Positions 1 through 64,000 of a stretch of DNA of 64,000 nucleotides are shown in pieces. Both the position numbers and the translations under genes were made by a program. Below the pieces are notes generated by a model. That model saw nothing but the letters and a program-made list of their open reading frames with translations. It ran no database searches and was not told the origin of the DNA. Source of the DNA: Candidatus Campbellbacteria bacterium. Its GTDB lineage: Bacteria > Patescibacteriota > Minisyncoccia > Phycocordibacterales > GCA-2747955. The stretch lies in assembly GCA_002747955.1 (NCBI GenBank), contig PDQZ01000008.1, positions 5,983-69,982 on the forward strand, given 5' to 3'. Within the stretch, counting starts at the first letter, position 1. Each line of letters starts with the position of its first letter.

Positions 1-1857
1 AATAACTGGGATTTTTACAAAAACTTTGATGGAGAACTTGTGTTTAAAAAAGATAAAATTAACACTCAAAGTTCTTTGTTTAAAAGTAATTTAGATATTT
101 CAATGTCTGATAAGAACAACTGGCTTGAAGTTGAAACAGAAATCTTTATTGGAAAAGAAAAATATAATATTGATTTTTTAGAAAAGTTTTTAGAAAGTAA
201 AGATGACTTTTTTTACAAAGAAAATGGAGAAAGGGTGGAAGTTAAAAATAAAGAAGAACTTCAAAAATTTATATATATTTTAAAAACTTTTAGAATTAAA
301 AATACAGGAAAAACTCAAATTTCAAAAAACAATGCTTTTGTGTTGAATGAATTTTTCAAACAAGATCAGACTTACAGTGTTTCAAAAAATAAAATTTTCA
401 AAAATTTTATAAATGATTTGAAAAATAAAAAGAATTTTGAAAATATTAAAATTGATAAAAGATACGAAGATATTTTAAGAGAATATCAAAAAAAGGGGGT
501 TGAGTGGATTTTGTTTTTAAAACACTATGGTTTTTCTGGAATTTTAGCAGATGATATGGGGCTTGGTAAAACTTTGCAAGTTTTGGCGGTTTTGGATATG
601 TATAAAGTAAAAAACAAACCTTCTTTGGTGGTTTGTCCAAAAACTTTAATTCAAAACTGGAAAGATGAAATCCAAAAATATGCTCCAAACTTAAAATATA
701 TAGATGTAACGGGTGACCAACAAGAAAGAAAAAAACAAATTAAAAGTTTAAAAAAATATGATGTGGTTTTAACTTCGTATTCACTTTTACAAAAAGATAT
801 TGAGCTTTATAATCAAGAAGATTTTGATTTTAATTATTTGATTTTAGATGAAGCACAGTATATTAAAAACTTTAGAACTAAAAATGCAAAAGTGGTTAAA
901 AATATTGATGCCGATTACAAGCTAGCGCTGTCAGGAACTCCTGTTGAAAATAATTTAACAGAACTTTGGTCTTTGTTTGATTTTTTAATGCCGGGGTTTT
1001 TAGGAAGTATAAAAGATTTTGAAAATGCTTTTGTAAATTCAAAAGAAAGTGAAAAGCTTAATTTTTTACGAAAGAAAATTTCACCTTTTATTTTAAGGCG
1101 AGAAAAAACACAGGTTTTGAAACAGTTGCCTTCAAAAACGGTTCAAAATATGTATGTTCAAAATACAGATGATCAAAATGTTTTGTATCAAGAGATTTTA
1201 AAGTCAACTAAAAAAGAGATTTTTGAAAAAATTAACAAGGATGGTTTTGGGAAATCGTATTTACATATTCTGTCGGCTTTAACAAAGTTAAGACAGGTTT
1301 GTAACCATCCAAATTTAGTTTTGAAAGAAAAAGATTTTAGAAAGTTTTCTTCTGCTAAACTTGATTTGTTTTTGAACTTAACTCAAGAGATTGTTTCTGA
1401 GAAAAGAAAGGTTTTGGTTTTTTCACAGTTCACATCAATGCTTGATATACTTTCTGAAAGTTTAGATCAGAAAAAAATTAAATATGAAGTTTTGACTGGA
1501 AAAACAAAAAACAGAAAAGAAGTAATTGAGAATTTTTCAAAAAGCAAAAATACAAATGTATTTTTAATTAGTTTGAAAGTGGGAGGTTTGGGGTTAAATT
1601 TAACCCAGGCTGATACGGTGATTATTTTTGATCCATGGTGGAATATTGCGGTTGAAAAGCAAGCTGAAGATCGAGTGTATAGAATAGGGCAGAAAAACAA
1701 AGTTAATGTTTATAAGCTGATTTCCAAAAATACAGTTGAAGAAAAGATTTTGAAATTGCAAAAGAAAAAATCTTTTTTGTTTGATTCGGTGATGAAAGAA
1801 AGTGGAGACTTTTCAAAGAAGTTAAATATTGATGATATTAAAGATATTTTTGAATAA
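1..1857 (+). CDS. SNF2/RapA-family DNA-dependent ATPase/helicase (5'-partial; frame is open to window start, listed GTG at 40 is probably internal)
   Basis: DEXH-type ATPase motifs LADDMGLGKT and LILDEAQYIKN, LSGTPVENN, C-terminal helicase motifs GGLGLNLTQADTVIIFDPWWNIAVEKQAEDRVYRIGQ. Confidence 0.8.
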   Translation, partial: NNWDFYKNFDGELVFKKDKINTQSSLFKSNLDISMSDKNNWLEVETEIFIGKEKYNIDFLEKFLESKDDFFYKENGERVEVKNKEELQKFIYILKTFRIKNTGKTQISKNNAFVLNEFFKQDQTYSVSKNKIFKNFINDLKNKKNFENIKIDKRYEDILREYQKKGVEWILFLKHYGFSGILADDMGLGKTLQVLAVLDMYKVKNKPSLVVCPKTLIQNWKDEIQKYAPNLKYIDVTGDQQERKKQIKSLKKYDVVLTSYSLLQKDIELYNQEDFDFNYLILDEAQYIKNFRTKNAKVVKNIDADYKLALSGTPVENNLTELWSLFDFLMPGFLGSIKDFENAFVNSKESEKLNFLRKKISPFILRREKTQVLKQLPSKTVQNMYVQNTDDQNVLYQEILKSTKKEIFEKINKDGFGKSYLHILSALTKLRQVCNHPNLVLKEKDFRKFSSAKLDLFLNLTQEIVSEKRKVLVFSQFTSMLDILSESLDQKKIKYEVLTGKTKNRKEVIENFSKSKNTNVFLISLKVGGLGLNLTQADTVIIFDPWWNIAVEKQAEDRVYRIGQKNKVNVYKLISKNTVEEKILKLQKKKSFLFDSVMKESGDFSKKLNIDDIKDIFE

Positions 1858-1862
1858 GGTTT

Positions 1863-1980
1863 TTGGAAAAATAAGATGAATAACGCGGAGACAAATAAAA
1901 AATACCCAAGGTGTATTATTACAGTGAGGGTATTTTTTATACGGTCGACAAAGTTAGTCGCTTATTTTTTAAGTTTTTTC
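1863..1980 (-). repeat. MITE-like intergenic repeat family A, copy A1
   Basis: terminal inverted repeats of AAAAACTTAAAAAAT type, central AT-stem hairpin; near-identical to copy at 40011-40132. Confidence 0.6.
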
Positions 1981-2088
1981 TTCTTTGCTTTTTCTTCAAG
2001 CATAGCCTTTTTAATAGCTAGTCTTTTAGCTGTCTTGTGATTTCTCACAGTTCTTTTTTTGTCTATTCCTGTTGCTCTTTTTGCCATA
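1969..2088 (-). CDS. small basic protein, 39 aa (MAKRATGIDKKRTVRNHKTAKRLAIKKAMLEEKAKKEKT), possible ribosomal or nucleic-acid-binding peptide
   Basis: manually translated ORF below the 60-aa track cutoff; TATAAT box about 13 nt upstream of ATG on minus strand; stop codon lies inside repeat A1. Confidence 0.3.
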
Positions 2089-2131
2089 ATGTCTTATATT
2101 ATAACATTAAAAAATAAAATTGGAAGTTTAA

Positions 2132-2172
2132 AAAAGTCCAAAATTCGCTTCGCAAATTTTGGACTTTTCTAA
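2132..2172. terminator. perfect 12-bp inverted repeat hairpin (AAGTCCAAAATT / AATTTTGGACTT) with T-run
   Basis: seen directly in sequence between small ORF and helicase gene. Confidence 0.4.
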
Positions 2173-2223
2173 AATAACAAATATTACCTTGAATTTTATA
2201 AATTTTATTTTTTCAAATATGAT

Positions 2224-2229
2224 ATAATG
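2224..2229 (+). promoter_or_regulatory. TATAAT -10 box 5 nt upstream of ATG (leaderless-type promoter)
   Basis: gatataatgttttATG; no Shine-Dalgarno sequence. Confidence 0.4.
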
Positions 2230-2234
2230 TTTTT

Positions 2235-5200
2235 ATGAATAATAATTTAGAACAAAAGTTTAAAGAGGCTTTTGAAAGTTTAAATCAAAACCAAAAAAAG
2301 GCAGTGGAACAAACAGAAGGTCCAGTGGTGGTAAATGCAGGTCCAGGAACTGGAAAAACTCAAATTTTGGCATTAAGAATTGCAAATATTATCAAAAAAA
2401 ATACAGCTGAAACCGCATCTTCGATTTTGGCTTTGACTTTTACAAATTCAGGTGTTGTTTCGATGAGAAAAAGGTTGATTGAATTTTTAGGCACAAAACT
2501 TGCATATTCTGTAAATATTTTTACTTTTCACTCTTTTTGTGAAGAGCAAATTAAAAACTTTCCAGAATATTTTCCAAAATATCAAAACTCGACTGTTGTT
2601 GACAATATTTTACAATATCAAATTGTTGAAGATATTTTAAAACAAAAAGACTGGCAGTATTTTAAAACTTTTGGTTCTACAAAACACTATGTTGCAGATA
2701 TTGTTTTTGCTATTTCAAAAATCAAAAGCGAAGGTTTAAGCAAAGAAAAACTTTTAGAAAAAAACGAAAACTTCAAAAAACAAATCGAACTTGACGAAAA
2801 TTCTTATTATAAAAGAGATGGAAAGTACGGAAAAAAAGGGGATTTGAAAAAAGACATTTTGAAACCTTATGAAAAAAACTTAGAACTTGCAGAAATTTAC
2901 GAGCTTTACGAAAAAAGTCTTGAAGAAAAAAACTTATACGATTTTTCAGATATGATCTTGTCTGTTGTAAAAGAAGCTGAGAAAAAATCGGACTTTCTTT
3001 TTGATTTGCAAGAAAAGTTTTTATATATTTTAGTTGATGAACATCAAGATACAAACGAAGCTCAAAATAAAATTGTCGAACTCATCGCATCAGCCGAAGT
3101 TTTGGAAAACAAACCAAATGTTTTTACAGTAGGGGATCCGAAACAAGCCATTTATCGTTTCGCTGGTGCTTCAAAAGAGTCTTTTGAAAATTTTAAAAAT
3201 ATTTACACTGACGTTTTGGAAATTACTTTGGATAAAAACTACAGATCAAGTCAAAATATTTTAGACGCATCTTACAGTACAATTTCTGAAAACAAACTTA
3301 TTTCAAGTAACAAAGCTTTGGAAAACGAAAAATCAAAAATAAAAGTGAAAGAATTTTTGACATATCAAGGTGAACTTTATGCTTTAACTCAAAGTATTAA
3401 AAAACAAAAAGAAAGCGGAGTTGAGTATAAAGATATTGCGGTTTTTTACCGTGACAACAAGCATTTGAAAGAAATTAAAAACACTTTAAATAAAAACGAT
3501 ATTCCAGTTTCTGTTTTTTCAAAAGAAAATATTTTGGAAGATATTGGAATTTTGAAATTGTTTAAAATTTTAAAAGCAGTTGATAATTTTTACCAAAATA
3601 AATTTGTTTCAGAAGCCATGTTTGTTGATTTTTTGAATATAAATTATTTAGATATTTTAAAAATAAACAAAACAGTTACAAAAGGAAGAAACGACAAATC
3701 AATTTACTCTTTGATCACAGACCAAAAAAGACTTGAAAAGAAAAATCTGGAAAACCAACAAGAAGTTTTGGACTTTGGAAACTTTTTGAAAGAACAAAAA
3801 GAGTTTGAAAAAAATCATTCTTTTTTAGAGTTTTTTGAAAACTTTATTAAAAAATCTGGATTTTTAGAATATATTTTAAAGTCAGAAAACAGCGCAAACG
3901 ATTTGCAAAAGCTTGATAGGTTTTATAATTTGGTCAAAGATTTTTATGCCAATGACAAAAACTTAAACTTAGAAAAGTTTTTAGAAAAAATCGAAGTTTT
4001 AAAATATTATAATTTAAAAGTTGAGATTAAAGAAAACTCAACAACAGACGGTGTAAACTTGATGACAGCTCATGCTTCAAAGGGTCTTGAATTTGATTAT
4101 GTTTATATTACAAATTTTGCAAACAAAGTTTGGGGGAATAAAAAAAACCCAGGTAGAATAAAACTTCCTATCAAGATTGCAGAAGGGGATAATGACGATG
4201 AAAGAAGACTGTTTTTTGTGGCTCAAACTCGGGCTAAAAAAGGTCTTTGTATTTCGTATTCAATATATGACAACAAAGGAAAAGAAAGATTACCATCTTT
4301 GTTTTTGGAAAATCTGGAAGATGAGTTGATTGATTTTGAAAAAACACAAAATGATAAAAAAGAGCAGGTGCTTTCAAGCTTTGAACCGTTGAAGCAAAAT
4401 AAAAAATCTATTTTGGATAAAGATTTTATTCAAGAAGAATTTTTGGAAAGAAAACTTTCAGTTTCAGCTTTAAATAATTATTTTCAATCTCCTATTTTGT
4501 ATTTTTTTAGAAACTTGATTCGAATTCCTTCTGTTCAAAACAAAACTTTGATTTACGGAGATGTAATTCACAAAAGTTTGGAAACATTTTTTACTCAGTC
4601 AAAAGAAGAAGGGAAAATTTTGTCACAAAAAAAGCTTTTAGAAATTTTTGTTGATGTTTTGGAAAAGTCAGATATTGATTCAGTTGATTTTGAAGAAACT
4701 GAAAAAAGGGGAAAGGAATGTTTGAAAAATTATTACAATTTTTATAAAAATGATTTTAGTTTAGATATTGAAACGGAGAAATTTATCAACAAGGTGGTGT
4801 TCAATATTGACGATGAAAAACATTTGGAGTTGATTGGTTTTGTTGACAAAATTATTAAAAATTCTGATGGAAGTGTGACAGTTGTTGATTATAAAACCGG
4901 AAAACCTTGGAGTAAGAAGAAAAAAGAAGAAAAAGAAGATTTGAAAAGACAGTTAACTTTTTACAAACTTTTACTTGCAGAGTATGAGTTTGGAAAATAT
5001 AAGTTTAAGGAAGCTGTTTTGGACTTTGTTGAGCCAAACGACAACGGCGAGTTTGAAAGAATAGTTTTTAACACAGACGAGCTTGATGTTGAAGTCTTGA
5101 AAAATGAAATTAAAGAGTTTGCAGAAGATATTTTGTCAGGAGAATTTTTGCAAAAAGCACTTGTGCAAAACAAACTTTCAGACAGGCACAAAGAGTATGA

Positions 5201-5252
5201 AGAGTTTTTGGATACAATGGGATTTGAGTTTGGGCAGAAAGAGTTGTTTTAG
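2235..5252 (+). CDS. UvrD/PcrA/AddA-family SF1 helicase with C-terminal PD-(D/E)xK RecB/Cas4-like nuclease domain
   Basis: Walker A VVNAGPGTGKTQ, DEHQDTN box, FTVGDPKQAIYRFAGA, C-terminal VVDYKTGK and QLTFYKLL nuclease motifs; 1005 aa. Confidence 0.8.
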   Translation: MNNNLEQKFKEAFESLNQNQKKAVEQTEGPVVVNAGPGTGKTQILALRIANIIKKNTAETASSILALTFTNSGVVSMRKRLIEFLGTKLAYSVNIFTFHSFCEEQIKNFPEYFPKYQNSTVVDNILQYQIVEDILKQKDWQYFKTFGSTKHYVADIVFAISKIKSEGLSKEKLLEKNENFKKQIELDENSYYKRDGKYGKKGDLKKDILKPYEKNLELAEIYELYEKSLEEKNLYDFSDMILSVVKEAEKKSDFLFDLQEKFLYILVDEHQDTNEAQNKIVELIASAEVLENKPNVFTVGDPKQAIYRFAGASKESFENFKNIYTDVLEITLDKNYRSSQNILDASYSTISENKLISSNKALENEKSKIKVKEFLTYQGELYALTQSIKKQKESGVEYKDIAVFYRDNKHLKEIKNTLNKNDIPVSVFSKENILEDIGILKLFKILKAVDNFYQNKFVSEAMFVDFLNINYLDILKINKTVTKGRNDKSIYSLITDQKRLEKKNLENQQEVLDFGNFLKEQKEFEKNHSFLEFFENFIKKSGFLEYILKSENSANDLQKLDRFYNLVKDFYANDKNLNLEKFLEKIEVLKYYNLKVEIKENSTTDGVNLMTAHASKGLEFDYVYITNFANKVWGNKKNPGRIKLPIKIAEGDNDDERRLFFVAQTRAKKGLCISYSIYDNKGKERLPSLFLENLEDELIDFEKTQNDKKEQVLSSFEPLKQNKKSILDKDFIQEEFLERKLSVSALNNYFQSPILYFFRNLIRIPSVQNKTLIYGDVIHKSLETFFTQSKEEGKILSQKKLLEIFVDVLEKSDIDSVDFEETEKRGKECLKNYYNFYKNDFSLDIETEKFINKVVFNIDDEKHLELIGFVDKIIKNSDGSVTVVDYKTGKPWSKKKKEEKEDLKRQLTFYKLLLAEYEFGKYKFKEAVLDFVEPNDNGEFERIVFNTDELDVEVLKNEIKEFAEDILSGEFLQKALVQNKLSDRHKEYEEFLDTMGFEFGQKELF

Positions 5253-5291
5253 AAAAATCCAGCGCCGACGAAGTCGGCGCTGGTTTTTGCT

Positions 5292-6185
5292 TTACTTAAT
5301 TCTATACTTTCCCAAATATTCCTTGACCACATTTTGAATTTCCAGAGTCGATAAAACAATATTTAATTTTGTAATATCAAAACCAGATTCTTTTTGCAAT
5401 TCGGACTTTTCTTTTGGTTCTTTTAACAAATCCAAAATTATTTTTTCATCTTCTGAAAAATTTTCAAAATCAATCTTTAATTGCTCAACTTTTTCATTGT
5501 CGACTTTTTCTCCCAAAAGTTCTAAAATATCGTTACCACAAAAAACAGGGTTTGCACCTTGTTTCAAAAGCTTGTTTGAACCTTTTGAGTATTCAGAAAA
5601 AATGGAGTTTGGAATTGCGCCTAAGTTTTTGTTGTAATCCAAAGCAAGTCGGGCTGTAATCATTGTGCCAGATTTTTCACCGGCTTCCACTACCAAAACT
5701 GCATCAGATAGTGCTGTCATAATTCTGTTTCTTTTGGGAAAAGTCCAGTTTGTGGCTTTAAAATTGTCTTCAAATTCTGAAATCAAAGAACCGCCACTTT
5801 CTAAAATTTCTCTTGCTAGTTTTAAATTTGTTTTGGGGTATAAAACTTCTTCTGAAAGTCCACTTCCTGGAACAGCAATAGTTTTTAGACCGTATTTTAA
5901 AGCAAGTTTGTGAGCGTGCGCATCAATGCCCAAAGCAAGTCCTGAAATAATTACAATTTTTTTGTTGTGTGAAATTTCAGAAATAATTTTTTCTAAAGCA
6001 TCTTTGGCATAAGCGGAGCAGGCGCGTGATCCAACCACAGTTAAAAATTTGTATTTATTTTTTTCAAAAATTGGTCCTTTTACGAAAAGTTCTTTTGGAA
6101 AATCAGGAATATGGTTCAGTTTATATAAAAAAGAATTTTTAAAATCATCTTTTAAAATTTTTTGACTTTCAGGGAAGTTAAACAT
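5292..6185 (-). CDS. dprA: DNA processing protein DprA/Smf
   Basis: Rossmann-like SMF core VVGSRACSAYAKDALEKII...ISGLALGIDAHAHKLAL...GTMITARLALDYNKNLGAIP. Confidence 0.85.
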   Translation of the reverse strand: MFNFPESQKILKDDFKNSFLYKLNHIPDFPKELFVKGPIFEKNKYKFLTVVGSRACSAYAKDALEKIISEISHNKKIVIISGLALGIDAHAHKLALKYGLKTIAVPGSGLSEEVLYPKTNLKLAREILESGGSLISEFEDNFKATNWTFPKRNRIMTALSDAVLVVEAGEKSGTMITARLALDYNKNLGAIPNSIFSEYSKGSNKLLKQGANPVFCGNDILELLGEKVDNEKVEQLKIDFENFSEDEKIILDLLKEPKEKSELQKESGFDITKLNIVLSTLEIQNVVKEYLGKYRIK

Positions 6186-6271
6186 AATTTAATAATATAT
6201 TTTTTTCAAAGAATTTGCAAATATTCGTGAGGCAAGGCCTCACGGAAGACCTCACGGAAATTGGAAGCGGG

Positions 6272-6313
6272 CCCGAAAATTTGGGTGCGTGGTTGTGCTG
6301 CCAAATTTTCGGG
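6272..6313. repeat. hairpin family C copy (stem CCCGAAAATTTGG, loop containing GTGGTTGTG = reverse of CACAACCAC)
   Basis: perfect 13-bp stem, conserved loop motif shared with 5 other hairpins; lies in leuS -35 region. Confidence 0.5.
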
Positions 6314-6337
6314 TTTTTTTAGAAAATATGATAAAAT

Positions 6338-9205
6338 ATGTCTATGACAAATAATTACAATCATAAAGAAACTGAAGATAAAATCAAAAAAAATTGGCAA
6401 GAAAATCAAGTTTCTCAAAAACTAAAAGAAAAGAACAAAAATGGAGAAAAATTTTATCTTTTAGATATGTTTACATACCCTTCGGCAACAGGTGTTCACA
6501 TGGGTCACGCTTTTGTTGGGTCTGTAACAGATGCACTTTACAGATATAAATCAATGAGAGGGTTTAATACTCTGCACCCTGGTGGGTTTGATTCTTTCGG
6601 TTTGCCTGCTGAAAACTTTGCTGTTCAAACAGGTATTCACCCTAAAACTTCGACTGAAGAAATAATGGAAAATTTTAAAAAGCAGTTTTCAAATGTTGGG
6701 ATTGATTATGAATTTCACGATGGTGTTATAACTTCAAGTCCAGAATATTACAGATGGACCCAATATCTTTTTGGAAAGTTTTTTGAAAACGGACTTGTTT
6801 ATAAAAAAAATACAAAAGCAAACTGGTGTGATTCTTGTAAAACAGTTATTGCAAACGAGCAAGTAGAAGGTGGAGTGTGTGAAAGATGTAAAACACAAAT
6901 TGTTCAAAAAGATATTCCATCTTGGATGTTTAAAATTACAGATTTTGCAGATGAGCTTATAAACGATTTAGACAAAGTTGACTGGCCAGAATCAACAAAG
7001 AAAAATCAAATAAACTGGATTGGAAAATCCGAAGGAGCAGAAATTGATTTTGATGTAGTTGAAAGTGAATATGTAGACATAAACAGAGACGGGGGAAAAG
7101 ACACATACCAGAACGGTGTTGAGGAAATTGAAAGACACAATGTGGTTGTAATTATTGAACACCCAGAAAAAGAAGAATTTTTATGTGTTAAATGGAAAAA
7201 AGTTGACTGGCAGGGATTTGTTACAGGTGGAATTGAAAACGGTGAAAGTGTGAAAGAAACTGCTTTAAAAGAAGTTGTTGAAGAAACAGGTTATCAAAAT
7301 CCAGAAATTGTAAAAGTTTATAACCAGTCTTCACACGGAAAGTTTTATCATGTTGGAAAAAAGGTAAATCGGTTTGCGCATTATAGAGTTGTGCATGTGA
7401 AACTTAAAGACTTAGAGCAAAAGGAAAGATCTCAAGAAGAGCAAGATATTGCAGATATTTTTTGGGTTCCAAAAAATGAGGTAAATGATTTTCTAAAAAG
7501 GGAAGATATGAAATATCCGTGGAGAGTGGTAAATGGGGAAAATGATTTTGGTCAAAAACTAAAAGTTTTTACAACAAGAGCCGATACCATTTTTGGTGCA
7601 ACTTATATGGTTGTGGCTCCTGAGCACAAACCTGTAAAAGAATTTTTAGAAAACGGAAAAATTCGAAATAAAAATGAGGTTCAAGATTATGTCAAAGAAA
7701 CAGAAAAAAAATCAGAACTTCAAAGACTTGAAGCTAAAGAAAAAACAGGGGTAAAACTTGAAGGTATTGAAGCTATAAACCCTGCAACAAAAAAACAAAT
7801 TCCAATTTTTATTTCAGACTATGTTTTGTCATCTTATGGAACAGGAGCAATTATGGCTGTGCCTGCACACGACGAACGAGATAACGAGTTTGCTCAAAAG
7901 TTTGGACTTGAAATTAAAGAAGTTGTAACTTCTGAAAACAAAAAAGAAGATAAAGTTTTCACAGACAAAGGAGTTTTGGTAAATTCAGAACGGTTTGATG
8001 GAAAAACTTCAGATGAAGCTATAGATGAAATTGTTCAATTTGTTGGTGGAAAAAAAGTTTCAAATTATAGATTGAGAGATTGGTCTATTTCTCGACAGAG
8101 ATATTGGGGTTGTCCAATTCCGATTGTTTATGACAAAAACGGTCAGGCAAAATTTGTGGGTGAAGAAAATTTGCCATGGACTCTTCCTGAAGATGTAGAT
8201 TTTGTTCCAGACGGAACAGCACCACTTGCAAAATCAAAAGAATTGAAAGAACGAACCCAAAAACTTTTTGGAGATGGTTTTACACCAGAAGTTGATACAA
8301 TGGATACTTTTGTTGATTCGTCTTGGTATTTCTTGCGATATCCTGATTCTGAAAATCAAGATGAATTTTGTTCAAAAGAAATATTGGAAAAGTTTTTGCC
8401 AGTTGATTTGTATATTGGGGGAGCAGAACACACTTACATGCACTTGCTTTACGCTCGATTCTTCACAAAAGCAATGAAAAAACTTGGACTTTTGAATTTT
8501 GATGAACCGTTTTTAAAACTTCGTCATCAGGGAATGGTTTGCGACGAACATGGAAAGAAAATGTCAAAATCAAAAGGAAATGTAGTAAATCCAGATGATG
8601 CAGTTGAAAGGTTTGGAGCAGATGCTACAAGAACTTATTTGTTGTTTTCATCACCGCTACAAGATGATGTGATCTGGAATGAAGATGGAGTGGTGGGAGC
8701 ATATAGATTTTTGGAAAAAGTTTTCAGACAGAAAAATAAAGTTGTAGATGAAGAGGTTTTGGAGGTTAAAAAAGAGCTTGCCAAGACTGAAAAGAAATTC
8801 ACACAACATATAGAAGATTTGAAGTTTAACACCGCTATTTCATTTTTGATGACATTTATAAACTTTTTGGACAAGCAGGAAAAAATTAATAAAAATGATT
8901 TTGAAGATTTTCTAAAAATGCTTTCTATTTTTGCGCCTTTTGTTTCAGACCAGCTTGCAGAGAAAAACTTGATTTTGGAAAATTGGCCAAAGTTTGATTC
9001 TGAACTTGTAAAAGAAGACAGTATTACAGTTGTGGTTCAGATAAACGGTAAAAAAAGAGCAGAGCTTGAAGTTTCACCTGAAATAAATCAGGATGAAATT
9101 GAAAAACTTGTTTTGGAAAATCAAGATGTTTTAAAATGGACTGAAGGCAAAGAGATTAAAAAAATTATTTATGTTAAAGGAAAGTTAGTTTCGGTTGTGG
9201 TTTAG
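6338..9205 (+). CDS. leuS: leucyl-tRNA synthetase with an inserted Nudix-like domain
   Basis: HIGH motif (HMGHAF), KMSKS motif, zinc knuckle CDSC...CERC, editing-domain VFTTRADTIFGATY; about 160-aa insert (aa 245-405) carrying Nudix box GGIENGESVKETALKEVVEETGY. Confidence 0.95.
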   Translation: MSMTNNYNHKETEDKIKKNWQENQVSQKLKEKNKNGEKFYLLDMFTYPSATGVHMGHAFVGSVTDALYRYKSMRGFNTLHPGGFDSFGLPAENFAVQTGIHPKTSTEEIMENFKKQFSNVGIDYEFHDGVITSSPEYYRWTQYLFGKFFENGLVYKKNTKANWCDSCKTVIANEQVEGGVCERCKTQIVQKDIPSWMFKITDFADELINDLDKVDWPESTKKNQINWIGKSEGAEIDFDVVESEYVDINRDGGKDTYQNGVEEIERHNVVVIIEHPEKEEFLCVKWKKVDWQGFVTGGIENGESVKETALKEVVEETGYQNPEIVKVYNQSSHGKFYHVGKKVNRFAHYRVVHVKLKDLEQKERSQEEQDIADIFWVPKNEVNDFLKREDMKYPWRVVNGENDFGQKLKVFTTRADTIFGATYMVVAPEHKPVKEFLENGKIRNKNEVQDYVKETEKKSELQRLEAKEKTGVKLEGIEAINPATKKQIPIFISDYVLSSYGTGAIMAVPAHDERDNEFAQKFGLEIKEVVTSENKKEDKVFTDKGVLVNSERFDGKTSDEAIDEIVQFVGGKKVSNYRLRDWSISRQRYWGCPIPIVYDKNGQAKFVGEENLPWTLPEDVDFVPDGTAPLAKSKELKERTQKLFGDGFTPEVDTMDTFVDSSWYFLRYPDSENQDEFCSKEILEKFLPVDLYIGGAEHTYMHLLYARFFTKAMKKLGLLNFDEPFLKLRHQGMVCDEHGKKMSKSKGNVVNPDDAVERFGADATRTYLLFSSPLQDDVIWNEDGVVGAYRFLEKVFRQKNKVVDEEVLEVKKELAKTEKKFTQHIEDLKFNTAISFLMTFINFLDKQEKINKNDFEDFLKMLSIFAPFVSDQLAEKNLILENWPKFDSELVKEDSITVVVQINGKKRAELEVSPEINQDEIEKLVLENQDVLKWTEGKEIKKIIYVKGKLVSVVV

Positions 9206-9220
9206 AAACAAGAAAAAAAG

Positions 9221-9268
9221 AAAATCAGCGGAGCTGATTTTCTTTTTTCTTTTTTCTTTTTTTTGGGG
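9221..9268 (+). terminator. rho-independent terminator after leuS
   Basis: hairpin AAAATCAGC GGA GCTGATTTT followed by long T-run. Confidence 0.55.
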
Positions 9269-9273
9269 GTTTG

Positions 9274-9308
9274 AATTTTGCCCGCAGCCGAAGGCTGCGG
9301 GCAAAATT
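9274..9308. repeat. GC hairpin GCCCGCAGCC-GAAG-GGCTGCGGGC (twin of 19940-19980 in opposite loop orientation)
   Basis: identical 10-bp GC stem recurs at 19946-19968 with loop TTCG. Confidence 0.5.
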
Positions 9309-9349
9309 TCAAGTATTTATTTATTTTTATTTTTTGTTAAAATATATGT

Positions 9350-9697
9350 ATGAAAAAATATTACTTAATTTTAATTTCTTTTTTGCTGCCGTACCTTGTT
9401 TATGCACAAGGGGGTGGTGTTGGGATCAAATCACCCTTTACACAAGAAGTTGGTAGCCTGGTTGATTTATTAAAAATAATTATAAAAGGAGTGACTTATG
9501 TTTCAATTCCAATTTTGGTTTTGGCATTTATCTATTCAGGTTTCATGTTTATTAAAGCCCAGGGGGATACAAATGAATTGGGTCGAGCAAAAAAGATTTT
9601 AATTACAACTGTTGTGGCGGCAATGTTAATTTTAGGATCAAATGTAATTCTAACTATGATTTCAGATACAGCTGATGCAATTTTGACAACTTCTTAA
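9350..9697 (+). CDS. small secreted two-TM protein, TrbC/VirB2-pilin-like fold
   Basis: signal peptide MKKYYLILISFLLPYLVYA then two hydrophobic helices; homologous to C-terminus of 47269-48426 product (shared YSGF/YTGF-x-FI-A-G-AKK pattern). Confidence 0.55.
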   Translation: MKKYYLILISFLLPYLVYAQGGGVGIKSPFTQEVGSLVDLLKIIIKGVTYVSIPILVLAFIYSGFMFIKAQGDTNELGRAKKILITTVVAAMLILGSNVILTMISDTADAILTTS

Positions 9698-9716
9698 TTT
9701 TTAAATAACACAAAGT

Positions 9717-10421
9717 ATGAATAATAATAATTTTTCAATCAAAACACAAGACTTCGAAGGACCTTTCGATATTTTGTTGGACTTGATTTTAAAGAAAAAA
9801 CTTTCTGTAAACGATCTTTCTTTGGCTCAAATTACAGATGAGTATATTTTGTATGTGAAAAACAATGAGTTTGTCCTAAAGGACGCAGCTTCGTTTGTTT
9901 TGGTTGCGTCAACTTTAATGTTTTTAAAGTCAAAATCACTTTTGCCACATTTAGTTTTTGAAAGTGAAGAAAAAGAAAATGTAGATGAGCTTAAAAAAAG
10001 ACTTTTATTTTTATCAGAAATCAAAAAAGTTTCAGAAAAAATCAAAAGTAAATTTCAAAAAAATATTTTGTACAAAAGGAAATTTAAAAGAAAAGTTGAA
10101 ATTTCTTTCAGGCCAGATGACAATATTACTTTAAAAAACATGTTGCTTTCTTTGGATAACTTGGTTGCAAATTCTCCTTTGAAAACAGAAATTCCAAAGG
10201 TGGAAGTTCAAAAAGTAAAGTCCTTAAAAGAAGTAATGAACGAAGTTCAAGAAAGAATCAATAGATTTTTAAAAATCAACTTCAAAGAAATAGTTCAGGG
10301 CGGAAATAAAAAAGAAGTCTCAGTTTCATTTTTAGCAATTTTAGAGCTTTTTAGAAATGGGGAAGTAAATCTTTTTCAGAATGAGGCATTTGGCAACATC
10401 GAGATTGAAAAAACAAAATAA
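9717..10421 (+). CDS. scpA: segregation and condensation protein A
   Basis: N-terminal FEGPFDILLDLILKKKLSVNDLSLAQITDEY typical of ScpA kleisin. Confidence 0.8.
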   Translation: MNNNNFSIKTQDFEGPFDILLDLILKKKLSVNDLSLAQITDEYILYVKNNEFVLKDAASFVLVASTLMFLKSKSLLPHLVFESEEKENVDELKKRLLFLSEIKKVSEKIKSKFQKNILYKRKFKRKVEISFRPDDNITLKNMLLSLDNLVANSPLKTEIPKVEVQKVKSLKEVMNEVQERINRFLKINFKEIVQGGNKKEVSVSFLAILELFRNGEVNLFQNEAFGNIEIEKTK

Positions 10422-10545
10422 AAATTTGAAAAATTGGCGGATTGCTTCGTTGTCTTCATAAAAAAAATTTCTCAACGTAATAAAACATACGTATCCAATT
10501 TTTTTACTCGACGCCTCGCACTCCACTTAATTTATTAAGTTTTTA
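10420..10545 (+). repeat. MITE-like repeat family A, copy A2 (left flank of SPFH cassette)
   Basis: reverse complement recurs at 12336-12452 nearly base for base. Confidence 0.7.
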
Positions 10546-10579
10546 CTACAAAAGTTTTATGAGAAAATAATTTTTAAAA

Positions 10580-10622
10580 ACCCCGATTTTGACAAACACA
10601 ACCACACAATTAAAATCGGGTT
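10580..10622. repeat. hairpin family C copy (stem CCCGATTTT, loop GACAAACACAACCACACAATT)
   Basis: conserved ACAACCAC loop motif. Confidence 0.5.
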
Positions 10623-10775
10623 TTTTAAAAATTTAAGCACTTGACAAATATTACATTTACATTAAAATAGTGAATGGAGAAATTTTTTGTATACAAAAAA
10701 TTGCTGGAAAGCTTCGCTTTCCAGCAAAGTATATTAAAAGATTTCATTTTTTAGTTCTTTATTAGGAGAATTTAA

Positions 10776-11699
10776 ATGAGAAGTTTAAAAAATTTTTTAA
10801 CTTTATCTTTTTTGGCGGTCACCGCTTTTGGTTTAACCGGATGTGGAAAGGTGGTCGAAATACCACCAGCTCATGTTGGTAAATTATCAACACCAAACGG
10901 ATTACAAGAGGGAGTTATTCCTCCTAGTAAAATTAGGTTGAGTAATCTTTGCATAACTTGCGACAGCATTATTTTAGCTGAAGCATCCGACTATCCTATT
11001 TCCGATAGTTTAAAAATATATATGCCAAAAGATGAACTAAACCTAGATGTCGATGTAAGGGGAACCGTTACAATTTCAGCAGAAAAAAGTAACATTGACC
11101 AGGTTTTTGATCGCGTTACAGCTCAGCCAACTCAATCAGAAAGAGTAAATATAATACCGCTTTCTAGTGTGTATAAAATTTACGCAGAGCCTGTAATTAG
11201 AGAAGTTGTTCGCTCTTCTTTGACCAGGTATACAATTTCCCAGGTTATGGGGGATCGTGCTAAGGTTTCTGATGAGTTGATGAAAGAAATCAGAAGAAAA
11301 CTTTCATCAACACCCATAACTGTGAAACAGCTGGGGCTTGCTGATGTGCAACCACCCGAGGTCATTATTAAAGCCCGTGAGGCTGCCAAAGAGCGTGAAA
11401 TTGCAATTCAAAGAGCTGAAGCCGATAAGCAGGTTAAATTGAAGGAAGCTGAAGCTGCACTTGAAGTTGCTAAAAAGCAGCAGCAAGTGGACTTGAAAGA
11501 AGCCGAAACACAAGTTCTTGTCAATAAGAAGTTGGCGGAAGGCGTGAATCAAGCTTTTGTAACTCAGCGCTGGTTAAAAGTAATGGATCAGATGTCTCAA
11601 AATACAGAGGGTAAGGTGATCATTTTACCTTTTGAGGCCATCAAGAATCCAGCAATTTTAACTGGTGTTTCCAACAAGGCTTTGAAGGGGGTAAAATAA
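10776..11699 (+). CDS. SPFH/band-7 (stomatin/HflC-like) lipoprotein
   Basis: lipobox LTGCG after signal peptide; SPFH core and alanine/glutamate-rich coiled-coil AEADKQVKLKEAEAALEVAKKQQQ; AGGAG Shine-Dalgarno 8 nt upstream (rare in this window); GC-richer than surroundings. Confidence 0.7.
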   Translation: MRSLKNFLTLSFLAVTAFGLTGCGKVVEIPPAHVGKLSTPNGLQEGVIPPSKIRLSNLCITCDSIILAEASDYPISDSLKIYMPKDELNLDVDVRGTVTISAEKSNIDQVFDRVTAQPTQSERVNIIPLSSVYKIYAEPVIREVVRSSLTRYTISQVMGDRAKVSDELMKEIRRKLSSTPITVKQLGLADVQPPEVIIKAREAAKEREIAIQRAEADKQVKLKEAEAALEVAKKQQQVDLKEAETQVLVNKKLAEGVNQAFVTQRWLKVMDQMSQNTEGKVIILPFEAIKNPAILTGVSNKALKGVK

Positions 11700-12110
11700 A
11701 TGGATAATGTGTTAGCGCTGGGGGCGTTGTTTAATCTGTTTTTGTTTTTAATTTTTTTGATTATTGTGGCTTACGCAGTTTACATTTTTAAAAAAGTTAA
11801 AATTGCTACAGAAAACAATTATGACTTAGCTTCTGCTTTTTATAAACAAAAAGTACATATTGTAGTTTTTATTATTTTGACAGCAAGCTTTGTGTCTTAC
11901 CTTTCCATTCAAACAGCTTTTCGTCCTAAAAATTCAATTTCTCAAACCAATGCTGTTTTACAGCAGAAGTTGAAGAGAATTGATAATTCTACTGTTGGAG
12001 AATTAAAACCAGCAGAGGGAGACAAGAGGGACAAACAGAATAAAGGGTATTCCCAAAGAAACACTCAAGAAAATAAAGAGGCCATAGAGGCTTTTAAAAA
12101 CCTTGAGTAA
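11700..12110 (+). CDS. small membrane protein co-transcribed with SPFH gene (possible NfeD-like partner)
   Basis: two TM helices; start overlaps SPFH stop; GGGGG 8 nt upstream. Confidence 0.45.
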   Translation: MDNVLALGALFNLFLFLIFLIIVAYAVYIFKKVKIATENNYDLASAFYKQKVHIVVFIILTASFVSYLSIQTAFRPKNSISQTNAVLQQKLKRIDNSTVGELKPAEGDKRDKQNKGYSQRNTQENKEAIEAFKNLE

Positions 12111-12129
12111 ACAACTTTTTCATTTGTCC

Positions 12130-12204
12130 AGCCCTTCTGTCAGGAGGGGCTGTTTTTTAATGTAGAAACAAAACGCAATTTTGACGAAGTCAAAATTGCG
12201 TTTT
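12130..12204 (+). terminator. two stacked terminator hairpins (CAGCCC...GGGCTG+T-run; AAACGCAATTTTGAC-GAAG-GTCAAAATTGCGTTT)
   Basis: seen in sequence. Confidence 0.5.
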
Positions 12205-12226
12205 GCTAAAAATATTTTTCACAAAC

Positions 12227-12452
12227 AAAACTTTAAAAATGAGATACCTAACGCGGAAGCAAGCAAAAAACCCCGAGCCTTATTTGATATAAGATGAGGG
12301 GATTTTGTAACAAACAGGTTTTAATTGTATTTAGTAAAATTTTAAAAATTGGATGAAGCGCGAGGCGTCGAGTAAAAAAATTTGGATACGTATGTTTTAT
12401 TACGTTGAGAAATTTTTTTATGAAGACAACGAAGCGATTCGCCATTTTTAAA
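12227..12452 (-). repeat. MITE-like repeat family A, copies A3a (half) + A3b (inverted partner of A2)
   Basis: 12336-12452 is reverse complement of 10420-10545. Confidence 0.7.
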
Positions 12453-12458
12453 TTTTTA

Positions 12459-13502
12459 CTAGTTGTCAATCCAGTATTGAGGCTTCTCCGGACACCCACT
12501 CTCTCCATCAGACAAATCTTTTTCACACCAATTGTAAATTTTATCATTTAAGTAAACCACAACAGTATCTACTGTTTTGAACTGCAAAGCTGCTTTATCA
12601 ATTTGTGCCCTTATTTCAGGTAAAGCACAGTGGTCTGGTCCATTCATATTTCCTGTTAAATAAACTCTTGCTGTCCTGTCTTTAACCGTTACAGTTTTAT
12701 ATTTTAAATCCTCATATCCTTTTAGTGTATTCCTATGGTCTTTTTCTAAATCAGTTTCAGAAAGTTCAAAAAGTTTTTTATAAGTAGCATCTAAAACACC
12801 TTTAGTTTTTGGAACTTTATAAGGAGCGAATTTTACTCCTACCCCACAACCAATTTTCCCTTTTCCATAAATTAAAGGAACATTGACAGTTGTATGGCTA
12901 AAGTCTTCATCTGTTGTACCATCTAGACATTTTGGTTTAGCGTATTCTTTACAAGCCTTCATGGTACAAGTAACCATTTCATTTTCTTGAACCATACAGC
13001 TGTTGCATCCATCAAAAAATGACTTACATTCTTTCGGAAGCATGTCTTTCCAGCTGTTTTGGTCATAAACTTGCTTTTCTTGTGCATCTTCTTCTTTATT
13101 TTCATTTCCACTTTCTTCATCTCTTTCTCCCTCCGTTACTTCTGTATTTGTTTCATCGTTCTGGCTAACTTCATTTCCACCTTCTTCATTTCCATTTTCT
13201 TTTTTATTTCCGCCTTCATCAGAAACATTTTCTTTTTCAATTTTTAAACACTCTTTTGTCACTTCGTCCCATCTATAATTTTCAAATTCACCACAAGCCC
13301 TTCTGTTTTCCTCCTCAAGCTCTTCTTGGTACTGTGTAACATCCTCTTCTGATATATCCTCTTGGTTTATGTTTTCAATATTTTCTTGTTTGTTTGTATT
13401 TCCAAAATTAAATCCAAAAACATTTGCAATGTCTTTAAAATAAAATCCTAAAACCCCAACAAAAATCAAGAAAAGAACTAAAATTATTATTTTACCTTTC
13501 AT
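12459..13502 (-). CDS. secreted/membrane-anchored protein with acidic low-complexity linker and C-terminal GerMN-like domain
   Basis: N-terminal TM, E/N/G-rich region, C-terminal pattern VYLTGNMNGPDHCALPEIRAQIDKAALQFKTVDTVVVYLND. Confidence 0.4.
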   Translation of the reverse strand: MKGKIIILVLFLIFVGVLGFYFKDIANVFGFNFGNTNKQENIENINQEDISEEDVTQYQEELEEENRRACGEFENYRWDEVTKECLKIEKENVSDEGGNKKENGNEEGGNEVSQNDETNTEVTEGERDEESGNENKEEDAQEKQVYDQNSWKDMLPKECKSFFDGCNSCMVQENEMVTCTMKACKEYAKPKCLDGTTDEDFSHTTVNVPLIYGKGKIGCGVGVKFAPYKVPKTKGVLDATYKKLFELSETDLEKDHRNTLKGYEDLKYKTVTVKDRTARVYLTGNMNGPDHCALPEIRAQIDKAALQFKTVDTVVVYLNDKIYNWCEKDLSDGESGCPEKPQYWIDN

Positions 13503-13596
13503 ATTTTTATTTTATATTGTTAATATATTTATTATACATAAAATAAAAAAATTTAAAAGCCTTAAATTTACTAATAGTTTATTTTTGAAAAAAGCC

Positions 13597-13651
13597 CATT
13601 TTCGCTCTTTTAAAATTAAAGTTGAGCGAAAATGGGCTTTTTTCAAAAATT
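13597..13651. repeat. long hairpin AAAAAAGCCCATTTTCGCTC...GAGCGAAAATGGGCTTTTTT (partner of 16805-16862)
   Basis: 20-bp stem; same stem with flipped loop at 16805-16862. Confidence 0.6.
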
Positions 13652-13654
13652 TGC

Positions 13655-13660
13655 TATAAT
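13655..13660 (+). promoter_or_regulatory. TATAAT -10 box 6 nt upstream of eno ATG
   Basis: ttgctataattattacATG. Confidence 0.4.
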
Positions 13661-13666
13661 TATTAC

Positions 13667-14959
13667 ATGTTTAAATTATTCAAAAAAAATACAAATAAAA
13701 TTAAAACTTTAAAAGGTTATCAAATCTTAGACTCTCGTGGAAATCCCACAATCGAAGTCGAACTTGTTTTAGAAAACAGAATTAAAGTTTGGTCCTCTGT
13801 TCCGTCAGGAGCTTCAACTGGAAAATATGAAGCAGTGGAGCTAAGAGATCAAGACTCAAAAGACTTTGGAGGTAAAGGTGTTACTCAAGCTATCAAAAAT
13901 ATTGAACAAAAAATTTTCCCAGCCATCAAAGATATAAACATCACAAACCAAAAACAAATCGACATTGCAATGCTAAAACTTGATGGCACAAAAAACAAAT
14001 CAAGCCTAGGAGCAAATGCAATTTTAGCTGTTTCAGAAGCCGTGTGTAGAGCAGGAGCTATTGTTTCAAAAAAGCCACTTTACAAATACATCGCTGAAAT
14101 TTCAGAAAACAAAAATTCTTTATTTTGCCCAAGACCATTTTTCAATATTGTAAACGGGGGAGTGCATGCAGGTTCACAAATCGCTACACAAGAGTTTATG
14201 GTTTCTCCAGCTTTTGAAACTTTTGAAGAAAACTACAAAGCAGCAGCTGAAATCTACCAAGTTTTAAAAAAGATTTTAAAAGAAAAGTTTGGACAAAACT
14301 CAGAACTTTTGGGAGATGAAGGAGGTTTTGCTCCGGTTGATTTTAAAAACGAAAAAGAAGTTTTAGAAACCATAAAAGAGGCTGTAAAAAAAGCAGGTTA
14401 CGAAGGAAAAACAGACTTTGCTTTAGACGTGGCTGCATCTGAATTTTACCAAAACTTAAAATACAATTTAGGTTTTAAAAAACCAAAAGATGAAATCAAA
14501 ACTTCAGAAGAAATGATAACTTTTTATAAAAAACTCAAACAAGATTTTCCAAACTTAATTTCAATCGAAGACCCGTTTGATCAAACTGATTTTTTAGCTT
14601 TTGCAAAACTTAAAAGAGAGTTTCAAAATCAAGTTCAAATCGTTGCAGACGATTTAACAGTTACAAACACAACTCGGATTCAAAAAGCCATTGACCACAA
14701 ATCAGCAAATGCACTGCTTTTGAAAGTAAATCAAATCGGAACAATCACAGAATCAATTGAAGCTTTCAAACTTGCAAAACAGAACGAGTGGAAGGTGATG
14801 GTTTCTCACAGATCTGGTGAAACAACAGACGACTTTATCGCAGATTTTGCAGTGGGAGTGGGGGCAGACCAGATTAAATCAGGTGCAACAGCAAGAGGAG
14901 AAAGGGTTGTAAAATACAACCGACTTTTATATATAGAAAAAGCCATAAAAATATCATAA
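13667..14959 (+). CDS. eno: enolase (phosphopyruvate hydratase)
   Basis: GYQILDSRGNPTIEVEL, SHRSGETTDDFIADFAVG; listed TTG start at 13622 lies inside hairpin, ATG at 13667 preferred. Confidence 0.95.
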   Translation: MFKLFKKNTNKIKTLKGYQILDSRGNPTIEVELVLENRIKVWSSVPSGASTGKYEAVELRDQDSKDFGGKGVTQAIKNIEQKIFPAIKDINITNQKQIDIAMLKLDGTKNKSSLGANAILAVSEAVCRAGAIVSKKPLYKYIAEISENKNSLFCPRPFFNIVNGGVHAGSQIATQEFMVSPAFETFEENYKAAAEIYQVLKKILKEKFGQNSELLGDEGGFAPVDFKNEKEVLETIKEAVKKAGYEGKTDFALDVAASEFYQNLKYNLGFKKPKDEIKTSEEMITFYKKLKQDFPNLISIEDPFDQTDFLAFAKLKREFQNQVQIVADDLTVTNTTRIQKAIDHKSANALLLKVNQIGTITESIEAFKLAKQNEWKVMVSHRSGETTDDFIADFAVGVGADQIKSGATARGERVVKYNRLLYIEKAIKIS

Positions 14960-15041
14960 ACTTTGTTTACCAACCTAAACAATATTTATTTTTGTTTTCA
15001 AAGCTAAATTATGATATTATTATACTAATATTATAATAATT

Positions 15042-16781
15042 ATGGATACACAAAATATTCGAGATTACATTTTAGAAATGGATCTTTTAACAAAAGAAGA
15101 AGAAGAGAAAATAGAAGAGTTTATGTTTCAAAATGACAAAAACTTTTTAGATTCAATGTTCGAGCTTGATATTTTAGACAATCAAACTTTAAACAAAATC
15201 ACCGCTTCAATTTTAGGTACAAAATTTGTAAACCTAAAAGAAAAAATAATCGACTTTGAAACTTATTCGAAAATACCATTGCCAATTTCAGAAGAACACA
15301 ATTTAATTTGTTTTGAACAGAACGACAATTTTTTAAAAGTGGCTTTCAGTGATATTCTAAACATTCAAGTTTTAGAAGAAGTTTTTGCTCAAAATCAAAA
15401 AGTGGAGTTTTTCTATGCAGACAAAAATGAAATTTTAGAAAAAATCGCTCAATACAAAAAACTAATTGAGGAAAATGTTATTTTAAAAAATCAAAAATCT
15501 GTTTCTAAAATTTTAAAACTTGACGAGTTTGGTTTTAAAAATCAAAAAGATGTTCCACAAGAATACATCAACGACATTGTTTCAGACTTGAACACAGAAA
15601 AATTTGTCCAAGGACTTTTAGAACACGCCGTTTCTCAAAAAGCTGACTTTGTTTTCTTAACTCCATCTGACCAAGATATTTTAGTTTCTTTCAGAATTTT
15701 TGACCGATCTTATCAGATTATGCAAATTGATTTAAAAACTCTGTTTTCAATCGTTTCAAAACTTAAAGTTTTCTGTGATATAAATATTTTTGAAAAATCA
15801 CTCATTAAAGAGGGAAGCTTCAAAGCTGAAATTTTAGGCAAAGTTTACACGGTTTTTTTAACAATCGTTCATACAGATTTTGGAGAAGCAGTTACTTTAG
15901 AAATCACTCAAGACAAAAACTTTAAAGCAAATATTTTTGACTTAAGTTTAAAACAAAGACATTTGTTCTTATCTGCTTTGAAAAAAGATGCTGGTTTTTT
16001 CACTATTTTTGGAGAAGATGAATTTGCTAAAAAAGAAACTCTGTATTCATTTTTAGAAACCGATATTAAAAAAAACAAAGAAGTTTATTCTTTTGAAGTT
16101 AACCCGTCTTTAAATCTTTCTTATGTCAAACAAATTTCAGTGAACGAAAATGAAAATCTACTTCCTGTTTTTGAAAGCATTTTAAAAACAGAACCTGAAA
16201 CACTGGCTGTTGAAGATGTTAGAAAAACTTCTTTCCCAGCTTTGTTTAACTATACAAACTTTTCAAAAAAAGTTATTTTATCTTCAAATAAAAAAATCGA
16301 AAATTTTGTTCAAAACTTTCTAGATTTTGACTTTAACAAAGGGCAAGTGGTTAAAAACTTATCTATTTGTTTAAATCACACTGAATTTGGTTTGCTTCAA
16401 GATCAAAATACTAAAAAATATGTTTTGAAAAAAGATGATATTAAACTTATAAAATCATTTTTTACAAACGATCAATTGCAAGAACTTTTTGTTCAAAACG
16501 GTTTTTACAAAAAAAGAGTCTTTAGTTTAGAAAAAATTGACTTTTATACTAAAAAAACAAACAAAAAAGAAAAAAGTGTTTACAAAAAAGTTCAAGTTAC
16601 TAAAGGAATTTTTAATTTAGGTTTATTTTTAGAAAAATGTTTTTTGAACAAATATGATAAACTAAAAATTAAAAATGAAATCAAAAAGGAGGTTAAAAAA
16701 TCTGTTTTAGAAAACGCTTTGATTTTATCTGCTAAAAAAGTTGTCGATATAAAAGATGTTTTAAAATATTTGAAAAAGTAG
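15042..16781 (+). CDS. protein with GspE/PilB N-terminal (MshEN-like) domain, no ATPase domain
   Basis: N-terminal 140 aa resemble T2SS-E N-domain; no Walker motifs in remaining 440 aa. Confidence 0.3.
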   Translation: MDTQNIRDYILEMDLLTKEEEEKIEEFMFQNDKNFLDSMFELDILDNQTLNKITASILGTKFVNLKEKIIDFETYSKIPLPISEEHNLICFEQNDNFLKVAFSDILNIQVLEEVFAQNQKVEFFYADKNEILEKIAQYKKLIEENVILKNQKSVSKILKLDEFGFKNQKDVPQEYINDIVSDLNTEKFVQGLLEHAVSQKADFVFLTPSDQDILVSFRIFDRSYQIMQIDLKTLFSIVSKLKVFCDINIFEKSLIKEGSFKAEILGKVYTVFLTIVHTDFGEAVTLEITQDKNFKANIFDLSLKQRHLFLSALKKDAGFFTIFGEDEFAKKETLYSFLETDIKKNKEVYSFEVNPSLNLSYVKQISVNENENLLPVFESILKTEPETLAVEDVRKTSFPALFNYTNFSKKVILSSNKKIENFVQNFLDFDFNKGQVVKNLSICLNHTEFGLLQDQNTKKYVLKKDDIKLIKSFFTNDQLQELFVQNGFYKKRVFSLEKIDFYTKKTNKKEKSVYKKVQVTKGIFNLGLFLEKCFLNKYDKLKIKNEIKKEVKKSVLENALILSAKKVVDIKDVLKYLKK

Positions 16782-16804
16782 TTTAAAATTTTATAAAACT
16801 TAAA

Positions 16805-16862
16805 TAAAAAAGCCCATTTTCGCTCAACTTTAATTTAAAAAAGTGCGAAAATGGGCTTTTTT
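16805..16862. repeat. long hairpin, flipped-loop partner of 13597-13651
   Basis: AAAAAAGCCCATTTTCGC...GCGAAAATGGGCTTTTTT. Confidence 0.6.
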
Positions 16863-16941
16863 ATTTCCCACACTGTGATAAAATTAAAACAATAAAATGT
16901 CAAATATTGACAGAAATAATAATTAAATATATAATAATTTT

Positions 16942-18444
16942 ATGAATGAAGGATTTAAAAAATATGTTCAAAAAGAAAAAGAGGTTTTAAAGGAGGTTCA
17001 AAGCAAACAAGAAAATGCAACTTCTGATGAAACATCAAAAGAGACACAAAAACAAATTTCTGAAGATTTATCTCAACAAGAAAAAGATACTCAAAGCCTT
17101 GAAGAATTTTTAGAAAAAGATTTAGAAGAAAATGACAACAGAGTTACTCCTGAAAGATTTGCTGAAATAAGTTTTGAAGAACAAACAAAAAAAAGTTTAG
17201 ATATATTTGAAAATCAAATTGAAGAAAATGATAATTTGATAAATTCCGAAATAAACTTGAAAATTCAAGACCTAGAAAACGAACTTCAAAGTTTACCAGA
17301 TGACCAAAAACAGGAACACATTGAAAGTTTAAAGCAAGAAATTTCAGAAATGTTTGATCAAAAAATTAATCTGTACAGTCGAAAATCAAACGAAGCTTTA
17401 GACTTGATTGCTCAAAACTACGAACCAACAAATGAAGACGCTTTAGAAGATCAAAATTTTTACCAAAACTCTTTTGAAGCAAAAAAACAAGCATATATTG
17501 AATCCCAAACAAAACAACAAGAAACAATTATTCAAAATCTTGATAGTTTACTTATTCCAGACAAAAAAGATCAAGCAGACTCACTTGGTGAAGGAGTTTT
17601 AGACGCAAAAGATTTTCCGCCCACTCCAAAACCAATTGACCTAAATTATGTTTCACAGAAAGCTTTAGAAAAATTTCAAAACGAAATGGATGTTTATTTA
17701 AAAGCTGATATTTCAAAAATAGGAGAAGACGGAAAAAAAGAAATTTCAAAGATTTATCAAAAACTTAAAAATGGAACTTTTGAAGACAAAAAGCAAGAAC
17801 AAGACGCGCAAAATCTTATTCAAGAAATAGAAAAAAATTTTGATTTTGCTAAAAAAAGTCAAGATATTCCAGAAAATTGTAAATCTTTAAATTTAAAAAA
17901 CAACATAGAAAATCAAGAAGATAACACAGACAGCACAAACAACCAAAATCAACCTTTTCCAGAAGAAGGTTTTAAAAAATCTTTCAAAAACACTTTTTCA
18001 GGAATGGCTAAAAGTGCAGAAAAAGATCTAGAAGTTTTCAAGGAGGTTTTTGATACCCATGACAAAATTTTGCAAGAAACTGTTCAAAAAATTGAAGGTT
18101 TTGTAAACGATGAAAACGGTACAATTTTAGATAAAATGAAAAGAATGCCACAAAAGAGCCTTTATCTTGCAGGGGCAGCGTCTGGGGGTATGGCAGGTTT
18201 TGGTTTAAAAAGTTTAACTACTTTAGGAAAAACAGTAACATTGCCTTTAAAACACCCATTGAAAACAGCGGGTATTGGTGCAGCGGGGTATTTTGGTTTT
18301 AAAGCTTTAAAATTCATCTTTATAAAATCAATGCCTTATTATCTATTCTGGAAATTTGTTGTAAAACCAGAATTGAAAGAAAATGGAGCTTGGGAAACAT
18401 TTAAAAAATTCGGTAGAGTTAAAAAAGAACATTGGTGGTTATAG
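16942..18444 (+). CDS. acidic coiled-coil protein with Gly-rich hydrophobic C-terminus (hypothetical)
   Basis: E/Q/K-rich, C-terminal GAASGGMAGFGLK... Confidence 0.4.
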   Translation: MNEGFKKYVQKEKEVLKEVQSKQENATSDETSKETQKQISEDLSQQEKDTQSLEEFLEKDLEENDNRVTPERFAEISFEEQTKKSLDIFENQIEENDNLINSEINLKIQDLENELQSLPDDQKQEHIESLKQEISEMFDQKINLYSRKSNEALDLIAQNYEPTNEDALEDQNFYQNSFEAKKQAYIESQTKQQETIIQNLDSLLIPDKKDQADSLGEGVLDAKDFPPTPKPIDLNYVSQKALEKFQNEMDVYLKADISKIGEDGKKEISKIYQKLKNGTFEDKKQEQDAQNLIQEIEKNFDFAKKSQDIPENCKSLNLKNNIENQEDNTDSTNNQNQPFPEEGFKKSFKNTFSGMAKSAEKDLEVFKEVFDTHDKILQETVQKIEGFVNDENGTILDKMKRMPQKSLYLAGAASGGMAGFGLKSLTTLGKTVTLPLKHPLKTAGIGAAGYFGFKALKFIFIKSMPYYLFWKFVVKPELKENGAWETFKKFGRVKKEHWWL

Positions 18445-18516
18445 AAAAAATGAAATTTTATAATAAAAAACAGAAACTGTGTTTCTGTTTTTTATTATAA
18501 AATTTCATTTTTATCT

Positions 18517-19428
18517 TTACCATTTACTCCACTTTGAAATTAAAAGCATTAAAATAACCATTATTAAGGAAATAACAATAATCATTGTAAAATCATGTGG
18601 ATGACCTAAAAACAAATGTTTTTGCTTTGTTGGAATTGTAATGATTGTAATAAACAAAGTTGCTGGTAAAATTGAAAAAGTTGTGATTGTGAAAATCCTT
18701 GAAAGTCTGTGCATTTTAACGTTTAACAACGAATTGTTTGTGTCTCGGAGTTCGCGAAGTTGATCTTTGATATTTTCAAGCTGATCGATTGTTTTTTGAT
18801 ATGAAAGGTTTATGATTTCAATCCTTTTAATTTCTTTTTGGTCAAAGAAATCCTCAGCTGTTGAAAAGAAGCTTTCCCAAAAATCGTCGTGACTTCTGAT
18901 ATGTTTTTTAAAATCAATTAATTTTCTGTTTATGTGAGAAATTTCATAAACCATTTTTCTTTCATTTCCGTCAAAAACTTTTTTTTCAATTTCTTCAATT
19001 TTAACTTCGATTTTTTTCAATTCAGCAATTAAGTTTTCATATATTTTTTCAAAAAAGTAAATGAAGGTATTTGAAATTTTACTATTTTGAGTTTGCCCTC
19101 TATAAAAGTCAGAACCGTTGTCAAAATTTGCTTTGAATTTTTCAAGTCCCTTGTCTTTTTTGCAAACAAGCGAAATTAAATAATCTTTCCCTAAAATCAA
19201 TTTAATTTTATTTTTAATAAATTCATCTTTTTCCAAAAAAGGAACATCAACTGAAACAAAAAGATTACTGTAAGATGAAATAACTTTGTTTCGGTTACTG
19301 TCTTCTATAAACTTATTGGCAACATAAGGACTAATTTGGTATTTGTCGACCACCTCTTCTAGTTTATCTTTATCCAAAGTTGAAAATTCATACCAAGCTA
19401 TATTTCTATGAAAGTGTATTTTTAACAT
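18517..19428 (-). CDS. CorA-like fold protein (cytoplasmic coiled-coil domain plus two C-terminal TM helices; no GMN motif)
   Basis: architecture only; 303 aa. Confidence 0.3.
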   Translation of the reverse strand: MLKIHFHRNIAWYEFSTLDKDKLEEVVDKYQISPYVANKFIEDSNRNKVISSYSNLFVSVDVPFLEKDEFIKNKIKLILGKDYLISLVCKKDKGLEKFKANFDNGSDFYRGQTQNSKISNTFIYFFEKIYENLIAELKKIEVKIEEIEKKVFDGNERKMVYEISHINRKLIDFKKHIRSHDDFWESFFSTAEDFFDQKEIKRIEIINLSYQKTIDQLENIKDQLRELRDTNNSLLNVKMHRLSRIFTITTFSILPATLFITIITIPTKQKHLFLGHPHDFTMIIVISLIMVILMLLISKWSKW

Positions 19429-19604
19429 ATTATATTATTATGTATATAATTATATATTTAAAATTTAAAAAACACAAATTTTGATTTATCCTTTTTAGCT
19501 ATTGCATTATTCAATTTATTTATATATAATAAATACATCAAGCCTTAATAGAACTTGATTTTATTGAGTATTGATAATTTTTTAAAAATTTAAAAATAAA
19601 AATT

Positions 19605-19877
19605 ATGAATAAAGGACAATTAGTAGAATTTATCGCTGATAAAGTTGGATCAACAAAAGCAGATGCAGAAAGAATGCTTGAAGCATTCATGGAAGCAGTT
19701 ACAGAAACACTTAAAAAAGAAGATTCGGTAGCATTAACAGGTTTTGGAGCATTCTCTATTTCACATAGAAAAGCAAGAACTGCAAGAAACCCAAAAACAG
19801 GAGCAGAAGTAAAAGTTCCAGCAACAAAAGCACCTAAATTCAAAGCAGGTAAAAAACTAAAAGAGGCTGTTAAATAA
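19605..19877 (+). CDS. hup: DNA-binding protein HU
   Basis: MNKGQLVEFIADK...GFGAFSISHRKARTARNPKTGAEVKVPA. Confidence 0.9.
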   Translation: MNKGQLVEFIADKVGSTKADAERMLEAFMEAVTETLKKEDSVALTGFGAFSISHRKARTARNPKTGAEVKVPATKAPKFKAGKKLKEAVK

Positions 19878-19892
19878 TTAGTTTTAACTTAA

Positions 19893-19980
19893 AAAACCAA
19901 AATTTCGTGAAAGCGTTATTTTGGTTTTTTAAATATTTTGTTAAAAATGCCCGCAGCCTTCGGCTGCGGGCATTTTTTTC
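19893..19980 (+). terminator. tandem terminator hairpins after hup (AACCAAAAT...ATTTTGGTT; GCCCGCAGCC-TTCG-GGCTGCGGGC + T-run)
   Basis: seen in sequence. Confidence 0.55.
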
Positions 19981-20001
19981 TTTTTATGATAAAATATATT
20001 T

Positions 20002-21417
20002 ATGAAAATTTATAACACTTTAACCAAAACCAAACAAGAGTTTGAGCCAGTTGAAAAAAACAAAGTTTTGTTTTACCAGTGTGGTCCAACTGTTTACTGG
20101 AACCAGCACATTGGAAACTTGCGTTCAGTTGTTTTGGCTGACTTTATAAACAGAACTTTTAAGTATTTAGGATACGAAGTTTTGTTTGCACGAAATTACA
20201 CAGATGTGGGACACCTAAGTGGGGACAATGAAGGTAATGCCGATACGGGTGAAGACAGAATGGAAAAAGCTTCAAAAAGAGAAAACTTGAATCCAGAAGA
20301 AATTGCTCAAAAATATATCCAAACTTACAACAAAGATGTAAGTTTATTAAACACAATAGAGCCAACTTTTAAACCAAAAGCAACAGAATACATAGAAGAA
20401 CAAAAAGAAATGATAAATATTTTGTTTCAAAAAGGTTTTGCTTATGTTACAAAACTTGGAATTTATTTTGATGTTTCAAAAGCCGAAAACTATCACAGAC
20501 TTTCTGGACAAAAAACAGATTTTAACATTTGCGGGGCAGGAGCCGGAGATGTCACAGATTCTGAAAAGAAAAACAAAGAAGATTTTGCTTTATGGTTTTT
20601 CAAAACAGGAGCGCACAAAAACGCTTTGCAAACTTGGCAGTTTAAAGAATTTAATAATTATTTTGAAAACGGGCAAGGCTTCCCAGGCTGGCATTTAGAG
20701 TGTTCTGCAATGGCTTGGAAACTTTTGGGAGATACTATTGATATTAAAATGGGAGGAATTGAACACATTCCAATTCACCATACAAATGAAATTGCACAAT
20801 CTGAAAATACAACTGGTAAAAATTATGCAAATTTTTATTTACACAACGAGCACCTTTTGGTTGACGGAAAGAAAATGTCAAAATCAGAAGGAACATCATA
20901 TTTGCTTTCAGATATTATTGACAAGGGTTATTCACCACTTGATTTAAGGTTTTTGTTTTTACAAGCGCATTACAGATCAAAACAAAACTTCACTTGGGAC
21001 TCACTTGAAGCTTCAAAAAAAGCATTTGATAAAATCAAAAACAAACTTGGACAAATTGAAAGTGTTGGAAAAATAAATTCTGAATTCCAGAAAAAGTTTT
21101 TAGAAAAAATCGAAGATGACTTTAACACACCCGAAGCACTTGCTGTTTTACACGAAGTTTTAAAATCAGATATTCCAGACCAAGACAAAAAAGCCACAAT
21201 TTTAGATTTTGATAAAATTTTTGGTTTAAAACTTTCAGAAGTCCAAAAAGAAAAAGAAGAAGAAATGCCTCAAGAAGTTGCTCAGATTTTAGAACAAAGA
21301 AAACAAGCCCGTGAAGAAAAAAACTGGCAAAAGTCAGATGAACTCAGAGACAAACTTGCAGAACTTGGATACATTGTTAAAGACGGTCCTGACGGACAAA
21401 CAGTGACTAAAAAATAA
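20002..21417 (+). CDS. cysS: cysteinyl-tRNA synthetase
   Basis: YQCGPTVYWNQHIGN, GWHLECSAM, KMSKSEG. Confidence 0.9.
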   Translation: MKIYNTLTKTKQEFEPVEKNKVLFYQCGPTVYWNQHIGNLRSVVLADFINRTFKYLGYEVLFARNYTDVGHLSGDNEGNADTGEDRMEKASKRENLNPEEIAQKYIQTYNKDVSLLNTIEPTFKPKATEYIEEQKEMINILFQKGFAYVTKLGIYFDVSKAENYHRLSGQKTDFNICGAGAGDVTDSEKKNKEDFALWFFKTGAHKNALQTWQFKEFNNYFENGQGFPGWHLECSAMAWKLLGDTIDIKMGGIEHIPIHHTNEIAQSENTTGKNYANFYLHNEHLLVDGKKMSKSEGTSYLLSDIIDKGYSPLDLRFLFLQAHYRSKQNFTWDSLEASKKAFDKIKNKLGQIESVGKINSEFQKKFLEKIEDDFNTPEALAVLHEVLKSDIPDQDKKATILDFDKIFGLKLSEVQKEKEEEMPQEVAQILEQRKQAREEKNWQKSDELRDKLAELGYIVKDGPDGQTVTKK

Positions 21418-21458
21418 AAGTTGCAAAAACAAAATACAAAACACAAAACACAAATTTA

Positions 21459-21506
21459 AAACACGATTTTGGCCCACACAACCACCCACGCCAAAATCGT
21501 GTTTTT
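21459..21506. repeat. hairpin family C copy (stem ACACGATTTTGG, loop CCCACACAACCACCCACG)
   Basis: 12-bp stem + conserved loop; T-run follows. Confidence 0.55.
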
Positions 21507-21570
21507 CATTTTTCCACATCTTTAAAATAACAAGTTTGCTTTTTTTTTTCAATAATATATATCACTTTAT

Positions 21571-21684
21571 AGGGGACCAGACACAGTCTCAACCAAACAA
21601 CGACGCAAAGTGCAGAACCTTACCGCAAAACGAGACTGTGTCTAACCCCTCCCCAAACGCCCCTACTTATGTGAGGGTTTTTTA
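21571..21684 (+). ncRNA. candidate small structured RNA (GC-rich, own promoter-like AT box, own terminator), identity unknown
   Basis: AGACACAGTCTC pairs GAGACTGTGTCT across about 45 nt; ends in CCCCTAC...GAGGG + T-run; GC far above local background. Confidence 0.3.
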
Positions 21685-21798
21685 ATATTATTTTCTATTT
21701 GTATTTTTTCAAAAAAGGTATATAATATATATATTAGAAATTCTGAAAAGAATTTTTGCGAAAGCAAAAATTCTTTTTCTTTAAAAATAAAAAATACA

Positions 21799-23106
21799 AT
21801 GTTTGATTTAAAAGTTATAAACTCAGTTCTAGAAGAACTGCAAGAAACAAAAAATATTTCAAAAGATGAAGTAATTGACGCTATTGAGGAAACGCTAGCA
21901 GCCGCATACAAAAAACAATACGGAGAAAGAGGGCAGGTTGTAAAAGCAAAACTAAACATGGATACAGGAAATGTTGATTTTTTCAGAATCAAAGAAGTAG
22001 TTTCAGACAACGAAGTTATTCCAGAAGATGAGCTTGAAAAAATGGACAAAGAACAATATTTAGCAGAAAAAGAAAAAGGAAGAACAAAGTTCATTGACCA
22101 AAAACACATTATGCTTGATTCTGCAAAAATGATCAAAGCCGATGCCAAAGTTGGAGATGAAATCGTTTTTGATTTGGAAAACAAAACAGATTTTGGACGT
22201 GTAGCAGCAATGGCTGCAAAACAAACAATCCGACAAAAAATCAGACAAGCTGAAATGGGACATATTCAAGAAGAATTTGGAGATAAAGAATTTGAAATTG
22301 TTCAAGGAGAAGTTTTGAAACAAGAAGGAGGTTTTGTTTATGTTGATTTAGGAAAAGCCGAAGCTGTAATGCCAGCCTCAGAGCAGTTACCAAAAGAAAA
22401 ATACAAAACAGGAGACAAAATCAAAGCTCTGCTTTTGAAACAAAAAAACAGAGATGAAGGAAAACTAAGTTTAATGGTTTCAAGAACTCACCCTGAATTT
22501 TTAAGAAAACTTTTTGAAATCGAAATTCCAGAATTAAAAGAAGGAATTGTTGAAATCAAAAAAATCGTTCGTGATCCAGGATTTAGAGCAAAAGTTGCAG
22601 TTGTCTCACACGACGAAGATCTTGATGCAGTTGGAACTTTTATCGGACAAGGTGGTTCAAGAGTTATGGCAGTTTCAAACGAGCTTTCAGGAGAAAGAAT
22701 TGACCTTGTTGAATATTCAGAAGACGAAGTTGAGTACGCTAAAAACGCAATGATGCCAGCTGAAATTGAAAGCGTGGAACTTGAAGGTGACGACAAAGTG
22801 ATTGTAAATGTTTTATCTGAAAACTTCACAAGCACAATTGGACGAAATGGACAAAATGTAAAGCTTGCTTCAAGGCTTTTATCAAAAAGAATTGATGTTC
22901 TAAAAATCGATCAAGATCAAGAAAGCCAAGACAAAGAAGAAGAGCCAAAAAAAGAACTTGAAAATGAAGTTGAAGAAACAAAAACAGAAGATGAGGTAAA
23001 AGAAGAAAAAGAAGTTGTTGAAACAACAGAAGAAAAGAAAGATAAAGAAGAACCAAAAGAAAATCAAGAACAAGACAAAGAGGAGAAAACAAAAACAGAA
23101 GAATAA
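21799..23106 (+). CDS. nusA: transcription termination/antitermination factor NusA with acidic C-terminal tail
   Basis: NusA N-domain, S1 and KH regions (GRNGQNVKLASRLL). Confidence 0.9.
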   Translation: MFDLKVINSVLEELQETKNISKDEVIDAIEETLAAAYKKQYGERGQVVKAKLNMDTGNVDFFRIKEVVSDNEVIPEDELEKMDKEQYLAEKEKGRTKFIDQKHIMLDSAKMIKADAKVGDEIVFDLENKTDFGRVAAMAAKQTIRQKIRQAEMGHIQEEFGDKEFEIVQGEVLKQEGGFVYVDLGKAEAVMPASEQLPKEKYKTGDKIKALLLKQKNRDEGKLSLMVSRTHPEFLRKLFEIEIPELKEGIVEIKKIVRDPGFRAKVAVVSHDEDLDAVGTFIGQGGSRVMAVSNELSGERIDLVEYSEDEVEYAKNAMMPAEIESVELEGDDKVIVNVLSENFTSTIGRNGQNVKLASRLLSKRIDVLKIDQDQESQDKEEEPKKELENEVEETKTEDEVKEEKEVVETTEEKKDKEEPKENQEQDKEEKTKTEE

Positions 23107-23115
23107 AAAACAAAA

Positions 23116-23150
23116 ACACGATTTTGACTTCGTCAAAATCGTGTTTTTAA
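23116..23150 (+). terminator. terminator hairpin ACACGATTTTGAC-TTCG-GTCAAAATCGTGT + T-run
   Basis: seen in sequence. Confidence 0.6.
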
Positions 23151-23179
23151 TTTTCAAAAATAAAGTGTATAATATTTAT

Positions 23180-23713
23180 ATGAGAAATAATTCAAACATT
23201 TTCGTATCAGAGACAAAAAACCTTTTTGAAAAAATTTTTGGGAAAGATTTTGACTTTCAAAATTTGTTAAAAAGTGCACTTTTTGTTATTTTAATTTTAG
23301 GTTTTTTGGTATACTATCTTTTTGATATTAAAATTAATTTTCACCTTTTTGGATTAAAAAGTTTATTTTTTGGTTTTTTTATTTTAACTTTTTTTGTTTC
23401 CTTTTTGGTCCCATTATTTTTTATTCAAAAAATAAAAACCAAAGTTATTTTTGAAAAAGATTTTGTTGTATTAAAAAGTTTTTATAATCAAAAAAATATT
23501 TCTGAAAAGAAAATATATTATTCTAAATTAGAAAAAATTATTTTAAAAAGAAATAAAAACTTTTTTGGATTTCAAGGTGTTATCTTGGTCCAACCAAGCA
23601 AACAAAGAAGCCAGAAAAATTATATATATTTTTATTTAGACACAAACGAAATGACAAATTTTCAATATTTTATTGAAAAAAATAGTGATTTGAAAAGAAA
23701 AATAGAAGCATAA
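23180..23713 (+). CDS. small polytopic membrane protein (hypothetical); start moved to ATG after TATAAT at 23169
   Basis: listed ORF start 23015 overlaps nusA and encodes K-rich junk; TATAAT then ATG at 23180. Confidence 0.45.
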   Translation: MRNNSNIFVSETKNLFEKIFGKDFDFQNLLKSALFVILILGFLVYYLFDIKINFHLFGLKSLFFGFFILTFFVSFLVPLFFIQKIKTKVIFEKDFVVLKSFYNQKNISEKKIYYSKLEKIILKRNKNFFGFQGVILVQPSKQRSQKNYIYFYLDTNEMTNFQYFIEKNSDLKRKIEA

Positions 23714-23750
23714 AAAAGCCCGAAATTCTGCCAAAATTTCGGGCTTTTTT
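23712..23750. repeat. short member of palindrome family B (AAAAGCCCGAAATT...AAATTTCGGGCTTTT)
   Basis: shares GCCCGAAATTT arms with long palindromes. Confidence 0.5.
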
Positions 23751-23767
23751 CCAATCCCCACCATTTT

Positions 23768-23890
23768 AAAAACTTGAAAAATTGGATAAAGCGCGCAGAG
23801 ACAAACAAAAAAACCTCCAGAGGTATTTAATATACGGTGAGAAGTTTTTTTGTGCAGTCGACAAAGTTAGGCACTCATTTTTCAAGTTTT
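23768..23890 (-). repeat. MITE-like repeat family A, copy A4; terminal repeat overlaps murA stop codon
   Basis: AAAAACTTGAAAAATTGG ... CATTTTTCAAGTTTT. Confidence 0.6.
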
Positions 23891-25202
23891 AAATTTCTTC
23901 AATTTTTGCTCCGACACTATTTAATCTTTCCACAATATCCGCATACCCCCTTTTAATATTATAAATATCATTCAACCTTGACTCTCCGTTAATTCCCAAA
24001 AGAGTAATCAAAATCGCAGCAGAAGGCCTTAAAGCAGGTGGGCAGTTTATGGTTGCAGGTTTCAGACTCTTGTTTCCTTCAATTTCAATTCTATGTTTAT
24101 CGAGAAGCTTAATTTTAGCCCCCGTTTTTTTCAACAAAGTAAAATACTCAATTCTTTTTTCCCACATCCAGTCATGAATTAAACTTTTTCCCTCAGCTTG
24201 TAAACAAATTGGTACAAAAAATGGTAAGTTATCAATATTGATCCCAGGGTAGGGTAAAGCATGAATTTTATCAGGAAGTGCTTTAAGTTTTTTAAATTTA
24301 GAAATTGAAATATCAGCCAAAACAGTTTTTTTGTTATAAGACAAATACGTTTTTGAAATTTTAAATTCAATCCCCATACTTTCCATTTTCAAAATTTCAA
24401 GTCTTAAAAAGTTAATAGGACATCTTCTAATCACAAAATCTTTTGACTTTGTAGAAACAGCAGCCGAGATAAAAAACATTGACTCAACAGGGTCTTCGCT
24501 GTTGTAGACTTTAATATTTTTATTTATATTTTTCTTTCCATGAACGACAATTTTATCAGACAAAAATTCAATTTTAATACCCAAAGATTTCAAAAAGTAA
24601 ATTACATCCATAACCATATAATTTTGCTGTCCAAAGTGAATTGTAGTTTTTCCAGCAATTCCAGCAGCACAAATTAAAATATTTTCAGTAGCAGTATCAG
24701 ACGCCTCATACATTACAATTTCAGCAGGCTTTAATTTGTCTTTTGAAATATAATATCCGTCATCTTTAACTTTAATTTTCACTCCCAATTTCTCAAGCCC
24801 CGACTTATGAGCTGAAATTGTCCTTTCTCCCATTTTACAACCTCCCGCCTGAGGGATCTTAAAATTGTCCAAGTGATGAACCAAAGGTCCAATGGCCATT
24901 AAAAAAGAACGAATTTTTACAGCAGACTCTGCATATATATTTTTAAAGTTATATTTTTTAGGTGGAGTAAGTTCTAAAACATCATTTTCTTCTCCAATCC
25001 ATTTACACAAAACCCCAATAGATTCAAAAATTTCCAAAACTCGAAAAACTTCTTCGGTTTTAGGAATTTTGTGTAAAGTCGTTTTTCCTTTATTTAAAAG
25101 TGCTGCGTGTAAAAGCCCCATTGCTCCATTTTTGGAAGTGTTGGTGTTAATTTTTCCTTTAAGTTTTCTGCCACCTTCAATTTTTATATTTATTTTTTTC
25201 AT
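23889..25202 (-). CDS. murA: UDP-N-acetylglucosamine 1-carboxyvinyltransferase
   Basis: EPT-family; active-site region QAGGCKMGERTIS; ATG at 25202 preferred over GTG at 25220. Confidence 0.9.
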   Translation of the reverse strand: MKKINIKIEGGRKLKGKINTNTSKNGAMGLLHAALLNKGKTTLHKIPKTEEVFRVLEIFESIGVLCKWIGEENDVLELTPPKKYNFKNIYAESAVKIRSFLMAIGPLVHHLDNFKIPQAGGCKMGERTISAHKSGLEKLGVKIKVKDDGYYISKDKLKPAEIVMYEASDTATENILICAAGIAGKTTIHFGQQNYMVMDVIYFLKSLGIKIEFLSDKIVVHGKKNINKNIKVYNSEDPVESMFFISAAVSTKSKDFVIRRCPINFLRLEILKMESMGIEFKISKTYLSYNKKTVLADISISKFKKLKALPDKIHALPYPGINIDNLPFFVPICLQAEGKSLIHDWMWEKRIEYFTLLKKTGAKIKLLDKHRIEIEGNKSLKPATINCPPALRPSAAILITLLGINGESRLNDIYNIKRGYADIVERLNSVGAKIEEI

Positions 25203-25259
25203 ATACTTAAATTCTAGCACAATTACTTAATATTCAAAAACAAAACAAAAAATGTTATA

Positions 25260-25661
25260 ATGAAAAACATGAATACACAAAAATACGCAAAAGTTTTATT
25301 CGATGCTTTTGAGACAAAAGATAAAAAAGAATTTGAAGTTTTTTTTCAAAATTTTATGGATCTAATAAAATTTCAAAAAAAACAATCTTTTCTACCACAA
25401 ATTTACAAAGAAGTTCAAAAACACCTTGAACTTAAAAAAGCAGACATGAAAACAGTTTTAACTTTAAAAGATAAAAGTGATTTTGAAAAATATCAGGACA
25501 GGCTTGAAAAACTAAAAGACTATTTTAACTTAGACGATTTAAAAATAGAAGAAAACAAAAACATTGTGGGTGGGTTTATTTTACAAAACAAAAAACACAC
25601 AGTTGACCACAGTTTCAGAACAAAACTTCTTAAAATGTATAACAACTTAATTAAAAAATAA
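25260..25661 (+). CDS. atpH: short F-ATPase delta (OSCP)-like subunit
   Basis: N-terminal YAKVLFDAF and C-terminal NIVGGFILQNKKHTVDHSFRTKL resemble delta ends; only 133 aa. Confidence 0.45.
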   Translation: MKNMNTQKYAKVLFDAFETKDKKEFEVFFQNFMDLIKFQKKQSFLPQIYKEVQKHLELKKADMKTVLTLKDKSDFEKYQDRLEKLKDYFNLDDLKIEENKNIVGGFILQNKKHTVDHSFRTKLLKMYNNLIKK

Positions 25662-25686
25662 AAAACACCAATTTGGTGTTTTTTAT
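25660..25686. terminator. bidirectional terminator AAAAACACC-AATTT-GGTGTTTTTT between convergent atpH and rpmA
   Basis: seen in sequence. Confidence 0.55.
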
Positions 25687-25959
25687 TTAAACAATACTTA
25701 CTAATTTTCTTTTAACTATTTTTCCATTAAAAGATTTTTTTCTTTTTTCTTTAAATTGTACTTTTCCTTCTTTTGTTGCAAACAAAGTGTGGTCTTTTCC
25801 TGTATCAACTCCAACTCCCGCCATAAATTTTGTTCCTCTTTGTCTTACAATAACGCAACCTGGTGTTGCTTTTTGTCCGTCAGCTAGTTTTACACCTAAA
25901 TATTTTGGATTTGAATCTCTTAGGTTTTTTGCTGATCCTCCTGCTTTACGATGTGCCAT
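25687..25959 (-). CDS. rpmA: 50S ribosomal protein L27
   Basis: [24 protein letters not shown]...VRQRGTKF. Confidence 0.9.
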
Positions 25960-26006
25960 ATTTTTATGTTATAATGTTAAATATAAACTGTATTATAAAA
26001 CATAAT

Positions 26007-26333
26007 ATGAAAAAAATCAAGTCCATTTTTAAAGATGATTTTATCTTTTTTGTTTTGTTATTTTTAATCTCATCAACCCTTTCTTTTTATTTAGGCAGAC
26101 TTTCGGTTGAGTATAAACAAAACAAAGAGAGTCAAAACATCACTTTTTTAGAAAAAAAAGAAAAATACCAGCAAGAAACTTACGTTGTAGCATCTAAAAA
26201 AGGAAAAACTTACTCTTTTCCTTGGTGTTCTGGAGCCAAAAGAATTTCTCAGAAAAATAAAATTATTTTTAAATCAAAAAAGGAGGCGGAGGAAAAAGGT
26301 TACAGAGAAGCCAAAAATTGTGCTGGATTTTAA
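26007..26333 (+). CDS. membrane-anchored small protein with C-terminal Cys-containing Ada/sunset-like domain
   Basis: TM then YVVASKKGKTYSFPWCSGAKRISQKNKIIFKSKKEAEEKGYREAKNC. Confidence 0.35.
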   Translation: MKKIKSIFKDDFIFFVLLFLISSTLSFYLGRLSVEYKQNKESQNITFLEKKEKYQQETYVVASKKGKTYSFPWCSGAKRISQKNKIIFKSKKEAEEKGYREAKNCAGF

Positions 26334-26409
26334 ACTCAAACAAAACCAAATACATTTAAATTTTTAATCTGTTTTTTTATTTCTTAAAAATTTATGTTAA
26401 AATATTTCT

Positions 26410-27354
26410 ATGAATAGTATAACAAAAAAAGCCATAAAATGGATTTTAGCTTTCTTTGCCTTCGCACTTTTTGTAATCATTGTGGTTTATTTATTCACAA
26501 AATACGTGCCAAGAGAGAATCAGTTTAATGTAGATTTGTTAATGCAAGACAAAGAGATTGAAGAAATTTATAAAAAAAAGCAAAAAGAAAGAGAGGAATA
26601 TGAAAGACAGTGGGAAAATAGAGAAAAAGAGGTTATTGAAAATTTAGACTGTATTAAAAATGGTAAAAAATACAAACACGGAGATTGGGGATTCTTCTAT
26701 TCAAAAAGATTTGTGAGCTTGCAAGATGATTGTGGTAACTACCAATCAAAAAAAAGATGCGACAACGGTCAATGGCTGGGTGATAGTTTTTACAATGAAC
26801 CATTATGTGAGCAATCTGTTGATTGTATGTTAGAAAATGGGGAAATTCTAAAAAATGGAGAGTCAAGAGATTTTTACTTTTTTGAAACAGTTCAGTATGG
26901 AGAAAAATGTGAAGATTACATGATTAAAAGAACCTGTAACAACACTCACTTAAAAGGCGACTCCAGATATAAATTTACAGAGTGTAAAGTTACAGAAGAA
27001 GGTATTTGTAAATTTGGAGAAAATATAATTCCAAATAAAAAAACGCACTTATTTTACAGTGTCCAGGAAGTTGAGTATACAGATAAATGTCAAAATTATT
27101 CACAATTAAGACTTTGTTCTGATGGAAAACTTTTTGGTGATGAAAAATACAAATACTGGGATTGTAGAGTTAAAATTCCTAAAAAATGTAAAACAGAAGA
27201 TGGTAAAGAGGTTGAACATAACCAAATTATAAAAATGTATTCAAGCCCGTACGGGGGAGAAAAAGGTTGTGCTTACTTTATGAAACAAGCTCAATGTATT
27301 AACGGAAAGTTTAATCAAGGTCCTGAATACAAATATGCAAAGTGTGTTGAATAA
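26410..27354 (+). CDS. membrane-anchored cysteine-rich tandem-repeat protein (about 5 repeats of roughly 55 aa)
   Basis: recurring C..NG...GD..Y...C spacing; N-terminal TM. Confidence 0.5.
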   Translation: MNSITKKAIKWILAFFAFALFVIIVVYLFTKYVPRENQFNVDLLMQDKEIEEIYKKKQKEREEYERQWENREKEVIENLDCIKNGKKYKHGDWGFFYSKRFVSLQDDCGNYQSKKRCDNGQWLGDSFYNEPLCEQSVDCMLENGEILKNGESRDFYFFETVQYGEKCEDYMIKRTCNNTHLKGDSRYKFTECKVTEEGICKFGENIIPNKKTHLFYSVQEVEYTDKCQNYSQLRLCSDGKLFGDEKYKYWDCRVKIPKKCKTEDGKEVEHNQIIKMYSSPYGGEKGCAYFMKQAQCINGKFNQGPEYKYAKCVE

Positions 27355-27406
27355 TAATTTTTTATCTGGTAAGATGAATATATACCAATAAGGTATAAAC
27401 AAAATT

Positions 27407-27724
27407 ATGGAAAAATACTTAGAAATGGTCAAAGAATATGATTCAAACCCTGACGTTGAATTAGTTGAGGTTTTGTCACACAAATTAGCTTCTACACTTG
27501 CTGATTCTGATGCATCAAGCGTTGCTTGTTCTGACGACTCAGAACTACAAACTGTTAAAACAAATTTATTGAAAAATAAATTAGATGTTGAAGGACAAGA
27601 AGCCGATGATGCAATCTCTTATGTTTGTGAAGAAATGAAAGATCAAAACAGAAAAAACAGATTAGTATTTTATTATCTTTTAATTCAAAAACTTGGACTA
27701 AAAGACAAATATGTAAATAGCTAA
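27407..27724 (+). CDS. small acidic protein (hypothetical)
   Basis: ORF with ATG and A-rich upstream; no recognisable family. Confidence 0.35.
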   Translation: MEKYLEMVKEYDSNPDVELVEVLSHKLASTLADSDASSVACSDDSELQTVKTNLLKNKLDVEGQEADDAISYVCEEMKDQNRKNRLVFYYLLIQKLGLKDKYVNS

Positions 27725-27770
27725 TAAAAGAAACTAAAAACAAAAACCAAATGGTTTTTGTTTTTTATTT

Positions 27771-27860
27771 TGAAAGCCCGAAATTTAAGAAGGTTTTTTG
27801 GAAAAAGGTAGAAGCGAAGCTTCTACCTTTTTCCAAAAAACCTTCTTAAATTTCGGGTTT
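27771..27860. repeat. long perfect palindrome, family B (copy B3), abutting tRNA-Arg 3' end
   Basis: GAAAGCCCGAAATTTAAGAAGGTTTTTTGGAAAAAGGTAGAAGC-GAAGC-mirror. Confidence 0.65.
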
Positions 27861-27865
27861 TCTTG

Positions 27866-27937
27866 TCCTCCAACCAGGAATCGAACCTGAATCTAGCCCT
27901 TAGGAGGGGCTTGTTCTATCCATTGAACTATTAGAGG
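27866..27937 (-). tRNA. tRNA-Arg (anticodon CCT)
   Basis: manual fold: 7-bp acceptor, D-stem GTTC/GAAC, anticodon stem AGCCC/GGGCT loop CTCCTAA, T-arm CAGGTTCGATTCCTG; CCA not encoded. Confidence 0.8.
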
Positions 27938-28006
27938 TTTTTTGTATTATATCACAAAAAAAATTAATAAAAAAAACTTAAACTTTGTCTAAATTTCAAA
28001 TTATTT

Positions 28007-28687
28007 TTAGACTTCACACTTAGTATCAAAAATTTCAAAAATGGCTAAAAAGAAGATTGTGAAAACCCAAGATGAAACAAAAGCAATTTCTTGAAAAATA
28101 ACATTTTCATTCATCACCAAAACATTAAATCCGTAGTGAATAAAAGTTGCCAAAACAATTCCCAAAACAGCAAACAAGAGTCTTACTAAAAGTTTTTTGT
28201 GATACATAAATGTAATCAAAAATCCAACAGTGGCAGATGAAACCACATGAAGTAAAGTAGCCCCAATAAATCTATAACTTCCATCAAGTAAAGTTTGAAT
28301 ATATTGGTTGTTTGAAATATAGTCAATAATATAATACATATTTTCAACAGCAGCAAATCCAAGTGCTGCTGTAATCATATACAAAATCGGATCACTTTTT
28401 TCGTTATCCCATTTCGAACCAAACACAGCAAAAAAGAATGCCATAAACTTCACAATCTCTTCTGTAAGGGCAAATAGAAATACTTTATGGTTTTGAACAA
28501 TTTGAGCCTGTGAGATTAAAAGTTCTATAAAAACAGCAAAAAAAGCAGAAAAAGCCCCAAAAAGAAAAGTTTTTAAAATCATTCTTTTTGGTTCTGGTTC
28601 ACATTTATCTTCATTTATCCAAAAAATCAACCAAACTATCGCTGGCGTGAAACCACCAATTGCTGCATATAACCATACTTTTTCCAT
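28007..28687 (-). CDS. PrsW-family intramembrane protease-like protein
   Basis: EEIVK, FAAVEN and HVVSSA motifs in polytopic membrane protein. Confidence 0.5.
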   Translation of the reverse strand: MEKVWLYAAIGGFTPAIVWLIFWINEDKCEPEPKRMILKTFLFGAFSAFFAVFIELLISQAQIVQNHKVFLFALTEEIVKFMAFFFAVFGSKWDNEKSDPILYMITAALGFAAVENMYYIIDYISNNQYIQTLLDGSYRFIGATLLHVVSSATVGFLITFMYHKKLLVRLLFAVLGIVLATFIHYGFNVLVMNENVIFQEIAFVSSWVFTIFFLAIFEIFDTKCEV

Positions 28688-28759
28688 ATTTATATTTTAC
28701 CATTTTTTTAGAAATAATAAATATTATATTTTATCATTTTTTATGGTAAAATATATAGT

Positions 28760-31033
28760 ATGAATAATGAAAATAATAATTTAACTCAAAATAATTCTTC
28801 TGAGCAGACTGTAACAAACTACAAAGATCAAAGAATTATCCAAATTCCTCTATCTATTATCAAACCAAATCCTTATCAACCAAGACTTGCTTTTTCTGAT
28901 GACAAGCTTTCAACTCTTGCTTCTTCAATTTCTCAATACGGAGTTTTGCAACCTATTGTTGTTTCAAGAAAACAAAACCAAGATGGTTCTGAGTTTTTTG
29001 AAATCATCGCAGGGGAAAGAAGGTATAGAGCAGCGAAAATAGCAGGGCTTCAAACTATTCCAGCTGTTTTAGCTGATGAAAAAATTCAAAATGTAGATAA
29101 ATTTGAACTTGCTATTATTGAAAATATTCAAAGAGAAGACTTAAATCCCGTTGACAAAGCCAAGGCTTTTAAAAAACTTCACGAGGAGTTTGGTTTAACT
29201 CACAGTCAAATTGCAGAAAAAATGGGTAAATCAAGAGAGTATATTTCAAACTCAATCAGACTTTTGGATCTACCTGATAAAATTTTAGAAGGAATTGTTA
29301 AAGAAGAAATTACAGAAGGTCACTCAAAACCCCTTTTGATTTTAAAAGAAAGACCTTTCGAACAAAATATTTTATTTCAAAAAATCAAAGATAAAAAATT
29401 AACTGTTCGTGCAGCCAACAATCTTGCCAAAAAACTTCTATCAGGTGAAAAAGAAATTGTTGAAACTGGAAACAGCAACAATCAGTATAAAATTATTGAA
29501 AAAAAACTTTCAGAAAAACTTGGAACGAAAGTTTCAATTGCTCAAAAAGATCAAGGAGAAGGTGGAAAATTAACCATTGAGTTTTTCTCACAAGAAGATT
29601 TAAACAAAATTGTTTCTTTGGTTCGTGGAAAGGGACTTGTTGGAGTAGATGAAGCTTTAGGCGGTGATATAGAAAAAGAAAATCAAGAATTAAAAAATGA
29701 TTTTTCTGAAAATTTAAAAACAGCAGAAACTAAAAATCCAGCTTTCTTTGGTGATGAAATTGAAAAATTAGATAGTCAAGAAAAAGGGCAAGAAAAAGAA
29801 CAAGAAGTTCAAGGTCAAAAGATTGAAGTTGAAGTTGAAAATAAAGTAGAGCAAGAGCAGATTTTGGCTTCGCCAAAATCTGCCCAAAAAGAAGTTGAAG
29901 AAAGTCAAAAAAAAGAAACAGAAGAAAACTTAAATGATTTAGATGGTTTTAATATTTCATCTTTTTTACACAAAAACGAAGCTACAAAAGTTCAAGTTCA
30001 AGGTTCAGATGAAGATTTTAAAAAAGATTTAGAAGAATTTAAGAGTATTGAACTTGAACAGAATCAAGAAGAACAAAATGAAGTTCAAAGTCAAATTCAA
30101 ACTCCAGCGTTTGAAGGAGTAGACAACTTTGGAGATTTAAAAACAGAAACAACCACACCAACAAAACCAGAAAAGGTAGATTTTACCAAATCAAAACAAG
30201 AAATTACAAGTTTTGGACCAAAACCAAAAATAGAAGTTAAAGAAGAACAAAATGTTAACCAAGAAACTAAAGACGATCAAAACATCGATGACATTTTTTC
30301 TTATTCAAAACCAGAACCTGCTTCTGTTTCAAAAACTCCAGAAACAAAAGTAAACGAGTTTGCAAAAGGTGACTTTATGTTAAATAAAGAAAAACTTGAT
30401 GATTTAGAATACGAAAAAAATAATCAAACTGTTTTTGGAAGTCAAAACCAAGAAAAAGTAAATCAAATTTTGACTCAAAAATTTGAAGAAAATCAAAAAG
30501 CCAAAGAAAAAACCTTTGAAAACCAGAATTTAAATCAAAATGTTTCAGAAATGCCAAAAGCAAATGAGACAAAAAACGAAATGAAACCAAGTCAAAATAT
30601 TGAAAACAGTTCAATTTATCAAGAATTTTTAAAATCAAAAGAAAAAATAGCAGAGCAACAAAAAAGAGTTTTCAGTGGTAAAAAACCAGCTTTTTCTGGT
30701 GAAACAGCAGGATTTATGTCTTCACAAGGTGTCATAAACAATGAAAATCAAACAGAATTAAAACCCGAAGATTACAAAGATCCAGTTGAGGAAACTATCG
30801 AACAAATGAAACATGTCGTAGAAGAAATCGATAATTCAGACGAGGCAATTCTTGTAAACAGTGGTAGTGATTTTATCCCCAAAGAAGCTCTAGAAAAAAA
30901 ACAAAATCAAGAAAATCAAGAAATTCAAAAACCAAAAAATCTAACTGAAATAACTCCAAAAAACCAGAAAAACTTGGAGCAAAAAAACGAAGACAAAAAT
31001 CTTCAAAAAGGTTTCGGTAATTTTACTTTATAA
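28760..31033 (+). CDS. parB: ParB/Spo0J-like protein with about 480-aa low-complexity E/Q/K-rich C-terminal extension; no parA adjacent
   Basis: ParB box GERRYRAAK, HTH region LTHSQIAEKMGKSREYISNSIRLL. Confidence 0.8.
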   Translation: MNNENNNLTQNNSSEQTVTNYKDQRIIQIPLSIIKPNPYQPRLAFSDDKLSTLASSISQYGVLQPIVVSRKQNQDGSEFFEIIAGERRYRAAKIAGLQTIPAVLADEKIQNVDKFELAIIENIQREDLNPVDKAKAFKKLHEEFGLTHSQIAEKMGKSREYISNSIRLLDLPDKILEGIVKEEITEGHSKPLLILKERPFEQNILFQKIKDKKLTVRAANNLAKKLLSGEKEIVETGNSNNQYKIIEKKLSEKLGTKVSIAQKDQGEGGKLTIEFFSQEDLNKIVSLVRGKGLVGVDEALGGDIEKENQELKNDFSENLKTAETKNPAFFGDEIEKLDSQEKGQEKEQEVQGQKIEVEVENKVEQEQILASPKSAQKEVEESQKKETEENLNDLDGFNISSFLHKNEATKVQVQGSDEDFKKDLEEFKSIELEQNQEEQNEVQSQIQTPAFEGVDNFGDLKTETTTPTKPEKVDFTKSKQEITSFGPKPKIEVKEEQNVNQETKDDQNIDDIFSYSKPEPASVSKTPETKVNEFAKGDFMLNKEKLDDLEYEKNNQTVFGSQNQEKVNQILTQKFEENQKAKEKTFENQNLNQNVSEMPKANETKNEMKPSQNIENSSIYQEFLKSKEKIAEQQKRVFSGKKPAFSGETAGFMSSQGVINNENQTELKPEDYKDPVEETIEQMKHVVEEIDNSDEAILVNSGSDFIPKEALEKKQNQENQEIQKPKNLTEITPKNQKNLEQKNEDKNLQKGFGNFTL

Positions 31034-31036
31034 AAC

Positions 31037-32008
31037 ATGGATAAAAATCAAAAACAAAAAAGCCTAATTGGAAAAAGAATTGAAAAAAAAGACAAAAAAA
31101 AGGTTTTTGTCATTTTAGACACAACCGATCATTCTTTAAATTATGCCAAAAAAATTATTTCACTACTTTTTCCAATAGAAGTTGTTTTAGTTTTTTATAT
31201 AAAAGACAGTTTTAGTATTGAAGGAAAAATTTATAAAAACATTAACTTAATTTTTGGTCCAAATGATTCTTGTATAAATTTACTTCCTTATGACAAAGAA
31301 ATTTCAAAAAAAGTTGAAAAACAAATAAACTTATTGGGTAAAAACACTTTTTTTGAAAGCACAGATAAAAAAATATTATTTTCATCTAAAAACAATATTA
31401 AAAATATTTTAAAAAACAGAAAAGTTCAAACTCCAATTTTTCAACTTTTAGGAAACAGAGAAGCAGATGAAACTTACTTATCTTTCACTCAACCATCAAG
31501 AATATTTTCAAAAAAGAATGATTTTTATTCGGGAAAAATAAACAGCATCAAGCAAATGAACAAGGTTTTCAAAAAAATAAACCACCAAAAAAGAAGTAAC
31601 TATTTAATAGAAGAGTATATAGAGGGCCAAGATATTTACGCTTTTGTTTTTAAATACAACGATAAAATAATAGTATATTCTGTTGTGGAGCAAGAAGAAC
31701 AATCAAAAAAATATCTAGAAAAAATAAAAGACAACGATGTTGAGTTTGCAACAGGAAAAAGGTACACAAAACTTGAAGGAGATTTAGTAAAAGAAGTAAA
31801 GGAAAAATCAAAAGATTTTTTTGAAATATTTAAATTTGAAAAATTTGCTCTGTTGCATTTTAAAAATCACCAAAAAAGAGGTTTGTATTTTTTAAATGCA
31901 GTCATTGACCACACAATTTTAGATGACAGTAGAAAAAATATTGTAAAAAATATTTTCAAAAAAGAAGGTTTAAGCTTTGATAATTTCGCCAAACGAATTA
32001 TTTTTTAA
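31037..32008 (+). CDS. hypothetical protein, possible ATP-grasp-like C-terminal half
   Basis: LIEEYIEGQDIYAFVF resembles ATP-grasp EEFI-G-E motif; weak. Confidence 0.25.
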   Translation: MDKNQKQKSLIGKRIEKKDKKKVFVILDTTDHSLNYAKKIISLLFPIEVVLVFYIKDSFSIEGKIYKNINLIFGPNDSCINLLPYDKEISKKVEKQINLLGKNTFFESTDKKILFSSKNNIKNILKNRKVQTPIFQLLGNREADETYLSFTQPSRIFSKKNDFYSGKINSIKQMNKVFKKINHQKRSNYLIEEYIEGQDIYAFVFKYNDKIIVYSVVEQEEQSKKYLEKIKDNDVEFATGKRYTKLEGDLVKEVKEKSKDFFEIFKFEKFALLHFKNHQKRGLYFLNAVIDHTILDDSRKNIVKNIFKKEGLSFDNFAKRIIF

Positions 32009-32059
32009 AAAATAAATATAATCTATTTATTTTTTATTTTTTTCTGTTAAAATAGATAC

Positions 32060-32608
32060 ATGAATAAAAAGTGTATATACAAAAATATAATTTTAATAGC
32101 TTCGGTTTTTTTACTTTTCGCACTCGGTGTTGTTTTTTGCAAATTATTAGAAAATAAAAGAACTTTAAACTTGAACATAAATAAAAATTTTTTTAATCAA
32201 AAAATGTTTGATATAAATATTAAAAGCGGTGATCTGATCAAAAACAATTTTAAAGTATTAGGAACCGACTTGAATCAACAGGCTTTTCCCTTAGAAAATG
32301 GAAAAATAGCACAAGTGGTTTTGTGGGATATGAATAACAAAATTTTAGGTAAGGCAGATTTAAGATTTGAAAAAAAAGACGAACAAAACAGAAACTGTTT
32401 TGAGGCAAGACTTTCTTATAATCAAACAAAAGAAAAAGAAGGAATTGTTGAAATAAAAAGTATTTCAAAAGATAATCAAAGAGAATTTAGTTATAAAATA
32501 AAAGTAAAACTAGACAACAAACCTTTGAACTTAAATCAAGGTTTTATACCAAAAGACGGAACTCCTTTTGTAGCAGGCCCATCATTTGATCCACCTGCAA
32601 AAAAATAA
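32060..32608 (+). CDS. membrane-anchored hypothetical protein
   Basis: N-terminal TM; no family recognised. Confidence 0.4.
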   Translation: MNKKCIYKNIILIASVFLLFALGVVFCKLLENKRTLNLNINKNFFNQKMFDINIKSGDLIKNNFKVLGTDLNQQAFPLENGKIAQVVLWDMNNKILGKADLRFEKKDEQNRNCFEARLSYNQTKEKEGIVEIKSISKDNQREFSYKIKVKLDNKPLNLNQGFIPKDGTPFVAGPSFDPPAKK

Positions 32609-32628
32609 AACAACCTTTCTGGTTGTTT

Positions 32629-33120
32629 TTATTTATCTAATAAAGAGTAAAGAATGATCCCTGTGGTTACAGAAACATTTAAAGAGTTTTTAAAACCTTT
32701 CATGGGAAGTTCTAAAATCTGGTCTGCATTTTCCAAAACTTTTTTGCCCACTCCAAAATTTTCATTTCCCATTATAATGACATTTTTGTTTGAAAGTTTT
32801 GCTTTTTTGTAATCCACAGAGTTTTTGTCCTGTTCCACAGCCAAAATATTAAATCCTTCTTTTTTTAATTCCAAAACAAGTTCCAAAATATCTTTTCTAT
32901 ATTCCCAAGGTGTTTTTGCTCCCAAGGATGTTTTTTGAAAATCTTTTCTGATTCTTCCAAATCGATCTTCTGGAGTGGGGCAGTATCCACACAAAAAGAT
33001 TTTATTAACTCCAATAGCGTCTGCTGTTCTGAAAATTGCTCCGACATTTAAAACAGATCGAACAGAGTCTAAAACCAAATAGTTTGTTTCGTTTTTTTCT
33101 TTTTTCTCCTTTTTTATCAT
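32629..33120 (-). CDS. SpoU/TrmH-family RNA 2'-O-methyltransferase (TrmL-like, 163 aa)
   Basis: SPOUT motifs VGAIFRTADAIG, IMGNENFG, LNVSVTTGIILY. Confidence 0.8.
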   Translation of the reverse strand: MIKKEKKEKNETNYLVLDSVRSVLNVGAIFRTADAIGVNKIFLCGYCPTPEDRFGRIRKDFQKTSLGAKTPWEYRKDILELVLELKKEGFNILAVEQDKNSVDYKKAKLSNKNVIIMGNENFGVGKKVLENADQILELPMKGFKNSLNVSVTTGIILYSLLDK

Positions 33121-33163
33121 TTATATATTTTACTATAAAATTAAAAAAAGTTATAATTAAAAT

Positions 33164-34033
33164 ATGAATAATGAAGAAAAAGTAAAACTTCAAAAAGAAA
33201 TTGAAAAACTAGAACAGTTAACTTATAGCCTCAATTTTTGGAAAGACCCTCAAAAAGCTCAAGAGATTTTAGAAGAAATCAAAAAGCTAAATATTTTAAA
33301 AGAAGGTGGGGAAGAAAATGACTTAAAATCTTGTGTTATAAGTATTTTTGCTGGAACCGGTGGAGATGATGCAGAAGATTTTGTAAGAATTTTGTTTCAG
33401 ATGTATTTTAAATTTTGTGAAAAAAACAATTTTGAAATTCAGATTTTATCTCAAAGCCCAAATGAACAAAAAGGTTATAAAAATATTTCTTTTGAAATTT
33501 TAAATAAAGGAAGTTACGGTCTTTTTAAAAATGAAAACGGTGTTCACAGGCTTGTGAGAAAGTCGCCTTTTAACGCAAAGTCAAAAAGGCAAACTTCATT
33601 TGCTAAAGTTGAGGTTTTGCCAAATATTGAACAAAAAGATTTTCAGATCAACGAAAGTGATTTTGAAATTTCATTTGCTAAATCACAAGGTTCGGGTGGG
33701 CAAAACGTAAACAAAAGAGAAACGGCAGTTCGGATTGTTGACAAAAAAAGTGGAATTTCAGTTTTTGTTTCAGAAGGTAGAACTCAAGAGTATAACAAAA
33801 AAAGAGCTTTTGATTTGATTCGTGCTAAACTTTATTTAAAACACAAAGAAGACCAAGAAAAAATCAAACAAGGTTTAAAGGTCAATGACAAAGTTGAAAT
33901 TTCGTGGGGAAGTCAAATGAGAAATTATATTTTTGATCCATATAAAATGATCAAGGACACAAAGCAAAATATTGAAATTACAAATATTCAAAAAGTTTTA
34001 AATGGAGATTTGTCTGATTTTATTAAGTTGTAA
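33164..34033 (+). CDS. prfB: peptide chain release factor 2 (short N-terminus, no programmed frameshift site)
   Basis: SPF tripeptide (RKSPFNAKS) and GGQ motif (GSGGQNVNK). Confidence 0.85.
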   Translation: MNNEEKVKLQKEIEKLEQLTYSLNFWKDPQKAQEILEEIKKLNILKEGGEENDLKSCVISIFAGTGGDDAEDFVRILFQMYFKFCEKNNFEIQILSQSPNEQKGYKNISFEILNKGSYGLFKNENGVHRLVRKSPFNAKSKRQTSFAKVEVLPNIEQKDFQINESDFEISFAKSQGSGGQNVNKRETAVRIVDKKSGISVFVSEGRTQEYNKKRAFDLIRAKLYLKHKEDQEKIKQGLKVNDKVEISWGSQMRNYIFDPYKMIKDTKQNIEITNIQKVLNGDLSDFIKL

Positions 34034-34034
34034 A

Positions 34035-34121
34035 AAAAGCACGAATTTTTGGAAATTTCGGTTGCAAAAAGCATCAACTTAATTGATGCTTTTTGCAACC
34101 GAAATTTCCAAAAATTCGTGC
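34035..34121. repeat. long perfect palindrome (about 85 nt), B-like architecture (copy B7)
   Basis: AAAGCACGAATTTTTGGAAATTTCGGTTGCAAAAAGCATCAA-CTTA-mirror. Confidence 0.6.
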
Positions 34122-34164
34122 CTGTATTTATTTAAATAAATATTTTTTATGTTATAATTACTCC

Positions 34165-34401
34165 ATGAAGCTTATAATCGCGAAAATTGACGAAACGATT
34201 TTTGAAGGAGAGTTTGAATATTTATCTGTTCCAACAAAACAAACAGGACATATCCAGATTCTTCCAAACCACGCGCCTTTAATTTCAGTTTTAAAAGAAG
34301 GTATTTTAAAATACAAGGCCAAAGGAGGCAAAGAAGAAAAACTTGAAATTAAAAAAGGTATTGTGGAAGTTTCAAAAAACGAAGTATTAGTAATTTTATA
34401 A
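34165..34401 (+). CDS. atpC: F-ATPase epsilon subunit, N-terminal beta-sandwich only
   Basis: IFEGEFEYLSVPTKQTGHIQILPNHAPLISVLKEGILKYK; TATAAT 6 nt upstream of ATG; lacks C-terminal helices. Confidence 0.6.
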   Translation: MKLIIAKIDETIFEGEFEYLSVPTKQTGHIQILPNHAPLISVLKEGILKYKAKGGKEEKLEIKKGIVEVSKNEVLVIL

Positions 34402-34420
34402 ATAATAATAAAAATAAATT

Positions 34421-34729
34421 ATGTTTGGACTAGGAGACAAAGTAAAAGGAATGAAGGACAAAGCTAAAGGAAAGGTAATGGAAAAAATGCTTGAAAAACA
34501 ATTAGCAAATGTCCCAGAAGATCAAAAGCAAGCAATCATGTCAATGATTGAAGAAAATCCAGATTTTTTCAAAGAACTTGGAGAAGAAATTCAACAAGAA
34601 ATGGCAAACGGAAAAAGTCAAATGGCAGCTTCAATGGCTGTAATGAGAAAACATCAAGCTAAAATGCAAGAGCTTATGATGAAAAACATGGGAGGCAACC
34701 CAAAAATGTCAAACAGAAACCTAAAATAA
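34421..34729 (+). CDS. Met/Lys-rich small protein (hypothetical)
   Basis: first gene of a tightly coupled three-gene unit. Confidence 0.4.
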   Translation: MFGLGDKVKGMKDKAKGKVMEKMLEKQLANVPEDQKQAIMSMIEENPDFFKELGEEIQQEMANGKSQMAASMAVMRKHQAKMQELMMKNMGGNPKMSNRNLK

Positions 34730-34730
34730 A

Positions 34731-35321
34731 ATGAGTAATTTAGCAAAAGATATTTTATCAAATATTGGAAATGAAAATTTAGATAAACTTTTTTCAAAAT
34801 ACAATATCCCATCTGATAAAAAAGAAAAAGTTTCTGAAAATCTAACATCACTTTTTTTAGGCGGAATGACAAAAAACGCCCAAAAAGGTGGAGCCGAAAA
34901 ATTGGTTAAAGTGTTAACCGAAGACCACAAAGAAACTTTAAACAAAGCAGGTGATATTTTAGACGGAAAATTCTCAGAAAATGGAGCCAAAATTTTAAAA
35001 CATGTTTTTGGAGACAAAGAAAACAAAGTTTTAAAAACCGTTTCAAAAGAGCTGTCAAAAGACAAATCAACAACACTTGAAATGTTAAAAGATTTTGGAC
35101 CAATGGTTTTGGGAGGGTTTTCAAAAACCACTCAGAAATCAAATGTTCAAGATTCAAATGTTTTAACAGACTTGTTAAAAATGGCAACTTCATCTGATTT
35201 GTCAAAAAACAAATCTTTATTTATGGGATTTTTAGATTTAGATGGTGACGGGCAGATTGTTGATGACATTCCAATTTTATGGAAAAAGTTACAAAAATTA
35301 TTAGCAATGTTTAAAAAATAA
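34731..35321 (+). CDS. Lys-rich hypothetical protein
   Basis: start 2 nt after previous stop. Confidence 0.4.
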   Translation: MSNLAKDILSNIGNENLDKLFSKYNIPSDKKEKVSENLTSLFLGGMTKNAQKGGAEKLVKVLTEDHKETLNKAGDILDGKFSENGAKILKHVFGDKENKVLKTVSKELSKDKSTTLEMLKDFGPMVLGGFSKTTQKSNVQDSNVLTDLLKMATSSDLSKNKSLFMGFLDLDGDGQIVDDIPILWKKLQKLLAMFKK

Positions 35322-35323
35322 AT

Positions 35324-35752
35324 ATGAGTTTTAAATCAAAATTACAAAAAGCAAGAAGAAATTCAAAATACAGAATTAGTTTAATTATCATTTTAATTAT
35401 TTTGGCAGGTATTTTGTTTTACTTTGTTAAAAACGGAACAATGAAAATTGTTTTAGGAGCTATTATGGCACTTTTGGCAACAGCACTTGGAATGGAGGCA
35501 ACAGGAAACGATTACGATGTTCAAAAATTGATTGAAACAAAATCATTCAAAGAATCAAAAGTTGAAAAGAAAAACGGATACTGGAAAATTGGAGATGATT
35601 GTAATGTAGACAATTTAAACTGTTCAGATTTCCAATATCAAGAAGACGCACAAGACTTTTATGAATCTTGTGGAGGGGCAAATGCAAACAGACTTGATGG
35701 AAATGATCAAGACGGAAAAGCTTGTGAATCACTTCCAAAAAGACCTGCTTAA
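35324..35752 (+). CDS. membrane-anchored protein with Excalibur-type calcium-binding domain
   Basis: DGNDQDGKACE motif near C-terminus. Confidence 0.5.
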   Translation: MSFKSKLQKARRNSKYRISLIIILIILAGILFYFVKNGTMKIVLGAIMALLATALGMEATGNDYDVQKLIETKSFKESKVEKKNGYWKIGDDCNVDNLNCSDFQYQEDAQDFYESCGGANANRLDGNDQDGKACESLPKRPA

Positions 35753-35816
35753 TATTTGAAATCAAAAACAACCGCAAGGTTGTTTTTTCATTTCAAAAAG
35801 GTATAATTTACTTACT

Positions 35817-36593
35817 ATGAAAAATATAAAAGAATGTTTGGAGCCTAGATACCAAAGTACAATTAAATTTGTAATTATTATTATTTTGGCGTTAGTTTTA
35901 ATTGGTGTTTTAGCAAAAGACAAAAGTTATAACATCAACTTGTCTGAATTAAAAGACAACACTATCAGAATAAAAGGGGAAGCTGAAAAAATTGTTGCTC
36001 CCGATGTTGCTTCTGTTTCTTTTGAAATTACAAGAAAATCAAAATCAACAAAAGACGCCACAGAATATGTAAACAAAAGAATTAAACAATTAACAGACAT
36101 GCTTTCTTATGAAGGTATAAATCAAAAAGATTTTAAAACAGCATCATACAATGTTCATCCTGAGTATAATTATACAAAAGGCAAAAGAACTTTTTCAGGT
36201 TACAGAGTAAGTCAAAGAATTGATGTAAAAATCAGAGACCTTGATAATGTCTCAACAATTTTAACAAAAATAAATCAAGTTGGAGTTGATAATGTTTCAA
36301 GATTAAAGTTTTTCATTGACGACGACAAAGAGATCAAAGAAGAGTTAAGAAAAAAAGCAATCGAAAACTCAAAGCAAAAAGCTGAAAAAATCGCAAAAGA
36401 TTTAGGTGTAAAACTTGATGAAATTGTTGGATTTTCAGAAGAAGCAAACAGAGATTACGAACCAAGATATCTATCAAATATGAAATTGGCTGGTGCGAAA
36501 GAAGATGCAGTGGAGCTTAATCAAGCTGTAATTCCGGTTGGGTCAAATAAGATTACTTCAACGATTTACATTACATACAAAATCTCCAACTAG
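35817..36593 (+). CDS. SIMPL/DUF541-family periplasmic protein
   Basis: IRIKGEAEKIVAPDVASVSFEI...GYRVSQRIDVKIRDLDNV. Confidence 0.65.
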   Translation: MKNIKECLEPRYQSTIKFVIIIILALVLIGVLAKDKSYNINLSELKDNTIRIKGEAEKIVAPDVASVSFEITRKSKSTKDATEYVNKRIKQLTDMLSYEGINQKDFKTASYNVHPEYNYTKGKRTFSGYRVSQRIDVKIRDLDNVSTILTKINQVGVDNVSRLKFFIDDDKEIKEELRKKAIENSKQKAEKIAKDLGVKLDEIVGFSEEANRDYEPRYLSNMKLAGAKEDAVELNQAVIPVGSNKITSTIYITYKISN

Positions 36594-36596
36594 ACA

Positions 36597-36918
36597 AAAG
36601 CCATAAATTAGTCCACAACTTCGTTGACTTCATGTAAAAATATTTTCAACATACTACCAAGTATGTCTCAAATATTTTTCATTCGTCGCCTCGTTGTGAA
36701 TCTAATTTATGACTTTTTTAAAAATTGAAAAATTAGTGCTCAACTTCGCCGACTGCACATAAAAATTCCCTCACCGTATGTCAAATACGGCTCGGGGATT
36801 TTTTGTTTGCTTCCGCGTTATCCATCTTGTTTTTCAAGTTTTTCCGAAGCAGAAAGTCTGGTTTAGTCTCAATAGAAGCATCTAATTTCTGATGTTTTTA
36901 AAAAACTTGAAAATTATA
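36597..36918 (+). repeat. tandem array of about 2.5 family-A MITE-like units
   Basis: units 36601-36720, 36716-36848, partial 36849-36915; not CRISPR (units over 110 bp, no spacers). Confidence 0.6.
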
Positions 36919-36956
36919 AAAAATCAAATAACGCACAGCGTTATTTGATTTTCATT

Positions 36957-37577
36957 TTAAATGTCTCGAATATCTATCGGTTTTAATTGTTTTGGTTTTG
37001 TTTCAGAATCCATTTCATAAATAGTTTGTCTTTTCTTTCCATTGTTAAGTTTATGTGTGTGCACAAATTTTCTATCGACAATTTTAAATTCATCTTCTCC
37101 ATCATACTTTGCATCAGCATCAACAGCGTAAGGGTCTGTCTCCAAAACTTCTACATCACCCATTGACCATTTTTTATTTGAAGAATAAATAAGTGGGTAT
37201 CCATAATTTTTAGCATTTCCTTTTGCGTAAACATAAATAAACAATTCAGGGAAAGAGTCGTTATCCAAATCAGAAATCTCAACTTTTCTAATCTCTCCAC
37301 CTTTTATATTCACTGTTTGCGGATTACTGTTTTTAGTATATCCTTCTGGTTTAATTTTTATTACATCAGGTTTACCTTCAAGAGTTTCTGTTGTAACTAA
37401 AAATTTAACCCCATTCATTTCTTTGGTTGTTAAACTATAAGTAACATCTGCCTTTCTTTCAGGATTGTTTTTTTCCAAAATCGGAAGTTTTCCATTTTTA
37501 ATTTTAAAAATAACCAAAGCCACAACAAGAAGAACTAAAAGAGCTATTAAAGTATAAATAATTATTTTCTTTTTCAT
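36957..37577 (-). CDS. secreted/membrane-anchored hypothetical protein
   Basis: N-terminal TM/signal; terminator hairpin 36921-36955 downstream. Confidence 0.45.
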   Translation of the reverse strand: MKKKIIIYTLIALLVLLVVALVIFKIKNGKLPILEKNNPERKADVTYSLTTKEMNGVKFLVTTETLEGKPDVIKIKPEGYTKNSNPQTVNIKGGEIRKVEISDLDNDSFPELFIYVYAKGNAKNYGYPLIYSSNKKWSMGDVEVLETDPYAVDADAKYDGEDEFKIVDRKFVHTHKLNNGKKRQTIYEMDSETKPKQLKPIDIRDI

Positions 37578-37695
37578 ATTGTTATATTATTTCCGCTTTT
37601 ACGGTAATTTCATTATAGCATTAAAATTTTATAAAATCTAGATTTTAAACAACCAAAAAACAAAATCAGGCGAAGCCTGATTTTGCTTTCAATAT

Positions 37696-38430
37696 TTATT
37701 TTTTCCTAATCAAAATAATCGGTGTTTTCTCATTTCCTTGGCCCATTGGATTATCAAGCAAAGTTTTTCTTGCAACTTCTTCTGAAACTGGCAAGTTTTT
37801 ACTTTTTCCTAAAATCTCAACGTTGATATTATTCGCGTCAGCAATACAAGCAGGTACTCCAAATTCATCTTCAATTTTCTGACATGATAAATCAGGATTA
37901 TCAGGATAAATTTTCGCAAACTCATCAAAAGGTGGCATTGCTCCATAATACGGCCCATCAATTTGTTCAATATTATTTCCCGCGATTTTATAAAAATACC
38001 CCTTTTTAATTCCAAAAATTTTCAAAATCGCTGTTAGGGGAAGTCCAATAATTGTTGCCAAAAACATTCTCCACCAACCTGTTACAAAAATAGCCGCCTG
38101 AATTTTTTCAGGAATGGCAAAAGCAGGATCATTTTTGTAGGCTTTTTCTCCCATATTAAAGCGAATAAGTCTGTAAATAATTTTAGCCAAAATACCAGGT
38201 TTTAAAAGAGACTTGTGCATCACTCGACCTTCTGAAATTGTTAAAAACTTTTCAGAAATGGCGATGAAATCTCCTTTTTGATATTCTTTTTTAATTTCTT
38301 CATAAATTGGCGTGATATCTTCTTTAATCGAAATCAAATGAGTTTTCACAGGATATCTCAAAAAAATATCTTTACCAACTTTTATTTCAAGTTCTTTTCC
38401 GCCGTTTGGTTGCTTTTTTACTTCTGTCAT
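37696..38430 (-). CDS. hypothetical protein, weak resemblance to CofE/F420-ligase-like fold
   Basis: GDFIAISEKFLTISEGRV pattern only. Confidence 0.2.
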   Translation of the reverse strand: MTEVKKQPNGGKELEIKVGKDIFLRYPVKTHLISIKEDITPIYEEIKKEYQKGDFIAISEKFLTISEGRVMHKSLLKPGILAKIIYRLIRFNMGEKAYKNDPAFAIPEKIQAAIFVTGWWRMFLATIIGLPLTAILKIFGIKKGYFYKIAGNNIEQIDGPYYGAMPPFDEFAKIYPDNPDLSCQKIEDEFGVPACIADANNINVEILGKSKNLPVSEEVARKTLLDNPMGQGNEKTPIILIRKK

Positions 38431-38503
38431 ATTTTTAATTTTAACATATTAAATTTTAATAAACAAAAAATAATTTTATTTTTTATGTTATAATATTTTC
38501 AAT

Positions 38504-40012
38504 ATGAATAATAAAGAACATTCAAGCAGACAAAAAGAAATCAGAAATCTAAGAATTCAAAAAATTAAGAATCTAGAAAGTTTGGGATTAAGCGCTTACT
38601 TAAATCCAAAAGACACAAAACCAACACACACTTTAAAAGAAGTAGTGGATAATTTTGCAAAATTCAAAAGGCAAAAGAAAGACAAGAAATACAAACTTGT
38701 AGGAAGAATCATGATCAAAAGGGGAGCAGGGAAAATTGCTTTTGTAAAGTTTTTTGATGGAACAGAATATTTTCAAGCAGTTCTACAAGCCGATGTTTTG
38801 GGTAAAAAGAAAATGAAAATTTTTGATAAAAATTTTGACATGGGAGATTTTGTCATTTTCCAAGGAACTTTATTTAAAACTAAAAAAGGTGAAAAATCTT
38901 TGAAAGTTACTTCATTTAAAATGGCTGGAAAATCTATTTTGCCACTTCCAGAAAAATGGCACGGTATCACAGACATTGAAGAAAAATACAGAAAAAGATA
39001 TCTAGACGTTCTGTCTGATCAAAATGCTTTTGATAAATTCAAAAAACGGTCAGAAGTAATTCGTGAAATAAGAAATTTTATGGACAATGAAGGTTTTTTA
39101 GAAATTGAAACTCCTATTTTGCAAAACCAAGCTTCAGGAGCAATGGCTGAAACTTTCAACACTCACCACAACGATTACAACCTAGACATGGTTTTAAGAA
39201 TTTCACTTGAAGCTGAACACAAAATAGTTATGGCGGGAGGTTATCCAGCAGTTTACGAGATTGGAAAAAACTTCAGAAACGAAGGATCAGATTCAACACA
39301 TATTCAAGAGTTTACGATGATCGAATGGTATAAAGCTTACAGGGGCCTTGATTACAATATTAAACTTACAGAAAAACTTTTAAAACACTTGGCTAAAAAA
39401 GTTATCAAAAAAACTGTTTTTGAAATTAAAGACGAAAACGACAAAAAAGTAAAAGTGGACTTTTCAAAAGAATGGAAAAAAGTAAAGTTCAACGATTTGA
39501 TTAAAAAATATGCCAAAATAGATGTTCAAAAAGCAACCAGAAAAGAACTTGAAAAAAAAGCAATGGAACTTGGTGGAGTTAAAAAAGAAATTTTAAAAAT
39601 GTCTCACGGAAATTTACTTGATTTTATTTACAAAAAATCAGCTCGAAAAAAATTGATCAACCCAACTTTTGTTTTAAATTATCCAGGAAGTTTAAAACCT
39701 CTTGCAATTCAAAACGAAGATGGAACATCAGAAGTAGCGCAACTTGTAATCGGTGGAGCAGAAGTGACAAACCAATATGCCGAACTTGTAAACCCACTTG
39801 TTCAAAGAAAACTTTTAGAAGATCAGCTAAAAGCTAAAAAGTCAGGGGATAAAGAAGCCATGGATTTCAACTCAGATTTTTTAGAAGCAATGGAATATGG
39901 AATGCCTCCAATGACAGGATTTGGAATGGGAATAGATAGATTGATGGCGATTTTTACGGAGCAGGATAACTTACGAGATACGATATTGTTTCCCATCATC
40001 AAACCTAAATAA
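38504..40012 (+). CDS. lysS: lysyl-tRNA synthetase, class II
   Basis: OB anticodon-binding domain, FRNEGSDSTHIQEFTMIEWY, GGAEVTNQYAELVNP, GFGMGIDRLMAIFT. Confidence 0.9.
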   Translation: MNNKEHSSRQKEIRNLRIQKIKNLESLGLSAYLNPKDTKPTHTLKEVVDNFAKFKRQKKDKKYKLVGRIMIKRGAGKIAFVKFFDGTEYFQAVLQADVLGKKKMKIFDKNFDMGDFVIFQGTLFKTKKGEKSLKVTSFKMAGKSILPLPEKWHGITDIEEKYRKRYLDVLSDQNAFDKFKKRSEVIREIRNFMDNEGFLEIETPILQNQASGAMAETFNTHHNDYNLDMVLRISLEAEHKIVMAGGYPAVYEIGKNFRNEGSDSTHIQEFTMIEWYKAYRGLDYNIKLTEKLLKHLAKKVIKKTVFEIKDENDKKVKVDFSKEWKKVKFNDLIKKYAKIDVQKATRKELEKKAMELGGVKKEILKMSHGNLLDFIYKKSARKKLINPTFVLNYPGSLKPLAIQNEDGTSEVAQLVIGGAEVTNQYAELVNPLVQRKLLEDQLKAKKSGDKEAMDFNSDFLEAMEYGMPPMTGFGMGIDRLMAIFTEQDNLRDTILFPIIKPK

Positions 40013-40132
40013 AACTTAAAAAATTGGCGACTCACTTTGTCGACCGCATAAAAAATTCCTTCACCATATATTAAATATGGCTCAGGAATTTTTTATTTGT
40101 CTCCTCGTGATTCATCCAATTTTTTAAGTTTT
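40011..40132 (+). repeat. MITE-like repeat family A, copy A6; perfect 17-bp TIRs AAAACTTAAAAAATTGG/CCAATTTTTTAAGTTTT; starts on lysS stop codon
   Basis: seen in sequence. Confidence 0.7.
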
Positions 40133-40149
40133 ATGATATAAGGATTGAA

Positions 40150-40247
40150 AAAACAAGCCCGAAATTTTGAAGCAAATTTTTGGAAAAAAGAACAAGCAAC
40201 GCTTGTTCTTTTTTCCAAAAATTTGCTTCAAAATTTCGGGCTTGTTT
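40150..40247. repeat. long perfect palindrome family B (copy B4)
   Basis: near-identical to 53379-53473 with compensatory arm changes. Confidence 0.7.
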
Positions 40248-40257
40248 TCAACCAACC

Positions 40258-40719
40258 CTAAATTTCACCATCAATCTGCTCAATTCTTCTTTGATGTCTT
40301 TGTTTATTTGAAAAAGGTTCAGAAAGCCAAATTTTTAAAATTTTACCTAAATTTATACTTTTAACAAACCTTGCTCCGATTGATAAAACATTTGCGTTGT
40401 TATGTTCTTTTGAAAGTTTTAAAATTTTTGGATTTCCTCCGTAGTAAACTGTTGCTCTGACATTTTTAAATCTATTCGCAACCATAGCTTCTCCTTGCCC
40501 TGAACCACCAAAAATAATAGCCAAATTTTCAGGATTTTCAGAAATTTTTTCTCCGGCTTTTTTGATAAACAAAGGGTAGTCATCATCAGGATTGTAAGTT
40601 TCAGCCCCTAAATCTTTCACATTGTACTCTGGATATTTTTTCTTTAAAATTTTTTTTGTTTTTTCTTTTAATTTAAACCCAGCGTGATCTGTAGCCAAAT
40701 ATATTGTTTTATTTTCCAT
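40258..40719 (-). CDS. rpiB: ribose-5-phosphate isomerase B
   Basis: IYLATDHAGFKLKEK...IIFGGSGQGEAMVANR. Confidence 0.85.
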   Translation of the reverse strand: MENKTIYLATDHAGFKLKEKTKKILKKKYPEYNVKDLGAETYNPDDDYPLFIKKAGEKISENPENLAIIFGGSGQGEAMVANRFKNVRATVYYGGNPKILKLSKEHNNANVLSIGARFVKSINLGKILKIWLSEPFSNKQRHQRRIEQIDGEI

Positions 40720-40767
40720 AGATGTATTATAGCAAAAAAATTAAAATATGTTAAAATACTTTTTAAC

Positions 40768-40856
40768 GGAGAAGTGGCTGAGTGGTCGAAAGCGCGTCCC
40801 TGCTAAGGACGTGTCCGGGTTAAACTGGACCGGAGGTTCGAATCCTCTCTTCTCCG
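40768..40856 (+). tRNA. tRNA-Ser (anticodon GCT), type II with long variable arm, discriminator G
   Basis: GGAGAAG acceptor, anticodon stem CGTCC/GGACG loop CTGCTAA, T-arm AGGTTCGAATCCT. Confidence 0.8.
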
Positions 40857-41125
40857 CCGAGCACAAAAACCCAAAGCGACAGCTTTGGGTTTTTCCGTGC
40901 TCCGGCCGGAGAAGAGAGGATTCGAAAAGAGCGCAGCCCTGTTTTTTCTCTGCGTGGCTGCGTCCGAGAAAAAACGGCAAGCGGCGGGCCCGCGAGTTCT
41001 TAACGAACGACGAACGCAGTGAGGAAGTAAAACCCAAAGCGACAGCTTTGGGTTTTTCCGTGCTCCGGCCGGAGAAGAGAGGATTCGAAAAAAGCGGACT
41101 TTTCAAAAGTCCGCTTTGGTTTTAA
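40857..41125. repeat. tRNA-Ser 3'-end-derived inverted and direct repeats (two about 75-bp copies) plus segment shared with 57960-58030
   Basis: GGAGAAGAGAGGATTCGAA (revcomp of tRNA T-arm/acceptor) at 40895 and 41059; AAAACCCAAAGCGACAGCTTTGGGTTTTT hairpin twice. Confidence 0.6.
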
Positions 41126-41128
41126 AAA

Positions 41129-41668
41129 TTATTCAGCAAGTTTCTCTCCCGCTTTCTGCAGAAGTTCACTTGCTTTTTTTAAACCCTTTTCACCAAGGTT
41201 TTTAGAAGCTTCAAGCCCCTTTTTTCCTAGGTCTTTTGCAACACCAACTCCTTTTGATGTTGCTTCTTTAGTTTTTTCAACTGCCTTTTTACTAGTTTCT
41301 TTTAGGTCGCACCAAGCAGGTGCGTTAAAAGTAACTTCATTTACTTTATCTTTAACAGTGATAAAGTAAATGATTTTTTTACTGAAACCGGCTTTCTTCC
41401 AGGTTCCAGAGAAGGCGTATTTTCCAGGTTCAATTTGTTCTTGAACTTGGAAAACATTCTCGTCTTTTCCCATCGTAAATTCGTATGGGAAATTGGGAAC
41501 ATTTTTTTTCAATTCCTTGAAATAAAATGAACCGTTTTCAAAACCCTCAATAACCATTTTACAGCCGTAAGGCTTGTAAAAGGTCACGATGGTTTTGTTG
41601 TCATCTTCAGCAAATAAAACATTGCTAAAGAAAACTAAAATTAAAAAAACAATTTTTTTCATTACCAA
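41129..41668 (-). CDS. secreted hypothetical protein with K/A/E-rich C-terminal tail
   Basis: signal peptide MVMKKIVFLILVFFSNVLFA. Confidence 0.45.
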   Translation of the reverse strand: MVMKKIVFLILVFFSNVLFAEDDNKTIVTFYKPYGCKMVIEGFENGSFYFKELKKNVPNFPYEFTMGKDENVFQVQEQIEPGKYAFSGTWKKAGFSKKIIYFITVKDKVNEVTFNAPAWCDLKETSKKAVEKTKEATSKGVGVAKDLGKKGLEASKNLGEKGLKKASELLQKAGEKLAE

Positions 41669-42342
41669 CCTCCTTTAGGTTGTGGTATTCTACGCCACTG
41701 GTTGTTGTTTTGGTCTTGAATAATCACACGGATATCTCCGTCATCTTTTCTCCAGCACTCCTGTCTTTGGTAATTGTTCAAGTTTATAACAATTCTACCC
41801 AAATGGGCATTGTTAATATCATAAACAAGTGTATCACCAGAACCAGGGTGTCCAACGTATTGAACATTCAACAATCTACCGTTTTTGTACCAGTAAACTC
41901 GGGTACGGTAGTGGTTGTTTGTGTTGAAACGATAAACAAGTGTTTTTTCTTCACCTTGTCTGTAAAGCACAAAGTCTTCTTTGACAGGGTTAAAGTTTTT
42001 TTTCTGACCAGGTAAATACTTTTCAAGGTCAGAGCTTATTTTTACCGAACAATAAGGTGCGTTTAATCTAAAAACCACCTCATTTGTTACAACTTCTCCT
42101 GTAACATCGCTTGTGTAAACCACTTGCCCAGAACTTTGTCCTGAACTGTAACTCCACCCCGAAGCAACTGTTGCGCAACCAGTTGTCGCGACAACAGAGC
42201 TCCAAACAATTATTTTCAAAATTAATTTTTTCATTTTTGCCTCCTTCGGCAGTTTATTAAAAGAATTCTTGTATATTGTACATTTAATAACATAACTTGT
42301 CAATGTTGTAAATGTAAATTTTATGTGATAAATTGAAAACAA
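41662..42342 (-). CDS. hypothetical lipoprotein
   Basis: lipobox VATTGCA after signal peptide. Confidence 0.45.
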   Translation of the reverse strand: MFSIYHIKFTFTTLTSYVIKCTIYKNSFNKLPKEAKMKKLILKIIVWSSVVATTGCATVASGWSYSSGQSSGQVVYTSDVTGEVVTNEVVFRLNAPYCSVKISSDLEKYLPGQKKNFNPVKEDFVLYRQGEEKTLVYRFNTNNHYRTRVYWYKNGRLLNVQYVGHPGSGDTLVYDINNAHLGRIVINLNNYQRQECWRKDDGDIRVIIQDQNNNQWRRIPQPKGGW

Positions 42343-42343
42343 T

Positions 42344-43564
42344 ATGGATAAAAAACAATTGGAAAAATGGCTTGAAGCGGGAGTTATTGATCAAAATCAA
42401 GCCGAAAAAATGTTGCAAGATTTGGAACAACAAAAAAAAGAAAAAAGCTCTTCAAGAGTAATTTGGGTTTTTTCAATAATTGGTTCGGTTTTGTTGGGTT
42501 TGGGAGTAATTTTATTTATGGCTTCAAACTGGAGCCGGATACCTGATTTTGGAAAAATCGGAATGTTGGTTCTTGGAACATTTGGAACGTTCTTTGTTGG
42601 TTATTATTTGAAAGAACAAAAAAAGAATTATCCAAAAGTTGGTTTCTCGCTGATTTTTTTGAGTGCTTTTTTGTTTGGGGCAACAATTTTTCTGATTGCT
42701 CAAATTTATCACACTCAAGCAGATGAGCACAGTTTAGTTTTGTTGTGGCTTCTTGGAGTTTTACCTTTAGTTTATGTTTTTGGTTCAAGGATTTTTGCTT
42801 TTTTAAGCTCCATGCTTTTTTACACTTGGATGATTTTGTTTTTTATTCAAAAAAGCTCTATGTTTAAAGGTGAGATTGTTTTTTATATAATTTTTACACT
42901 TTCAATTTTGCTTTTTGTTTTTGGAAATTTGCATTTTTTCAAAAAAAGTTTAGAAAAAGTAGGCTTGGTTTATAAAATTTTTGGTTTCTTTGTTACCTCT
43001 GCTTTTTTGTATCTTGTGACGTTCCCAGACTTAGCTTCAGAGTTTATCAGGATCGGTTATTTTACAAAGTCTTTGTATTTTCCGATAACTTTTATGTTTG
43101 TTTTGATTTTTTTAGCTTTGACTTTAAGTTCAGCTCTAAACCCTAACAGAAGTGAAAATAACAGATTTGAAAATATAAGTTTGCTTTTAGGAAGTGCTTT
43201 GGTTTTTGGATTTAGTCTTTTTGATCCTGAAGTTGTAAAAGAAAGTATTTTTAGTTTTAGTTATATTGTATTTTATAATATTGTATTTTTTGGAATGTCT
43301 ATTTTGCTTGTTTACAAGGGTTACAAAAAAGAAAAAATGGTTTATGTGAATTTTGGAATTTTTTACTTGTGCTTATTTTTGATTTCAAAATATTTTGATT
43401 TGTTTTATCAAATGCTCGACAGATCCGTTTTCTTTATTATTGGTGGTATTATTTTAATTGCAGGAGGTTTTTATGCTGAGAAAAAAAGAAGAAAAATGAA
43501 AGAAGATTTTCTGAAGAATAAAAAAGATGTTGTTAATAGTTTTAATTTAAATAAATATGAATAA
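42344..43564 (+). CDS. polytopic membrane protein, DUF2157-like
   Basis: many TM helices; commonly paired with GDYXXLXY protein. Confidence 0.45.
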   Translation: MDKKQLEKWLEAGVIDQNQAEKMLQDLEQQKKEKSSSRVIWVFSIIGSVLLGLGVILFMASNWSRIPDFGKIGMLVLGTFGTFFVGYYLKEQKKNYPKVGFSLIFLSAFLFGATIFLIAQIYHTQADEHSLVLLWLLGVLPLVYVFGSRIFAFLSSMLFYTWMILFFIQKSSMFKGEIVFYIIFTLSILLFVFGNLHFFKKSLEKVGLVYKIFGFFVTSAFLYLVTFPDLASEFIRIGYFTKSLYFPITFMFVLIFLALTLSSALNPNRSENNRFENISLLLGSALVFGFSLFDPEVVKESIFSFSYIVFYNIVFFGMSILLVYKGYKKEKMVYVNFGIFYLCLFLISKYFDLFYQMLDRSVFFIIGGIILIAGGFYAEKKRRKMKEDFLKNKKDVVNSFNLNKYE

Positions 43565-44147
43565 AAAGATTTTAATTGGAGTACTTTTATTTTGGTTTAG
43601 TGTTATTGGAGGTTTTGTTGGGTATAAAGAATATACAGTTCAAAGCGGAACTGAGGTTTTGTTAAAAACAAGGGGATATGATCCGCATGATATTTTTAGA
43701 GGAGAGTATGTTAGATTGAGGCATAACATAAATGAAGTTGGAATAAATTATGGTACAAGTAATTTTGAGAATTTAAATGAATTTGAAAAAAAAGTTAAAA
43801 AAGGGGATAGGGTTTTTGTTTCCTTAAAAGTTGATGAAAAAAACACAGCTTCAGTTGGTAAGATAAGTTTGGAAAAACCAAAAAGTGGAATTTTTATTAA
43901 AGGAAAAAGTTTGGGTTCTTATTATCCATATTTGAAAGTTGATTATGGGCTGGGTAGTTATTTTGTGGAAGAGGGGAAAGGGTATGAAATTGAAAAAAAG
44001 TTGAGGGACCATAAATATAGTGCTTTTACAAAAGTTTCGATAAATAGGTTTGGTGATGCGGTAATTTTGGATTTGTTTTTTGAAAAAAAGAGTAAGATGG
44101 ATTATCAGAATTGGAAAGATGAGGGATCTAACCCTTCTGATTTTTAG
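43557..44147 (+). CDS. GDYXXLXY-domain protein
   Basis: DPHDIFRGEYVRLRHNI matches GDYxxLxY signature; overlaps upstream gene by 8 nt. Confidence 0.5.
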   Translation: MNKKILIGVLLFWFSVIGGFVGYKEYTVQSGTEVLLKTRGYDPHDIFRGEYVRLRHNINEVGINYGTSNFENLNEFEKKVKKGDRVFVSLKVDEKNTASVGKISLEKPKSGIFIKGKSLGSYYPYLKVDYGLGSYFVEEGKGYEIEKKLRDHKYSAFTKVSINRFGDAVILDLFFEKKSKMDYQNWKDEGSNPSDF

Positions 44148-44221
44148 AAGGTTTGTTGTATTGGGGAAGCAAAAATTGCCGAAGGCAATTTTTGTTTTAT
44201 TTGAGATGTTTTGTTTTAGAA

Positions 44222-44272
44222 ATGTTGCCCGATTTTGATAAGCATAACCCCACAGTCAAAATCGGGCAACAT
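44222..44272. repeat. hairpin family C copy (17-bp stem ATGTTGCCCGATTTTGA, loop TAAGCATAACCCCACAG)
   Basis: seen in sequence. Confidence 0.5.
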
Positions 44273-44401
44273 TTATTTATCAACATTTCTCTTTCATTTT
44301 TTGAAAAAATTGGTATAATATAGGCACATTCTTTTAAAGGTTTTATTTTAAAAAATTTAAAAGGGTTATTTATAAATTAATAATTTTAATAAAAATATAA
44401 A

Positions 44402-44869
44402 ATGACAAAAACACAAAAAGGGTTCACATTGATTGAACTTCTAGTAGTAATCGCAATTATCGGTATTTTAGCAGGAATTCTATTCGTTGCTATTGACCCT
44501 AAAGCGCAAACAGATAAAGCAGACGATGCAGCTAATAAATCAGCAATCGCATCAATCAGAACACAAGCAGCTCTTGTATTTAGTTCAACAGGTAGCTACC
44601 TAACAGTATTTGAAGATGATACTTCTACTTCTACTTCTGCAGATGCAAATGTTGCAAAACTTTACAATTCTTTACCAGGAACAGACGGGACTGAAAAAAA
44701 ATCTTATTCAACAGCTAATGCATGGTTTGTTGCAGCAACAATGAACAACGATAAAGATAATGGAACTACAGGTTCAAAAATTTATTGTGCTGACTCAGAT
44801 GGATTTACAGGATATGTTCAAACTATGCCAGGAGATACTGATACTGCCTGTGGACCAGCAGCAACATAG
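44402..44869 (+). CDS. type IV pilin-like protein (prepilin N-terminal methylation motif)
   Basis: KGFTLIELLVVIAIIGILAG. Confidence 0.8.
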   Translation: MTKTQKGFTLIELLVVIAIIGILAGILFVAIDPKAQTDKADDAANKSAIASIRTQAALVFSSTGSYLTVFEDDTSTSTSADANVAKLYNSLPGTDGTEKKSYSTANAWFVAATMNNDKDNGTTGSKIYCADSDGFTGYVQTMPGDTDTACGPAAT

Positions 44870-44991
44870 TAAAAGCTTATTATAAAGAACTTCCAATTGG
44901 GAGTTTTTTATTTCTTGTAATAAAAGTATAGCCCGATTTTGCGCAGCAAAATCGGGTTTTATTTTTAAATTTTTAATGTATAATATAAAAT

Positions 44992-45390
44992 ATGAAAAAT
45001 AATAAAGGTTTTACATTAATAGAGCTTTTAGTTGTAATTGCTCTTATTGGTATTATAGCAGGATTACTTTTTGTTTATATCAACCCTCAAAAAAGAACAG
45101 ATGACGCGAACGACTCAAAAGTCAAATCAAATTTAGCAGGGGTTGTTTCTCAAGCATCAGTTTCTTTTTCAAATAACGGAAATGTTTATACAGAAGTTTG
45201 TAATGAAAACGAGGTTAGAAAACTTGCAGGTTTAGAAGCTGGAGAAAAATACCCAGGAGTATGTAACGCAGGTGAACACTTTTGGGTGGTTTCACGAAAA
45301 CTTCCAAGTGGAAAGTATTGGTGTGTTGACTGGAAGTCAAATAAAAAAGAACTGGACAGTCAAATTACAAGTACACAAACTGAGTGCTAG
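44992..45390 (+). CDS. type IV pilin-like protein
   Basis: KGFTLIELLVVIALIGIIAG. Confidence 0.8.
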   Translation: MKNNKGFTLIELLVVIALIGIIAGLLFVYINPQKRTDDANDSKVKSNLAGVVSQASVSFSNNGNVYTEVCNENEVRKLAGLEAGEKYPGVCNAGEHFWVVSRKLPSGKYWCVDWKSNKKELDSQITSTQTEC

Positions 45391-45398
45391 TTTTTAAA

Positions 45399-45437
45399 AA
45401 CACCCGAAAATGACGAAGTCATTTTCGGGTGTTTTTG
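45399..45437 (+). terminator. terminator ACACCCGAAAATGAC-GAAG-GTCATTTTCGGGTGT + T-run
   Basis: seen in sequence. Confidence 0.6.
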
Positions 45438-45481
45438 TTGAAAGGGTATTTACTTAATTTAAAAATATGTTAAAATATATA

Positions 45482-45585
45482 TGCTTGCAAGGCGATGACA
45501 TTCACCAGTTTCCACCCCATCTTCCGGTTTGGGGTTGGTGAAAAGAATCATTTTGGCCCAGACTTTAGTCTGGGTCCTTTTTTTA
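45482..45585 (+). ncRNA. candidate small RNA between promoter-like TAAAAT box and strong terminator
   Basis: about 100 nt, internal pairing CACCAGTTTCCACCCCA / TGGGGTTGGTG; GGCCCAGACTTTAGTCTGGGTCC + T7. Confidence 0.25.
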
Positions 45586-45629
45586 AATTTTGAATTTTTT
45601 AAAATTTTTGGTAAAATAAGTTCAATGCC

Positions 45630-45825
45630 AATGAAGCTTTAGCACAGTGGAGGTAAAAATTAAATATAGAAAGAAAGTGTTTGAAATTTTATATTTCAAA
45701 AAACAGGGTGGCACCGCGGTTTGGTTGCCCGAAATTTAGCAAAGCTTGATTTCGGGTCAAATAAAAAATCGTCCCTGTGAATTATTATAAACTTAATAAT
45801 TTACAGGAACGATTTTTTGTTTTCT
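45630..45825 (+). promoter_or_regulatory. T-box riboswitch leader of serS
   Basis: AACAGGGTGGCACCGCGG (45701-45718) matches T-box consensus AGGGUGGNACCGCG; CAGGG can pair CCCTG of downstream terminator hairpin (45765-45818); upstream TTGAAT-16-TAAAAT promoter at 45592-45625. Confidence 0.5.
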
Positions 45826-45852
45826 GTAAAGAAAAATAAAAGAAAAAATAAA

Positions 45853-47118
45853 ATGTTAGATATAAAATTTATAAGAGAAAATTTAGATGCTGTAAAAGCT
45901 GGTGCTAAAAAAAAGCATGTAGATATAAATTTGGACAAACTTGTAGAGCTTGATGATACAAGAAAAGATTTACAACAACAAATTGATACAAAAAAACAAC
46001 AACAAAATGAAAACTCATCAGATATTCCAAATTTAGAAGGAGACGAGAAGCAAGCAAAAATCCAAGAGCTTTCTGTTTTAAAAGCAGAAATTCAAGAATT
46101 GCAAGACAAATATAATCAAAATCAAAAAGAATGGAAAGCTTTAATGTTGCAAGTTCCGCAAATTCCAGCAGATGAAGTTCCAGAAGGAGATGATGATGCT
46201 GACAACAAAGAAATCAAAGTGTGGGGAGAAAAGCCACAATTTGATTTTGAACCAAAATCTCATATTGATCTTATGGAAGAGCTTGATATGGTAGATTTTA
46301 AAAGAGGATCAAAAATTCACGGTTTCAGAGGATACTATTTGAAAAATGATGGAGCGAAACTTTCTTGGGCTATTTGGAACTATGCAAACGAATTTTTTGG
46401 ACAAAAAGGTTTTGTACCAATGTTGCCACCTGCAATTGTGAAAGAAGAAAACTTGTATGGAACAGGGCACTTACCAAATGATGCCGAAGATGTTTATAAC
46501 ACTCAAGACAAAGACTACTTGATCGGGACAGCTGAAATCCCTGTAACAGGTTATCACTCAGGAGAAGTTTTACAAAACGGTGAACTTCCAAAAAAATACC
46601 TAGGATTTTCTCCTTGTTACAGAAGAGAAGCTGGGTCTTATGGAAAAGACACAAAAGGGCTAATTCGGGTACATGAGTTTTACAAAGTAGAACAAGTTAT
46701 TTTATGTCAGGCAAGTAAAGAAGAAACTCATAAGTTCCATGAATGGATAAACAGAAACACAGAAGAGTTTGTTGAAACTTTAGGTATTCCTTATCACACA
46801 GTTTTAAACTGTGGTGGAGATTTAGGGCAAGGACAAGTTAAAAAGTTTGATATTGAACTTTGGGTTCCAGGTGAAGAAACTTACAGAGAAATTTCATCAG
46901 CATCTTGTTTTTATGATTTTCAAGCAAGAAGATTTAATATAAGATATAAAGATCAAAATGGTGAGACAAAATTTGTTCATACATTAAACTCAACTGCTAT
47001 TCCAACTCCAAGAATTTTAGTTTCTTTGGTTGAAAACTTTCAAACAAAAGACGGGGAAATTATTATTCCAGAACCATTGAGAAAATATATGGACGGAAGA
47101 GAAAAAATTACAAAATAA
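45853..47118 (+). CDS. serS: seryl-tRNA synthetase
   Basis: MLDIKFIREN start, class II motifs FRREAGS, GGDLGQGQ; listed start 45817 lies in terminator T-run. Confidence 0.9.
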   Translation: MLDIKFIRENLDAVKAGAKKKHVDINLDKLVELDDTRKDLQQQIDTKKQQQNENSSDIPNLEGDEKQAKIQELSVLKAEIQELQDKYNQNQKEWKALMLQVPQIPADEVPEGDDDADNKEIKVWGEKPQFDFEPKSHIDLMEELDMVDFKRGSKIHGFRGYYLKNDGAKLSWAIWNYANEFFGQKGFVPMLPPAIVKEENLYGTGHLPNDAEDVYNTQDKDYLIGTAEIPVTGYHSGEVLQNGELPKKYLGFSPCYRREAGSYGKDTKGLIRVHEFYKVEQVILCQASKEETHKFHEWINRNTEEFVETLGIPYHTVLNCGGDLGQGQVKKFDIELWVPGEETYREISSASCFYDFQARRFNIRYKDQNGETKFVHTLNSTAIPTPRILVSLVENFQTKDGEIIIPEPLRKYMDGREKITK

Positions 47119-47140
47119 TTTAAAGTGGTTTTTGAGAAAT

Positions 47141-47233
47141 GAAAGCCCGAAATTTTGGCAGAATTTTTTGAAAAAGTTGAAAGGCTTTGCCTTTCAACTT
47201 TTTCAAAAAATTCTGCCAAAATTTCGGGCTTTC
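47141..47233. repeat. long perfect palindrome family B (copy B5)
   Basis: GAAAGCCCGAAATTTTGGCAGAATTTTTTGAAAAAGTTGAAAGG-CTTTG-mirror. Confidence 0.7.
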
Positions 47234-47268
47234 TATTTTTTAAACAAAATTATGTTATAATTTTAAGT

Positions 47269-48426
47269 ATGAAAAAACAAATAAAATTTATTTTAATTTT
47301 GATTACATTTTTGACATTTCCTTTATCTAGTTTTGCTTTTAACGCTGATAGTTTATTGGAAAAACTTTATGAAGATAATGGATTTAGTGCTCAAGACAGA
47401 GATAAAATAAAAAATCTAAATCAATATATAGCGATTGTGGGTGGTTATGAAAGTGGTGGTAAAAATATTAAAGTAAGGAATGGAGTTTCTTTAAACTCAA
47501 CTGCAGCAGGTTATTATCAAATGACAGAGACAACATTGTTTGGTTCAGGTGGCCTTTCTGGTGGTGTTGTTGGTTACATAAAACGCAAATTTGGAATTGA
47601 CATAACAGAAGGTAAAGAGCCTTATAAGCTTGGAGTTAGGGGTAGTGCAAATAGTAATAGACCAAATTATATACAAACCTTTTCAGAGAAAGAGCAGAGA
47701 GCAATAACGCTTGCTATGTGGAATTCAAAAGGAAGAATTTCATTAAAAAAGTTAACCGAACCAGGTGCTACCAAGGACAAATGGTTGATGTATGCTTATA
47801 ATCATCACGGAGTTAGGAGTAGTCATAGAAATCAAGATTTGAGAGCCACGAATGGTTTCAGGTCTTATATGGAAAAAAAATACGGACAAGTCATTGATGA
47901 TTCTTTTTTAACTGAAGGAGGGGGTTCTCCTGGTGGAGGGGATGATCCTGAATATACTTACTCACCAGAAGAGTTTGATGGGGTTTCTACCAGTGGTGAA
48001 CCGATTGACCCCATTTCTGTTTCTCAATTTGAAGCCGGTATTTCAGCCAGTATTGACTTAGACACAAAAGAACTTCTCGACCAAATCTGTGCAGCATCAA
48101 GAGAAACAGCAAATCAAGGTTTATTAAAATACGACGGAGTATGTGACCAAAAAAGTGGTATTCAAGGACTGTTCGACACAATCCAAGAAGTACTTTCATG
48201 GTTAATAAAAATAGCAATGGTAATTGCTGTGTTTGCACTATTTTACACAGGCTTTAAATTCATCGCAGCAAATGGAGAACCAGGTAAAATATCAGACGCA
48301 AAGAAAACATTAGTAAATGTAGTAATAGGATTATTCTTTATCCTTTCTGCATTCTTCATTGTTGACTTTGTATTTGACCTATTACTTATTGATCCTTCAT
48401 ATAAGTTTTTAAATAATGTTCAGTAA
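47269..48426 (+). CDS. secreted protein with C-terminal TrbC/VirB2-like two-TM domain (paralogous to 9350-9697 product)
   Basis: signal peptide; C-terminal IAMVIAVFALFYTGFKFIAANGEPG...AKKTLVNVVIGLFFILSAFFIV. Confidence 0.5.
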   Translation: MKKQIKFILILITFLTFPLSSFAFNADSLLEKLYEDNGFSAQDRDKIKNLNQYIAIVGGYESGGKNIKVRNGVSLNSTAAGYYQMTETTLFGSGGLSGGVVGYIKRKFGIDITEGKEPYKLGVRGSANSNRPNYIQTFSEKEQRAITLAMWNSKGRISLKKLTEPGATKDKWLMYAYNHHGVRSSHRNQDLRATNGFRSYMEKKYGQVIDDSFLTEGGGSPGGGDDPEYTYSPEEFDGVSTSGEPIDPISVSQFEAGISASIDLDTKELLDQICAASRETANQGLLKYDGVCDQKSGIQGLFDTIQEVLSWLIKIAMVIAVFALFYTGFKFIAANGEPGKISDAKKTLVNVVIGLFFILSAFFIVDFVFDLLLIDPSYKFLNNVQ

Positions 48427-48508
48427 AAATAAAAACCAAAATTTCGCGATGTGAAATTTTGGTTTTGTTTTGTACAATTAAAAGCTTTTTATGTTATAAT
48501 TTAAAATT

Positions 48509-49804
48509 ATGGAAGAAGTTTTAACTTTATTATCAAATCCTTCAAATCAAATATATCAAATATTTATTGCTTTATTTTTAGGTATATTTTTAGGATTAAG
48601 GAAAGAAATGTGGATTCAGAAAAACAAAACAGTGGCTGTTTTTGGTTTAAGAACAACTATTTTGATTGTAATGTTGGGAACAATATCAACTTTTTTTACA
48701 GATCTACCTTATTTACCAATTGTATTTTTTTTAGCAATTTTTACTTTCGTAGCTATTGCATATTTCAACGGAGTTTTTAAACTCAATCTGATTGGTTTAA
48801 CTTCAGAATTCCAAGCCCTTATTGCTTTTTGGATCGGAGTTTTGGTTGGCTACGAAAAAGTTTTCACAGCAATCATACTAACGGTTATTTTATCGATCCT
48901 GATGGCTTACAAAGAAAACTTTCACAATTTTGCTAAAAACTTTTCTTTAAAAGAGTATTCTGGTTCTTTAAAACTTTTAATTATTACAGCTGTTGTTTTA
49001 CCATTTTTACCAACCGAACCCATCGACCCTTGGGGAGTGTTTATTCCTTTCAATATTTGGTTAATTGTAATTTTCATCTCATCGATTGGTTTTATTGGTT
49101 ATTTTTTAAACAAATACTTTGGAAGTCGAAAATCAGTTATGTTAACTTCAGTTTTAGGATCTTTGGTTTCTTCAACTATTGTGACAACATCTTTAGCATC
49201 AAAATCTAAAACCTCAAATATTAAAATTTTGTCTATCGGAATTTTAATTTCAATTTTAGTTATGCAGATAAGAATTTTGATTGAAATTTTAACTTTACTT
49301 GGAGGATATTCAGAATTTAATTATATTTTTATTATTCCATCTATTTTTATGATTTTATCTTCTGTTATTCTGGTTTTCATTTATCGTAAAAAGTATTGTC
49401 GCGCCGAAAATATAAAAGATTTTAAACACAAGTTAGAGGTTAAATCACCTTTTGAAATACTTCCTGCTTTAAAATTCGGTTTTCTATTTTCAGCTATTTT
49501 GTTTGCAATTTACTTTGGAAACAAATATTTTGGACAAATTGGTGGTTATTTTGTAGTCTTTTTGTCTTCTTTTACAGATGCAGATGCAGTAGTTTTATCA
49601 ACCGCTGAATCTTTTAAAACAGGGGGGGCAACAGGAACTTTTTTAGCTTATACAATTTTAATAGCGACTGTTTTAAATACTTTGGTTAAATCTTTATACA
49701 TTTATTTAATTGGTGGAAAGGAAATTTTTAAATTAACACTTTTACCAATTGTCTTAATTTCACTTTCAGGTATTTTATCGTTTTTTATATTTATCAGTAT
49801 CTAA
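48509..49804 (+). CDS. polytopic integral membrane protein (possibly MgtC/DUF4010-like)
   Basis: 10 or more TM helices; TATAAT before ATG. Confidence 0.35.
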   Translation: MEEVLTLLSNPSNQIYQIFIALFLGIFLGLRKEMWIQKNKTVAVFGLRTTILIVMLGTISTFFTDLPYLPIVFFLAIFTFVAIAYFNGVFKLNLIGLTSEFQALIAFWIGVLVGYEKVFTAIILTVILSILMAYKENFHNFAKNFSLKEYSGSLKLLIITAVVLPFLPTEPIDPWGVFIPFNIWLIVIFISSIGFIGYFLNKYFGSRKSVMLTSVLGSLVSSTIVTTSLASKSKTSNIKILSIGILISILVMQIRILIEILTLLGGYSEFNYIFIIPSIFMILSSVILVFIYRKKYCRAENIKDFKHKLEVKSPFEILPALKFGFLFSAILFAIYFGNKYFGQIGGYFVVFLSSFTDADAVVLSTAESFKTGGATGTFLAYTILIATVLNTLVKSLYIYLIGGKEIFKLTLLPIVLISLSGILSFFIFISI

Positions 49805-49857
49805 ATGTTAAAAAATTAAAACTTCCACACTTATTTTTTATATGTTAAAATATTTAC

Positions 49858-50376
49858 ATGACAAAAAAAGAAATAAAATCAAAATTTGAAGGAAAAAAAG
49901 CAAAAGCTTTTTGTTTAAAAAATCAAAACGAAGAAAAAATTTGTTTAAAAGATTTCCAAAAAGGTGGAGAATTTGGAGGTAAAGAAGGAAAAAAAGTTTT
50001 ACTTTACTTTTACCCAAAAGACTTAACTTCAGGGTGCACAATCGAATCAGTTTCATTTACCAAAATGAAAAAGAATTTCCAAAATCAAAACACAGTTATT
50101 TTAGGAATTTCAAAAGACTCTATTGAACTTCACAAAAAATTTATTAAAAAAGAAAAACTTAAAAATGACCTTCTTTCAGACGAAGAACACAAAGTTTTAG
50201 AAAAATACGGTGTTTGGCAAGAAAAATCAATGTTCGGAAAAAAGTATATGGGAGTATCAAGAGAATCATTTTTGATTGATGAAAACGGAAAAGTTTTAAA
50301 ACATTTCCAAACAGTAAAACCAAAAACTCACGCACAAGAAGTTCTAGATTTTTTAAAAGCTTTAAAAAAGAAATAA
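49858..50376 (+). CDS. bcp: peroxiredoxin Bcp/PrxQ-type thiol peroxidase
   Basis: LLYFYPKDLTSGCTIE. Confidence 0.8.
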   Translation: MTKKEIKSKFEGKKAKAFCLKNQNEEKICLKDFQKGGEFGGKEGKKVLLYFYPKDLTSGCTIESVSFTKMKKNFQNQNTVILGISKDSIELHKKFIKKEKLKNDLLSDEEHKVLEKYGVWQEKSMFGKKYMGVSRESFLIDENGKVLKHFQTVKPKTHAQEVLDFLKALKKK

Positions 50377-50467
50377 CAAAATAAAAACCCAAAATTTTCA
50401 ACTTAATTTTGGGTTTTTTCTCCCCGTAAGTCCTTGCCAAAAGTTTGTTTTTGGTGTATAATATTTT

Positions 50468-51847
50468 TTGATGAAAAGAGAAAAGTTATTAAGAAAAGAT
50501 GGAAAAGTTTTTGTTGTAAAAAAAAGAAGAAATCTTTTTTCTTTTTTGTTTTCTTTTATAAAAGATTATTTACACTTTTGTTTAAGCATTTTTTTGTTTG
50601 TGCCTAAAAAAGTTTCTGCGTTTTTTAAAAATTTTTTGAAAAGTTTCGGACAAAAAAGAGCTTTGAAAAAAGAATTTAAAAAAGAACTTGATTTAGAAAA
50701 AGAAAAACTAAAACAAAAAGAAAAAGAAAAGGAAGAAGTTTTAAGACAAATTCAAATTCAAAAAGAAGAACTTGATTTTGAAAAACAAAGAAGGGAACTT
50801 TTGAAACAAAAAGAGATTTTAGAAAAAGAGCTTGAAGAAAAAAGAAGAAAAAAAGAAGCTGAAATTCAAGAAGAAAAGGCTAGGCTTGAAAGTTTAAAAA
50901 AAGAAAAGCTAGAGTTGAAAGAAAAAGAAGAAAAGGAAGAAGAAGAAAGGTATTTAAAAAAAGAGCAAAATGACTTTCAAGATGAAGTTTTAACCCAAAA
51001 CTCAGTGAGTATTAAAAAAGAAAACTTTATTTTAAGATTTTTTAAAACTATTTTTAGATATATAAATGAATATTTCTTGTTTATTTATCGGGTTTTTAGA
51101 TTTATTTTAATTTTACCAATTTTGATTATTCGTTTTATCAAAAAATATTTAAGAAAGTTTAAAAACTTTTTTTTAGGTATATTTTCAAAAATAGGAAAAT
51201 CATTTTCAAATCAAAAAACAAAACTTTCAAACAAGGTTCAAGGCGGGTTTGAAAATTTAAAAGATAAATTTAAAAAAGAACAGGTTGAAGAAACTCAAGT
51301 TGAAGTTTTAGAAGAAAAAACACAAAGACAAGGTTTTGAAGAGCTTGAAGAAAAAGCAGAAGAAATTGAGGTTAAAAATTTTAGTCAAAACTCTAACCAA
51401 AAATTTAGTCAAAATTTTAGTCAAAATCCGGAAGCTAAAATTCAAAATTCAGATGTGAAAATTTCAGAAGGTGCTTTAAGTTTAAATTTGAAAAATAAAT
51501 TTGATTTTTCAAATTCAAAAATTTTAAATAAAATTTCAAATATTGATATTAAAAATCAAACAGTTAAAAAAACTTTAGATGTTGGTTTTGACGTAACTAA
51601 AAAAGCTTTGAAAAAAGACAATTTTGAAATCTTTACAGAAAAAAGCGATGACTACAGAGTTGACTTTGCCATTATCGGTGGAATATCACTTTTTGTTTTA
51701 TACGTTTTACCACTTTTTGATTTTCTAAAACCGTATATGCTGGAAATTTACTTTTTGTTGTGTTTATTTATTTTGCTTTATTGTTTACATTATTTTATAA
51801 TAGTATTTAATGACACAAAAGAAGTTCAAAAAGATAGTTCAAAATAG
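50468..51847 (+). CDS. KE-rich coiled-coil membrane protein (hypothetical)
   Basis: long KEKEKEE repeats, C-terminal TM helices. Confidence 0.4.
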   Translation: MMKREKLLRKDGKVFVVKKRRNLFSFLFSFIKDYLHFCLSIFLFVPKKVSAFFKNFLKSFGQKRALKKEFKKELDLEKEKLKQKEKEKEEVLRQIQIQKEELDFEKQRRELLKQKEILEKELEEKRRKKEAEIQEEKARLESLKKEKLELKEKEEKEEEERYLKKEQNDFQDEVLTQNSVSIKKENFILRFFKTIFRYINEYFLFIYRVFRFILILPILIIRFIKKYLRKFKNFFLGIFSKIGKSFSNQKTKLSNKVQGGFENLKDKFKKEQVEETQVEVLEEKTQRQGFEELEEKAEEIEVKNFSQNSNQKFSQNFSQNPEAKIQNSDVKISEGALSLNLKNKFDFSNSKILNKISNIDIKNQTVKKTLDVGFDVTKKALKKDNFEIFTEKSDDYRVDFAIIGGISLFVLYVLPLFDFLKPYMLEIYFLLCLFILLYCLHYFIIVFNDTKEVQKDSSK

Positions 51848-53366
51848 AATAAAGACAATCCAAAAACCAGAAAATAGAACACTTAAAAACATTTTATTTG
51901 TTGTTTTTTTGGTTTTCTTTTTTTTGGCAGCTTTTGTCTATTTTAAAAACTCGGGTTTACAAAAACAAATCGTTTTAAGTGCTGAAGAAAATCAAGTGCT
52001 ATTTGACATTTTTGAAGATGCACGAAACAAAAATTCAAAAAAAAATATTGAAATTTTTGTTAAAAATTTTTTGAAGTTAAAAGAAGAAAAATGTTTGAAA
52101 ATTGAAATTCAAAAAGATGTTTTTTGTGATTTGAAAAACGAAAGTGCTAAAGAGTGTTTGTTGAAAACCGAGATTTTGAATTTTAACCCAACTTGTGTTT
52201 TGTATAAATCGTTTCATTTAAAAAAACCTCAAAATATTAAAGCTATTTACTATTCAGCATACGCAGCAGCCAGTGCTAAAAAAATTGACTATTTAATTGA
52301 ACTTGCTGAAAAGTCAGACATCAACGCAGTTGTGATTGATATTAAAGAAGCCGATGGGGGACTTTCTGTTAAAATTCCAACAGACGGTTTTGAAATTAAA
52401 CCTAAAATTTTAAATATTATTAAAAATCCAAAAGCCTTAATTGAGAAGTTACATCAAAAAGGTATTTATGTTATTGCAAGGGTTGTGGTTTTTAAAGATA
52501 AAAATCTTGTAAGACAGTATCCTGAATTTGCTGTTAAAAGATCTGATCAAAAAACAATCTGGAAAGACCACAGACATAAAACTTGGCTTGATGCTAATAA
52601 TCCGAAAGTTTGGGATTATATCGCTGAGATTTCAAAACAGGTTTACCTTTTGGGATTTGATGAGGTTAACTTGGACTATGTGCGTTTTCCGTCTGATGGT
52701 CCGATGAGAGATATTTATTATCCTTATTCAAATTCTGAAATTGTAAAATCACCAAGATGGGGAAGGGCCAAAGTGATGGACGATTTTTATTTTTATTATA
52801 CCCAAAAATTAAGAAAGACATTTCCTGAAATTCAGCTTTCAGCAGATGTTTTTGGACAGGTTGCTTTAAACTGGGACGATGTTTCAATTGGACAAATTTT
52901 AGAGTCAGCAGTGCTTTATTTTGATGGGATTTATCCAATGGCATATCCTTCTCATTACTCTTGGAGATTTTTACCTCAGTACACAGATGGTCCAGACAAT
53001 CATCCGTATGAAGTGATTGAAAAAACGATTAAAGCTTCTGATAAAAAAATTGAAGATTTAAATCAGAAAATTGCTTGGTCAATTGAAAATAAAAAACCGT
53101 TAACTATAAGGCCAGGTGTGGTTTCAAAAATCAAACCTGAAGATTTGAAAATTATTCAAAAAAATAAAGTTAAGTTTTGGTTGCAAGCATTTTATTGTTC
53201 TTGGTGTCGAAATTCAAAACCGTATGGATTAACTGAGATTTTGTTACAGAAGAAAGCTTTGGAAGACAGCGGGCATCATAACTGGCTTTTCTGGAATGCT
53301 TCATCTAGGTATAAAGAAAGTCATTTTGTTACACAAGAAAATGAGTGGGAAAGCATGGAAGGTTAG
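51810..53366 (+). CDS. membrane-anchored putative glycoside-hydrolase-like TIM-barrel protein (GHL10/YngK-like)
   Basis: N-terminal TM; conserved-looking core AVVIDIKEADGG...ARVVVFKD...LGFDEVNLDYVRFP. Confidence 0.35.
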   Translation: MTQKKFKKIVQNRIKTIQKPENRTLKNILFVVFLVFFFLAAFVYFKNSGLQKQIVLSAEENQVLFDIFEDARNKNSKKNIEIFVKNFLKLKEEKCLKIEIQKDVFCDLKNESAKECLLKTEILNFNPTCVLYKSFHLKKPQNIKAIYYSAYAAASAKKIDYLIELAEKSDINAVVIDIKEADGGLSVKIPTDGFEIKPKILNIIKNPKALIEKLHQKGIYVIARVVVFKDKNLVRQYPEFAVKRSDQKTIWKDHRHKTWLDANNPKVWDYIAEISKQVYLLGFDEVNLDYVRFPSDGPMRDIYYPYSNSEIVKSPRWGRAKVMDDFYFYYTQKLRKTFPEIQLSADVFGQVALNWDDVSIGQILESAVLYFDGIYPMAYPSHYSWRFLPQYTDGPDNHPYEVIEKTIKASDKKIEDLNQKIAWSIENKKPLTIRPGVVSKIKPEDLKIIQKNKVKFWLQAFYCSWCRNSKPYGLTEILLQKKALEDSGHHNWLFWNASSRYKESHFVTQENEWESMEG

Positions 53367-53378
53367 TGGTTGGTGAAA

Positions 53379-53473
53379 ACAAAGCCCGAAATTTTGGAGT
53401 AAATTTTTAGAAAAAAGAACAAGCGACGCTTGTTCTTTTTTCTAAAAATTTACTCCAAAATTTCGGGCTTTGT
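53379..53473. repeat. long perfect palindrome family B (copy B6)
   Basis: near-identical to B4 with paired compensatory substitutions. Confidence 0.7.
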
Positions 53474-53527
53474 TTCTGTCTATTTTCACCACTCATTTTG
53501 CCACCAAAAGTATTCCACAACTTATCA

Positions 53528-53556
53528 AGTGCGCCCAAAGGGTGCACTTGACTTTT
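53528..53556 (+). promoter_or_regulatory. consensus sigma-70-type rRNA promoter TTGACT-17-TATAAT
   Basis: exact hexamers with 17-bp spacer about 125 nt upstream of 16S 5' end. Confidence 0.6.
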
Positions 53557-53679
53557 TTTGGAAAATAAAATATAATACTTGGCACTGTTTTACACTTTAA
53601 ATGTAAACAGAAAGTTCGTTGAAAATAAAATATTGTAAGGTTATAGCAAAAGAAATTTTTCTTTTGCTCCGTCTAATTT

Positions 53680-55170
53680 AATTATAAGAGTTTGATCCTA
53701 GCTCAGGATGAATGCTGGCTGTGTGGATAAGGCATGCAAGTCGAATGCATTTAGTTGCATGGCGGACGAGGTAGTAACACGTAGGACTACGTACCCCAAA
53801 GTCAGGGATAACCCATCGAAAGGTGGGATAATACTTGATATCTCTTCGGAGGAAAGATTTATCGCTTTGGGAACGGCCTGCGGAGTATCAGCTAGTTGGT
53901 AAGGTAATGGCTTACCAAGGCTACGACGCTTAGGGGAGGTGAGAGCCTGACCCCCACCGATGGGACTGAGACACGGCCCATACTCCTACGGGAGGCCGCA
54001 GTCGAGAATCTTCCACAATGGACGAAAGTCTGATGGAGCGACACAGCGTGATGGATGAAGTTCATAAGAATGTAAACATCTTTTATATGTGAAAAAGTTT
54101 ATTGATATTAACATATGAATAAGGGGTTGCTAACTACGTGCCAGCAGCAGCGGTAATACGTAGGCCCCGAGCATTATCCGGAATCATTGGGCGTAAAGGG
54201 TCCGTAGGCGGTTTAATTAGTCTTTCGTTAAAGCACCAGGCTCAACCTGGGACAGGCGAAGGAAACGGTTAAACTAGAATCAAAAAGAGGTGTGTGGAAC
54301 TCATAGTGTAGGGGTGAAATCCGTTGATATTATGGGGAACACCAAAAGCGAAGGCAACACACTGGTTTTGTATTGACGCTGAGGGACGAAACCCTGGGTA
54401 GCGAATGGGATTAGATACCCCAGTAGTCCAGGGCCTAAACGATGCATACTAGCTTTTTAAATTTCAATCATTTAAGAGGCGAAGCTAACGCGTTAAGTAT
54501 GCCGCCTGGGGAGTACGGTCGCAAGGCTAAAACTCAAAGGAATAGACGGGGACTCGCACAAGTAGTGGATCATGTGGCTTAATTCGTAGGTACACGAAGA
54601 ACCTTACCCAGATTAGATATTATATTCATGCTACACATTGGAGACAAATAGTAGATATTGTGGTATAACAGGTGTTGCATGGCCGTCGTCAGTTCGTGGC
54701 TTGAGCTGTTCCTTTAAGTAGGGAAACGAACGCAACCCTCATCGTTTGTTATAAGTGTCAAACGAGACTGCCTCGCCTTAAGTTTTTAAATAAAATTTTG
54801 AAGATTTAAGGCGGGGAGGAAGGTGGGGATGACGCCAGGTCAGCATGACCCTTGATGTCTGGGGCTGCACACGTGATACAATGGGCAGGACAACAAGACG
54901 CAATACGGCAACGTGGAGCAAATCTTTCAAACCTGTCCTAAGTTCGGATCGGGGGCTGAAACTCGACCCCGTGAAGTTGGAATTACTAGTAATCGCAGGT
55001 CAGCTATACTGCGGTGAATATGTTCTCGAGTCTTGTACTCACCGCCCGTCAAGTCAAGGGAGTTGGGAGTACCCAAAGTTCGTGTTTATCACGACCTAAG
55101 GTAAGCTCAGTAACAGGGACTAAGTCGTAACAAGGCACGGCTAGCGGAAGCTGGTCGTGGATTATTTCAA
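53680..55170 (+). rRNA. rrs: 16S ribosomal RNA, complete, not followed by tRNA or 23S within 500 nt
   Basis: AGAGTTTGATCCTAGCTCAG 5' end; GTGCCAGCAGCAGCGGTAATAC; GGATTAGATACCC; ...AAGTCGTAACAAGG...GGATTATTTC 3' end lacking CCTCC. Confidence 0.95.
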
Positions 55171-55344
55171 AGAAGATGGTCATAAATGACTTTATTGGTT
55201 GAAACAATTCTATAATTGTTAGACTTTCATCTGGAGTCTTTAAATCAGATGCGCTTATAGTAAGATATGCGACACTTCTAATTAGTCGGGGCACAAGAAA
55301 GATTTTTTTCTATAACCAATCACTAAATTACAATATTTTATTTC

Positions 55345-55480
55345 AAAAAACTGCAGAAATTGGCGAAAATCTTTGTCAATTTTATAAAAAAAAACTCTCA
55401 CCGTATATTTAATACGGCTCGAGATTTTTTTTATTCATTTCCTCGATTCTCATCCAATTTCTGCTGTTTTTTAACTTTTT
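55345..55480 (+). repeat. MITE-like repeat family A, copy A7 (TIRs AAAACTGCAGAAATTGG / CCAATTTCTGCTGTTTT with compensatory change)
   Basis: seen in sequence. Confidence 0.6.
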
Positions 55481-55667
55481 AAAAAACACCAAAAGGTGTT
55501 TTTTTGTATTAAATTTAATAATTATTAAGGCAAGACCTGTTAACTGATTTTCGGGTATAGTACAAACCAAAAAAAGCTTAAAAAATAAAGCAAAGAAGCA
55601 AAAATATTAGCTTGTTTTATCAACCTCTTTACTGTATAATGTATCTATTATAAACAATAATAAATAT

Positions 55668-56417
55668 ATGAATAAAATAAGTATAAAAAATATTTTCAAA
55701 AAATCTTGGGAAGATTTTAAAAAGAATTGGGTTGCTATTTTAGCAGCTTGTCTTACAATTATTATAATTTCTGGAGTAGGAAATTATTTTGCTGGTGGAA
55801 TGATTGACATGAATATGGCTGAGCTAGGAACAGTAGAAAGTCTTAAAGCCTTTGGTGCAAAAGAATTTGTAATTGCTTTAGTTTTTGCTTTAGTGCTTGT
55901 CTTTTTAGAAATCACATTTTTAAGATCTTGGCTAAAAATTGCAGATGGTAAAAAAACAAGTTTCACAGATTTCTTTACAAACATTGATGGAGCAGGAAAC
56001 TACTTTAAATTTATCGGAACAGCAATTTTAGTTGGGGTTTTAGTTGCAGTGCCTACATATTTACTAGGACTTTTGGTATTTAAGGTTATTGACCCTCAAA
56101 CATCTGTGATGGGGGTGGGAGTAGGAGGCATGATAGTTTCACTGATTTCATTTGTAATTTCATTCTTCTTTATGTTTGCTGTGATTTTCTCAGCAGAAAA
56201 CAGATACCATTTTTTAACTGCGATTAAAAAATCATTTGGAATTATAAGTAAAAATTTTGGATCAGTAATTGCATTACTTTTTGCAATGATGGGATTAAAC
56301 TTATTAGGAATGATTCCTTTGGGACTTGGTTTGATCATTACAGTTCCAGTATCAGTTTTGATGAGTGCACACTTTTATAGACTTGCAGATCAAGAAATGA
56401 AAGCTGTTGAGGAATAA
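55668..56417 (+). CDS. polytopic membrane protein (hypothetical)
   Basis: multiple TM helices; terminator AAAAAACACCGAAAGGTGTTTTTT follows. Confidence 0.45.
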   Translation: MNKISIKNIFKKSWEDFKKNWVAILAACLTIIIISGVGNYFAGGMIDMNMAELGTVESLKAFGAKEFVIALVFALVLVFLEITFLRSWLKIADGKKTSFTDFFTNIDGAGNYFKFIGTAILVGVLVAVPTYLLGLLVFKVIDPQTSVMGVGVGGMIVSLISFVISFFFMFAVIFSAENRYHFLTAIKKSFGIISKNFGSVIALLFAMMGLNLLGMIPLGLGLIITVPVSVLMSAHFYRLADQEMKAVEE

Positions 56418-56454
56418 AAAGATAAAAAACACCGAAAGGTGTTTTTTATTAAAA

Positions 56455-57025
56455 GTGAAAAACCACCAGCTTTAGCTGGTGTGTGCGTTTAAAAACGTAG
56501 TTAGTATAATTTCCGCAAGGAAAGTGTTTTAACAATTAATATAATCTAAAATGAATCAAAGACTATATCACTTAAATCATAGCACATGGATTTGTGATTA
56601 CCACATTGTTTGGTGTCCAAAATACAGAGGAAATGTGTTGGAAGACAAGTATATTAAAAATCAATTAAAAACAATGTTTAAAAATATTGTAAAGTGGAAA
56701 GGTTTAATTATTCACGCTTGGCACATTGGTGATAATCATATACATTTATACATATCAATCCCGCCAAAATATTCAACTGCATACACAATACAAATTTTGA
56801 AAGGAAAAACTTCAGCATGGATAAAAAAGAAAACAAAAAAATTTCCAAGGGGAACTTTATGGCAAAGAGGATATTTTGTATCAACAATTGGTTTAAACAA
56901 ACACCAAATTAAAAACTACATTAACGATCAATCTCACCACCAAATAGAACTGACTCAGAAAAAGTTATTCTAGCCCACAACGTGGGCAAGATAAAAGCGA
57001 CCAGCGTTTAGCTGGTCGTTTTTAC
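56455..57025 (+). mobile_element. IS200-type insertion sequence (tnpA only) with subterminal hairpins
   Basis: left hairpin CACCAGCTTTAGCTGGTG (56457-56480), right hairpin GACCAGCGTTTAGCTGGTC (57000-57021) flanking tnpA. Confidence 0.7.
56551..56973 (+). CDS. tnpA: IS200/IS605-family Y1 (HUH) transposase TnpA
   Basis: HUH motif HIGDNHIHLYISIPPKYS and catalytic Tyr region LWQRGYFVSTIG; 140 aa. Confidence 0.85.
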   Translation: MNQRLYHLNHSTWICDYHIVWCPKYRGNVLEDKYIKNQLKTMFKNIVKWKGLIIHAWHIGDNHIHLYISIPPKYSTAYTIQILKGKTSAWIKKKTKKFPRGTLWQRGYFVSTIGLNKHQIKNYINDQSHHQIELTQKKLF

Positions 57026-57067
57026 TTTTTTAAATGCCAAAAGATTTTTTTATGTTAAAATATATTT

Positions 57068-57790
57068 ATGAAAAAAGAAATAATAAAAAAAGATATAACA
57101 TTTAAAATGAAAGATAAAGGTGAGATTTATGCTGATTTTTATTCTTCAAAAAGTAAAAAATGTATTGTTATAATACACGGACTTTTTGGAAATTCATCTG
57201 AACACCAGTTTTATAATTCAGCAAGGTTTTTTGCCAAAAAAGGTTACGATGTTTACGCTTTAAACATGTATACAATGGGAAAAAGGCAGATTGATAAAAA
57301 TAGTATAACTCAACAAGTAAAAGATTTAGAGGAAATTTATGAAAAAGTAAAAAGAAAATATCAGAAAATATTTTTAATAGGTCATTCAATCGGTGGACCA
57401 ATTATCTATTTATCAAAAGTGGCCCAACAAGAAAACAAAGTTCAAGCTTGTGCTTTGTGGGAACCAACCATAAATCCAGTTGGAGTTGAAAAAGATTTTA
57501 AGTTTAAAAAAGGAATAAACGCTTACTATACTTTTGGTTTTTTAGTTTCTAAAAAAATGGTTTCTGATTTGAAAAAATTAACTTCAGAAAAGATTTCAAA
57601 AATCAAAAAACCTTTTTTGTTGGTTTTAAATACAAAAGGCGGGCTTTATAAAAATTGGAAAAAAGCTTATGAGTTTATTAGAACTGATTATGAAACTTTG
57701 TATTTAAAAAACTCAGGACATAATTTTTCTAAAAATAATCAAGATCAGATTTTGTATAAAGAGACTTTGAAATATTTTAATAAATTTTAA
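57068..57790 (+). CDS. alpha/beta-hydrolase fold protein
   Basis: nucleophile elbow GHSIGG, HGLFGN oxyanion region. Confidence 0.6.
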   Translation: MKKEIIKKDITFKMKDKGEIYADFYSSKSKKCIVIIHGLFGNSSEHQFYNSARFFAKKGYDVYALNMYTMGKRQIDKNSITQQVKDLEEIYEKVKRKYQKIFLIGHSIGGPIIYLSKVAQQENKVQACALWEPTINPVGVEKDFKFKKGINAYYTFGFLVSKKMVSDLKKLTSEKISKIKKPFLLVLNTKGGLYKNWKKAYEFIRTDYETLYLKNSGHNFSKNNQDQILYKETLKYFNKF

Positions 57791-57794
57791 GTTT

Positions 57795-58045
57795 TTGTAA
57801 TGGGTCTTGTTTTGAAAGAGGGCTCGGCACCAGTTCTAAACTCAGACTTCGCATTCGCTCGTCTTCGTTAAGAACTCGTTGCCTCGATTTAAAGCATTTC
57901 CGAGCACTTTTTGTGGTTGTGTTTTAAAAGTGCTTGGTCGAGCCTGGAAAGAAAGAGGGCTCGGCACCAGTTCTAAGCTCACTTCCTCACTGCGTTCGTC
58001 GTTTGCTAAGAACTCGTCGCCTCGTTTTTTCGAGCCCTCTTTTTT
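57795..58045. repeat. two direct repeats resembling tRNA-Leu 3' end (AAAGAGGGCTCGGCACCAGTTCTAA...) plus segment shared with 40985-41030
   Basis: 57829-57880 vs 57955-58020; GAGGGCTCG matches tRNA-Leu T-arm region. Confidence 0.55.
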
Positions 58046-58180
58046 GTAAAAAATAATACAAAATAATTCCTGCGCACTGCTCGGAATGTATTTTGTTTAT
58101 TTTTACACAAAAAACACCTGAACTTGATTGTACTGTTACAAAACAAAAACTTAACTTCGGTTAAAAAGTTAAGTTGCTTG

Positions 58181-58262
58181 TACCCGAAAGAGGGCTCGAA
58201 CCTCCATGGATTGCTCCACTGGTTCCTAAGACCAGCGCGTCTACCAATTCCGCCATTCGGGC
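58181..58262 (-). tRNA. tRNA-Leu (anticodon TAG), type II
   Basis: acceptor GCCCGAA/TTCGGGT, D-loop AATTGGTAGA, anticodon stem CTGGT/ACCAG loop CTTAGGA, long variable arm, T-arm GAGGTTCGAGCCCTC. Confidence 0.8.
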
Positions 58263-58337
58263 AGGTTCTAGTATTTTAACAGATTTATGTATTTTTTCAA
58301 GTTTATGATATAATTATTTTCATATAATTATAACAAT

Positions 58338-59279
58338 ATGGCATCGTTAAAAACATTGAAAGGAAAAATGGCTGGGATCAAAAAAACAGCCAAAGTAACA
58401 AAAGCAATGGAATCAATTTCTGCAATCAAAATGCGATCAGCACAAAAAAAAGCAATCGCATCAAGAGAATATTCTTTCCGAGTTTTTTCAATTGTAAAAA
58501 GAGTTTCAAAACTTTTTTTGCATGATAATGTAGATTTATTTTTCAAACAAAAATTAGACAACTTACACCCAACTGTAATTTTACTGATATCTCCTGACAA
58601 AGGTTTAACAGGGGGAATGAACAATTTTCTATTTAAAAAAGTAGACGAAGTTATCAAAGACCAAGAATTTACAAAAGAGAATTTATCTTTTGTTTGTGTA
58701 GGTAAAAAAGGTTACGAGTATGTTTCTAAAAAAGGTTTTGAAGTGATCAAATATTTTGATTTGATTGCCGAAAAATCAACAACAGAAGAAATCAAAGAAG
58801 TTTCAGAATACATGCAGTCTTTATATGCTGAAAACAAGTGTGCCCGAATAAAAGTAATTTATACAACTTTTATCAACACCTCTGAACAAACTCCAAAAGT
58901 AAGAAGAATTTTACCCATCAACTACAAAGATACAAAAAAGTTTATCAAAGAAATTTTACCAGACAAAGGAAAGTTTTCAGATATTGAACACAACATCGAT
59001 ATTGATCACTCAGATGTTGGATCATACTTGTTTGAACCGGACATTAAAGATGCGGTGAAAACTTTAACTGAGTATGTAATGCACATCGGAGTATACCACT
59101 CAATTTTAGAAGCTTTTGCTTCAGAACATTCAGCCAGAATGTTGGCAATGAAAAACTCAACAGATAAGGCCGATGAGCTTTCAGAAAATATCAGAAAGAA
59201 AGTAAACAAAGAAAGACAAGCTCAAATTACAAAAGAAATTTCAGAAATTGTTTCTGGAATTGAGTCAATGAAAAAATAA
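58338..59279 (+). CDS. atpG: F-ATPase gamma subunit
   Basis: MASLKTLKGKMAGIKKTAKVTKAMESISAIKMRSAQ N-terminus and helical C-terminus typical of gamma. Confidence 0.8.
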   Translation: MASLKTLKGKMAGIKKTAKVTKAMESISAIKMRSAQKKAIASREYSFRVFSIVKRVSKLFLHDNVDLFFKQKLDNLHPTVILLISPDKGLTGGMNNFLFKKVDEVIKDQEFTKENLSFVCVGKKGYEYVSKKGFEVIKYFDLIAEKSTTEEIKEVSEYMQSLYAENKCARIKVIYTTFINTSEQTPKVRRILPINYKDTKKFIKEILPDKGKFSDIEHNIDIDHSDVGSYLFEPDIKDAVKTLTEYVMHIGVYHSILEAFASEHSARMLAMKNSTDKADELSENIRKKVNKERQAQITKEISEIVSGIESMKK

Positions 59280-59337
59280 AACAAGCAGGAGGCTTGTTTT
59301 GTTTTTTTGGCTTTTATTTTTTTTGTTTTTTGCTTTG

Positions 59338-59367
59338 CCGCGCAGGTTTCGCCTGCGCGGATTTTTT
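59338..59367 (+). terminator. GC hairpin CCGCGCAGG-TTTCG-CCTGCGCGG + T-run
   Basis: seen in sequence. Confidence 0.55.
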
Positions 59368-59390
59368 ATTTTAATTTTAGGTTTGAGTTT

Positions 59391-59436
59391 GCACGATTTT
59401 GACTGTTTGGTGGTTGTGTTTGTCAAAATCGTGCTT
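59391..59436. repeat. hairpin family C copy with loop in reverse orientation (TGTTTGGTGGTTGTGTTTG)
   Basis: stem GCACGATTTTGAC/GTCAAAATCGTGC. Confidence 0.55.
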
Positions 59437-59560
59437 TTCTGATTTCTGAACAAAAATTTAGATATTTTTCCAAAATTTTTTAAAAAATCTTTTATGTGGA
59501 TATGTTGTCGACTATTGATGTGATTTTGTCTTTTTTTCCTTATTTTTCATAAAATTCATG

Positions 59561-59588
59561 TTGACTTTTTCTGTGAATTTGTTAAAAT
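59561..59588 (+). promoter_or_regulatory. promoter TTGACT-16-TAAAAT upstream of ribosomal protein cluster
   Basis: seen in sequence; second TATAAA 2 nt before rpsS ATG. Confidence 0.45.
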
Positions 59589-59608
59589 ATTCACACTTTT
59601 TATAAATT

Positions 59609-59935
59609 ATGACAAGATCAATTAAAAAAGGGCCATACGTGGACGAAAATTTAATGAAAAAAATAGCTGGAAAAAAACCAGAAGACACAGGTACAATTAA
59701 AACTTGGGCTCGTGCTTCTCAAATTCACCCAGACATGATTGGATTTACTTTTGGAGTACACAATGGTAGAAAACACATAGATGTTTTTGTAACAGAAGAA
59801 ATGGTAGGACACAGACTAGGAGAATTTGCAGCAACAAAAACTTTCCATAGACATGGAGGTAAAATGCAAAAAGAACTAGATCAAAAGAAAAGAGAAGCAG
59901 AAATCTCAGCAGCAAAAGCTGCAAAGGCTGCTTAA
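59609..59935 (+). CDS. rpsS: 30S ribosomal protein S19 (with A/K-rich C-terminal extension)
   Basis: [14 protein letters not shown]...[27 protein letters not shown]. Confidence 0.9.
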
Positions 59936-59953
59936 TAAATAAATATTATTATT

Positions 59954-60295
59954 ATGAAAGTTAAAGCAAGTATTAAAAATTTAAGATCTACACCAAGAAA
60001 AGCAAGATTGATTGCTGATTTTATTCGTGGTAAAGACTTAAAAATAGCAAAAGCAGAACTTAAATTTGTGAACAAAAAAGCAGCAGCTGACTTTTTAGAT
60101 TTATTAAAATCAGCAGAAAGCAACGCAAAAAACAATTTTGATTTAAAAGCAGATAACTTATTTGTTGAATCAATTTCAGTTGACGCAGGAGCTGCTTTAA
60201 AAAGACACAGAGCTGGTTCAAATGGTAGAGCTTTACCATTTAAAAGAAGATTATCAAATATAAATCTTGTTTTATCAGAAAAAGAAACTAAATAA
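59954..60295 (+). CDS. rplV: 50S ribosomal protein L22
   Basis: KASIKNLRSTPRKARLIADFIRGK. Confidence 0.9.
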   Translation: MKVKASIKNLRSTPRKARLIADFIRGKDLKIAKAELKFVNKKAAADFLDLLKSAESNAKNNFDLKADNLFVESISVDAGAALKRHRAGSNGRALPFKRRLSNINLVLSEKETK

Positions 60296-60308
60296 TCAAT
60301 TATAAATT

Positions 60309-60971
60309 ATGACACATATAGTACATCCGTATGCACACAGATTGGGAGGACTTAGAGATTGGAAATCTCAATGGACTTTCTCAAATAAAGAAGACTACAA
60401 AAGGTTTTTAAAAACTGACCAAATCGTTAGAGCTTTTTTAGAAAAAGAATTAGGAAATTCTTTTGTTTCTTCAATCCAATTCCAAAGACACTCAGACGAC
60501 AGATATGTTGTAAAAATTTACACATCAAGAGTTGGGATGATTGTTGGAAAAGATGGAAAAGGAGTTGAAAAACTTACACAAAAAGTTAAAAAACAACTAA
60601 AGAAAAACAATCTAGTTGTACCAACAAACTTAAAAATTGATTTAGAAGAAGTTTCTTCTCCTGATTCTGATGCTGGAATTGTTGCAGCAACAGTTAAAGA
60701 AGGTTTAGAAAGAAAAATGCCTTTCAGGAGAGTTCTAAAAACAGCGATTGAAAAATCAATGGCAGACAGAAACGTAAAAGGAATTAAAATTTCTGTTTCA
60801 GGAAGACTTGGGGGAGCAGATATGGCTAGAAAAGAATACCTTAAAAAAGGAAGAATTCCACTTTCAACATTCAGAGCAGATGTTGATTACAGAGAAGCAA
60901 GAGCAAATCTTCCATATGGTGTTATTGGTGTGAAAGTGTGGATTTACAGAGGTGAAATTTTTGATAAATAA
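60309..60971 (+). CDS. rpsC: 30S ribosomal protein S3
   Basis: KH domain GMIVGKDGKGVEKL; C-terminal GRLGGADMARKEYLKKGRIPLSTFRADVDY. Confidence 0.9.
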   Translation: MTHIVHPYAHRLGGLRDWKSQWTFSNKEDYKRFLKTDQIVRAFLEKELGNSFVSSIQFQRHSDDRYVVKIYTSRVGMIVGKDGKGVEKLTQKVKKQLKKNNLVVPTNLKIDLEEVSSPDSDAGIVAATVKEGLERKMPFRRVLKTAIEKSMADRNVKGIKISVSGRLGGADMARKEYLKKGRIPLSTFRADVDYREARANLPYGVIGVKVWIYRGEIFDK

Positions 60972-61010
60972 TTCAACTTTTGTTTAAAATTATAAATTAT
61001 AAAAAATATT

Positions 61011-61436
61011 ATGTTATTTCCAAATAAAGTAAAACATAGAAAATGGCAAACTGGTAGAAAAAACTCAGTTAAGCTTGCAGAAAAAGTAGCAACAAAAGGA
61101 ACAAAAGTTTCATTTGGAGATTTTGGTTTAAAAGCAATGTCTCAAGCAAGAGTTACTTCAAACCAAATCGAAGCAGCCAGAAAAGCAATTAAAAGACATG
61201 TAGGAAAACTTGGAACAGTTTACATCAGAGTTTTTCCAGACAGGCCTGTAACACAAAAAGCAGCAGAAGTTGGTATGGGTAAAGGTAAAGGTGATCCACA
61301 ACACTTTTGTGTGGAAGTTTTCACAGGAAGAGTTTTGTTTGAAGTTACAGGGGTGAAAGAAGAAGTAGCTCGTGAAGCTTTGAGAAAAGGTGGAACAAAA
61401 TTACCAGTTAAAACAAAAGTTATTGAAAGAAAATAA
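61011..61436 (+). CDS. rplP: 50S ribosomal protein L16
   Basis: MLFPNKVKHRKWQTGRK ... RMGKGKGDP-like GMGKGKGDPQHF. Confidence 0.9.
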   Translation: MLFPNKVKHRKWQTGRKNSVKLAEKVATKGTKVSFGDFGLKAMSQARVTSNQIEAARKAIKRHVGKLGTVYIRVFPDRPVTQKAAEVGMGKGKGDPQHFCVEVFTGRVLFEVTGVKEEVAREALRKGGTKLPVKTKVIERK

Positions 61437-61445
61437 TATTTTATT

Positions 61446-61622
61446 ATGAAAGATTTAATCAAAAAAAGTACAAAAGACTTAACAAAAGAGCTTAAAGCTT
61501 TAAAAGAAAAAAACAGAGAAATTTCTTTTTCAGCAGGAGGAGCTGTTTCAAAAGACTCTTTTGAAAAAAGAAAAAACAGAAAACAAATTGCAAAAATTTT
61601 AACTGTGTTAAATAAAAAATAA
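61446..61622 (+). CDS. rpmC: 50S ribosomal protein L29 (58 aa, below ORF-track cutoff)
   Basis: manual translation [26 protein letters not shown]...; position between rplP and rpsQ. Confidence 0.75.
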
Positions 61623-61626
61623 AATT

Positions 61627-61866
61627 ATGACAACAGATAAAAATATTAAAACATTTACAGGAGTTGTTTCTTCAGACAAAATGAAAGATACTACTGTTGT
61701 GAATGTAGAATCTTACACAAAACACCCAAAATACGGAAAATTTGTTAAAAAAACAAAAAAATTCAAAGTTCACGATGCTGGAAACACAGCAAAAGTGGGT
61801 GACAAAGTAGAAATCACAGAGACAAAACCAATCTCTAAAACTAAAAGATTTATTTTAGTAAAATAA
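61627..61866 (+). CDS. rpsQ: 30S ribosomal protein S17
   Basis: [41 protein letters not shown]. Confidence 0.9.
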
Positions 61867-61896
61867 TTTGGTTATTAAATTTATTAACAAAACAAT

Positions 61897-62268
61897 ATGA
61901 TACAACCACAAACAATAGTAAAAGTAACAGACAACTCAGGGGCTTTGCAAGCAAGAGTATTTAAAGTTTTAGGAGGTTCAAAAAAAAGATATGCAAGAAT
62001 TGGAGATATTGTTGTTGCTTCAGTGCAATCAGCACAACCAAGAAAAACTGTAAAGAAAAAAGATGTTGTTTACGGGGTTGTTGTAAGGCAAAAACAACCT
62101 TTCAGAAGAAAAGATGGTTCTTATATTTATTTTGATGAAAACTCAATCGTTTTGATCTCAAAAGAAAAAAAAGAACCTATCGCAGGTAGAATTTTCGGAC
62201 CAATTCCAAGAGAAGTTCAAGAACTTGGTTATCAAAAAATTGCTTCTTTAGCACCAGAAGTACTTTAA
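61897..62268 (+). CDS. rplN: 50S ribosomal protein L14
   Basis: MIQPQTIVKVTDNSGA... Confidence 0.9.
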   Translation: MIQPQTIVKVTDNSGALQARVFKVLGGSKKRYARIGDIVVASVQSAQPRKTVKKKDVVYGVVVRQKQPFRRKDGSYIYFDENSIVLISKEKKEPIAGRIFGPIPREVQELGYQKIASLAPEVL

Positions 62269-62312
62269 TTTATCTACTTAAAATTATTATTAAAAAACCT
62301 ATAAAAAATATT

Positions 62313-62621
62313 ATGAAGTTTAAAACAGGAGACAATGTAATTGTGATTGCCGGAAAAGACAAAGGCAAAGAATCTAAAATAGTAAAAATTTTCTCAAAAG
62401 AAAATAAGGTTGTTTTAGAAGGAGTGAATTTAAAAAAGAAACATATAAAAGCCTATGGACAACAAGAAGGTGGTATTTTAGAAATTCCATCTCCAATCGA
62501 TATTTCAAATATTGCTATTATTGATCCAAAAACTAAAAAAGCTTCAAGAGTAGGTTTTACATTTGACAAAAAAGGTAAAAAAATCAGAATTGCCAAAAAG
62601 TCAGGAAGTGAAATTAAATAA
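62313..62621 (+). CDS. rplX: 50S ribosomal protein L24
   Basis: KFKTGDNVIVIAGKDKGKESKIVKI (KOW motif). Confidence 0.85.
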   Translation: MKFKTGDNVIVIAGKDKGKESKIVKIFSKENKVVLEGVNLKKKHIKAYGQQEGGILEIPSPIDISNIAIIDPKTKKASRVGFTFDKKGKKIRIAKKSGSEIK

Positions 62622-62630
62622 TAAAATATT

Positions 62631-63185
62631 ATGAATAATCAAGGAGTAAAAGAAAAAATAAATACAGGATTTGAAATTTTGAAAGATAAAATTTCAATCA
62701 AAAACAAAATGCAAAGTCCAAAGTTGGAGAAAGTAACTATTTCTGTGGGGGTTGGAAAATTCAGAGATGACAAAAGAAAACTTGAGGTTGTACAAGACAG
62801 ACTTGAAAAAATCACAGGGCAAAAACCAGTTGTAGCTGCAGCTAAAAAATCAATCGCTACTTACAAAGTAAGAGAAGGTGATGTTTCAGGTTACAAAGTA
62901 ACTTTAAGAGGAGAACAAATGTATTCATTTGTTGACAAACTTATCAATATTTCTTTACCTAGAACAAAAGACTTTAGAGGAATTTCTAAAAAATCTGTTG
63001 ATCAAATGGGTAACTTAACAATTGGGGTTAAAGAACATATTGTTTTTGCTGAAACACCAGACGAAGAGATTAAAGATATTTTCGGACTATCTGTAACCTT
63101 AACTTCAACAGCAGAAAGCAAAGAAGATGCGATTACATTTTTTGAATACATTGGTATTCCTTTTAAAAAAGAAGAAACTAAATAA
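62631..63185 (+). CDS. rplE: 50S ribosomal protein L5
   Basis: KVTISVGVG...YKVTLRGEQMYSFVDKLINISLPRTKDFRG. Confidence 0.9.
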   Translation: MNNQGVKEKINTGFEILKDKISIKNKMQSPKLEKVTISVGVGKFRDDKRKLEVVQDRLEKITGQKPVVAAAKKSIATYKVREGDVSGYKVTLRGEQMYSFVDKLINISLPRTKDFRGISKKSVDQMGNLTIGVKEHIVFAETPDEEIKDIFGLSVTLTSTAESKEDAITFFEYIGIPFKKEETK

Positions 63186-63191
63186 AATATT

Positions 63192-63440
63192 ATGAAAAAA
63201 GATATACACCCAGAAAATAGAGAAATTGTTTTTGTTGATAAAGAAGCAAACTATGTTTTAAAAGCATTGTCTACTTTAAAAACAGAAGATACTTACGAAT
63301 TTGAAGGAAAAGAATATCCAGCAGTTTTTGTTGAAATTTCTTCAGCATCACACCCTTTCTATACAGGAAATACAAAAACTCTTGATACTGCAGGGAGAGT
63401 TGATAAGTTTAAGAAACGATTCGAAAAGGCAAAGAGCTAA
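63192..63440 (+). CDS. rpmE: 50S ribosomal protein L31 (non-zinc type) at the position normally held by S14
   Basis: [14 protein letters not shown]...[24 protein letters not shown]. Confidence 0.8.
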
Positions 63441-63563
63441 AAATTTGAAAAATGAGCAGTCAACTTCGTTAGAGGTACAAAAAATCCCCTCACCGTATAT
63501 CAAATACGACTCGGGGATTTTTGTTTGCTTCCTCGTTATCCATCTTGTTTTTCAAGTTTTTTT
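63438..63563 (+). repeat. MITE-like repeat family A, copy A8; begins on rpmE stop codon
   Basis: AAAAATTTGAAAAATGAG ... CATCTTGTTTTTCAAGTTTTT; central AAAAATCCCC...GGGGATTTTT hairpin. Confidence 0.65.
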
Positions 63564-63577
63564 GTGTTTGGGAATTG

Positions 63578-63623
63578 ACGTCGAGCACCATTGTTTTTTT
63601 AAAAAAAACAATGGTGCTCGACA
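63578..63623. repeat. perfect palindrome GTCGAGCACCATTGTTTTTTT/AAAAAAACAATGGTGCTCGAC
   Basis: seen in sequence. Confidence 0.5.
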
Positions 63624-63702
63624 TTAAATTTCTGCCGTTTTTTAAAAACTTGAAAAACACCAAAAAACAAAGGTGTTTTTCTTTTACTCTACAACACAAA
63701 AA

Positions 63703-63748
63703 GCAGAATTTTGGCAAACCACAACCACCCAGCCAAAATTCTGCTTTT
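63703..63748. repeat. hairpin family C copy (stem GCAGAATTTTGG, loop CAAACCACAACCACCCAG)
   Basis: seen in sequence; T-run follows. Confidence 0.55.
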
Positions 63749-63806
63749 TTATAAACCTATATTTTCATATTTTTAATTTTGCCCTAAAGGCCTTTTATAA
63801 GTTATT

Positions 63807-64000
63807 TTACTTAATACTTTTTTTAAGCTCGTCAATTTCTTTTTGAGATAAAACTTTGTACTCTCCAACTTTTAAATTTCCAAGTTTTATGTTCATAAAT
63901 CTCACTCTTTTTAAACCTAAAACTGTATATCCAAGTGCTGCACACATTCTACGAATTTGGTGTTTTTTTCCTTCAGTTAAAATCAAGGAAAAAGTTCGGG
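63807..64000 (-). CDS. RsuA/RluB-family pseudouridine synthase, C-terminal part (5' end beyond window)
   Basis: HQIRRMCAALGYTVLGLKRVRFMNIKLGNLKVGEYKVLSQKEIDELKK. Confidence 0.7.
   Translation of the reverse strand, partial: RTFSLILTEGKKHQIRRMCAALGYTVLGLKRVRFMNIKLGNLKVGEYKVLSQKEIDELKKSIK

Follow-up and report, generated by a model that had tools for sequence, protein, structure and literature searches.

The window analysed here, a stretch of 64,000 nt from a Campbellbacteria genome, carries a family of hairpins with a conserved loop and with stems whose sequence varies freely and co-varies between the arms, an arrangement that inverts the logic of REP and MITE sequences. Over ~76 kb of this genome the family comprises 14 copies, eight in the window and six on neighbouring contigs, and all of them are intergenic. 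The explanation that we favour, and in which we place about as much belief as doubt, is that of a DNA-level dispersed palindromic repeat, many copies of which have been co-opted as terminators. Genomes of the Candidate Phyla Radiation are tiny and streamlined, and repeated DNA is thought to be scarce in them. The genome studied here has several families of perfect hairpin repeats, amounting to roughly one per kilobase. Should an HUH-type or another single-strand-specific protein read the loop, this would be a novel mode by which small elements spread and give rise to terminators. Should the loop be read in RNA, it would be the first signal of a post-transcriptional regulon to be put forward for the Candidate Phyla Radiation. 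Whichever reading applies, the hairpins are a practical marker for this lineage.

Source DNA and scope of the census

The 64-kb window has a G+C content of 30%, its genes lie mostly on the + strand and GC skew is positive throughout. It contains a 16S rRNA gene without an adjacent 23S rRNA gene, three tRNA genes and a set of protein-coding genes typical of the Candidate Phyla Radiation, i.e., those for DprA, type IV pilins, T4SS pilins, aminoacyl-tRNA synthetases, ribosomal proteins and ATP synthase. The nearest other cysteinyl-tRNA synthetase (CysRS) is 66% identical to that of the window. The census covered ~76 kb of one genome, namely the window and ~12 kb of Logan contigs from the same sample, with L096 located upstream, L095 downstream and L085/L218 representing another contig of the same organism. 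In the 9.3 kb compared, the independent Logan assembly of this sample does not differ from the window, and its other contigs contain the same hairpins, which are therefore no artefacts of assembly. The hairpins do coincide with assembly breaks, as Logan contigs end at them. A loose-pattern scan of genome contigs returned 80 matches, all due to chance and with stems of ≤9 bp, the pattern being too loose to inform about distribution. A 23-base pattern used in a metagenome scan gave one true match, L085, from the same organism, and two scans of viral sequences yielded no hairpin-embedded copy.

A hairpin family with a common loop core

The six hairpins listed in the preliminary description are all present at their positions in the window. 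In the following, each is written as arm, loop in square brackets and arm, together with the strand and the score against the family model. Member 1 resides at 6272..6313 (- strand; CCCGAAAATTTGG [gtgcgtggttgtgctg] CCAAATTTTCGGG; 55.8 bits), member 2 at 10580..10622 (+ strand; CCCGATTTTGA [caaacacaaccacacaat] TAAAATCGGG, with one G-T pair; 62.2 bits), member 3 at 21458..21505 (+ strand; AAAACACGATTTTGGC [ccacacaaccacccac] GCCAAAATCGTGTTTT; 64.7 bits), member 4, which has a variant loop, at 44220..44274 (+ strand; AAATGTTGCCCGATTTTGA [taagcataaccccacag] TCAAAATCGGGCAACATTT; 61.3 bits), member 5 at 59391..59434 (- strand; GCACGATTTTGAC [tgtttggtggttgtgttt] GTCAAAATCGTGC; 61.5 bits) and member 6 at 63698..63749 (+ strand; AAAAAGCAGAATTTTGGC [aaaccacaaccaccca] GCCAAAATTCTGCTTTTT; 64.0 bits). 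Stems of these six are perfect over 9-19 bp. They had been assigned to a single type, CGATTTTG, which holds for four of them, while the stems at 6272 and 63703 read CCCGAAAATTTGG and GCAGAATTTTGGC, respectively.

The exact 9-mer CACAACCAC was observed six times when both strands of the window were searched, compared with 0.19 ± 0.42 occurrences expected from 100 dinucleotide shuffles, none of which reached six. The loop motif is thus clearly enriched. All six occurrences are located in the loop of a hairpin; none is found elsewhere in the window and none in genes. The motif had been attributed to all six original hairpins and is exact in five, whereas the copy at 44222 carries the variant CATAACCCCAC, which agrees at seven of nine positions. 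The sixth exact match belongs to a seventh hairpin that was absent from the earlier list and lies at 57903..57934 (- strand; AGCACTTTT [tgtggttgtgtttt] AAAAGTGCT); it combines the exact core with an unrelated stem and scores only 19.4 bits. The eighth member of the window, a variant, is found at 40941..40975 (- strand; GTTTTTTCTC [tgcgtggctgcgtcc] GAGAAAAAAC). Outside the window, a paralogue of the latter with the exact core lies on L096 (143-177), and L218 carries members at 2002-2056, 3136-3176, 5238-5287, 5601-5646 and 6936-6972. A longer loop motif of 16 nt, as originally quoted, is not common to the copies in its full length; what they have in common is the core nnACACAACCACnCA. A function of the motif as a Chi site or uptake sequence was considered and rejected, as it never occurs outside hairpin loops and has no strand bias.

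Loops of the six original hairpins measure 16-21 nt, those of the family with all copies in one orientation 13-19 nt, and the motif occurs about once per 6-10 kb. RNA folding energies of the six original hairpins are predicted to be -15 to -29 kcal/mol with unpaired loops, and the corresponding z-scores are -4 to -10 relative to shuffled sequences. Similarity among copies as detected by BLAST is confined to the 42-52 nt of the hairpin. As it ends at the hairpin edge, the copies are not segmental duplications, and derivation from a single duplicated segment, raised as a possible objection to the family, does not apply. The copies are singletons without inverted doublets. An alignment of copies with 25-nt flanks revealed no conserved flank, and neither target-site or other direct duplications flanking the copies nor empty sites were seen.

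Genomic context and terminator features

Member 1 lies between the divergent genes dprA (- strand) and leuS (+ strand), 25 nt upstream of the leuS ATG and just upstream of a leaderless-type leuS promoter. Its T-run is present on the + strand only and its core CACAACCAC reads on the - strand. Owing to the divergent arrangement, there is no + strand gene at this site that could be terminated. Member 2 is situated downstream of scpA and of a family-B repeat and is flanked by an A-run and a T-run. Member 3 is the sole hairpin between the cysS stop codon (21417) and nusA and is equipped with bidirectional A/T runs. Member 4 follows an ordinary terminator (44170-44194) and lies upstream of a pilin gene. 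Member 5 is preceded by atpG and two ordinary terminators and lies 175 nt upstream of rpsS; its T-run is on the + strand only and its core on the - strand. Member 6, again with bidirectional runs, is positioned between the convergent genes rpmE (+ strand) and that for a pseudouridine synthase (- strand). The two remaining copies of the window are linked to tRNA genes: member 7 is located between two direct repeats of ~77 nt downstream of tRNA-Leu and has no T-run, and the hairpin at 40941 is part of a composite repeat downstream of tRNA-Ser. The copies after cysS, at L218 5238 and at L218 6936 are each the sole hairpin behind a gene; others follow an ordinary terminator.

The loop occurs in both orientations, as had been noted before: the + strand carries CACAACCAC at 10582, 21458, 44220 and 63698 and GTGGTTGTG at 6272, 59391, 57903 and 40941. 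The + strand loop is thus C-type in four window copies and G-type in the other four, despite a GC skew of one sign and genes that lie mostly on the + strand. In agreement with the preliminary description, each of the six original copies is followed by a T-run on the + strand. When a T-run is defined as at least five T within the 8 nt after the stem, it is present on at least one strand in 11 of the 14 copies of this genome and on both strands in five (six if member 4 is included). Since an A-run upstream is combined with a T-run downstream in these five or six copies, they qualify as bidirectional terminators, and family members would, on this evidence, have terminator activity that is mostly bidirectional. 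Three copies have a T-run on the + (sense) strand only, and the tRNA-linked copies, like those inside cysS of the relatives, have none. An intrinsic polarity, in which the T-run would always follow the G-rich orientation, was also considered; it reduces to the three copies with a T-run on the sense strand. Note that a terminator scan over positions 5200-23200 with a consensus allowing loops of 3-8 nt did not report family members.

A promoter function was considered as well. The copy at 10589-10616 matches TTGACA-16-TAAAAT at 11 of 12 positions, with the loop length equal to the spacer. Hexamers of the remaining copies are weak (CAAAAT, no T at -12), and this candidate was dismissed. Likewise, a T-box or another leader was rejected: there is no Rfam match and no room for a Stem I, and half of the copies are in the wrong orientation. 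When the family was compared with Rfam 15, none of the copies was overlapped by an RNA family, whether the gathering threshold or E≤1 was applied; long palindromes gave spurious matches to miRNA precursors, and nothing else appeared.

Conservation of the loop core and variability of the arms

Brought into one orientation, all copies show loops that are strings of A and C only, with nnACACAACCACnCA as their consensus. The 9-mer core has a mean pairwise identity of 0.93, compared with 0.67-0.71 for the arms and 0.48 for the loop nucleotides 5' of the core. In the stem alignment 93% of cells are paired, and eight of 15 pairs have changed on either side. Covariation scores 0.50, as opposed to 0.18 in shuffles, none of 500 of which attained this value, and the score breaks down once the partners are shifted against each other. 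At least five unrelated stem types are found under the core. The exact core also caps the unrelated stems AGCACTTTT at 57903 and GTTTTTTCTC at L096 143, and a truncated core, AAAACCACCCAAA, is found on a nested stem at L218 2002.

Ordinary terminators of the window had been described as having 3-4-nt loops of the GAAG or TTCG type. The loops are indeed short; they are GAA/TTC triloops closed by a C-G pair. One such terminator, at 23112..23148 (AAAAACACGATTTTGAC ttc GTCAAAATCGTGTTTTT), has a stem homologous to those of members 3 and 5 and reaches 37 bits against the family model via its stem alone, and similar triloop hairpins lie at 12169-12205, 44932-44956 and 29857-29883. The covariance model of the family matches these GAA/TTC-triloop terminators (23114-23146, 12171-12203, 44929-44959 and 29854-29886) through the stem alone, and it also matches the base of 80-100-nt perfect palindromes in this genome. 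The arms therefore derive from a pool shared with other hairpin families: it is the long loop that is specific to the family, while the arms are common to this and the other hairpin families of the genome. Conservation of the loop in the face of variable arms in turn suggests that something reads the loop sequence. The reader could be a protein specific for single-stranded DNA hairpins, which is the possibility that we prefer, or an RNA-binding factor.

Hairpins in related genomes

L090 and L093, two relatives whose CysRS proteins are ~65% identical to that of the window, are nearly devoid of strong hairpins, with 0.5-0.7 per 10 kb, compared with 5.9 in the window and 12.9 in L218. L219 contains some triloop hairpins only. 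The family is a lineage-specific expansion.

Two matches to the family model were found in L220 (GCA_054004075.1). One lies 48 nt behind hisS (AAGCAGAAAAATA[caaacacagcaacacag]TATTTTTCTGCTT), has A/T runs on both sides and is the only hairpin behind this gene. The other is located inside cysS (GCAGAAATTTC[aaacacaacgaccaca]GAAATTTCTGC), and a hairpin at the same place in cysS is present in L221 (GCA_964495605.1; GCCGAAATTTC[gagcaacaccgaccca]GAAATTTCGGC). In both genomes the cysS hairpin consists of an 11-bp stem and a 16-nt A/C-rich loop and is in frame, its 39 nt encoding AEIS-x5-EISA in a variable linker. This segment is absent from five other CysRS homologues, that of the window included. A hairpin inside cysS cannot be a terminator. 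The CysRS proteins of L220 and L221 are 71% identical, and between the two genes the third stem pair has changed from A-T to C-G via two synonymous substitutions. That the hairpin persists in two genomes may be due to selection for the fold or to correction of one arm by the other; it could equally mean that the structure itself is functional. Fold-back copying of the flank as the source of the second arm, which the cysS insertion had suggested, was not retained. The case is ambiguous, because GAAATTTC, the core of the arm, is complementary to itself and because the 'empty' homologue uses another serine codon. In the genome of the window, no in-frame copy of the family was found; a triloop relative lies in frame in a ParB-like gene (29857-29883).

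An IS200-group element in the window

A Y1/HUH gene does occur together with the hairpins in the window, as the preliminary description had proposed to check, and it is of the canonical IS200 and not of the RAYT type. The insertion sequence occupies positions 56450..57025 on the + strand, with tnpA at 56551-56973, an LE hairpin at 56465-56480 and an RE hairpin at 57000-57016. TnpA scores 119.8 bits with the NCBIfam model for IS200 (cutoff 55) and 30.9 bits with that for RAYT (cutoff 80). Hairpins of the type found at the ends of the element, ACCAGC-(G)TTTA-GCTGGT, are present only at these two ends in the window, and the nearest hairpin of the family is 930 bp away. The TnpA protein is single-copy in the sample. 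Its 830 homologues are mostly located on contigs of 0.6-1.4 kb, as expected for a multi-copy insertion sequence. A copy of the element with 74% identity in another Patescibacteria genome has kept the LE hairpin with a compensatory change. An element whose TnpA is 67% identical to that of the window, present at several sites of one organism, defines the ends (TTAATAGAAAAAACCACCGGCTTTAGCCGGTG...//...GAAACCACCGGCTTTTGGCCGGTGGTTGTCATT) and inserts directly behind terminator hairpins with T-runs; likewise, the element of the window lies behind a terminator at 56422-56449. TnpA was considered as a candidate for the enzyme that mobilises the hairpins and rejected: the element is ordinary and self-contained, with ends of its own, it is a member of a widespread multi-copy IS200 group, and it is not shown to belong to the hairpin family.

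A certain resemblance exists between the loop core and the ends of this group. The family core, in the form ACAACCAC(C), is the reverse complement of the RE end of the 67%-identical element (GGTGGTTGT|CATT), and the loop of member 5 agrees with the same end at 11 of 13 positions by eye. Moreover, loop 13 of the family (AAAACCACC) is equal to the LE flank plus arm, and the cysS loop of L220 shares AACGACCA with the RE of the window element. A shuffled consensus, in turn, reaches a 9-mer match to the IS end 7.9% of the time (p about 0.08). Since both strings consist of A and C only and shuffles match this often, the likeness is no more than a lead, and the resemblance of the loop core to the ends of the IS200 group is only suggestive. 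Among the ~50 window proteins with Pfam annotation there is no other recombinase, no nuclease and no reverse transcriptase, and no insertion sequence of the window has ends that match the family hairpins.

The earlier suggestion that the hairpins are REP-like substrates of an HUH transposase found no support in these comparisons. The sole Y1 gene of the window is that of the IS200 element, which stays below the RAYT cutoff and has LE and RE hairpins of its own, and the family hairpins have no conserved stem, no conserved flanking tetranucleotide and no inverted pairs.

A DNA-level palindromic repeat as the favoured, inferred explanation

The preliminary description had considered a DNA element more likely than an RNA motif. 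The first of these is indeed the better supported, on account of the mixed orientation of the loop, the copy at 6272 without a gene to terminate and the absence of a match in Rfam. We favour a DNA repeat over a dedicated RNA motif for these reasons and, in addition, because copies of relatives are in frame, the family has expanded in a lineage-specific manner and the arms are common to other hairpin families. The element would be a non-autonomous, dispersed repeat of ~40-55 bp, restricted to this Campbellbacteria lineage and to a few relatives. Its copies consist of two perfectly complementary arms that enclose a centre of A and C only (nnACACAACCACnCA), which is asymmetric and does not pair with itself. 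Since the arms form a palindrome, such an element looks alike in either orientation except for its centre, so that the loop appears 'flipped' with respect to neighbouring genes. Copies that landed beside A/T runs behind genes would have been kept as Rho-independent, mostly bidirectional terminators, and copies elsewhere would survive only where they are harmless, be it between two promoters that diverge or, in frame, within the linker of a protein. The loop core would most likely serve as a sequence-specific handle that is read in single-stranded form, in a hairpin or a cruciform, by the factor that spreads or maintains the element. The arms would only need to pair and may be kept perfect by selection for the fold or by arm-to-arm correction. 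Mobility of the element, terminator activity and the existence and nature of a loop-reading factor are all deduced from sequence, and none of the window proteins is a transposase or nuclease tied to the element. Arms that vary more than the centre are the opposite of what is seen in classical REPs and MITEs, and this counts against a DNA repeat, as does the conserved cysS hairpin if its structure is functional in itself. Loops as long as those of the family are unusual for intrinsic terminators, and this was likewise counted against a repeat that serves as a terminator.

In principle, the conserved loop could also act at the level of RNA, in such a way that CACAACCAC in the loop of a 3'-UTR or terminator binds a protein or another RNA, as in elements of the IRE, boxB or CsrA type, and thereby defines a regulon enriched in translation genes. 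RNA hairpins bound by proteins classically combine a conserved loop with variable, co-varying stems, many of the neighbours are aminoacyl-tRNA synthetase, tRNA or ribosomal genes, the cysS hairpin is conserved with a compensatory change and two of the three imperfect stems yield G-U on the sense strand. The C-type loop lies on the sense strand of the neighbouring gene in ~11 of 16 interpretable copies, relatives included, among them all sole-terminator copies (cysS, L218 5238, L218 6936 and hisS of L220), and the copies inside cysS are also C-type on the sense strand. However, in five copies the sense strand shows the complementary, G/U-rich loop, and a split of 11 to 5 does not reach significance (binomial p about 0.2). 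For one copy the strand with the T-run has no gene upstream, no Rfam family corresponds to the hairpins, no complementary target was found in the window, translation genes dominate reduced genomes anyway and the stems are common to triloop terminators without the long loop. We thus regard an RNA-level motif as rather unlikely. Even less readily would we accept a double-stranded DNA site, loosely like the xxAxCCACA boxes of the DnaA type, for a nucleoid, replication or regulatory protein, with arms that are incidental and an orientation that is irrelevant. An asymmetric core of 9-13 bp that works independently of orientation would fit a monomeric site, and several copies are situated just upstream of promoters or genes (leuS, argS and rpsS). 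Every exact copy, however, lies between perfect inverted repeats, which a duplex site does not need, copies outside hairpins do not occur, those of relatives are in frame inside cysS and no candidate binding protein was identified, all of which renders this proposal highly improbable.

Two further proposals start from the tip of the hairpin. The loop itself may be mobile, an 'apex module' of ~13-16 nt inserted into, or copied between, the tips of existing terminator hairpins via an IS200-type Y1 (HUH) enzyme that acts on single-stranded tips or via template switching from one hairpin to another. This would account for the same core on at least five unrelated stem types and for the fact that each stem subtype also exists with a GAA/TTC triloop or a long palindromic extension, and it gains some appeal from the core that reads as the reverse complement of the RE end of the 67%-identical IS200, from the other matches between loops and IS arms and from a group of insertion sequences that inserts beside terminator hairpins and has one member in the window. 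Against this stand the A/C-only composition of the strings with a 9-mer match in 7.9% of shuffles, the different RE tail of the window element, which is single-copy and whose kind of end hairpins is not amplified, and the seamless transposition of IS200/IS605 elements, which needs both end hairpins; no known mechanism moves a piece of 16 nt. Exchange of such a module is, in our view, quite unlikely. A related proposal takes the 9-13-nt core as the recognition or cleavage site of an enzyme specific for single-stranded DNA, most plausibly an IS200-type Y1/HUH transposase with this string in its own RE end, that acts on the hairpin tips, with the loop module installed in terminators or exchanged between them. 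We consider it very unlikely as well; if true, it would describe a REP-like system that reads the loop and not the stem in a genome of the Candidate Phyla Radiation.

Comparison with known systems

In a literature search, elements of this kind were not found described for Patescibacteria. Among published concepts, REP/REPIN sequences, Rickettsia palindromic elements (RPEs) and the hairpin-forming repeats of organelles come closest (PMC3333891, PMC3337134, PMC2800124). The REP/REPIN-RAYT system of proteobacteria resembles the hairpin family in that it comprises short intergenic palindromes in many copies, often behind genes and in either orientation, that have expanded in a lineage-specific manner and can act as terminators or mRNA stabilisers; the presence of a Y1/HUH gene in the same genome region is a further parallel with the window. 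In REPs the stem is imperfect and conserved, a flanking tetranucleotide of the GTAG/GGAG type is conserved as well, loops are short, inverted pairs (REPIN/BIME) are frequent and a RAYT gene present in one copy is flanked by the repeats. The family described here, in contrast, has variable perfect stems and a long conserved loop, its copies are singletons and the only Y1 gene is that of an IS200. With a variable stem, no conserved flank, no doublets and no RAYT gene in the window, membership in the REP/RAYT system is not supported.

The ends of IS200/IS605 elements and their MITE derivatives (PATEs) are hairpin-based elements acting in single-stranded form, as the family may be, and the LE/RE arms and tail of the IS200 group found in the window show a short A/C-rich similarity to the loop core. 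The family stems, however, are unrelated to the IS ends (CACCRGC-TTYA-GCYGGTG), the IS-like string is unpaired in the family loop and the likeness is not statistically secure. In comparison with MITEs, the arms could count as terminal inverted repeats, although they are not flanked by direct duplications. Hairpin origins of HUH Rep proteins in CRESS-DNA viruses and rolling-circle plasmids also expose a motif of ~9 nt in single-stranded form atop a variable stem. Such origins are single sites per replicon beside the rep gene, whereas the family exceeds ten copies on the chromosome, its motif is a different one and a Rep gene was not observed.

With Rho-independent terminators the family shares a stable stem followed by a T-run, often an upstream A-run, and a location 15-50 nt behind stop codons, but loops of intrinsic terminators measure 3-8 nt, while those of 13-19 nt in the family are unusually long. 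Terminators formed by DUS pairs in Neisseria similarly embed a genome-specific over-represented word. There, an inverted pair of the word forms the stem, whereas the word of the family is single and resides in the loop. Uptake sequences occur about once per kb, in both orientations and also in coding DNA, in contrast to about one per 6-10 kb for the family, which is never found outside hairpins or in genes. Finally, RPEs and the hairpin repeats of sponge mitochondria (PMC2800124) are, like the family, selfish hairpins between the genes of small, reduced genomes, and RPEs are occasionally found in frame inside protein-coding genes, as are the cysS copies of L220 and L221. RPEs are 100-150 bp in size and conserved throughout, whereas the elements described here measure ~45 bp and are conserved only in the core of their loop.

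Repeat families and terminator hairpins

Family B, the second repeat family, is represented in the window by copies at 1866-1977, 10419-10548, 12332-12458, 23768-23893, 36717-36843, 40010-40134, 55345-55472 and 63440-63561. These repeats of about 125 nt are themselves palindromic and 70-88% identical to each other, carry tcaccgtatatttaatacggctc in their loops, and a stop codon coincides with most copies or lies within a few bases of them. No Rfam family matching the family-B repeats of the window was found. The third hairpin family is located at 13581-13650 and 16802-16866 and, in the upstream extension of the window (Logan contig L096), at 1698-1762. Its members consist of AAAAAGCCCATTTTCGC, a 16-21-nt A/T-rich loop and GCGAAAATGGGCTTTTT, with 95% conservation in stem and loop alike, and both loop orientations are found.

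G+C-rich triloop hairpins recur at 9274-9308, 19943-19977 and 5259-5283 in the window and at 44-66, 1938-1964 and 3192-3228 in L218, another contig of the same organism. Their stems are near-identical (GCCCGCAGCC-GAA/TTC; CCAGCGCCGAC-GAA/TTC), so that in this genome the 'ordinary' terminators, too, constitute repeat families. Strong hairpins are almost absent from the sequences L090 and L093 of two relatives. Within the gene for a ParB-like protein of 757 aa, a perfect palindrome (29857-29883; GCAGATTTTGGC ttc GCCAAAATCTGC) resides in frame (EQILASPKSAQ) in the low-complexity linker; a triloop hairpin element may have inserted here without shifting the frame.

tRNA-linked repeats and the insertion sequence

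Composite repeats are present 3' of tRNA genes, at 40866-40933 and 41029-41096 (98.5% identity), at 57814-57890 with a similar copy at 57951-58028, and at 100-290 of L096. They comprise the tRNA 3' end in inverted copies, a long hairpin with imperfect pairing (..CGAGTTCTTAGC..GCTTAGAACTGGTG..), and, between direct repeats, a hairpin with the loop of the dispersed hairpin family. These composites may represent either scars left by integration or an element linked to tRNA genes. Directly 3' of a terminator sits a complete insertion sequence of the IS200 group (56450-57025; TnpA, 56551-56973). Its multi-copy relative (L223-L232) likewise favours the T-run that follows terminator hairpins.

Gene content and genetic code

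In the leucyl-tRNA synthetase (6338-9205), the editing domain is preceded by an insertion, a NUDIX hydrolase domain at residues 268-388 (57 bits). In four relatives with CysRS identities of 64-66% (L090, L093, L220 and L221), TGA is a sense codon: 14-29 in-frame TGA codons are spread across 5-9 genes, those in CysRS align with Trp positions, and all stop codons are TAA or TAG. In-frame TGA is absent from the window genome and from a further relative, L219. Close neighbours of the clade therefore differ in genetic code.

The 16S rRNA gene (53680-55172) is solitary, with protein genes and no 23S rRNA gene following it, and is flanked by the family-B repeat at 55345-55472 and a long palindrome (53377-53475).

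Very long perfect palindromes

Besides the palindrome at 53377-53475, others of this type lie at 27777-27857, 34037-34123, 40150-40248 and 47141-47233. All five have perfectly paired stems of 39-48 bp and loops of 3 nt, and four of them have an outer stem, GCCCGAAATTTTGG, that corresponds to one of the stem subtypes of the dispersed hairpin family. Breaks in Logan contigs coincide with these palindromes. Perfect palindromes with stems of such length are unusual in bacteria.

Follow-up and report, generated by a model that had tools for sequence, protein, structure and literature searches.

Behind the stop codons of genes in a Candidatus Campbellbacteria MAG lies a family of rod-shaped hairpin repeats, each about 130 nt long, which is real and apparently undescribed so far. 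The window, by which we mean the whole 64,000-nt stretch of DNA that was analysed, contains nine full copies, a half copy and two fragments; Patescibacteria have genomes among the smallest and most gene-dense of all bacteria, yet the element fills about 2% of this sequence and is found after roughly one gene in seven. Compensatory changes preserve its fold in no fewer than eight candidate phyla as well as in gut MAGs labelled Clostridia, and Rfam has no entry for it; the family would be a newly designed, long-lived replicator within genomes or else a layer of gene control at 3' ends that has gone unrecognised, in hosts that are mostly unculturable.

Copies of the repeat in the window

Copies were detected with a profile HMM built from the window copies (nhmmer) and with a covariance model, which scores eight of the nine full copies at 98-134 bits (Table 1). 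The ninth, at 36718-36848, rests on nhmmer and is missing from the plus-strand output of the covariance model, apparently because it overlaps the neighbouring copy. A degenerate pattern for the core matches the window nine times, against none expected (100 shuffles), and the element has a polarity, scoring about 100 bits forward and about 15 bits as its reverse complement. According to the identity matrix, pairwise identity between the window copies is 53-86%, and every copy is structurally intact.

All the copies listed in a preliminary description of this sequence are present, and both nhmmer and the covariance model show the multi-copy intergenic family that it proposed to be genuine. Its tandem counts need amending: what it gave as 2.5 copies are two full copies, with 36592-36722 as the first unit of the pair, plus a fragment, and what it gave as 1.5 copies are one full copy and a half copy. 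The second unit of the pair belongs to another subfamily, with 62% identity to its tandem neighbour and 81% to the copy at 63433. The 5' end of the minus-strand copy at 1864-1983 overlaps the end of a 41-codon ORF (1962-2087, minus strand), and 7 nt separate its 3' end from the stop of a SNF2 helicase gene (40-1857, plus strand).

Table 1. Repeat copies, parts of the copy behind lysS and associated features in the window
Feature	Position	Strand	Evidence
Full copy	1864-1983	-	nhmmer; covariance model, 99.8 bits
Full copy, start on TAA of scpA (9717-10421)	10417-10544	+	nhmmer; covariance model, 98.1 bits
3' half copy, in tandem with copy 12331-12461	12227-12306	-	nhmmer, 50 bits, E = 1e-14, model positions 51-131
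Full copy, start just past TAG of 347-aa gene (12459-13502, -)	12331-12461	-	covariance model, 107.8 bits
Full copy, start on TAA of murA (23889-25220, -)	23764-23895	-	covariance model, 104.5 bits
Full copy, just past TAG of SIMPL/DUF541 gene (35817-36593)	36592-36722	+	covariance model, 115.9 bits
Full copy, abutting copy 36592-36722	36718-36848	+	nhmmer, 118 bits
Weak 3'-end fragment, direct-repeat family D19	36878-36902	+	nhmmer, E = 1.2
Flagged copy, complete rod hairpin directly 3' of lysS	40009-40134 (model 40007-40136)	+	covariance model, 134.1 bits
Outer stem P1, 5' arm (left "TIR" of the preliminary description and inner part GCGACTCAC)	40009-40035	+	pairs with 40107-40134
lysS stop codon TAA, within outer stem	40010-40012	+	sequence
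Conserved 5' junction CTTTGTC (family consensus CTTYGTY)	40035-40041	+	70 homologues
Central hairpin P2/P2b, ATAAAAAATTCCT-TCA-CCATA-loop-TATGG-CTC-AGGAATTTTTTAT	40048-40096	+	covariation
P3 3' arm and conserved 3' junction GTCTCCTCG (consensus NNN-YCCTCG)	40099-40107	+	alignment columns 112-120
Outer stem P1, 3' arm (right "TIR" of the preliminary description)	40107-40134	+	fold
Full copy, 171 nt 3' of 16S rRNA gene	55344-55474	+	covariance model, 117.6 bits
Canonical terminator, 6 nt past copy 55344-55474	55481-55506		
IS200 TnpA, sole HUH transposase in the window	56551-56973		
Full copy, start on TAA of rpmE (63192-63440)	63433-63564	+	covariance model, 112.3 bits
Palindrome with 26-bp arms, past copy 63433-63564	63575-63627		
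Weak 3'-end fragment, direct-repeat family D19	63617-63645	+	nhmmer, E = 8.7

Fold of the unit and its conservation

Each unit, 125-135 nt long, folds into one rod-shaped hairpin with about 40 pairs, whose helices follow one another as outer stem P1 (about 20-26 bp), P3 (3 bp), P2 (12-13 bp) and a tip of 5 bp, with three small conserved internal loops that read CTTYGTY/YCCTCG, TTC/TT and TCA/CTC on the sense strand. In the copy behind lysS (ORF 38504-40012, plus strand, a class II lysyl-tRNA synthetase) the terminal pairing is perfect over 19 bp (40009-40027 with 40116-40134), P1 is closed by the pair G40107-C40035, and the conserved TCA/CTC loop falls at 40061-40063 / 40081-40083. The minimum free energy of this copy is -43.7 kcal/mol for the sense strand (z = -10.2) and -56.3 kcal/mol for the antisense strand (z = -14.0).

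The fold is kept under selection. Among 70 homologues, in an alignment that was partly pattern-selected (the patterns fix A/T runs, TCA, GTA/TAC and CCTCG), compensatory changes are found in 37 of 40 pairs and, within P1 (alignment columns 19-41 with 120-147), in 19 of 20. Paired cells make up 90.6%, compared with 65% in shuffles, none of 500 of which attains the observed value, and pairing falls to 34-48% when partners are slid by 1-3 columns; the covariation score is 0.628, against 0.171 for shuffles and at most 0.16 for slid partners, and double changes number 727 versus 219. Helices 4 and 5, which form the central hairpin P2/P2b, are 95% and 99% paired and covary. The 5' junction CTTYGTY is nearly invariant, though it lies outside every search pattern, and in copies not chosen by the patterns the A- and T-runs vary, covary and are replaced by other complementary sequences. 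These runs, once taken for separate terminator tracts, pair together inside one continuous hairpin, and the compensatory changes reported earlier for the terminal inverted repeats are real and, by covariation over the 70 homologues, general across the family. Across lineages, conservation is highest in the internal loops and at the hairpin tip and lowest at the termini; the family is defined by its conserved fold, not by transposon-style ends.

Placement at gene ends and distribution among genomes

The proposed placement on or at gene stop codons is borne out, the copy behind lysS containing the stop codon of that gene. In about three quarters of assessable copies the foot of the hairpin lies 0-3 nt past a same-strand stop codon, a spacing that holds even where the outer-stem sequence is unrelated. 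A same-strand ORF ends at most 45 nt 5' of the core in 78 of 141 copies, nearly always within about 30 nt, and copies that have no such ORF mostly occupy contig ends or come second in an array; the 3' side adjoins a gene end in only about six. The stops upstream of copies are TAA or TAG, with TGA in 0 of 78 against a background of 9% (p = 0.002). Orientation follows the adjacent gene, and since GC skew keeps essentially one sign across the window, yet 4 of the 10 copies there are on the minus strand, it is not linked to the replichore; copies on both strands within one GC-skew domain rule out a replication-linked orientation.

Copies in the window usually lie upstream of their own gene's terminator. 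Canonical terminators or palindromes follow 6-25 nt past four of them (10417, 40007, 55344 and 63433) and at a greater distance past copy 12331 and past the 36592/36718 pair; a custom scan for downstream terminators, which gave 11 of 102, was too strict, missing the obvious terminator at 55481, and its figure was discarded. Because the element mostly precedes the gene's own terminator, its sense strand should be co-transcribed as a 3' UTR or intercistronic hairpin. Some copies have the next gene only 13-45 nt downstream or sit within a ribosomal-protein operon, between L14 and L24 homologues. The copy behind the 16S rRNA gene at 55344 implies a link to transcript ends and not to ORFs alone. 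Where the gene is an rpmE orthologue, the outer stem is made from its final codons, and three element-gene pairings (rpmE, murA and DUF541) are seen again in distant lineages.

The family has many oriented copies and a patchy phylogenetic spread that takes in several phyla. In a first scan of genome collections with a degenerate pattern for the central hairpin, the matches listed were mostly chance terminators, and the loci were re-scored with nhmmer; at least about 140 covariance-model matches were found in the sampled contigs. Far from being confined to one reduced genome, the element occurs across many CPR (Patescibacteria) phyla and in Clostridia-labelled gut MAGs. Lineages with copies are Paceibacteria, Campbellbacteria, Kaiserbacteria, Uhrbacteria, Magasanikbacteria, Peregrinibacteria, Gracilibacteria and Saccharibacteria; contigs labelled Clostridium or Clostridia carry at least 21 copies, and the Clostridia-labelled loci obey the same stop-codon position rule. 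Abutting tandem arrays mix subfamilies both in the window (36592/36718) and in two sampled loci (L161 and L169), and PDWI01 metagenome contigs hold subfamilies 84-90% identical to the window copies behind other genes.

No element stands behind a lysS orthologue of 77% identity, and it is absent from about 125 kb of other sampled loci, mostly of Patescibacteria; no copy occurs in 34 kb around two other lysS orthologues or in 69 kb around six rpmE homologues. An ancient gene-specific UTR is ruled out by this absence from the loci of six rpmE homologues and three lysS orthologues. By 77% LysS identity synteny has gone, which left no filled/empty pair with exact boundaries. Viral contigs and phage and plasmid collections gave no match. 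Rfam 15 gave no match at the element, either for the whole window at the gathering threshold or for the region 36500-40300, with three copies, at E up to 10. With no Rfam match and no counterpart found in the searchable literature, the earlier suggestion that the family is undescribed is supported. The only Rfam matches were generic miRNA-like ones on a neighbouring perfect palindrome.

Possible origin and function

We favour, with confidence about evenly divided, the interpretation that the element is a structured palindromic repeat of the REP/ERIC class that is co-transcribed in 3' UTRs. The broad class is shared with REP/BIME/REPIN, ERIC and Correia elements; the architecture is its own. 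Such a repeat would spread slowly by a copy mechanism that reads the folded single strand, through its conserved loops and tip, and not terminal sequences, and the surviving copies would be those whose polarity was tolerated or useful. Within the mRNA, it might form a 3' barrier or attenuator that starts at the end of translation, a role as stabiliser or attenuator that is proposed by analogy only, with REP and ERIC. Like the rod, the REP/BIME/REPIN elements of Proteobacteria are extragenic multi-copy hairpins at gene 3' ends with compensatory changes, tandem clusters, long persistence, slow duplication and presumed recognition of the folded single strand (PMC3116915, PMC3337134, 10.1101/2021.07.10.451892). 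A REPIN, however, consists of two conserved end REPs of about 25 nt and a variable middle, whereas the rod has variable ends and conserved loops and tip, and the rod differs from REPIN-RAYT systems in its strict gene polarity, its range over several phyla and the absence of any RAYT found. ERIC (IRU) of Enterobacteriaceae and Correia elements of Neisseria are also imperfect palindromes of about 105-160 bp (ERIC about 127 bp) that are co-transcribed with the genes beside them, with reported effects on mRNA processing and stability, and they are precedents for co-transcribed repeats at the 3' ends of genes (PMC3184786). They have conserved TIRs and TA duplications and are each confined to one family or genus, in contrast to the rod with its cross-phylum range, unconserved termini and lack of a consistent duplication.

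It is possible, if doubtful, that the rods are instead a new, widespread class of structured element with dedicated protein machinery, which would mark or target the site just past TAA or TAG in the ultra-small genomes of Patescibacteria and in reduced Firmicutes genomes, the active form being bottom-strand DNA or bound RNA with tandem G.A loops. If true, this class would be a stop-codon-anchored counterpart of attC and REPIN systems, not a variant of either. The covariance model, the positional rule (foot at a TAA/TAG stop) and the strand asymmetry are usable products of the analysis; with them, phylogenetic profiling and experiments on Saccharibacteria that can be cultivated could test what binds or moves the element. 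The family breaks assemblies and misleads the prediction of terminators and ORF ends, and masking or annotating it is advisable for CPR genomes.

Among readings in which the element belongs to the host, we consider unlikely, while giving it some weight, a cis-acting RNA motif of the 3' UTR in which a specific protein, bound through the pyrimidine-rich loops to the sense-strand hairpin that starts at the stop codon, would couple the end of translation to protection, decay or attenuation at the mRNA 3' end, with rare duplication and retention by selection at each locus. It would account for old copies of 53-86% identity that retain about 90% pairing through compensatory change, for a polarity and a 0-3 nt stop spacing fixed in all lineages, for the rpmE outer stem made of the gene's last codons, for the pairings that recur in distant lineages, for the 16S rRNA copy that ties the element to transcript ends and for the avoidance of TGA upstream; since the copies are so divergent yet intact, locus-by-locus host selection fits at least as well as mobility. 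Such a motif is difficult to reconcile with absence from close and moderate relatives and from the six rpmE loci, tandem arrays of two to three different units would be functionally hard to justify, internal loops that are all pyrimidine (77% vs 50% in stems) are atypical for folded functional RNA, and the opposite strand is the better folder in 67 of 70 copies. Against the REP/ERIC-class reading that we prefer stand also the poorer folding of the transcribed sense strand, the repeated association with rpmE, murA and DUF541 in distant lineages, the failure to find a mobilising protein, and the lack of a visible target-site duplication and of a filled/empty pair with exact boundaries. The earlier proposal of a portable bidirectional terminator, according to which the element would merely be an unusually long intrinsic terminator that had been duplicated, fares much worse and we regard it as highly improbable: the central hairpin is flanked by an A-run and a T-run in most copies, and the gene-end location, with convergent junctions enriched (5 of 7 assessable window sites), is what a terminator would show, but the runs pair mutually as stem and, in copies that no pattern had picked out, give way to different complementary sequences. 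The P1 and P3 pairings outside the runs covary strongly, and the full-length strand is therefore needed; separate canonical terminators often follow, some copies stand 13-45 nt before the next co-directional gene or inside an operon, between the L14 and L24 homologues, and a terminator has no need of conserved loop sequences. A terminator scan of a region with downstream terminators did not call the elements themselves. SPRITE/terminator-like repeats resemble the rod as hairpin modules repeated at the ends of genes in low-GC genomes (PMC3184786), but the rod exceeds them in length, its internal loops are conserved and a separate terminator usually follows it.

Mobile origins meet a different set of facts. 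The element had been described as MITE-like with 17-bp TIRs; as a classical MITE it would derive by deletion from a DDE transposon and be mobilised in trans via TIRs of 17-19 bp into TA/TAA targets, a reading that now has very little to recommend it. Its size of about 125 bp, the perfect pairing of the termini in some copies, the presence of TAA or TAG but never TGA upstream, which is compatible with a TA target, the TA...TA that bounds several copies and the precedent of ERIC-type MITEs of about 127 bp with TA flanks (PMC3184786) are set against termini that are lineage-specific and covarying around a conserved interior, the opposite of transposase-binding TIRs, against TA flanks that are inconsistent and indistinguishable from stem extension, and against a strict polarity relative to genes and the absence of near-identical copies. 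The flanks of 48 copies show no consistent direct repeat that could be a target-site duplication, and neither 5' and 3' halves split around an ORF nor an autonomous parent was found in 1.3 Mb of loci. A substrate of single-stranded DNA recombination or transposition, with the bottom strand (antisense to the upstream gene) active as in attC sites or HUH-cut REP/IS200 hairpins, is improbable in our estimation, though less so, and would make the mRNA polarity a by-product of selection against transcribing the stabler hairpin. In 67 of 70 copies the antisense strand has the more stable fold (-46.6 vs -35.4 kcal/mol with RNA parameters, and in the same direction with DNA parameters); in it all internal loops become tandem G.A/A.G and G.U, with a tip such as GAG...UGA, and sense A.C mismatches, which are antisense G.U, exceed sense G.U (89 vs 57). 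Purine content of the loops directly produces this energy difference, which is therefore not independent evidence. No promoter signal was found for an antisense RNA, so the antisense strand, if relevant, would act as DNA. The element also shares with attC an identity given by structure, a variable stem sequence and a unit abutting the stop of the preceding ORF; standing against the single-stranded substrate are the lack of any linked integrase, RAYT or other recombinase found, of cassette arrays, with housekeeping neighbours on both strands instead, and of the attC R''/R' core sites, and an orientation not tied to replication, unlike that of lagging-strand-dependent HUH systems.

Integron attC sites begin at or next to the stop of the preceding ORF, and their bottom strand is the better-defined folded form. 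Such sites, for example the approximately 120-nt repeats of Vibrio cholerae, are like the rod in being defined by structure, variable in sequence and similar in length. A description of attC is given in PMC5737381. The rod differs in having no RYYYAAC (R'') or GTTRRRY (R') core sites, its outer ends being A/T-rich and variable with only C41 and G120 (alignment columns, at the inner end of P1) conserved at P1, and in forming no co-oriented cassette arrays: copies lie scattered over both strands, following lysS, murA, rpmE, scpA and the 16S rRNA gene. A Pfam comparison of about 55 window ORFs, all outside the ribosomal-protein cluster 59609-63185, found no integrase. Other candidates for a role of either strand were set aside. 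An independent antisense sRNA has no -10 element enriched at a fixed distance; an antisense peptide M-x-x-E-E-x-N-K-K is ruled out by family variants that, read by eye, have in-frame stop codons; the likeness of antisense GAGCCGUA...UACGGU to a self-cleaving ribozyme, K-turn or group II intron domain V fails across variants and has no Rfam match; the required hairpin speaks against a Rho-loading site; and the idea of an anti-Shine-Dalgarno mimic (CCUCG) was dropped.

IS200/IS605 ends and their ORF-less derivatives are, like the rod, hairpin-based and strand-specific, and an IS200-type TnpA is encoded in the window. Its hairpins are unrelated to the rod, however, loci with TnpA homologues contain no rods, and rod orientation is independent of replication. 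Regular-expression scans of 1.4 Mb for Y1 transposase motifs found unrelated IS200 only, and the window has no RAYT gene flanked by repeats; the unrelated IS200 ends and the rod-free homologue loci speak against IS200, or a RAYT in the window, as the mobiliser, though a RAYT may lie elsewhere in the genome. The window's Y1 transposase is of IS200 type, scoring 119.8 bits with NCBIfam transpos_IS200 and 30.9 bits with REP_Tyr_transpos, below the cut-off of 80; it has no flanking rods and carries end hairpins of its own, CCAGC-N-TTT-AGCTGG.

Fold and polarity of the repeat

The element behind lysS (40007-40136, +) belongs to a family of hairpin repeats of ~130 nt, which we refer to as rods. A profile built from the copies listed in the preliminary description picks out nine complete copies in the window (G+C content ~30%), along with a half copy and two weak fragments, and because it scores 87-118 bits in the forward direction against at most 23 bits for its reverse complement, the family has polarity. 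A degenerate core pattern matches nine times in the window and never in 100 shuffles, and a covariance model recovers eight of the window copies at 98-134 bits, having omitted the abutting copy 36718-36848, apparently owing to overlap. The multi-copy repeat of the preliminary description is thus real, and a chance origin is excluded by the data.

Folding of an alignment of 70 non-redundant homologues with RNAalifold yields one rod-shaped hairpin of 40 pairs, 37 of which show compensatory changes. Paired cells make up 90.6% of the total versus 65.0% in shuffles (none of 500 reached the observed value), double changes number 727 observed versus 219, and a control in which partners were slid by 1-3 columns leaves only 34-48% paired. 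From the outside inwards, the outer stem P1 (~20-26 bp, its outer half being the "TIR" of the preliminary description) is followed by an internal loop in which CTTYGTY (5' side) faces YCCTC (3' side) and a single G-C pair is enclosed, the 3-bp helix P3, a loop of TTC versus TT, the 12-13-bp helix P2 inside which an A-run pairs with a T-run, a 3x3 loop of TCA versus CTC, and a tip of 5 bp (CCGTA/TACGG) closed by an apical loop of 5-7 nt. The apparent invariance of AAAAA, TCA, GTA/TAC, TTTTT and CCTCG is partly imposed by the search patterns used; CTTYGT, CTC and CCTCG remain conserved in loci collected by a pattern lacking these motifs, and copies recovered by the profile alone show that other complementary sequences can stand in for the A and T runs. 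In the lysS copy positions 40009-40027 pair perfectly with 40116-40134, so that the outer stem includes the gene's stop codon (40010-40012).

Position on the transcript and strand asymmetry

Measured from the conserved C of CTTYGT, 78 of 141 copies have a same-strand ORF whose end lies no more than 45 nt to the 5' side; the distance is nearly always ~30 nt or less, with a mode of 23-26 nt. The other copies are mostly at contig ends, second units of arrays, or cases where the regular expression missed the core. When the outer stem is extended copy by copy, the foot of the hairpin falls 0-3 nt past the stop codon even where stem sequences are unrelated, and in rpmE orthologues the last codons of the gene form the 5' arm. 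The 3' side adjoins a gene end in only about six copies. The stops upstream of rods are TAA in 61 cases, TAG in 17 and TGA in none, versus a background of 201/71/27 in the same loci (Fisher p = 0.002). GC skew is essentially of one sign along the window, yet four of the ten copies there are on the minus strand, so rods are oriented with the gene next to them rather than with the replichore. One window copy (1864-1983) has within its 5' arm the end of a 41-codon, very basic ORF (1962-2087, -; MAKRATGIDKKR...KKKLKK), which is predicted by the gene caller and has no name or family match; if the ORF is spurious, the rod here adjoins a SNF2 helicase gene with the "wrong" polarity.

The preliminary description also read the element as a portable bidirectional terminator. 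The next gene begins only 13-45 nt beyond some copies, and in locus L035 a rod lies between the L14 and L24 homologues and another past the L5 homologue, so the rod is unlikely to be a strong terminator. Non-redundant downstream neighbours are co-directional in 31 cases and convergent in 20. Six sites in the window have a separate canonical terminator or long palindrome downstream, four of them within ~25 nt (see table), and the usual order is thus stop codon, rod, terminator, in which the sense strand, that of the upstream gene, would be fully transcribed as 3' UTR. The data speak against the simple terminator reading. Since one copy stands behind the 16S rRNA gene, the association is with transcript ends generally. 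That gene (53680-55172) is followed by the rod and a terminator, and the remaining 8.8 kb hold no 23S gene or tRNAs, so the rRNA genes are unlinked.

The two strands differ. Internal loops on the sense strand are all rich in pyrimidines (77%, versus 50% in paired columns), which makes the antisense loops tandem G.A/A.G, with GAG...UGA at the tip and, in P3, GGA/GAC. Of 70 copies, 67 have the more stable fold on the antisense strand; as RNA its energy averages -46.6 kcal/mol versus -35.4 for the sense strand (-56.3 versus -43.7 in the lysS copy), and DNA parameters give the same direction. Sense-strand mismatches comprise 89 A.C, equivalent to G.U on the other strand, as against 57 G.U, with 34 sequences leaning one way and 14 the other. 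As to an antisense transcript, -10 hexamers show no positional enrichment, and terminators lie on that side. It follows that either the bottom strand is important in its DNA form or selection favours flexible pyrimidine loops in the sense RNA.

Range, possible propagation and identity

Re-scoring of pattern-gathered loci followed by a covariance-model search gave ~140 copies. With taxa assigned from record titles only, the CPR sources are Paceibacteria/Paceibacterota, Campbellbacteria (including the complete genome CP011215), Kaiserbacteria, Uhrbacteria, Magasanikbacteria, Peregrinibacteria, Gracilibacteria and Saccharibacteria. Gut-MAG contigs labelled Clostridium, Clostridia or Eubacteriales carry 21 copies at 44-95 bits, 14 of which obey the stop-codon rule, and single contigs bear the labels Bacteriovoracaceae, Gammaproteobacteria and Planctomycetales. 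Viral contigs, phages and plasmids gave no match. Within this range the distribution is patchy: no rod was found behind an lysS orthologue of 77% identity, at two further lysS loci (34 kb), at six loci of rpmE homologues (69 kb, four or more of them Patescibacteria-like) or at four loci with an IS200 homologue (22 kb).

This patchiness counts for propagation, as do abutting arrays that combine different subfamilies (the neighbours 36592 and 36718 share 62% identity, and 36718 shares 81% with 63433; elsewhere L161 has three plus two units and L169 three) and, behind different genes on PDWI01 metagenome contigs, copies that share 84-90% identity with particular ones in the window. Retention at particular genes is indicated by recurrent pairings with rpmE (window and the L128/L174/L171 lineage), murA (window and a Saccharibacteria contig) and a DUF541 gene (window and a Peregrinibacteria contig), although the six rod-free rpmE loci show that it is no general rule. 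No two window copies are more than 86% identical, no target-site duplication and no split or autonomous form were found in the sampled loci, and a Pfam scan of ~55 window ORFs revealed no recombinase other than an IS200-type TnpA, all of which argues against a recent or classical transposon; the TIR-type MITE of the preliminary description is not borne out. The most similar window pair, 10417-10544(+) and 12331-12461(-), at 86% identity and inverted, brackets a two-gene SPFH/Band 7 operon (10776-12110) in a composite-transposon-like arrangement that may be coincidental. Among orthologous loci of related populations with near-identical flanks (L160 11312-11533, L120 5888-6021, L164 6412-6545), the L160 rod has the 5' half of its inner stem swapped for a different sequence and 88 nt inserted at the tip, a pattern suggesting that copies have recombined at their conserved core.

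Small palindromic repeats at gene ends are a known kind of thing. REPINs likewise carry compensatory changes, occur in tandem clusters and persist for long times (PMC3116915; 10.1101/2021.07.10.451892), and repeats at gene 3' ends are known to be co-transcribed and to affect the stability of mRNA (PMC3184786). Conserved loops beside variable ends, anchorage to TAA/TAG stop codons, a range that spans phyla and the strand asymmetry are features of the rod that are not known from REP, ERIC or Correia elements. On the best reading, which is about as likely as not, the rod belongs with the structured extragenic palindromes of the REP/REPIN/ERIC class but has an architecture of its own; it would propagate slowly and persist long, its identity residing in the folded single strand. 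The analysis shows the fold, the polarity, the positional rule, the range and the patchiness, and from these we infer the copy mechanism and the effect on mRNA. Of the main rivals, an RNA motif of host 3' UTRs that is bound by a protein seems unlikely, and a bottom-strand ssDNA recombination site of attC or HUH type is less probable still. The data speak against identity with any Rfam family, none of which matched, and we found no description of the rod in Rfam 15 or the searchable literature; a wholly new kind of system, served by machinery of its own, is doubtful.

Other repeats and genes nearby

Coordinates of hairpins, terminators and the insertion sequence in the window
Feature	Position	Remark
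Terminator or palindrome	55481-55506	after rod at 55344
Terminator or palindrome	63575-63627	after rod at 63433
Terminator or palindrome	40150-40248	after rod at 40007
Terminator or palindrome	10569-10633	after rod at 10417
Terminator or palindrome, farther out	12127-12210	after rod at 12331, past half copy
Terminator or palindrome, farther out	36920-36952	~70 nt past tandem pair 36592/36718
AAAGCCCGAAATTTTGG palindrome family	27772-27862, 34032-34128, 40150-40248, 47130-47244, 53377-53475	
Hairpin/terminator family	55481-55506, 56425-56448	AAAAAACACC-RAAA-GGTGTTTTTT
Hairpin/terminator family	13569-13662, 16802-16866	GCCCATTTTCGC
Hairpin/terminator family	40865-40893, 41029-41057	AAACCCAAAGCGACAGCTTTGGGTTT
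IS200-type insertion sequence	56455-57030	tnpA 56551-56973 (+), 140-aa Y1 HUH transposase

The TnpA product matches Pfam Y1_Tnp (7e-32) and NCBIfam transpos_IS200. The hairpins that flank its element (CCACCAGCTTTAGCTGGTG left, GACCAGCGTTTAGCTGGTC right) are unrelated to the rod, and TnpA homologues occur without rods. Such homologues, at 65-78% identity, are mostly on contigs of 0.6-1.5 kb, and one identical protein recurs in at least three genomic contexts, so the insertion sequence is active in Patescibacteria.

Many of the intergenic gaps in this genome have folding energies of -50 to -120 kcal/mol, so that intergenic space largely consists of repeated hairpin modules. A second family comprises nearly perfect palindromes with arms of 44-56 nt, 91-100% complementary and sharing AAAGCCCGAAATTTTGG, at the 3' ends of genes and tRNAs, one of them 13 nt past the lysS rod; these look like bidirectional terminators yet form a sequence family of their own. 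The LysS of the window (502 aa) is without the extra DUF2000 (PF09391) or HD domain (PF01966) of several close homologues of 640-720 aa, and the leucyl-tRNA synthetase (6338-9205) is interrupted at residues 268-388 by an inserted NUDIX hydrolase domain.

Follow-up and report, generated by a model that had tools for sequence, protein, structure and literature searches.

Dispersed near-perfect palindromes of about 95 bp in the terminator positions of a Candidatus Campbellbacteria genome: putative bidirectional terminators with mirror-image arm evolution

The DNA analysed here, referred to as the window, is a 64-kb stretch of a Candidatus Campbellbacteria genome with a G+C content of about 30%. 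It carries a lone 16S rRNA gene, three tRNAs, aminoacyl-tRNA synthetases and a T4SS-pilin-like gene, and its lysS product matches a protein from a Candidatus Campbellbacteria MAG at 100% identity. The locus under study, P40, lies downstream of a repeat belonging to a separate family of imperfect hairpins (family A), which itself follows lysS. P40 is one of five long, near-perfect palindromes of approximately 95 bp, with arms of 39-49 bp and spacers of 1-5 nt, that were located in the window by an inverted-repeat scan combined with a centre-finding script (Table 1). An initial annotation had described a family of palindromes of about 90 nt at these sites together with one short relative, S23. 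All of them were recovered, with coordinates that differed by only 1-2 nt. The same annotation had one copy abutting the 3' end of a tRNA-Arg gene and another directly after a family-A element, which correspond to P27, whose last nucleotide is 2 nt from the tRNA-Arg end on the other strand, and to P40.

Table 1. Coordinates of palindromes and neighbouring features in the window and on contigs of a separate metagenome (PDWI01)
Feature	Coordinates	Arms	Loop or spacer	Setting and remarks
P27, long palindrome	27772-27815/27819-27862	44 bp, one G:T mismatch at foot	GAA	Between DUF2853 gene (+, ends 27724) and 3' end of tRNA-Arg(CCT) (-, 27865-27937)
P34, long palindrome	34039-34077/34083-34121	39 bp, perfect	CTTAA	Imperfect extension 34032-34128; foot GCACGAATTTTT
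P40, long palindrome	40150-40197/40201-40248	48 bp, perfect	AAC	Between convergent lysS (+, ends 40012) and rpiB (-, stop 40258)
P47, long palindrome	47141-47185/47189-47233	45 bp, perfect	TTT	Imperfect extension 47130-47244
P53, long palindrome	53377-53425/53427-53475	49 bp, perfect	1 nt	
S23, short relative	23712-23727/23735-23750	16 bp	CTGCCAA	A6/T6 flanks; between convergent genes; adjoins family-A repeat
Family-A repeat	23769-23891			Adjoins S23
Family-A repeat	40009-40134			Follows lysS; upstream of P40
16S rRNA gene	53680-55172			
IS200 Y1 transposase gene	56551-56973			
L014, family palindrome	8668-8750			PDWI01; follows dnaA
L012, family palindrome	9260-9348			PDWI01; follows rnr
L011, family palindrome	13084-13132			PDWI01; follows unannotated ORF
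L011, deleted family form	2580-2650			PDWI01; follows miaA
L012, long perfect palindrome	2271-2375	51 bp		Same layout, unrelated sequence
L012, long perfect palindrome	7039-7121	40 bp		Same layout, unrelated sequence
L014, long perfect palindrome	12409-12485	37 bp		Same layout, unrelated sequence

Arms of this length are far beyond chance expectation. Perfect arms reached 14 bp at most across 20 first-order Markov randomisations of the window, and randomised sequence contained about 6 perfect inverted repeats (arm of at least 10, spacer of at most 8) compared with 98 in the real window. When folded as RNA, the five long palindromes gave predicted energies of -62 to -73 kcal/mol, with z scores of -14.7 to -18.5 relative to dinucleotide shuffles, and folding of P40 and P53 as DNA gave -54 to -57 kcal/mol. 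Perfect pairing is not unique to the long family, because the short hairpins of the window are also mostly Watson-Crick. A comparison of mismatch types between short and long hairpins was uninformative, as the ends of the hairpins are set by the search itself. Pairing did not extend significantly into imperfect outer shells when left flanks were compared with reverse-complemented right flanks (best p = 0.05-0.07, for P47 and P53). The window had no Rfam match at gathering thresholds, and with a permissive E-value only sub-threshold plant and animal miRNA precursor models appeared, which are generic long hairpins.

The arms are built on a common plan. From the outside inward, each reads as an A-run, GCCCGAAATTT(T), 5-8 variable nt, (A)TTTTT(G)G, A5-6 G, 6-8 variable G+C-containing nt and the loop. 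At the apex this produces a hairpin of the canonical two-way terminator form, in which an A5-8 run, a G+C-containing stem of 7-10 bp, a loop of 3-5 nt and a T5-8 run follow one another. The apex hairpin is enclosed by a further A/T-rich stem of about 25 bp, the foot of which is composed of an A-run and GCCCGAAATTT on one side and AAATTTCGGGC and a T-run on the other. In P40, a terminator scan flagged the inner hairpin (40177-40221, followed by T6) on both strands. T-rich tails also follow the outer stem on both strands of every copy; on the plus strand the foot GCCCG/CGGGC is succeeded by TTGTTTT, TTTGTTT, TTTCTATTTTTT or TTTTCTTG, and equivalents are present on the minus strand. S23, the hairpins at 44930 and 45396 and the terminator of a T-box-like leader at 45726 all use the foot CCCGAAAT again, so that the generic short terminators of this genome have the same stem as the outer foot. 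As read from its sequence, then, each long palindrome has the layout of a putative terminator nested within a terminator stem. P34 shares the nested layout of the others, but its sequence has diverged, including at the foot.

The genomic positions of the palindromes are equally uniform. All six window copies, and all six long or related copies on the PDWI01 contigs described below, start 0-140 nt past a stop codon. P27 begins 47 nt after the DUF2853 gene, and P34 only 5 nt past the stop of a release-factor (PCRF/RF-1) gene. P47 lies 22 nt past the stop codon of serS (47118) and about 20 nt before a TGTTATAAT promoter and the ATG (47269) of the T4SS-pilin-like gene. P53 starts 10 nt past the stop of a DUF4015 glycosyl-hydrolase gene and is about 200 nt upstream of the 16S rRNA gene. 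Two of the five long copies reside between convergent genes and three between co-directional genes. In a relative, L024, the orthologous slot beside tRNA-Arg(CCT) is occupied by an ordinary 15-bp terminator hairpin with A/T flanks, and the long palindromes therefore occupy terminator slots.

In general, these features point to the palindromes acting, most likely, as bidirectional intrinsic terminators, a role suggested by their position and shape. Like bidirectional Rho-independent terminators, they lie at the 3' ends of transcription units directly past stop codons, in many cases with a convergent gene or the 3' end of a tRNA on the far side, and they combine A-run and T-run flanks with a G+C-rich foot, a short loop and a textbook apex hairpin, so that a G+C-containing stem-loop is directly followed by a T/U-rich tract. 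The initial annotation had set a terminator role aside on the grounds that the arms are longer than a terminator needs, a judgement that does not accord with the uniform occupation of terminator slots, the T-rich tracts on both strands, the nested canonical terminator or the ordinary hairpin in the L024 slot. The excess itself is real. The stem of an intrinsic terminator is usually about 5-14 bp and rarely exceeds 20 bp, whereas the nested, two-tier stems here total 39-49 bp, far in excess of what is required by any intrinsic terminator so far characterised, and the usual range includes only the stem at the inner apex and S23, with its A/T runs. Unlike ordinary terminators, moreover, these palindromes constitute a sequence family across loci and genomes and are essentially devoid of G.U pairs or mismatches. 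Two-way termination is also not obviously required at the three copies between co-directional genes. In another relative, L022, a long palindrome (2853-2943) is located between divergent genes, and the long palindromes of this clade are therefore not exclusively terminators.

An origin of the palindromes as assembly artefacts was ruled out. Logan provides an independent assembly of run SRR6011893, which matches the window exactly for 3.4 kb and enters the left arm of P27 before it breaks, and related copies are found in a separate metagenome. Look-ups with the DUF2853 gene and lysS returned only Logan contigs of the same strain, which stopped in or before palindromes.

The five palindromes differ considerably in sequence. 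P40 and P53 are 89% identical without gaps, while P47 and P27 are 66% and 61% identical to P40, respectively, so that copies differ from P40 and from one another by 11-39%. S23, when reverse-complemented, shares 24 consecutive nt with the P47 arm, including the loop. A 12-mer, AGCCCGAAATTT, is conserved; its 8 exact occurrences in the 64 kb all fall within these hairpins, and 20 matches with 2 mismatches were found where 10.8 are expected. To find copies elsewhere, JGI/NCBI metagenome contigs were scanned with a pattern for the left arm only. Three of the nine matches were true family palindromes, all on low-GC (24-30%) PDWI01 contigs, and a de novo palindrome census of those contigs added the deleted form L011 2580-2650. 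The long or related PDWI01 copies have dnaA, dnaN, rnr and miaA as gene neighbours and are 72-83% identical to window copies. The PDWI01 contigs have no protein-coding similarity to the window, and the repeats alone match. The same contigs also carry long perfect palindromes of identical layout and unrelated sequence (Table 1). Overall, these comparisons show the palindromes to be a dispersed sequence family in terminator slots. Part of the family resemblance could nevertheless reflect convergence and not descent, because the conserved blocks (the foot and the TTTTTGGAAAAAAG middle) coincide with functionally constrained parts of a terminator.

Among relatives identified by lysS (67-77% identity, the nearest being 77%) and by the dnaA of L014 (69-74%, with best marker identities of 74-77%), the family was absent and synteny was lost, and none of these distant relatives had more than one long palindrome. 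For rpiB and the DUF4015 gene, exact look-ups had no match on record. A scan of representative genomes for the two feet with a free interior, in a collection that does not hold the source genome, gave 5 chance matches in unrelated and mostly high-GC organisms. Scans of viral contigs yielded nothing relevant, the single hit being a non-palindromic chance match also seen as L015, and BLAST searches of phage and plasmid sequences with family A and P40 found no match.

The most distinctive property of the family is the way in which its arms change. The interior differences between P40 and P53 (TGAAGCAA/TGGAGTAA and TTGG/TTAG) are all mirrored in the opposite arm, as the initial annotation had noticed. 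We extended this comparison to eight family members in a mirrored alignment of 45 pairs and 340 cells, of which 97.6% are standard pairs. Both sides have changed at 29 of the 45 pairs, and 56 double-changed cells stand against a single one-sided change, which is a G.U. Six of the 8 unpaired cells fall in the four outermost flank columns, and the core (columns 5-45) of all 8 copies includes only 3 non-Watson-Crick cells. None of 500 shuffles reached any of the symmetry measures, and pairing falls to 35-60% if the partner is slid by 1-3 columns. Although the mirrored alignment is fitted to a hairpin by construction, the symmetry result is independent of the alignment because every copy taken singly is near-perfect. 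Family A, whose repeats form imperfect hairpins in the same genomes, served as an internal control and displayed 16 one-sided changes beside 70 double changes, with many broken pairs. Insertions and deletions follow the same rule as substitutions: in L011 2580-2650, one and the same block of 12 columns is missing from each arm.

Two further kinds of footprint were observed. In the unrelated palindrome L012 2271-2375, the right arm enters a tRNA-Pro(TGG) gene on the minus strand, and the far left arm carries 9 nt, GTACTCCGA, identical to the final nine positions of the tRNA-Pro (the 3' strand of the acceptor stem and the discriminator). This segment is thus a reverse-complement copy of the tRNA-gene end in the right arm and pairs with it, and because the sequence of the tRNA is constrained, the copy must derive from the tRNA-Pro end. 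The other footprint concerns loss. Removal from a P47-type palindrome of the segment between AATTT direct repeats in opposite arms gives the reverse complement of S23, with 32 nt identical to the predicted product. Similarly, L011 13084-13132 is the product expected from a deletion between the A6 runs of two arms. Because these deletion junctions are exact, we infer that long copies erode to ordinary short terminators by slippage.

Mutations that arise by template switching (quasi-palindrome correction) reportedly create and maintain hairpins, as Ripley and Lovett are said to have described. A single event of this type can yield a perfect stem or compensate several bases at once (Monttinen and Loytynoja 2022, PMC8794818). 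The palindromes here share with template-switch hairpins their perfect stems, the apparent one-step compensation of multiple bases and indels, the scarcity of G.U intermediates and the presence of adjacent sequence copied in reverse complement. Template switching has been described at individual hairpins, such as rRNA stems and reporter genes, but is not known as the mode of maintenance of a genome-wide family of 95-bp terminator palindromes. The pattern of changes makes it the likeliest cause in the present case. Marker proteins of the closest database relatives are 67-77% identical, and those relatives are without the family.

We therefore favour, at a probability of roughly 0.55, an interpretation in which the palindromes are a dispersed family of oversized, two-way intrinsic terminators. 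Fold-back or template-switch copying would keep the arms of each copy identical, and slippage deletions would erode the copies. Transcription arriving from either side would be stopped, with the inner T-run providing a first stop and the outer foot and its T-run a second. A change in one arm would rapidly be copied to the other arm or be erased from it, either by intramolecular template switching on a folded strand or by hairpin-templated repair at replication, and selection for termination on both strands would act on top of this copying. Template switching could also extend a palindrome into adjoining sequence, and slippage between short direct repeats in opposite arms would wear long copies down to short hairpins. 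On this basis we would class the elements with bidirectional intrinsic terminators, or with extragenic palindromic repeats, as a variant in which the arms evolve in concert. Of the explanations offered by the initial annotation, regeneration of the arms by template-switch or fold-back copying is the one best supported, given the ratio of double to one-sided changes, the mirrored deletion and the tRNA copy in L012.

The same symmetry might instead result from compensatory evolution at the RNA level alone, in which selection on long terminators or mRNA-stabilising 3' structures purges mismatches and no special DNA mechanism operates. The terminator-slot positions and T-tails agree with this explanation, as do the two copies between convergent genes, where both strands are transcribed and a G.U on one is an A.C on the other. 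We consider it unlikely, however, since termination should hardly be affected by one mismatch in a stem of 45 bp and about -70 kcal/mol, and yet the non-Watson-Crick core cells are so few beside the completed double changes. Selection on RNA also fits poorly with the mirroring of indels, with the three copies between co-directional genes, and with the copied tRNA end in L012 2271-2375, which would, if anything, hinder folding of the tRNA. Alternatively, the palindromes could be non-autonomous mobile elements, either MITE-like or inserting into terminators or hairpin loops, whose copies are born perfect and whose variable blocks represent different source lineages. Dispersal at unrelated loci, and on a set of contigs with no genes in common with the window, would be explained in this way, and subfamilies do cut across genomes, L014 8668 being 83% identical to P27 and thus closer to it than P40 is. 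A hairpin within the loop of a generic terminator stem also resembles an insertion into a hairpin loop. Mobility nevertheless seems quite unlikely as the explanation, because copies that are 61-89% identical are still perfect, whereas simple decay after insertion would leave asymmetric mismatches. In addition, the unit is a single hairpin, neither flanking direct repeats nor target-site duplications can be seen, and past the arms the copies are not significantly similar. No candidate enzyme is consistently nearby, the only transposase of the window recognises different hairpins, and phage and plasmid collections hold no match.

We regard as very unlikely a DNA-level site, that is, a cruciform or symmetric protein-binding site with a role in nucleoid organisation, replication pausing or DNA uptake that merely coincides with intergenic regions. 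The perfect symmetry of the DNA with Watson-Crick pairs only, the fixed spacing of the conserved blocks and the strong predicted DNA hairpins would suit such a site, but a dimer site would not span arms as long as 45 bp, and the conserved blocks fall on features of a terminator. The family is missing from relatives that have the same genes, and the parS site on L014 differs in sequence from the palindromes. With regard to uptake, the DUS of Neisseria and the USS of Pasteurellaceae are reported to be paired as terminators (Kingsford et al. 2007, PMC1852404), and a short conserved motif arranged as inverted pairs in stems is a point of resemblance. Uptake sequences, however, are spaced at about 1 per kb and are also found inside genes, whereas exact copies of the 12-mer are confined to these hairpins, and in the 64-kb window the 12-mer is not strongly over-represented when coding regions are included.

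The last explanation, that the palindromes are REP/BIME-like elements processed by a hairpin-specific HUH (Y1) enzyme, had been proposed in the initial annotation together with a check for association with tnpA/RAYT genes. REP/BIME elements with RAYTs in Enterobacteria and Pseudomonas are similar in that they are dispersed palindromes outside genes, lie at the 3' ends of genes and can affect both termination and the stability of mRNA. A Y1 transposase gene of the IS200 family is indeed present in the window, as reported. The encoded protein is an ordinary IS200 equivalog, scoring 119.8 bits with the transpos_IS200 model (cutoff 55) and 30.9 bits, below the cutoff of 80, with REP_Tyr_transpos. 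It is the sole Y1 gene of the window and is flanked by its own CCAGC(N4-5)GCTGG subterminal hairpins (CACCAGC-TTTA-GCTGGTG and GACCAGC-GTTTA-GCTGGTC), which occur in the window only at the two IS ends and are unrelated to GCCCGAAATTT..., so that the palindromes do not qualify as IS200/IS605-derived elements (PATEs) either. A distance of 3 kb, which includes the 16S gene, separates the IS200 element from the nearest palindrome, and no Y1 gene was present among the neighbours tested at PDWI01 loci with the family. REPs, moreover, are imperfect units of 20-40 nt with a GTAG-type (GT(A/G)G) head, are usually clustered and are linked to RAYTs, whereas the palindromes here are perfect, solitary and headless units of about 95 bp. 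Because the transposase is an ordinary IS200 enzyme whose end hairpins are its own and unrelated to the palindromes, the evidence does not support a REP/HUH link, which was rejected as a candidate and appears extremely improbable.

Several other repeat families invite comparison. The Correia elements of Neisseria, the enterobacterial ERIC/IRU sequences and the Rickettsia RPEs are also dispersed intergenic repeats of about 100-150 bp with hairpin potential, and repeats of this type sometimes carry terminator or promoter activity. They consist, however, of terminal inverted repeats around a non-palindromic core, with target-site duplications (TA for Correia) and many near-identical copies, whereas each palindrome described here is one whole perfect hairpin, the copies have diverged and no duplication is seen.

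If the favoured interpretation of arm-from-arm copying in putative terminators is correct, these palindromes would provide a naturally occurring, multi-copy example of perfect hairpins maintained in this way, and would bear on how long RNA or DNA stems stay paired without mismatched intermediates. CPR bacteria have tiny genomes in which genes are closely spaced, and they may rely on oversized terminators of a two-tier, two-way design that are placed right up against the next promoter. In a survey of 118,019 genomes, perfect inverted repeats were reported to be denser in Candidatus Campbellbacteria than in any other phylum (PMC13155455). That density fits a lineage-wide tendency, though one that is patchy among the relatives examined here, and the palindromes would be concrete elements to explain the top rank of this phylum in a survey across the tree of life. 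More tentatively, and with considerable doubt, Campbellbacteria may have an unusually active fold-back or template-switch process, or a hairpin-targeting mobile palindrome, that builds, enlarges and re-perfects palindromes of about 95 bp in terminator slots and even copies a tRNA end. Under that proposal the palindromes would be products of a mechanism at the DNA level that is specific to the lineage, and not of RNA selection alone, and would give rise to abundant long double-stranded RNA 3' ends with a role of their own, for example in RNase III processing or transcript protection.

Elements of this kind have two practical consequences. They are open to confusion with REP elements, MITEs or miRNA-like hairpins, and short-read assemblies break at them, as seen in the Logan contigs that end inside or just before the palindromes.

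Family A is a 115-135 nt repeat. Its predicted fold is a long hairpin with imperfect pairing, interrupted by two asymmetric internal loops, both conserved, and compensatory changes are present at 20 of the 38 predicted pairs. A comparison of the family with Rfam returned no match. Nine of the 10 copies in the window start at or overlap the stop codon of the preceding gene, in sense orientation and ahead of a terminator hairpin; the copy at 1867-1977 is antisense relative to the plus-strand gene upstream. Copies on L014, a metagenome contig that also carries the palindromes, are up to 91% identical, though L014 and the window have no genes in common. Family A could be a 3′-UTR RNA motif or a mobile element that targets stop codons.

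L014 is an origin region. On this contig dnaA is followed by a member of the palindrome family and dnaN by another long palindrome, and a canonical parS-like site is present as well. On L022, a contig from a relative, a long palindrome is located between two divergent genes, and therefore the long palindromes of this clade are not limited to terminator slots. Its right end extends to the leuS ATG, and the element may be a mirrored promoter pair. The 51-bp-arm palindrome on the metagenome contig L012 is unrelated in sequence to the palindrome family, and a tRNA-Pro gene extends with its 3′ acceptor end into the right arm. GTACTCCGA in the far left arm repeats the final nine nucleotides of this tRNA exactly, and so pairs with the end of the tRNA gene in the right arm. 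This sequence is a footprint of reverse-complement copying.

Downstream of the solitary 16S rRNA gene come a repeat of family A, a gene for a membrane protein and then IS200, with no 23S or 5S gene in the remaining 9 kb of the window. The apparently complete IS200 copy is bounded by a left-end hairpin, CACCAGC-TTTA-GCTGGTG, and a right-end hairpin, GACCAGC-GTTTA-GCTGGTC, neither of which was found elsewhere within the window.

Hairpins of ordinary terminator length are also shared as sequence families, because the AAAAAAGCCCATTTTCGCTC...GAGCGAAAATGGGCTTTTTT family is present both in the window and on the metagenome contig L011 (82-91% identity). Most terminator hairpins in the window are capped by a triloop, either C-GAA-G or the complementary C-TTC-G, whereas those of model bacteria typically carry tetraloops. 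Two convergent genes have their stop codons at 18444 and 18517, and the palindrome at 18446-18512 occupies nearly all of the 72 nt that separate these codons.

The base of the outer stem of the long palindromes shares the CCCGAAAT stem with the terminator of a T-box-like leader upstream of serS. This leader scores 27.8 bits (E = 1.8e-4) against the Rfam T-box model, for which the gathering score of 93 is far higher. Just 5′ of it lies a short promoter-to-terminator unit (~45469-45590) that may be a small RNA. In many genes of the window the ATG is located 6-8 nt downstream of a recurrent extended -10 box, a spacing into which a ribosome-binding site would not fit. This arrangement suggests that the mRNAs are mostly leaderless, with the next promoter adjoining the terminator.

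Coordinates of repeats, hairpins and other features in the window and related contigs
Feature	Sequence	Coordinates	Strand	Remarks
Family A	window	1867-1977, 12227-12309, 12335-12458, 23769-23891	-	
Family A	window	10410-10543, 36594-36719, 36719-36842, 40009-40134, 55347-55460, 63430-63562	+	
Family A	L014	1140-1418, 2580-2725		
parS-like site, canonical	L014	2019-2058		TGTTTCACGTGAAACA
dnaA	L014	7225-8598		followed by a palindrome-family member
dnaN	L014	11299-12402		followed by another long palindrome
Palindrome	L022	2853-2943		44-bp arms
Palindrome	L012	2271-2375		
tRNA-Pro(TGG)	L012	2363-2436	-	
16S rRNA gene	window	53680-55172		
IS200	window	56449-57020		tnpA 56551-56973
Second shared hairpin family	window	13569-13662, 16802-16866		
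Second shared hairpin family	L011	4619-4693		
Triloop terminator hairpins	window	5251-5291, 9270-9312, 12167-12207, 19940-19980, 23106-23154, 27772-27862, 45396-45436		
Perfect palindrome	window	18446-18512		32-bp arms, loop TGT, very A/T-rich
T-box-like leader	window	45622-45779	+	CAGGGTGGCACCGCGG motif; sub-threshold
Extended -10 box	window	9321-9364, 19973-20016, 32031-32074, 47253-47271, 49834-49888, 57039-57082		TG(T/A)TAAAAT / TGTTATAAT
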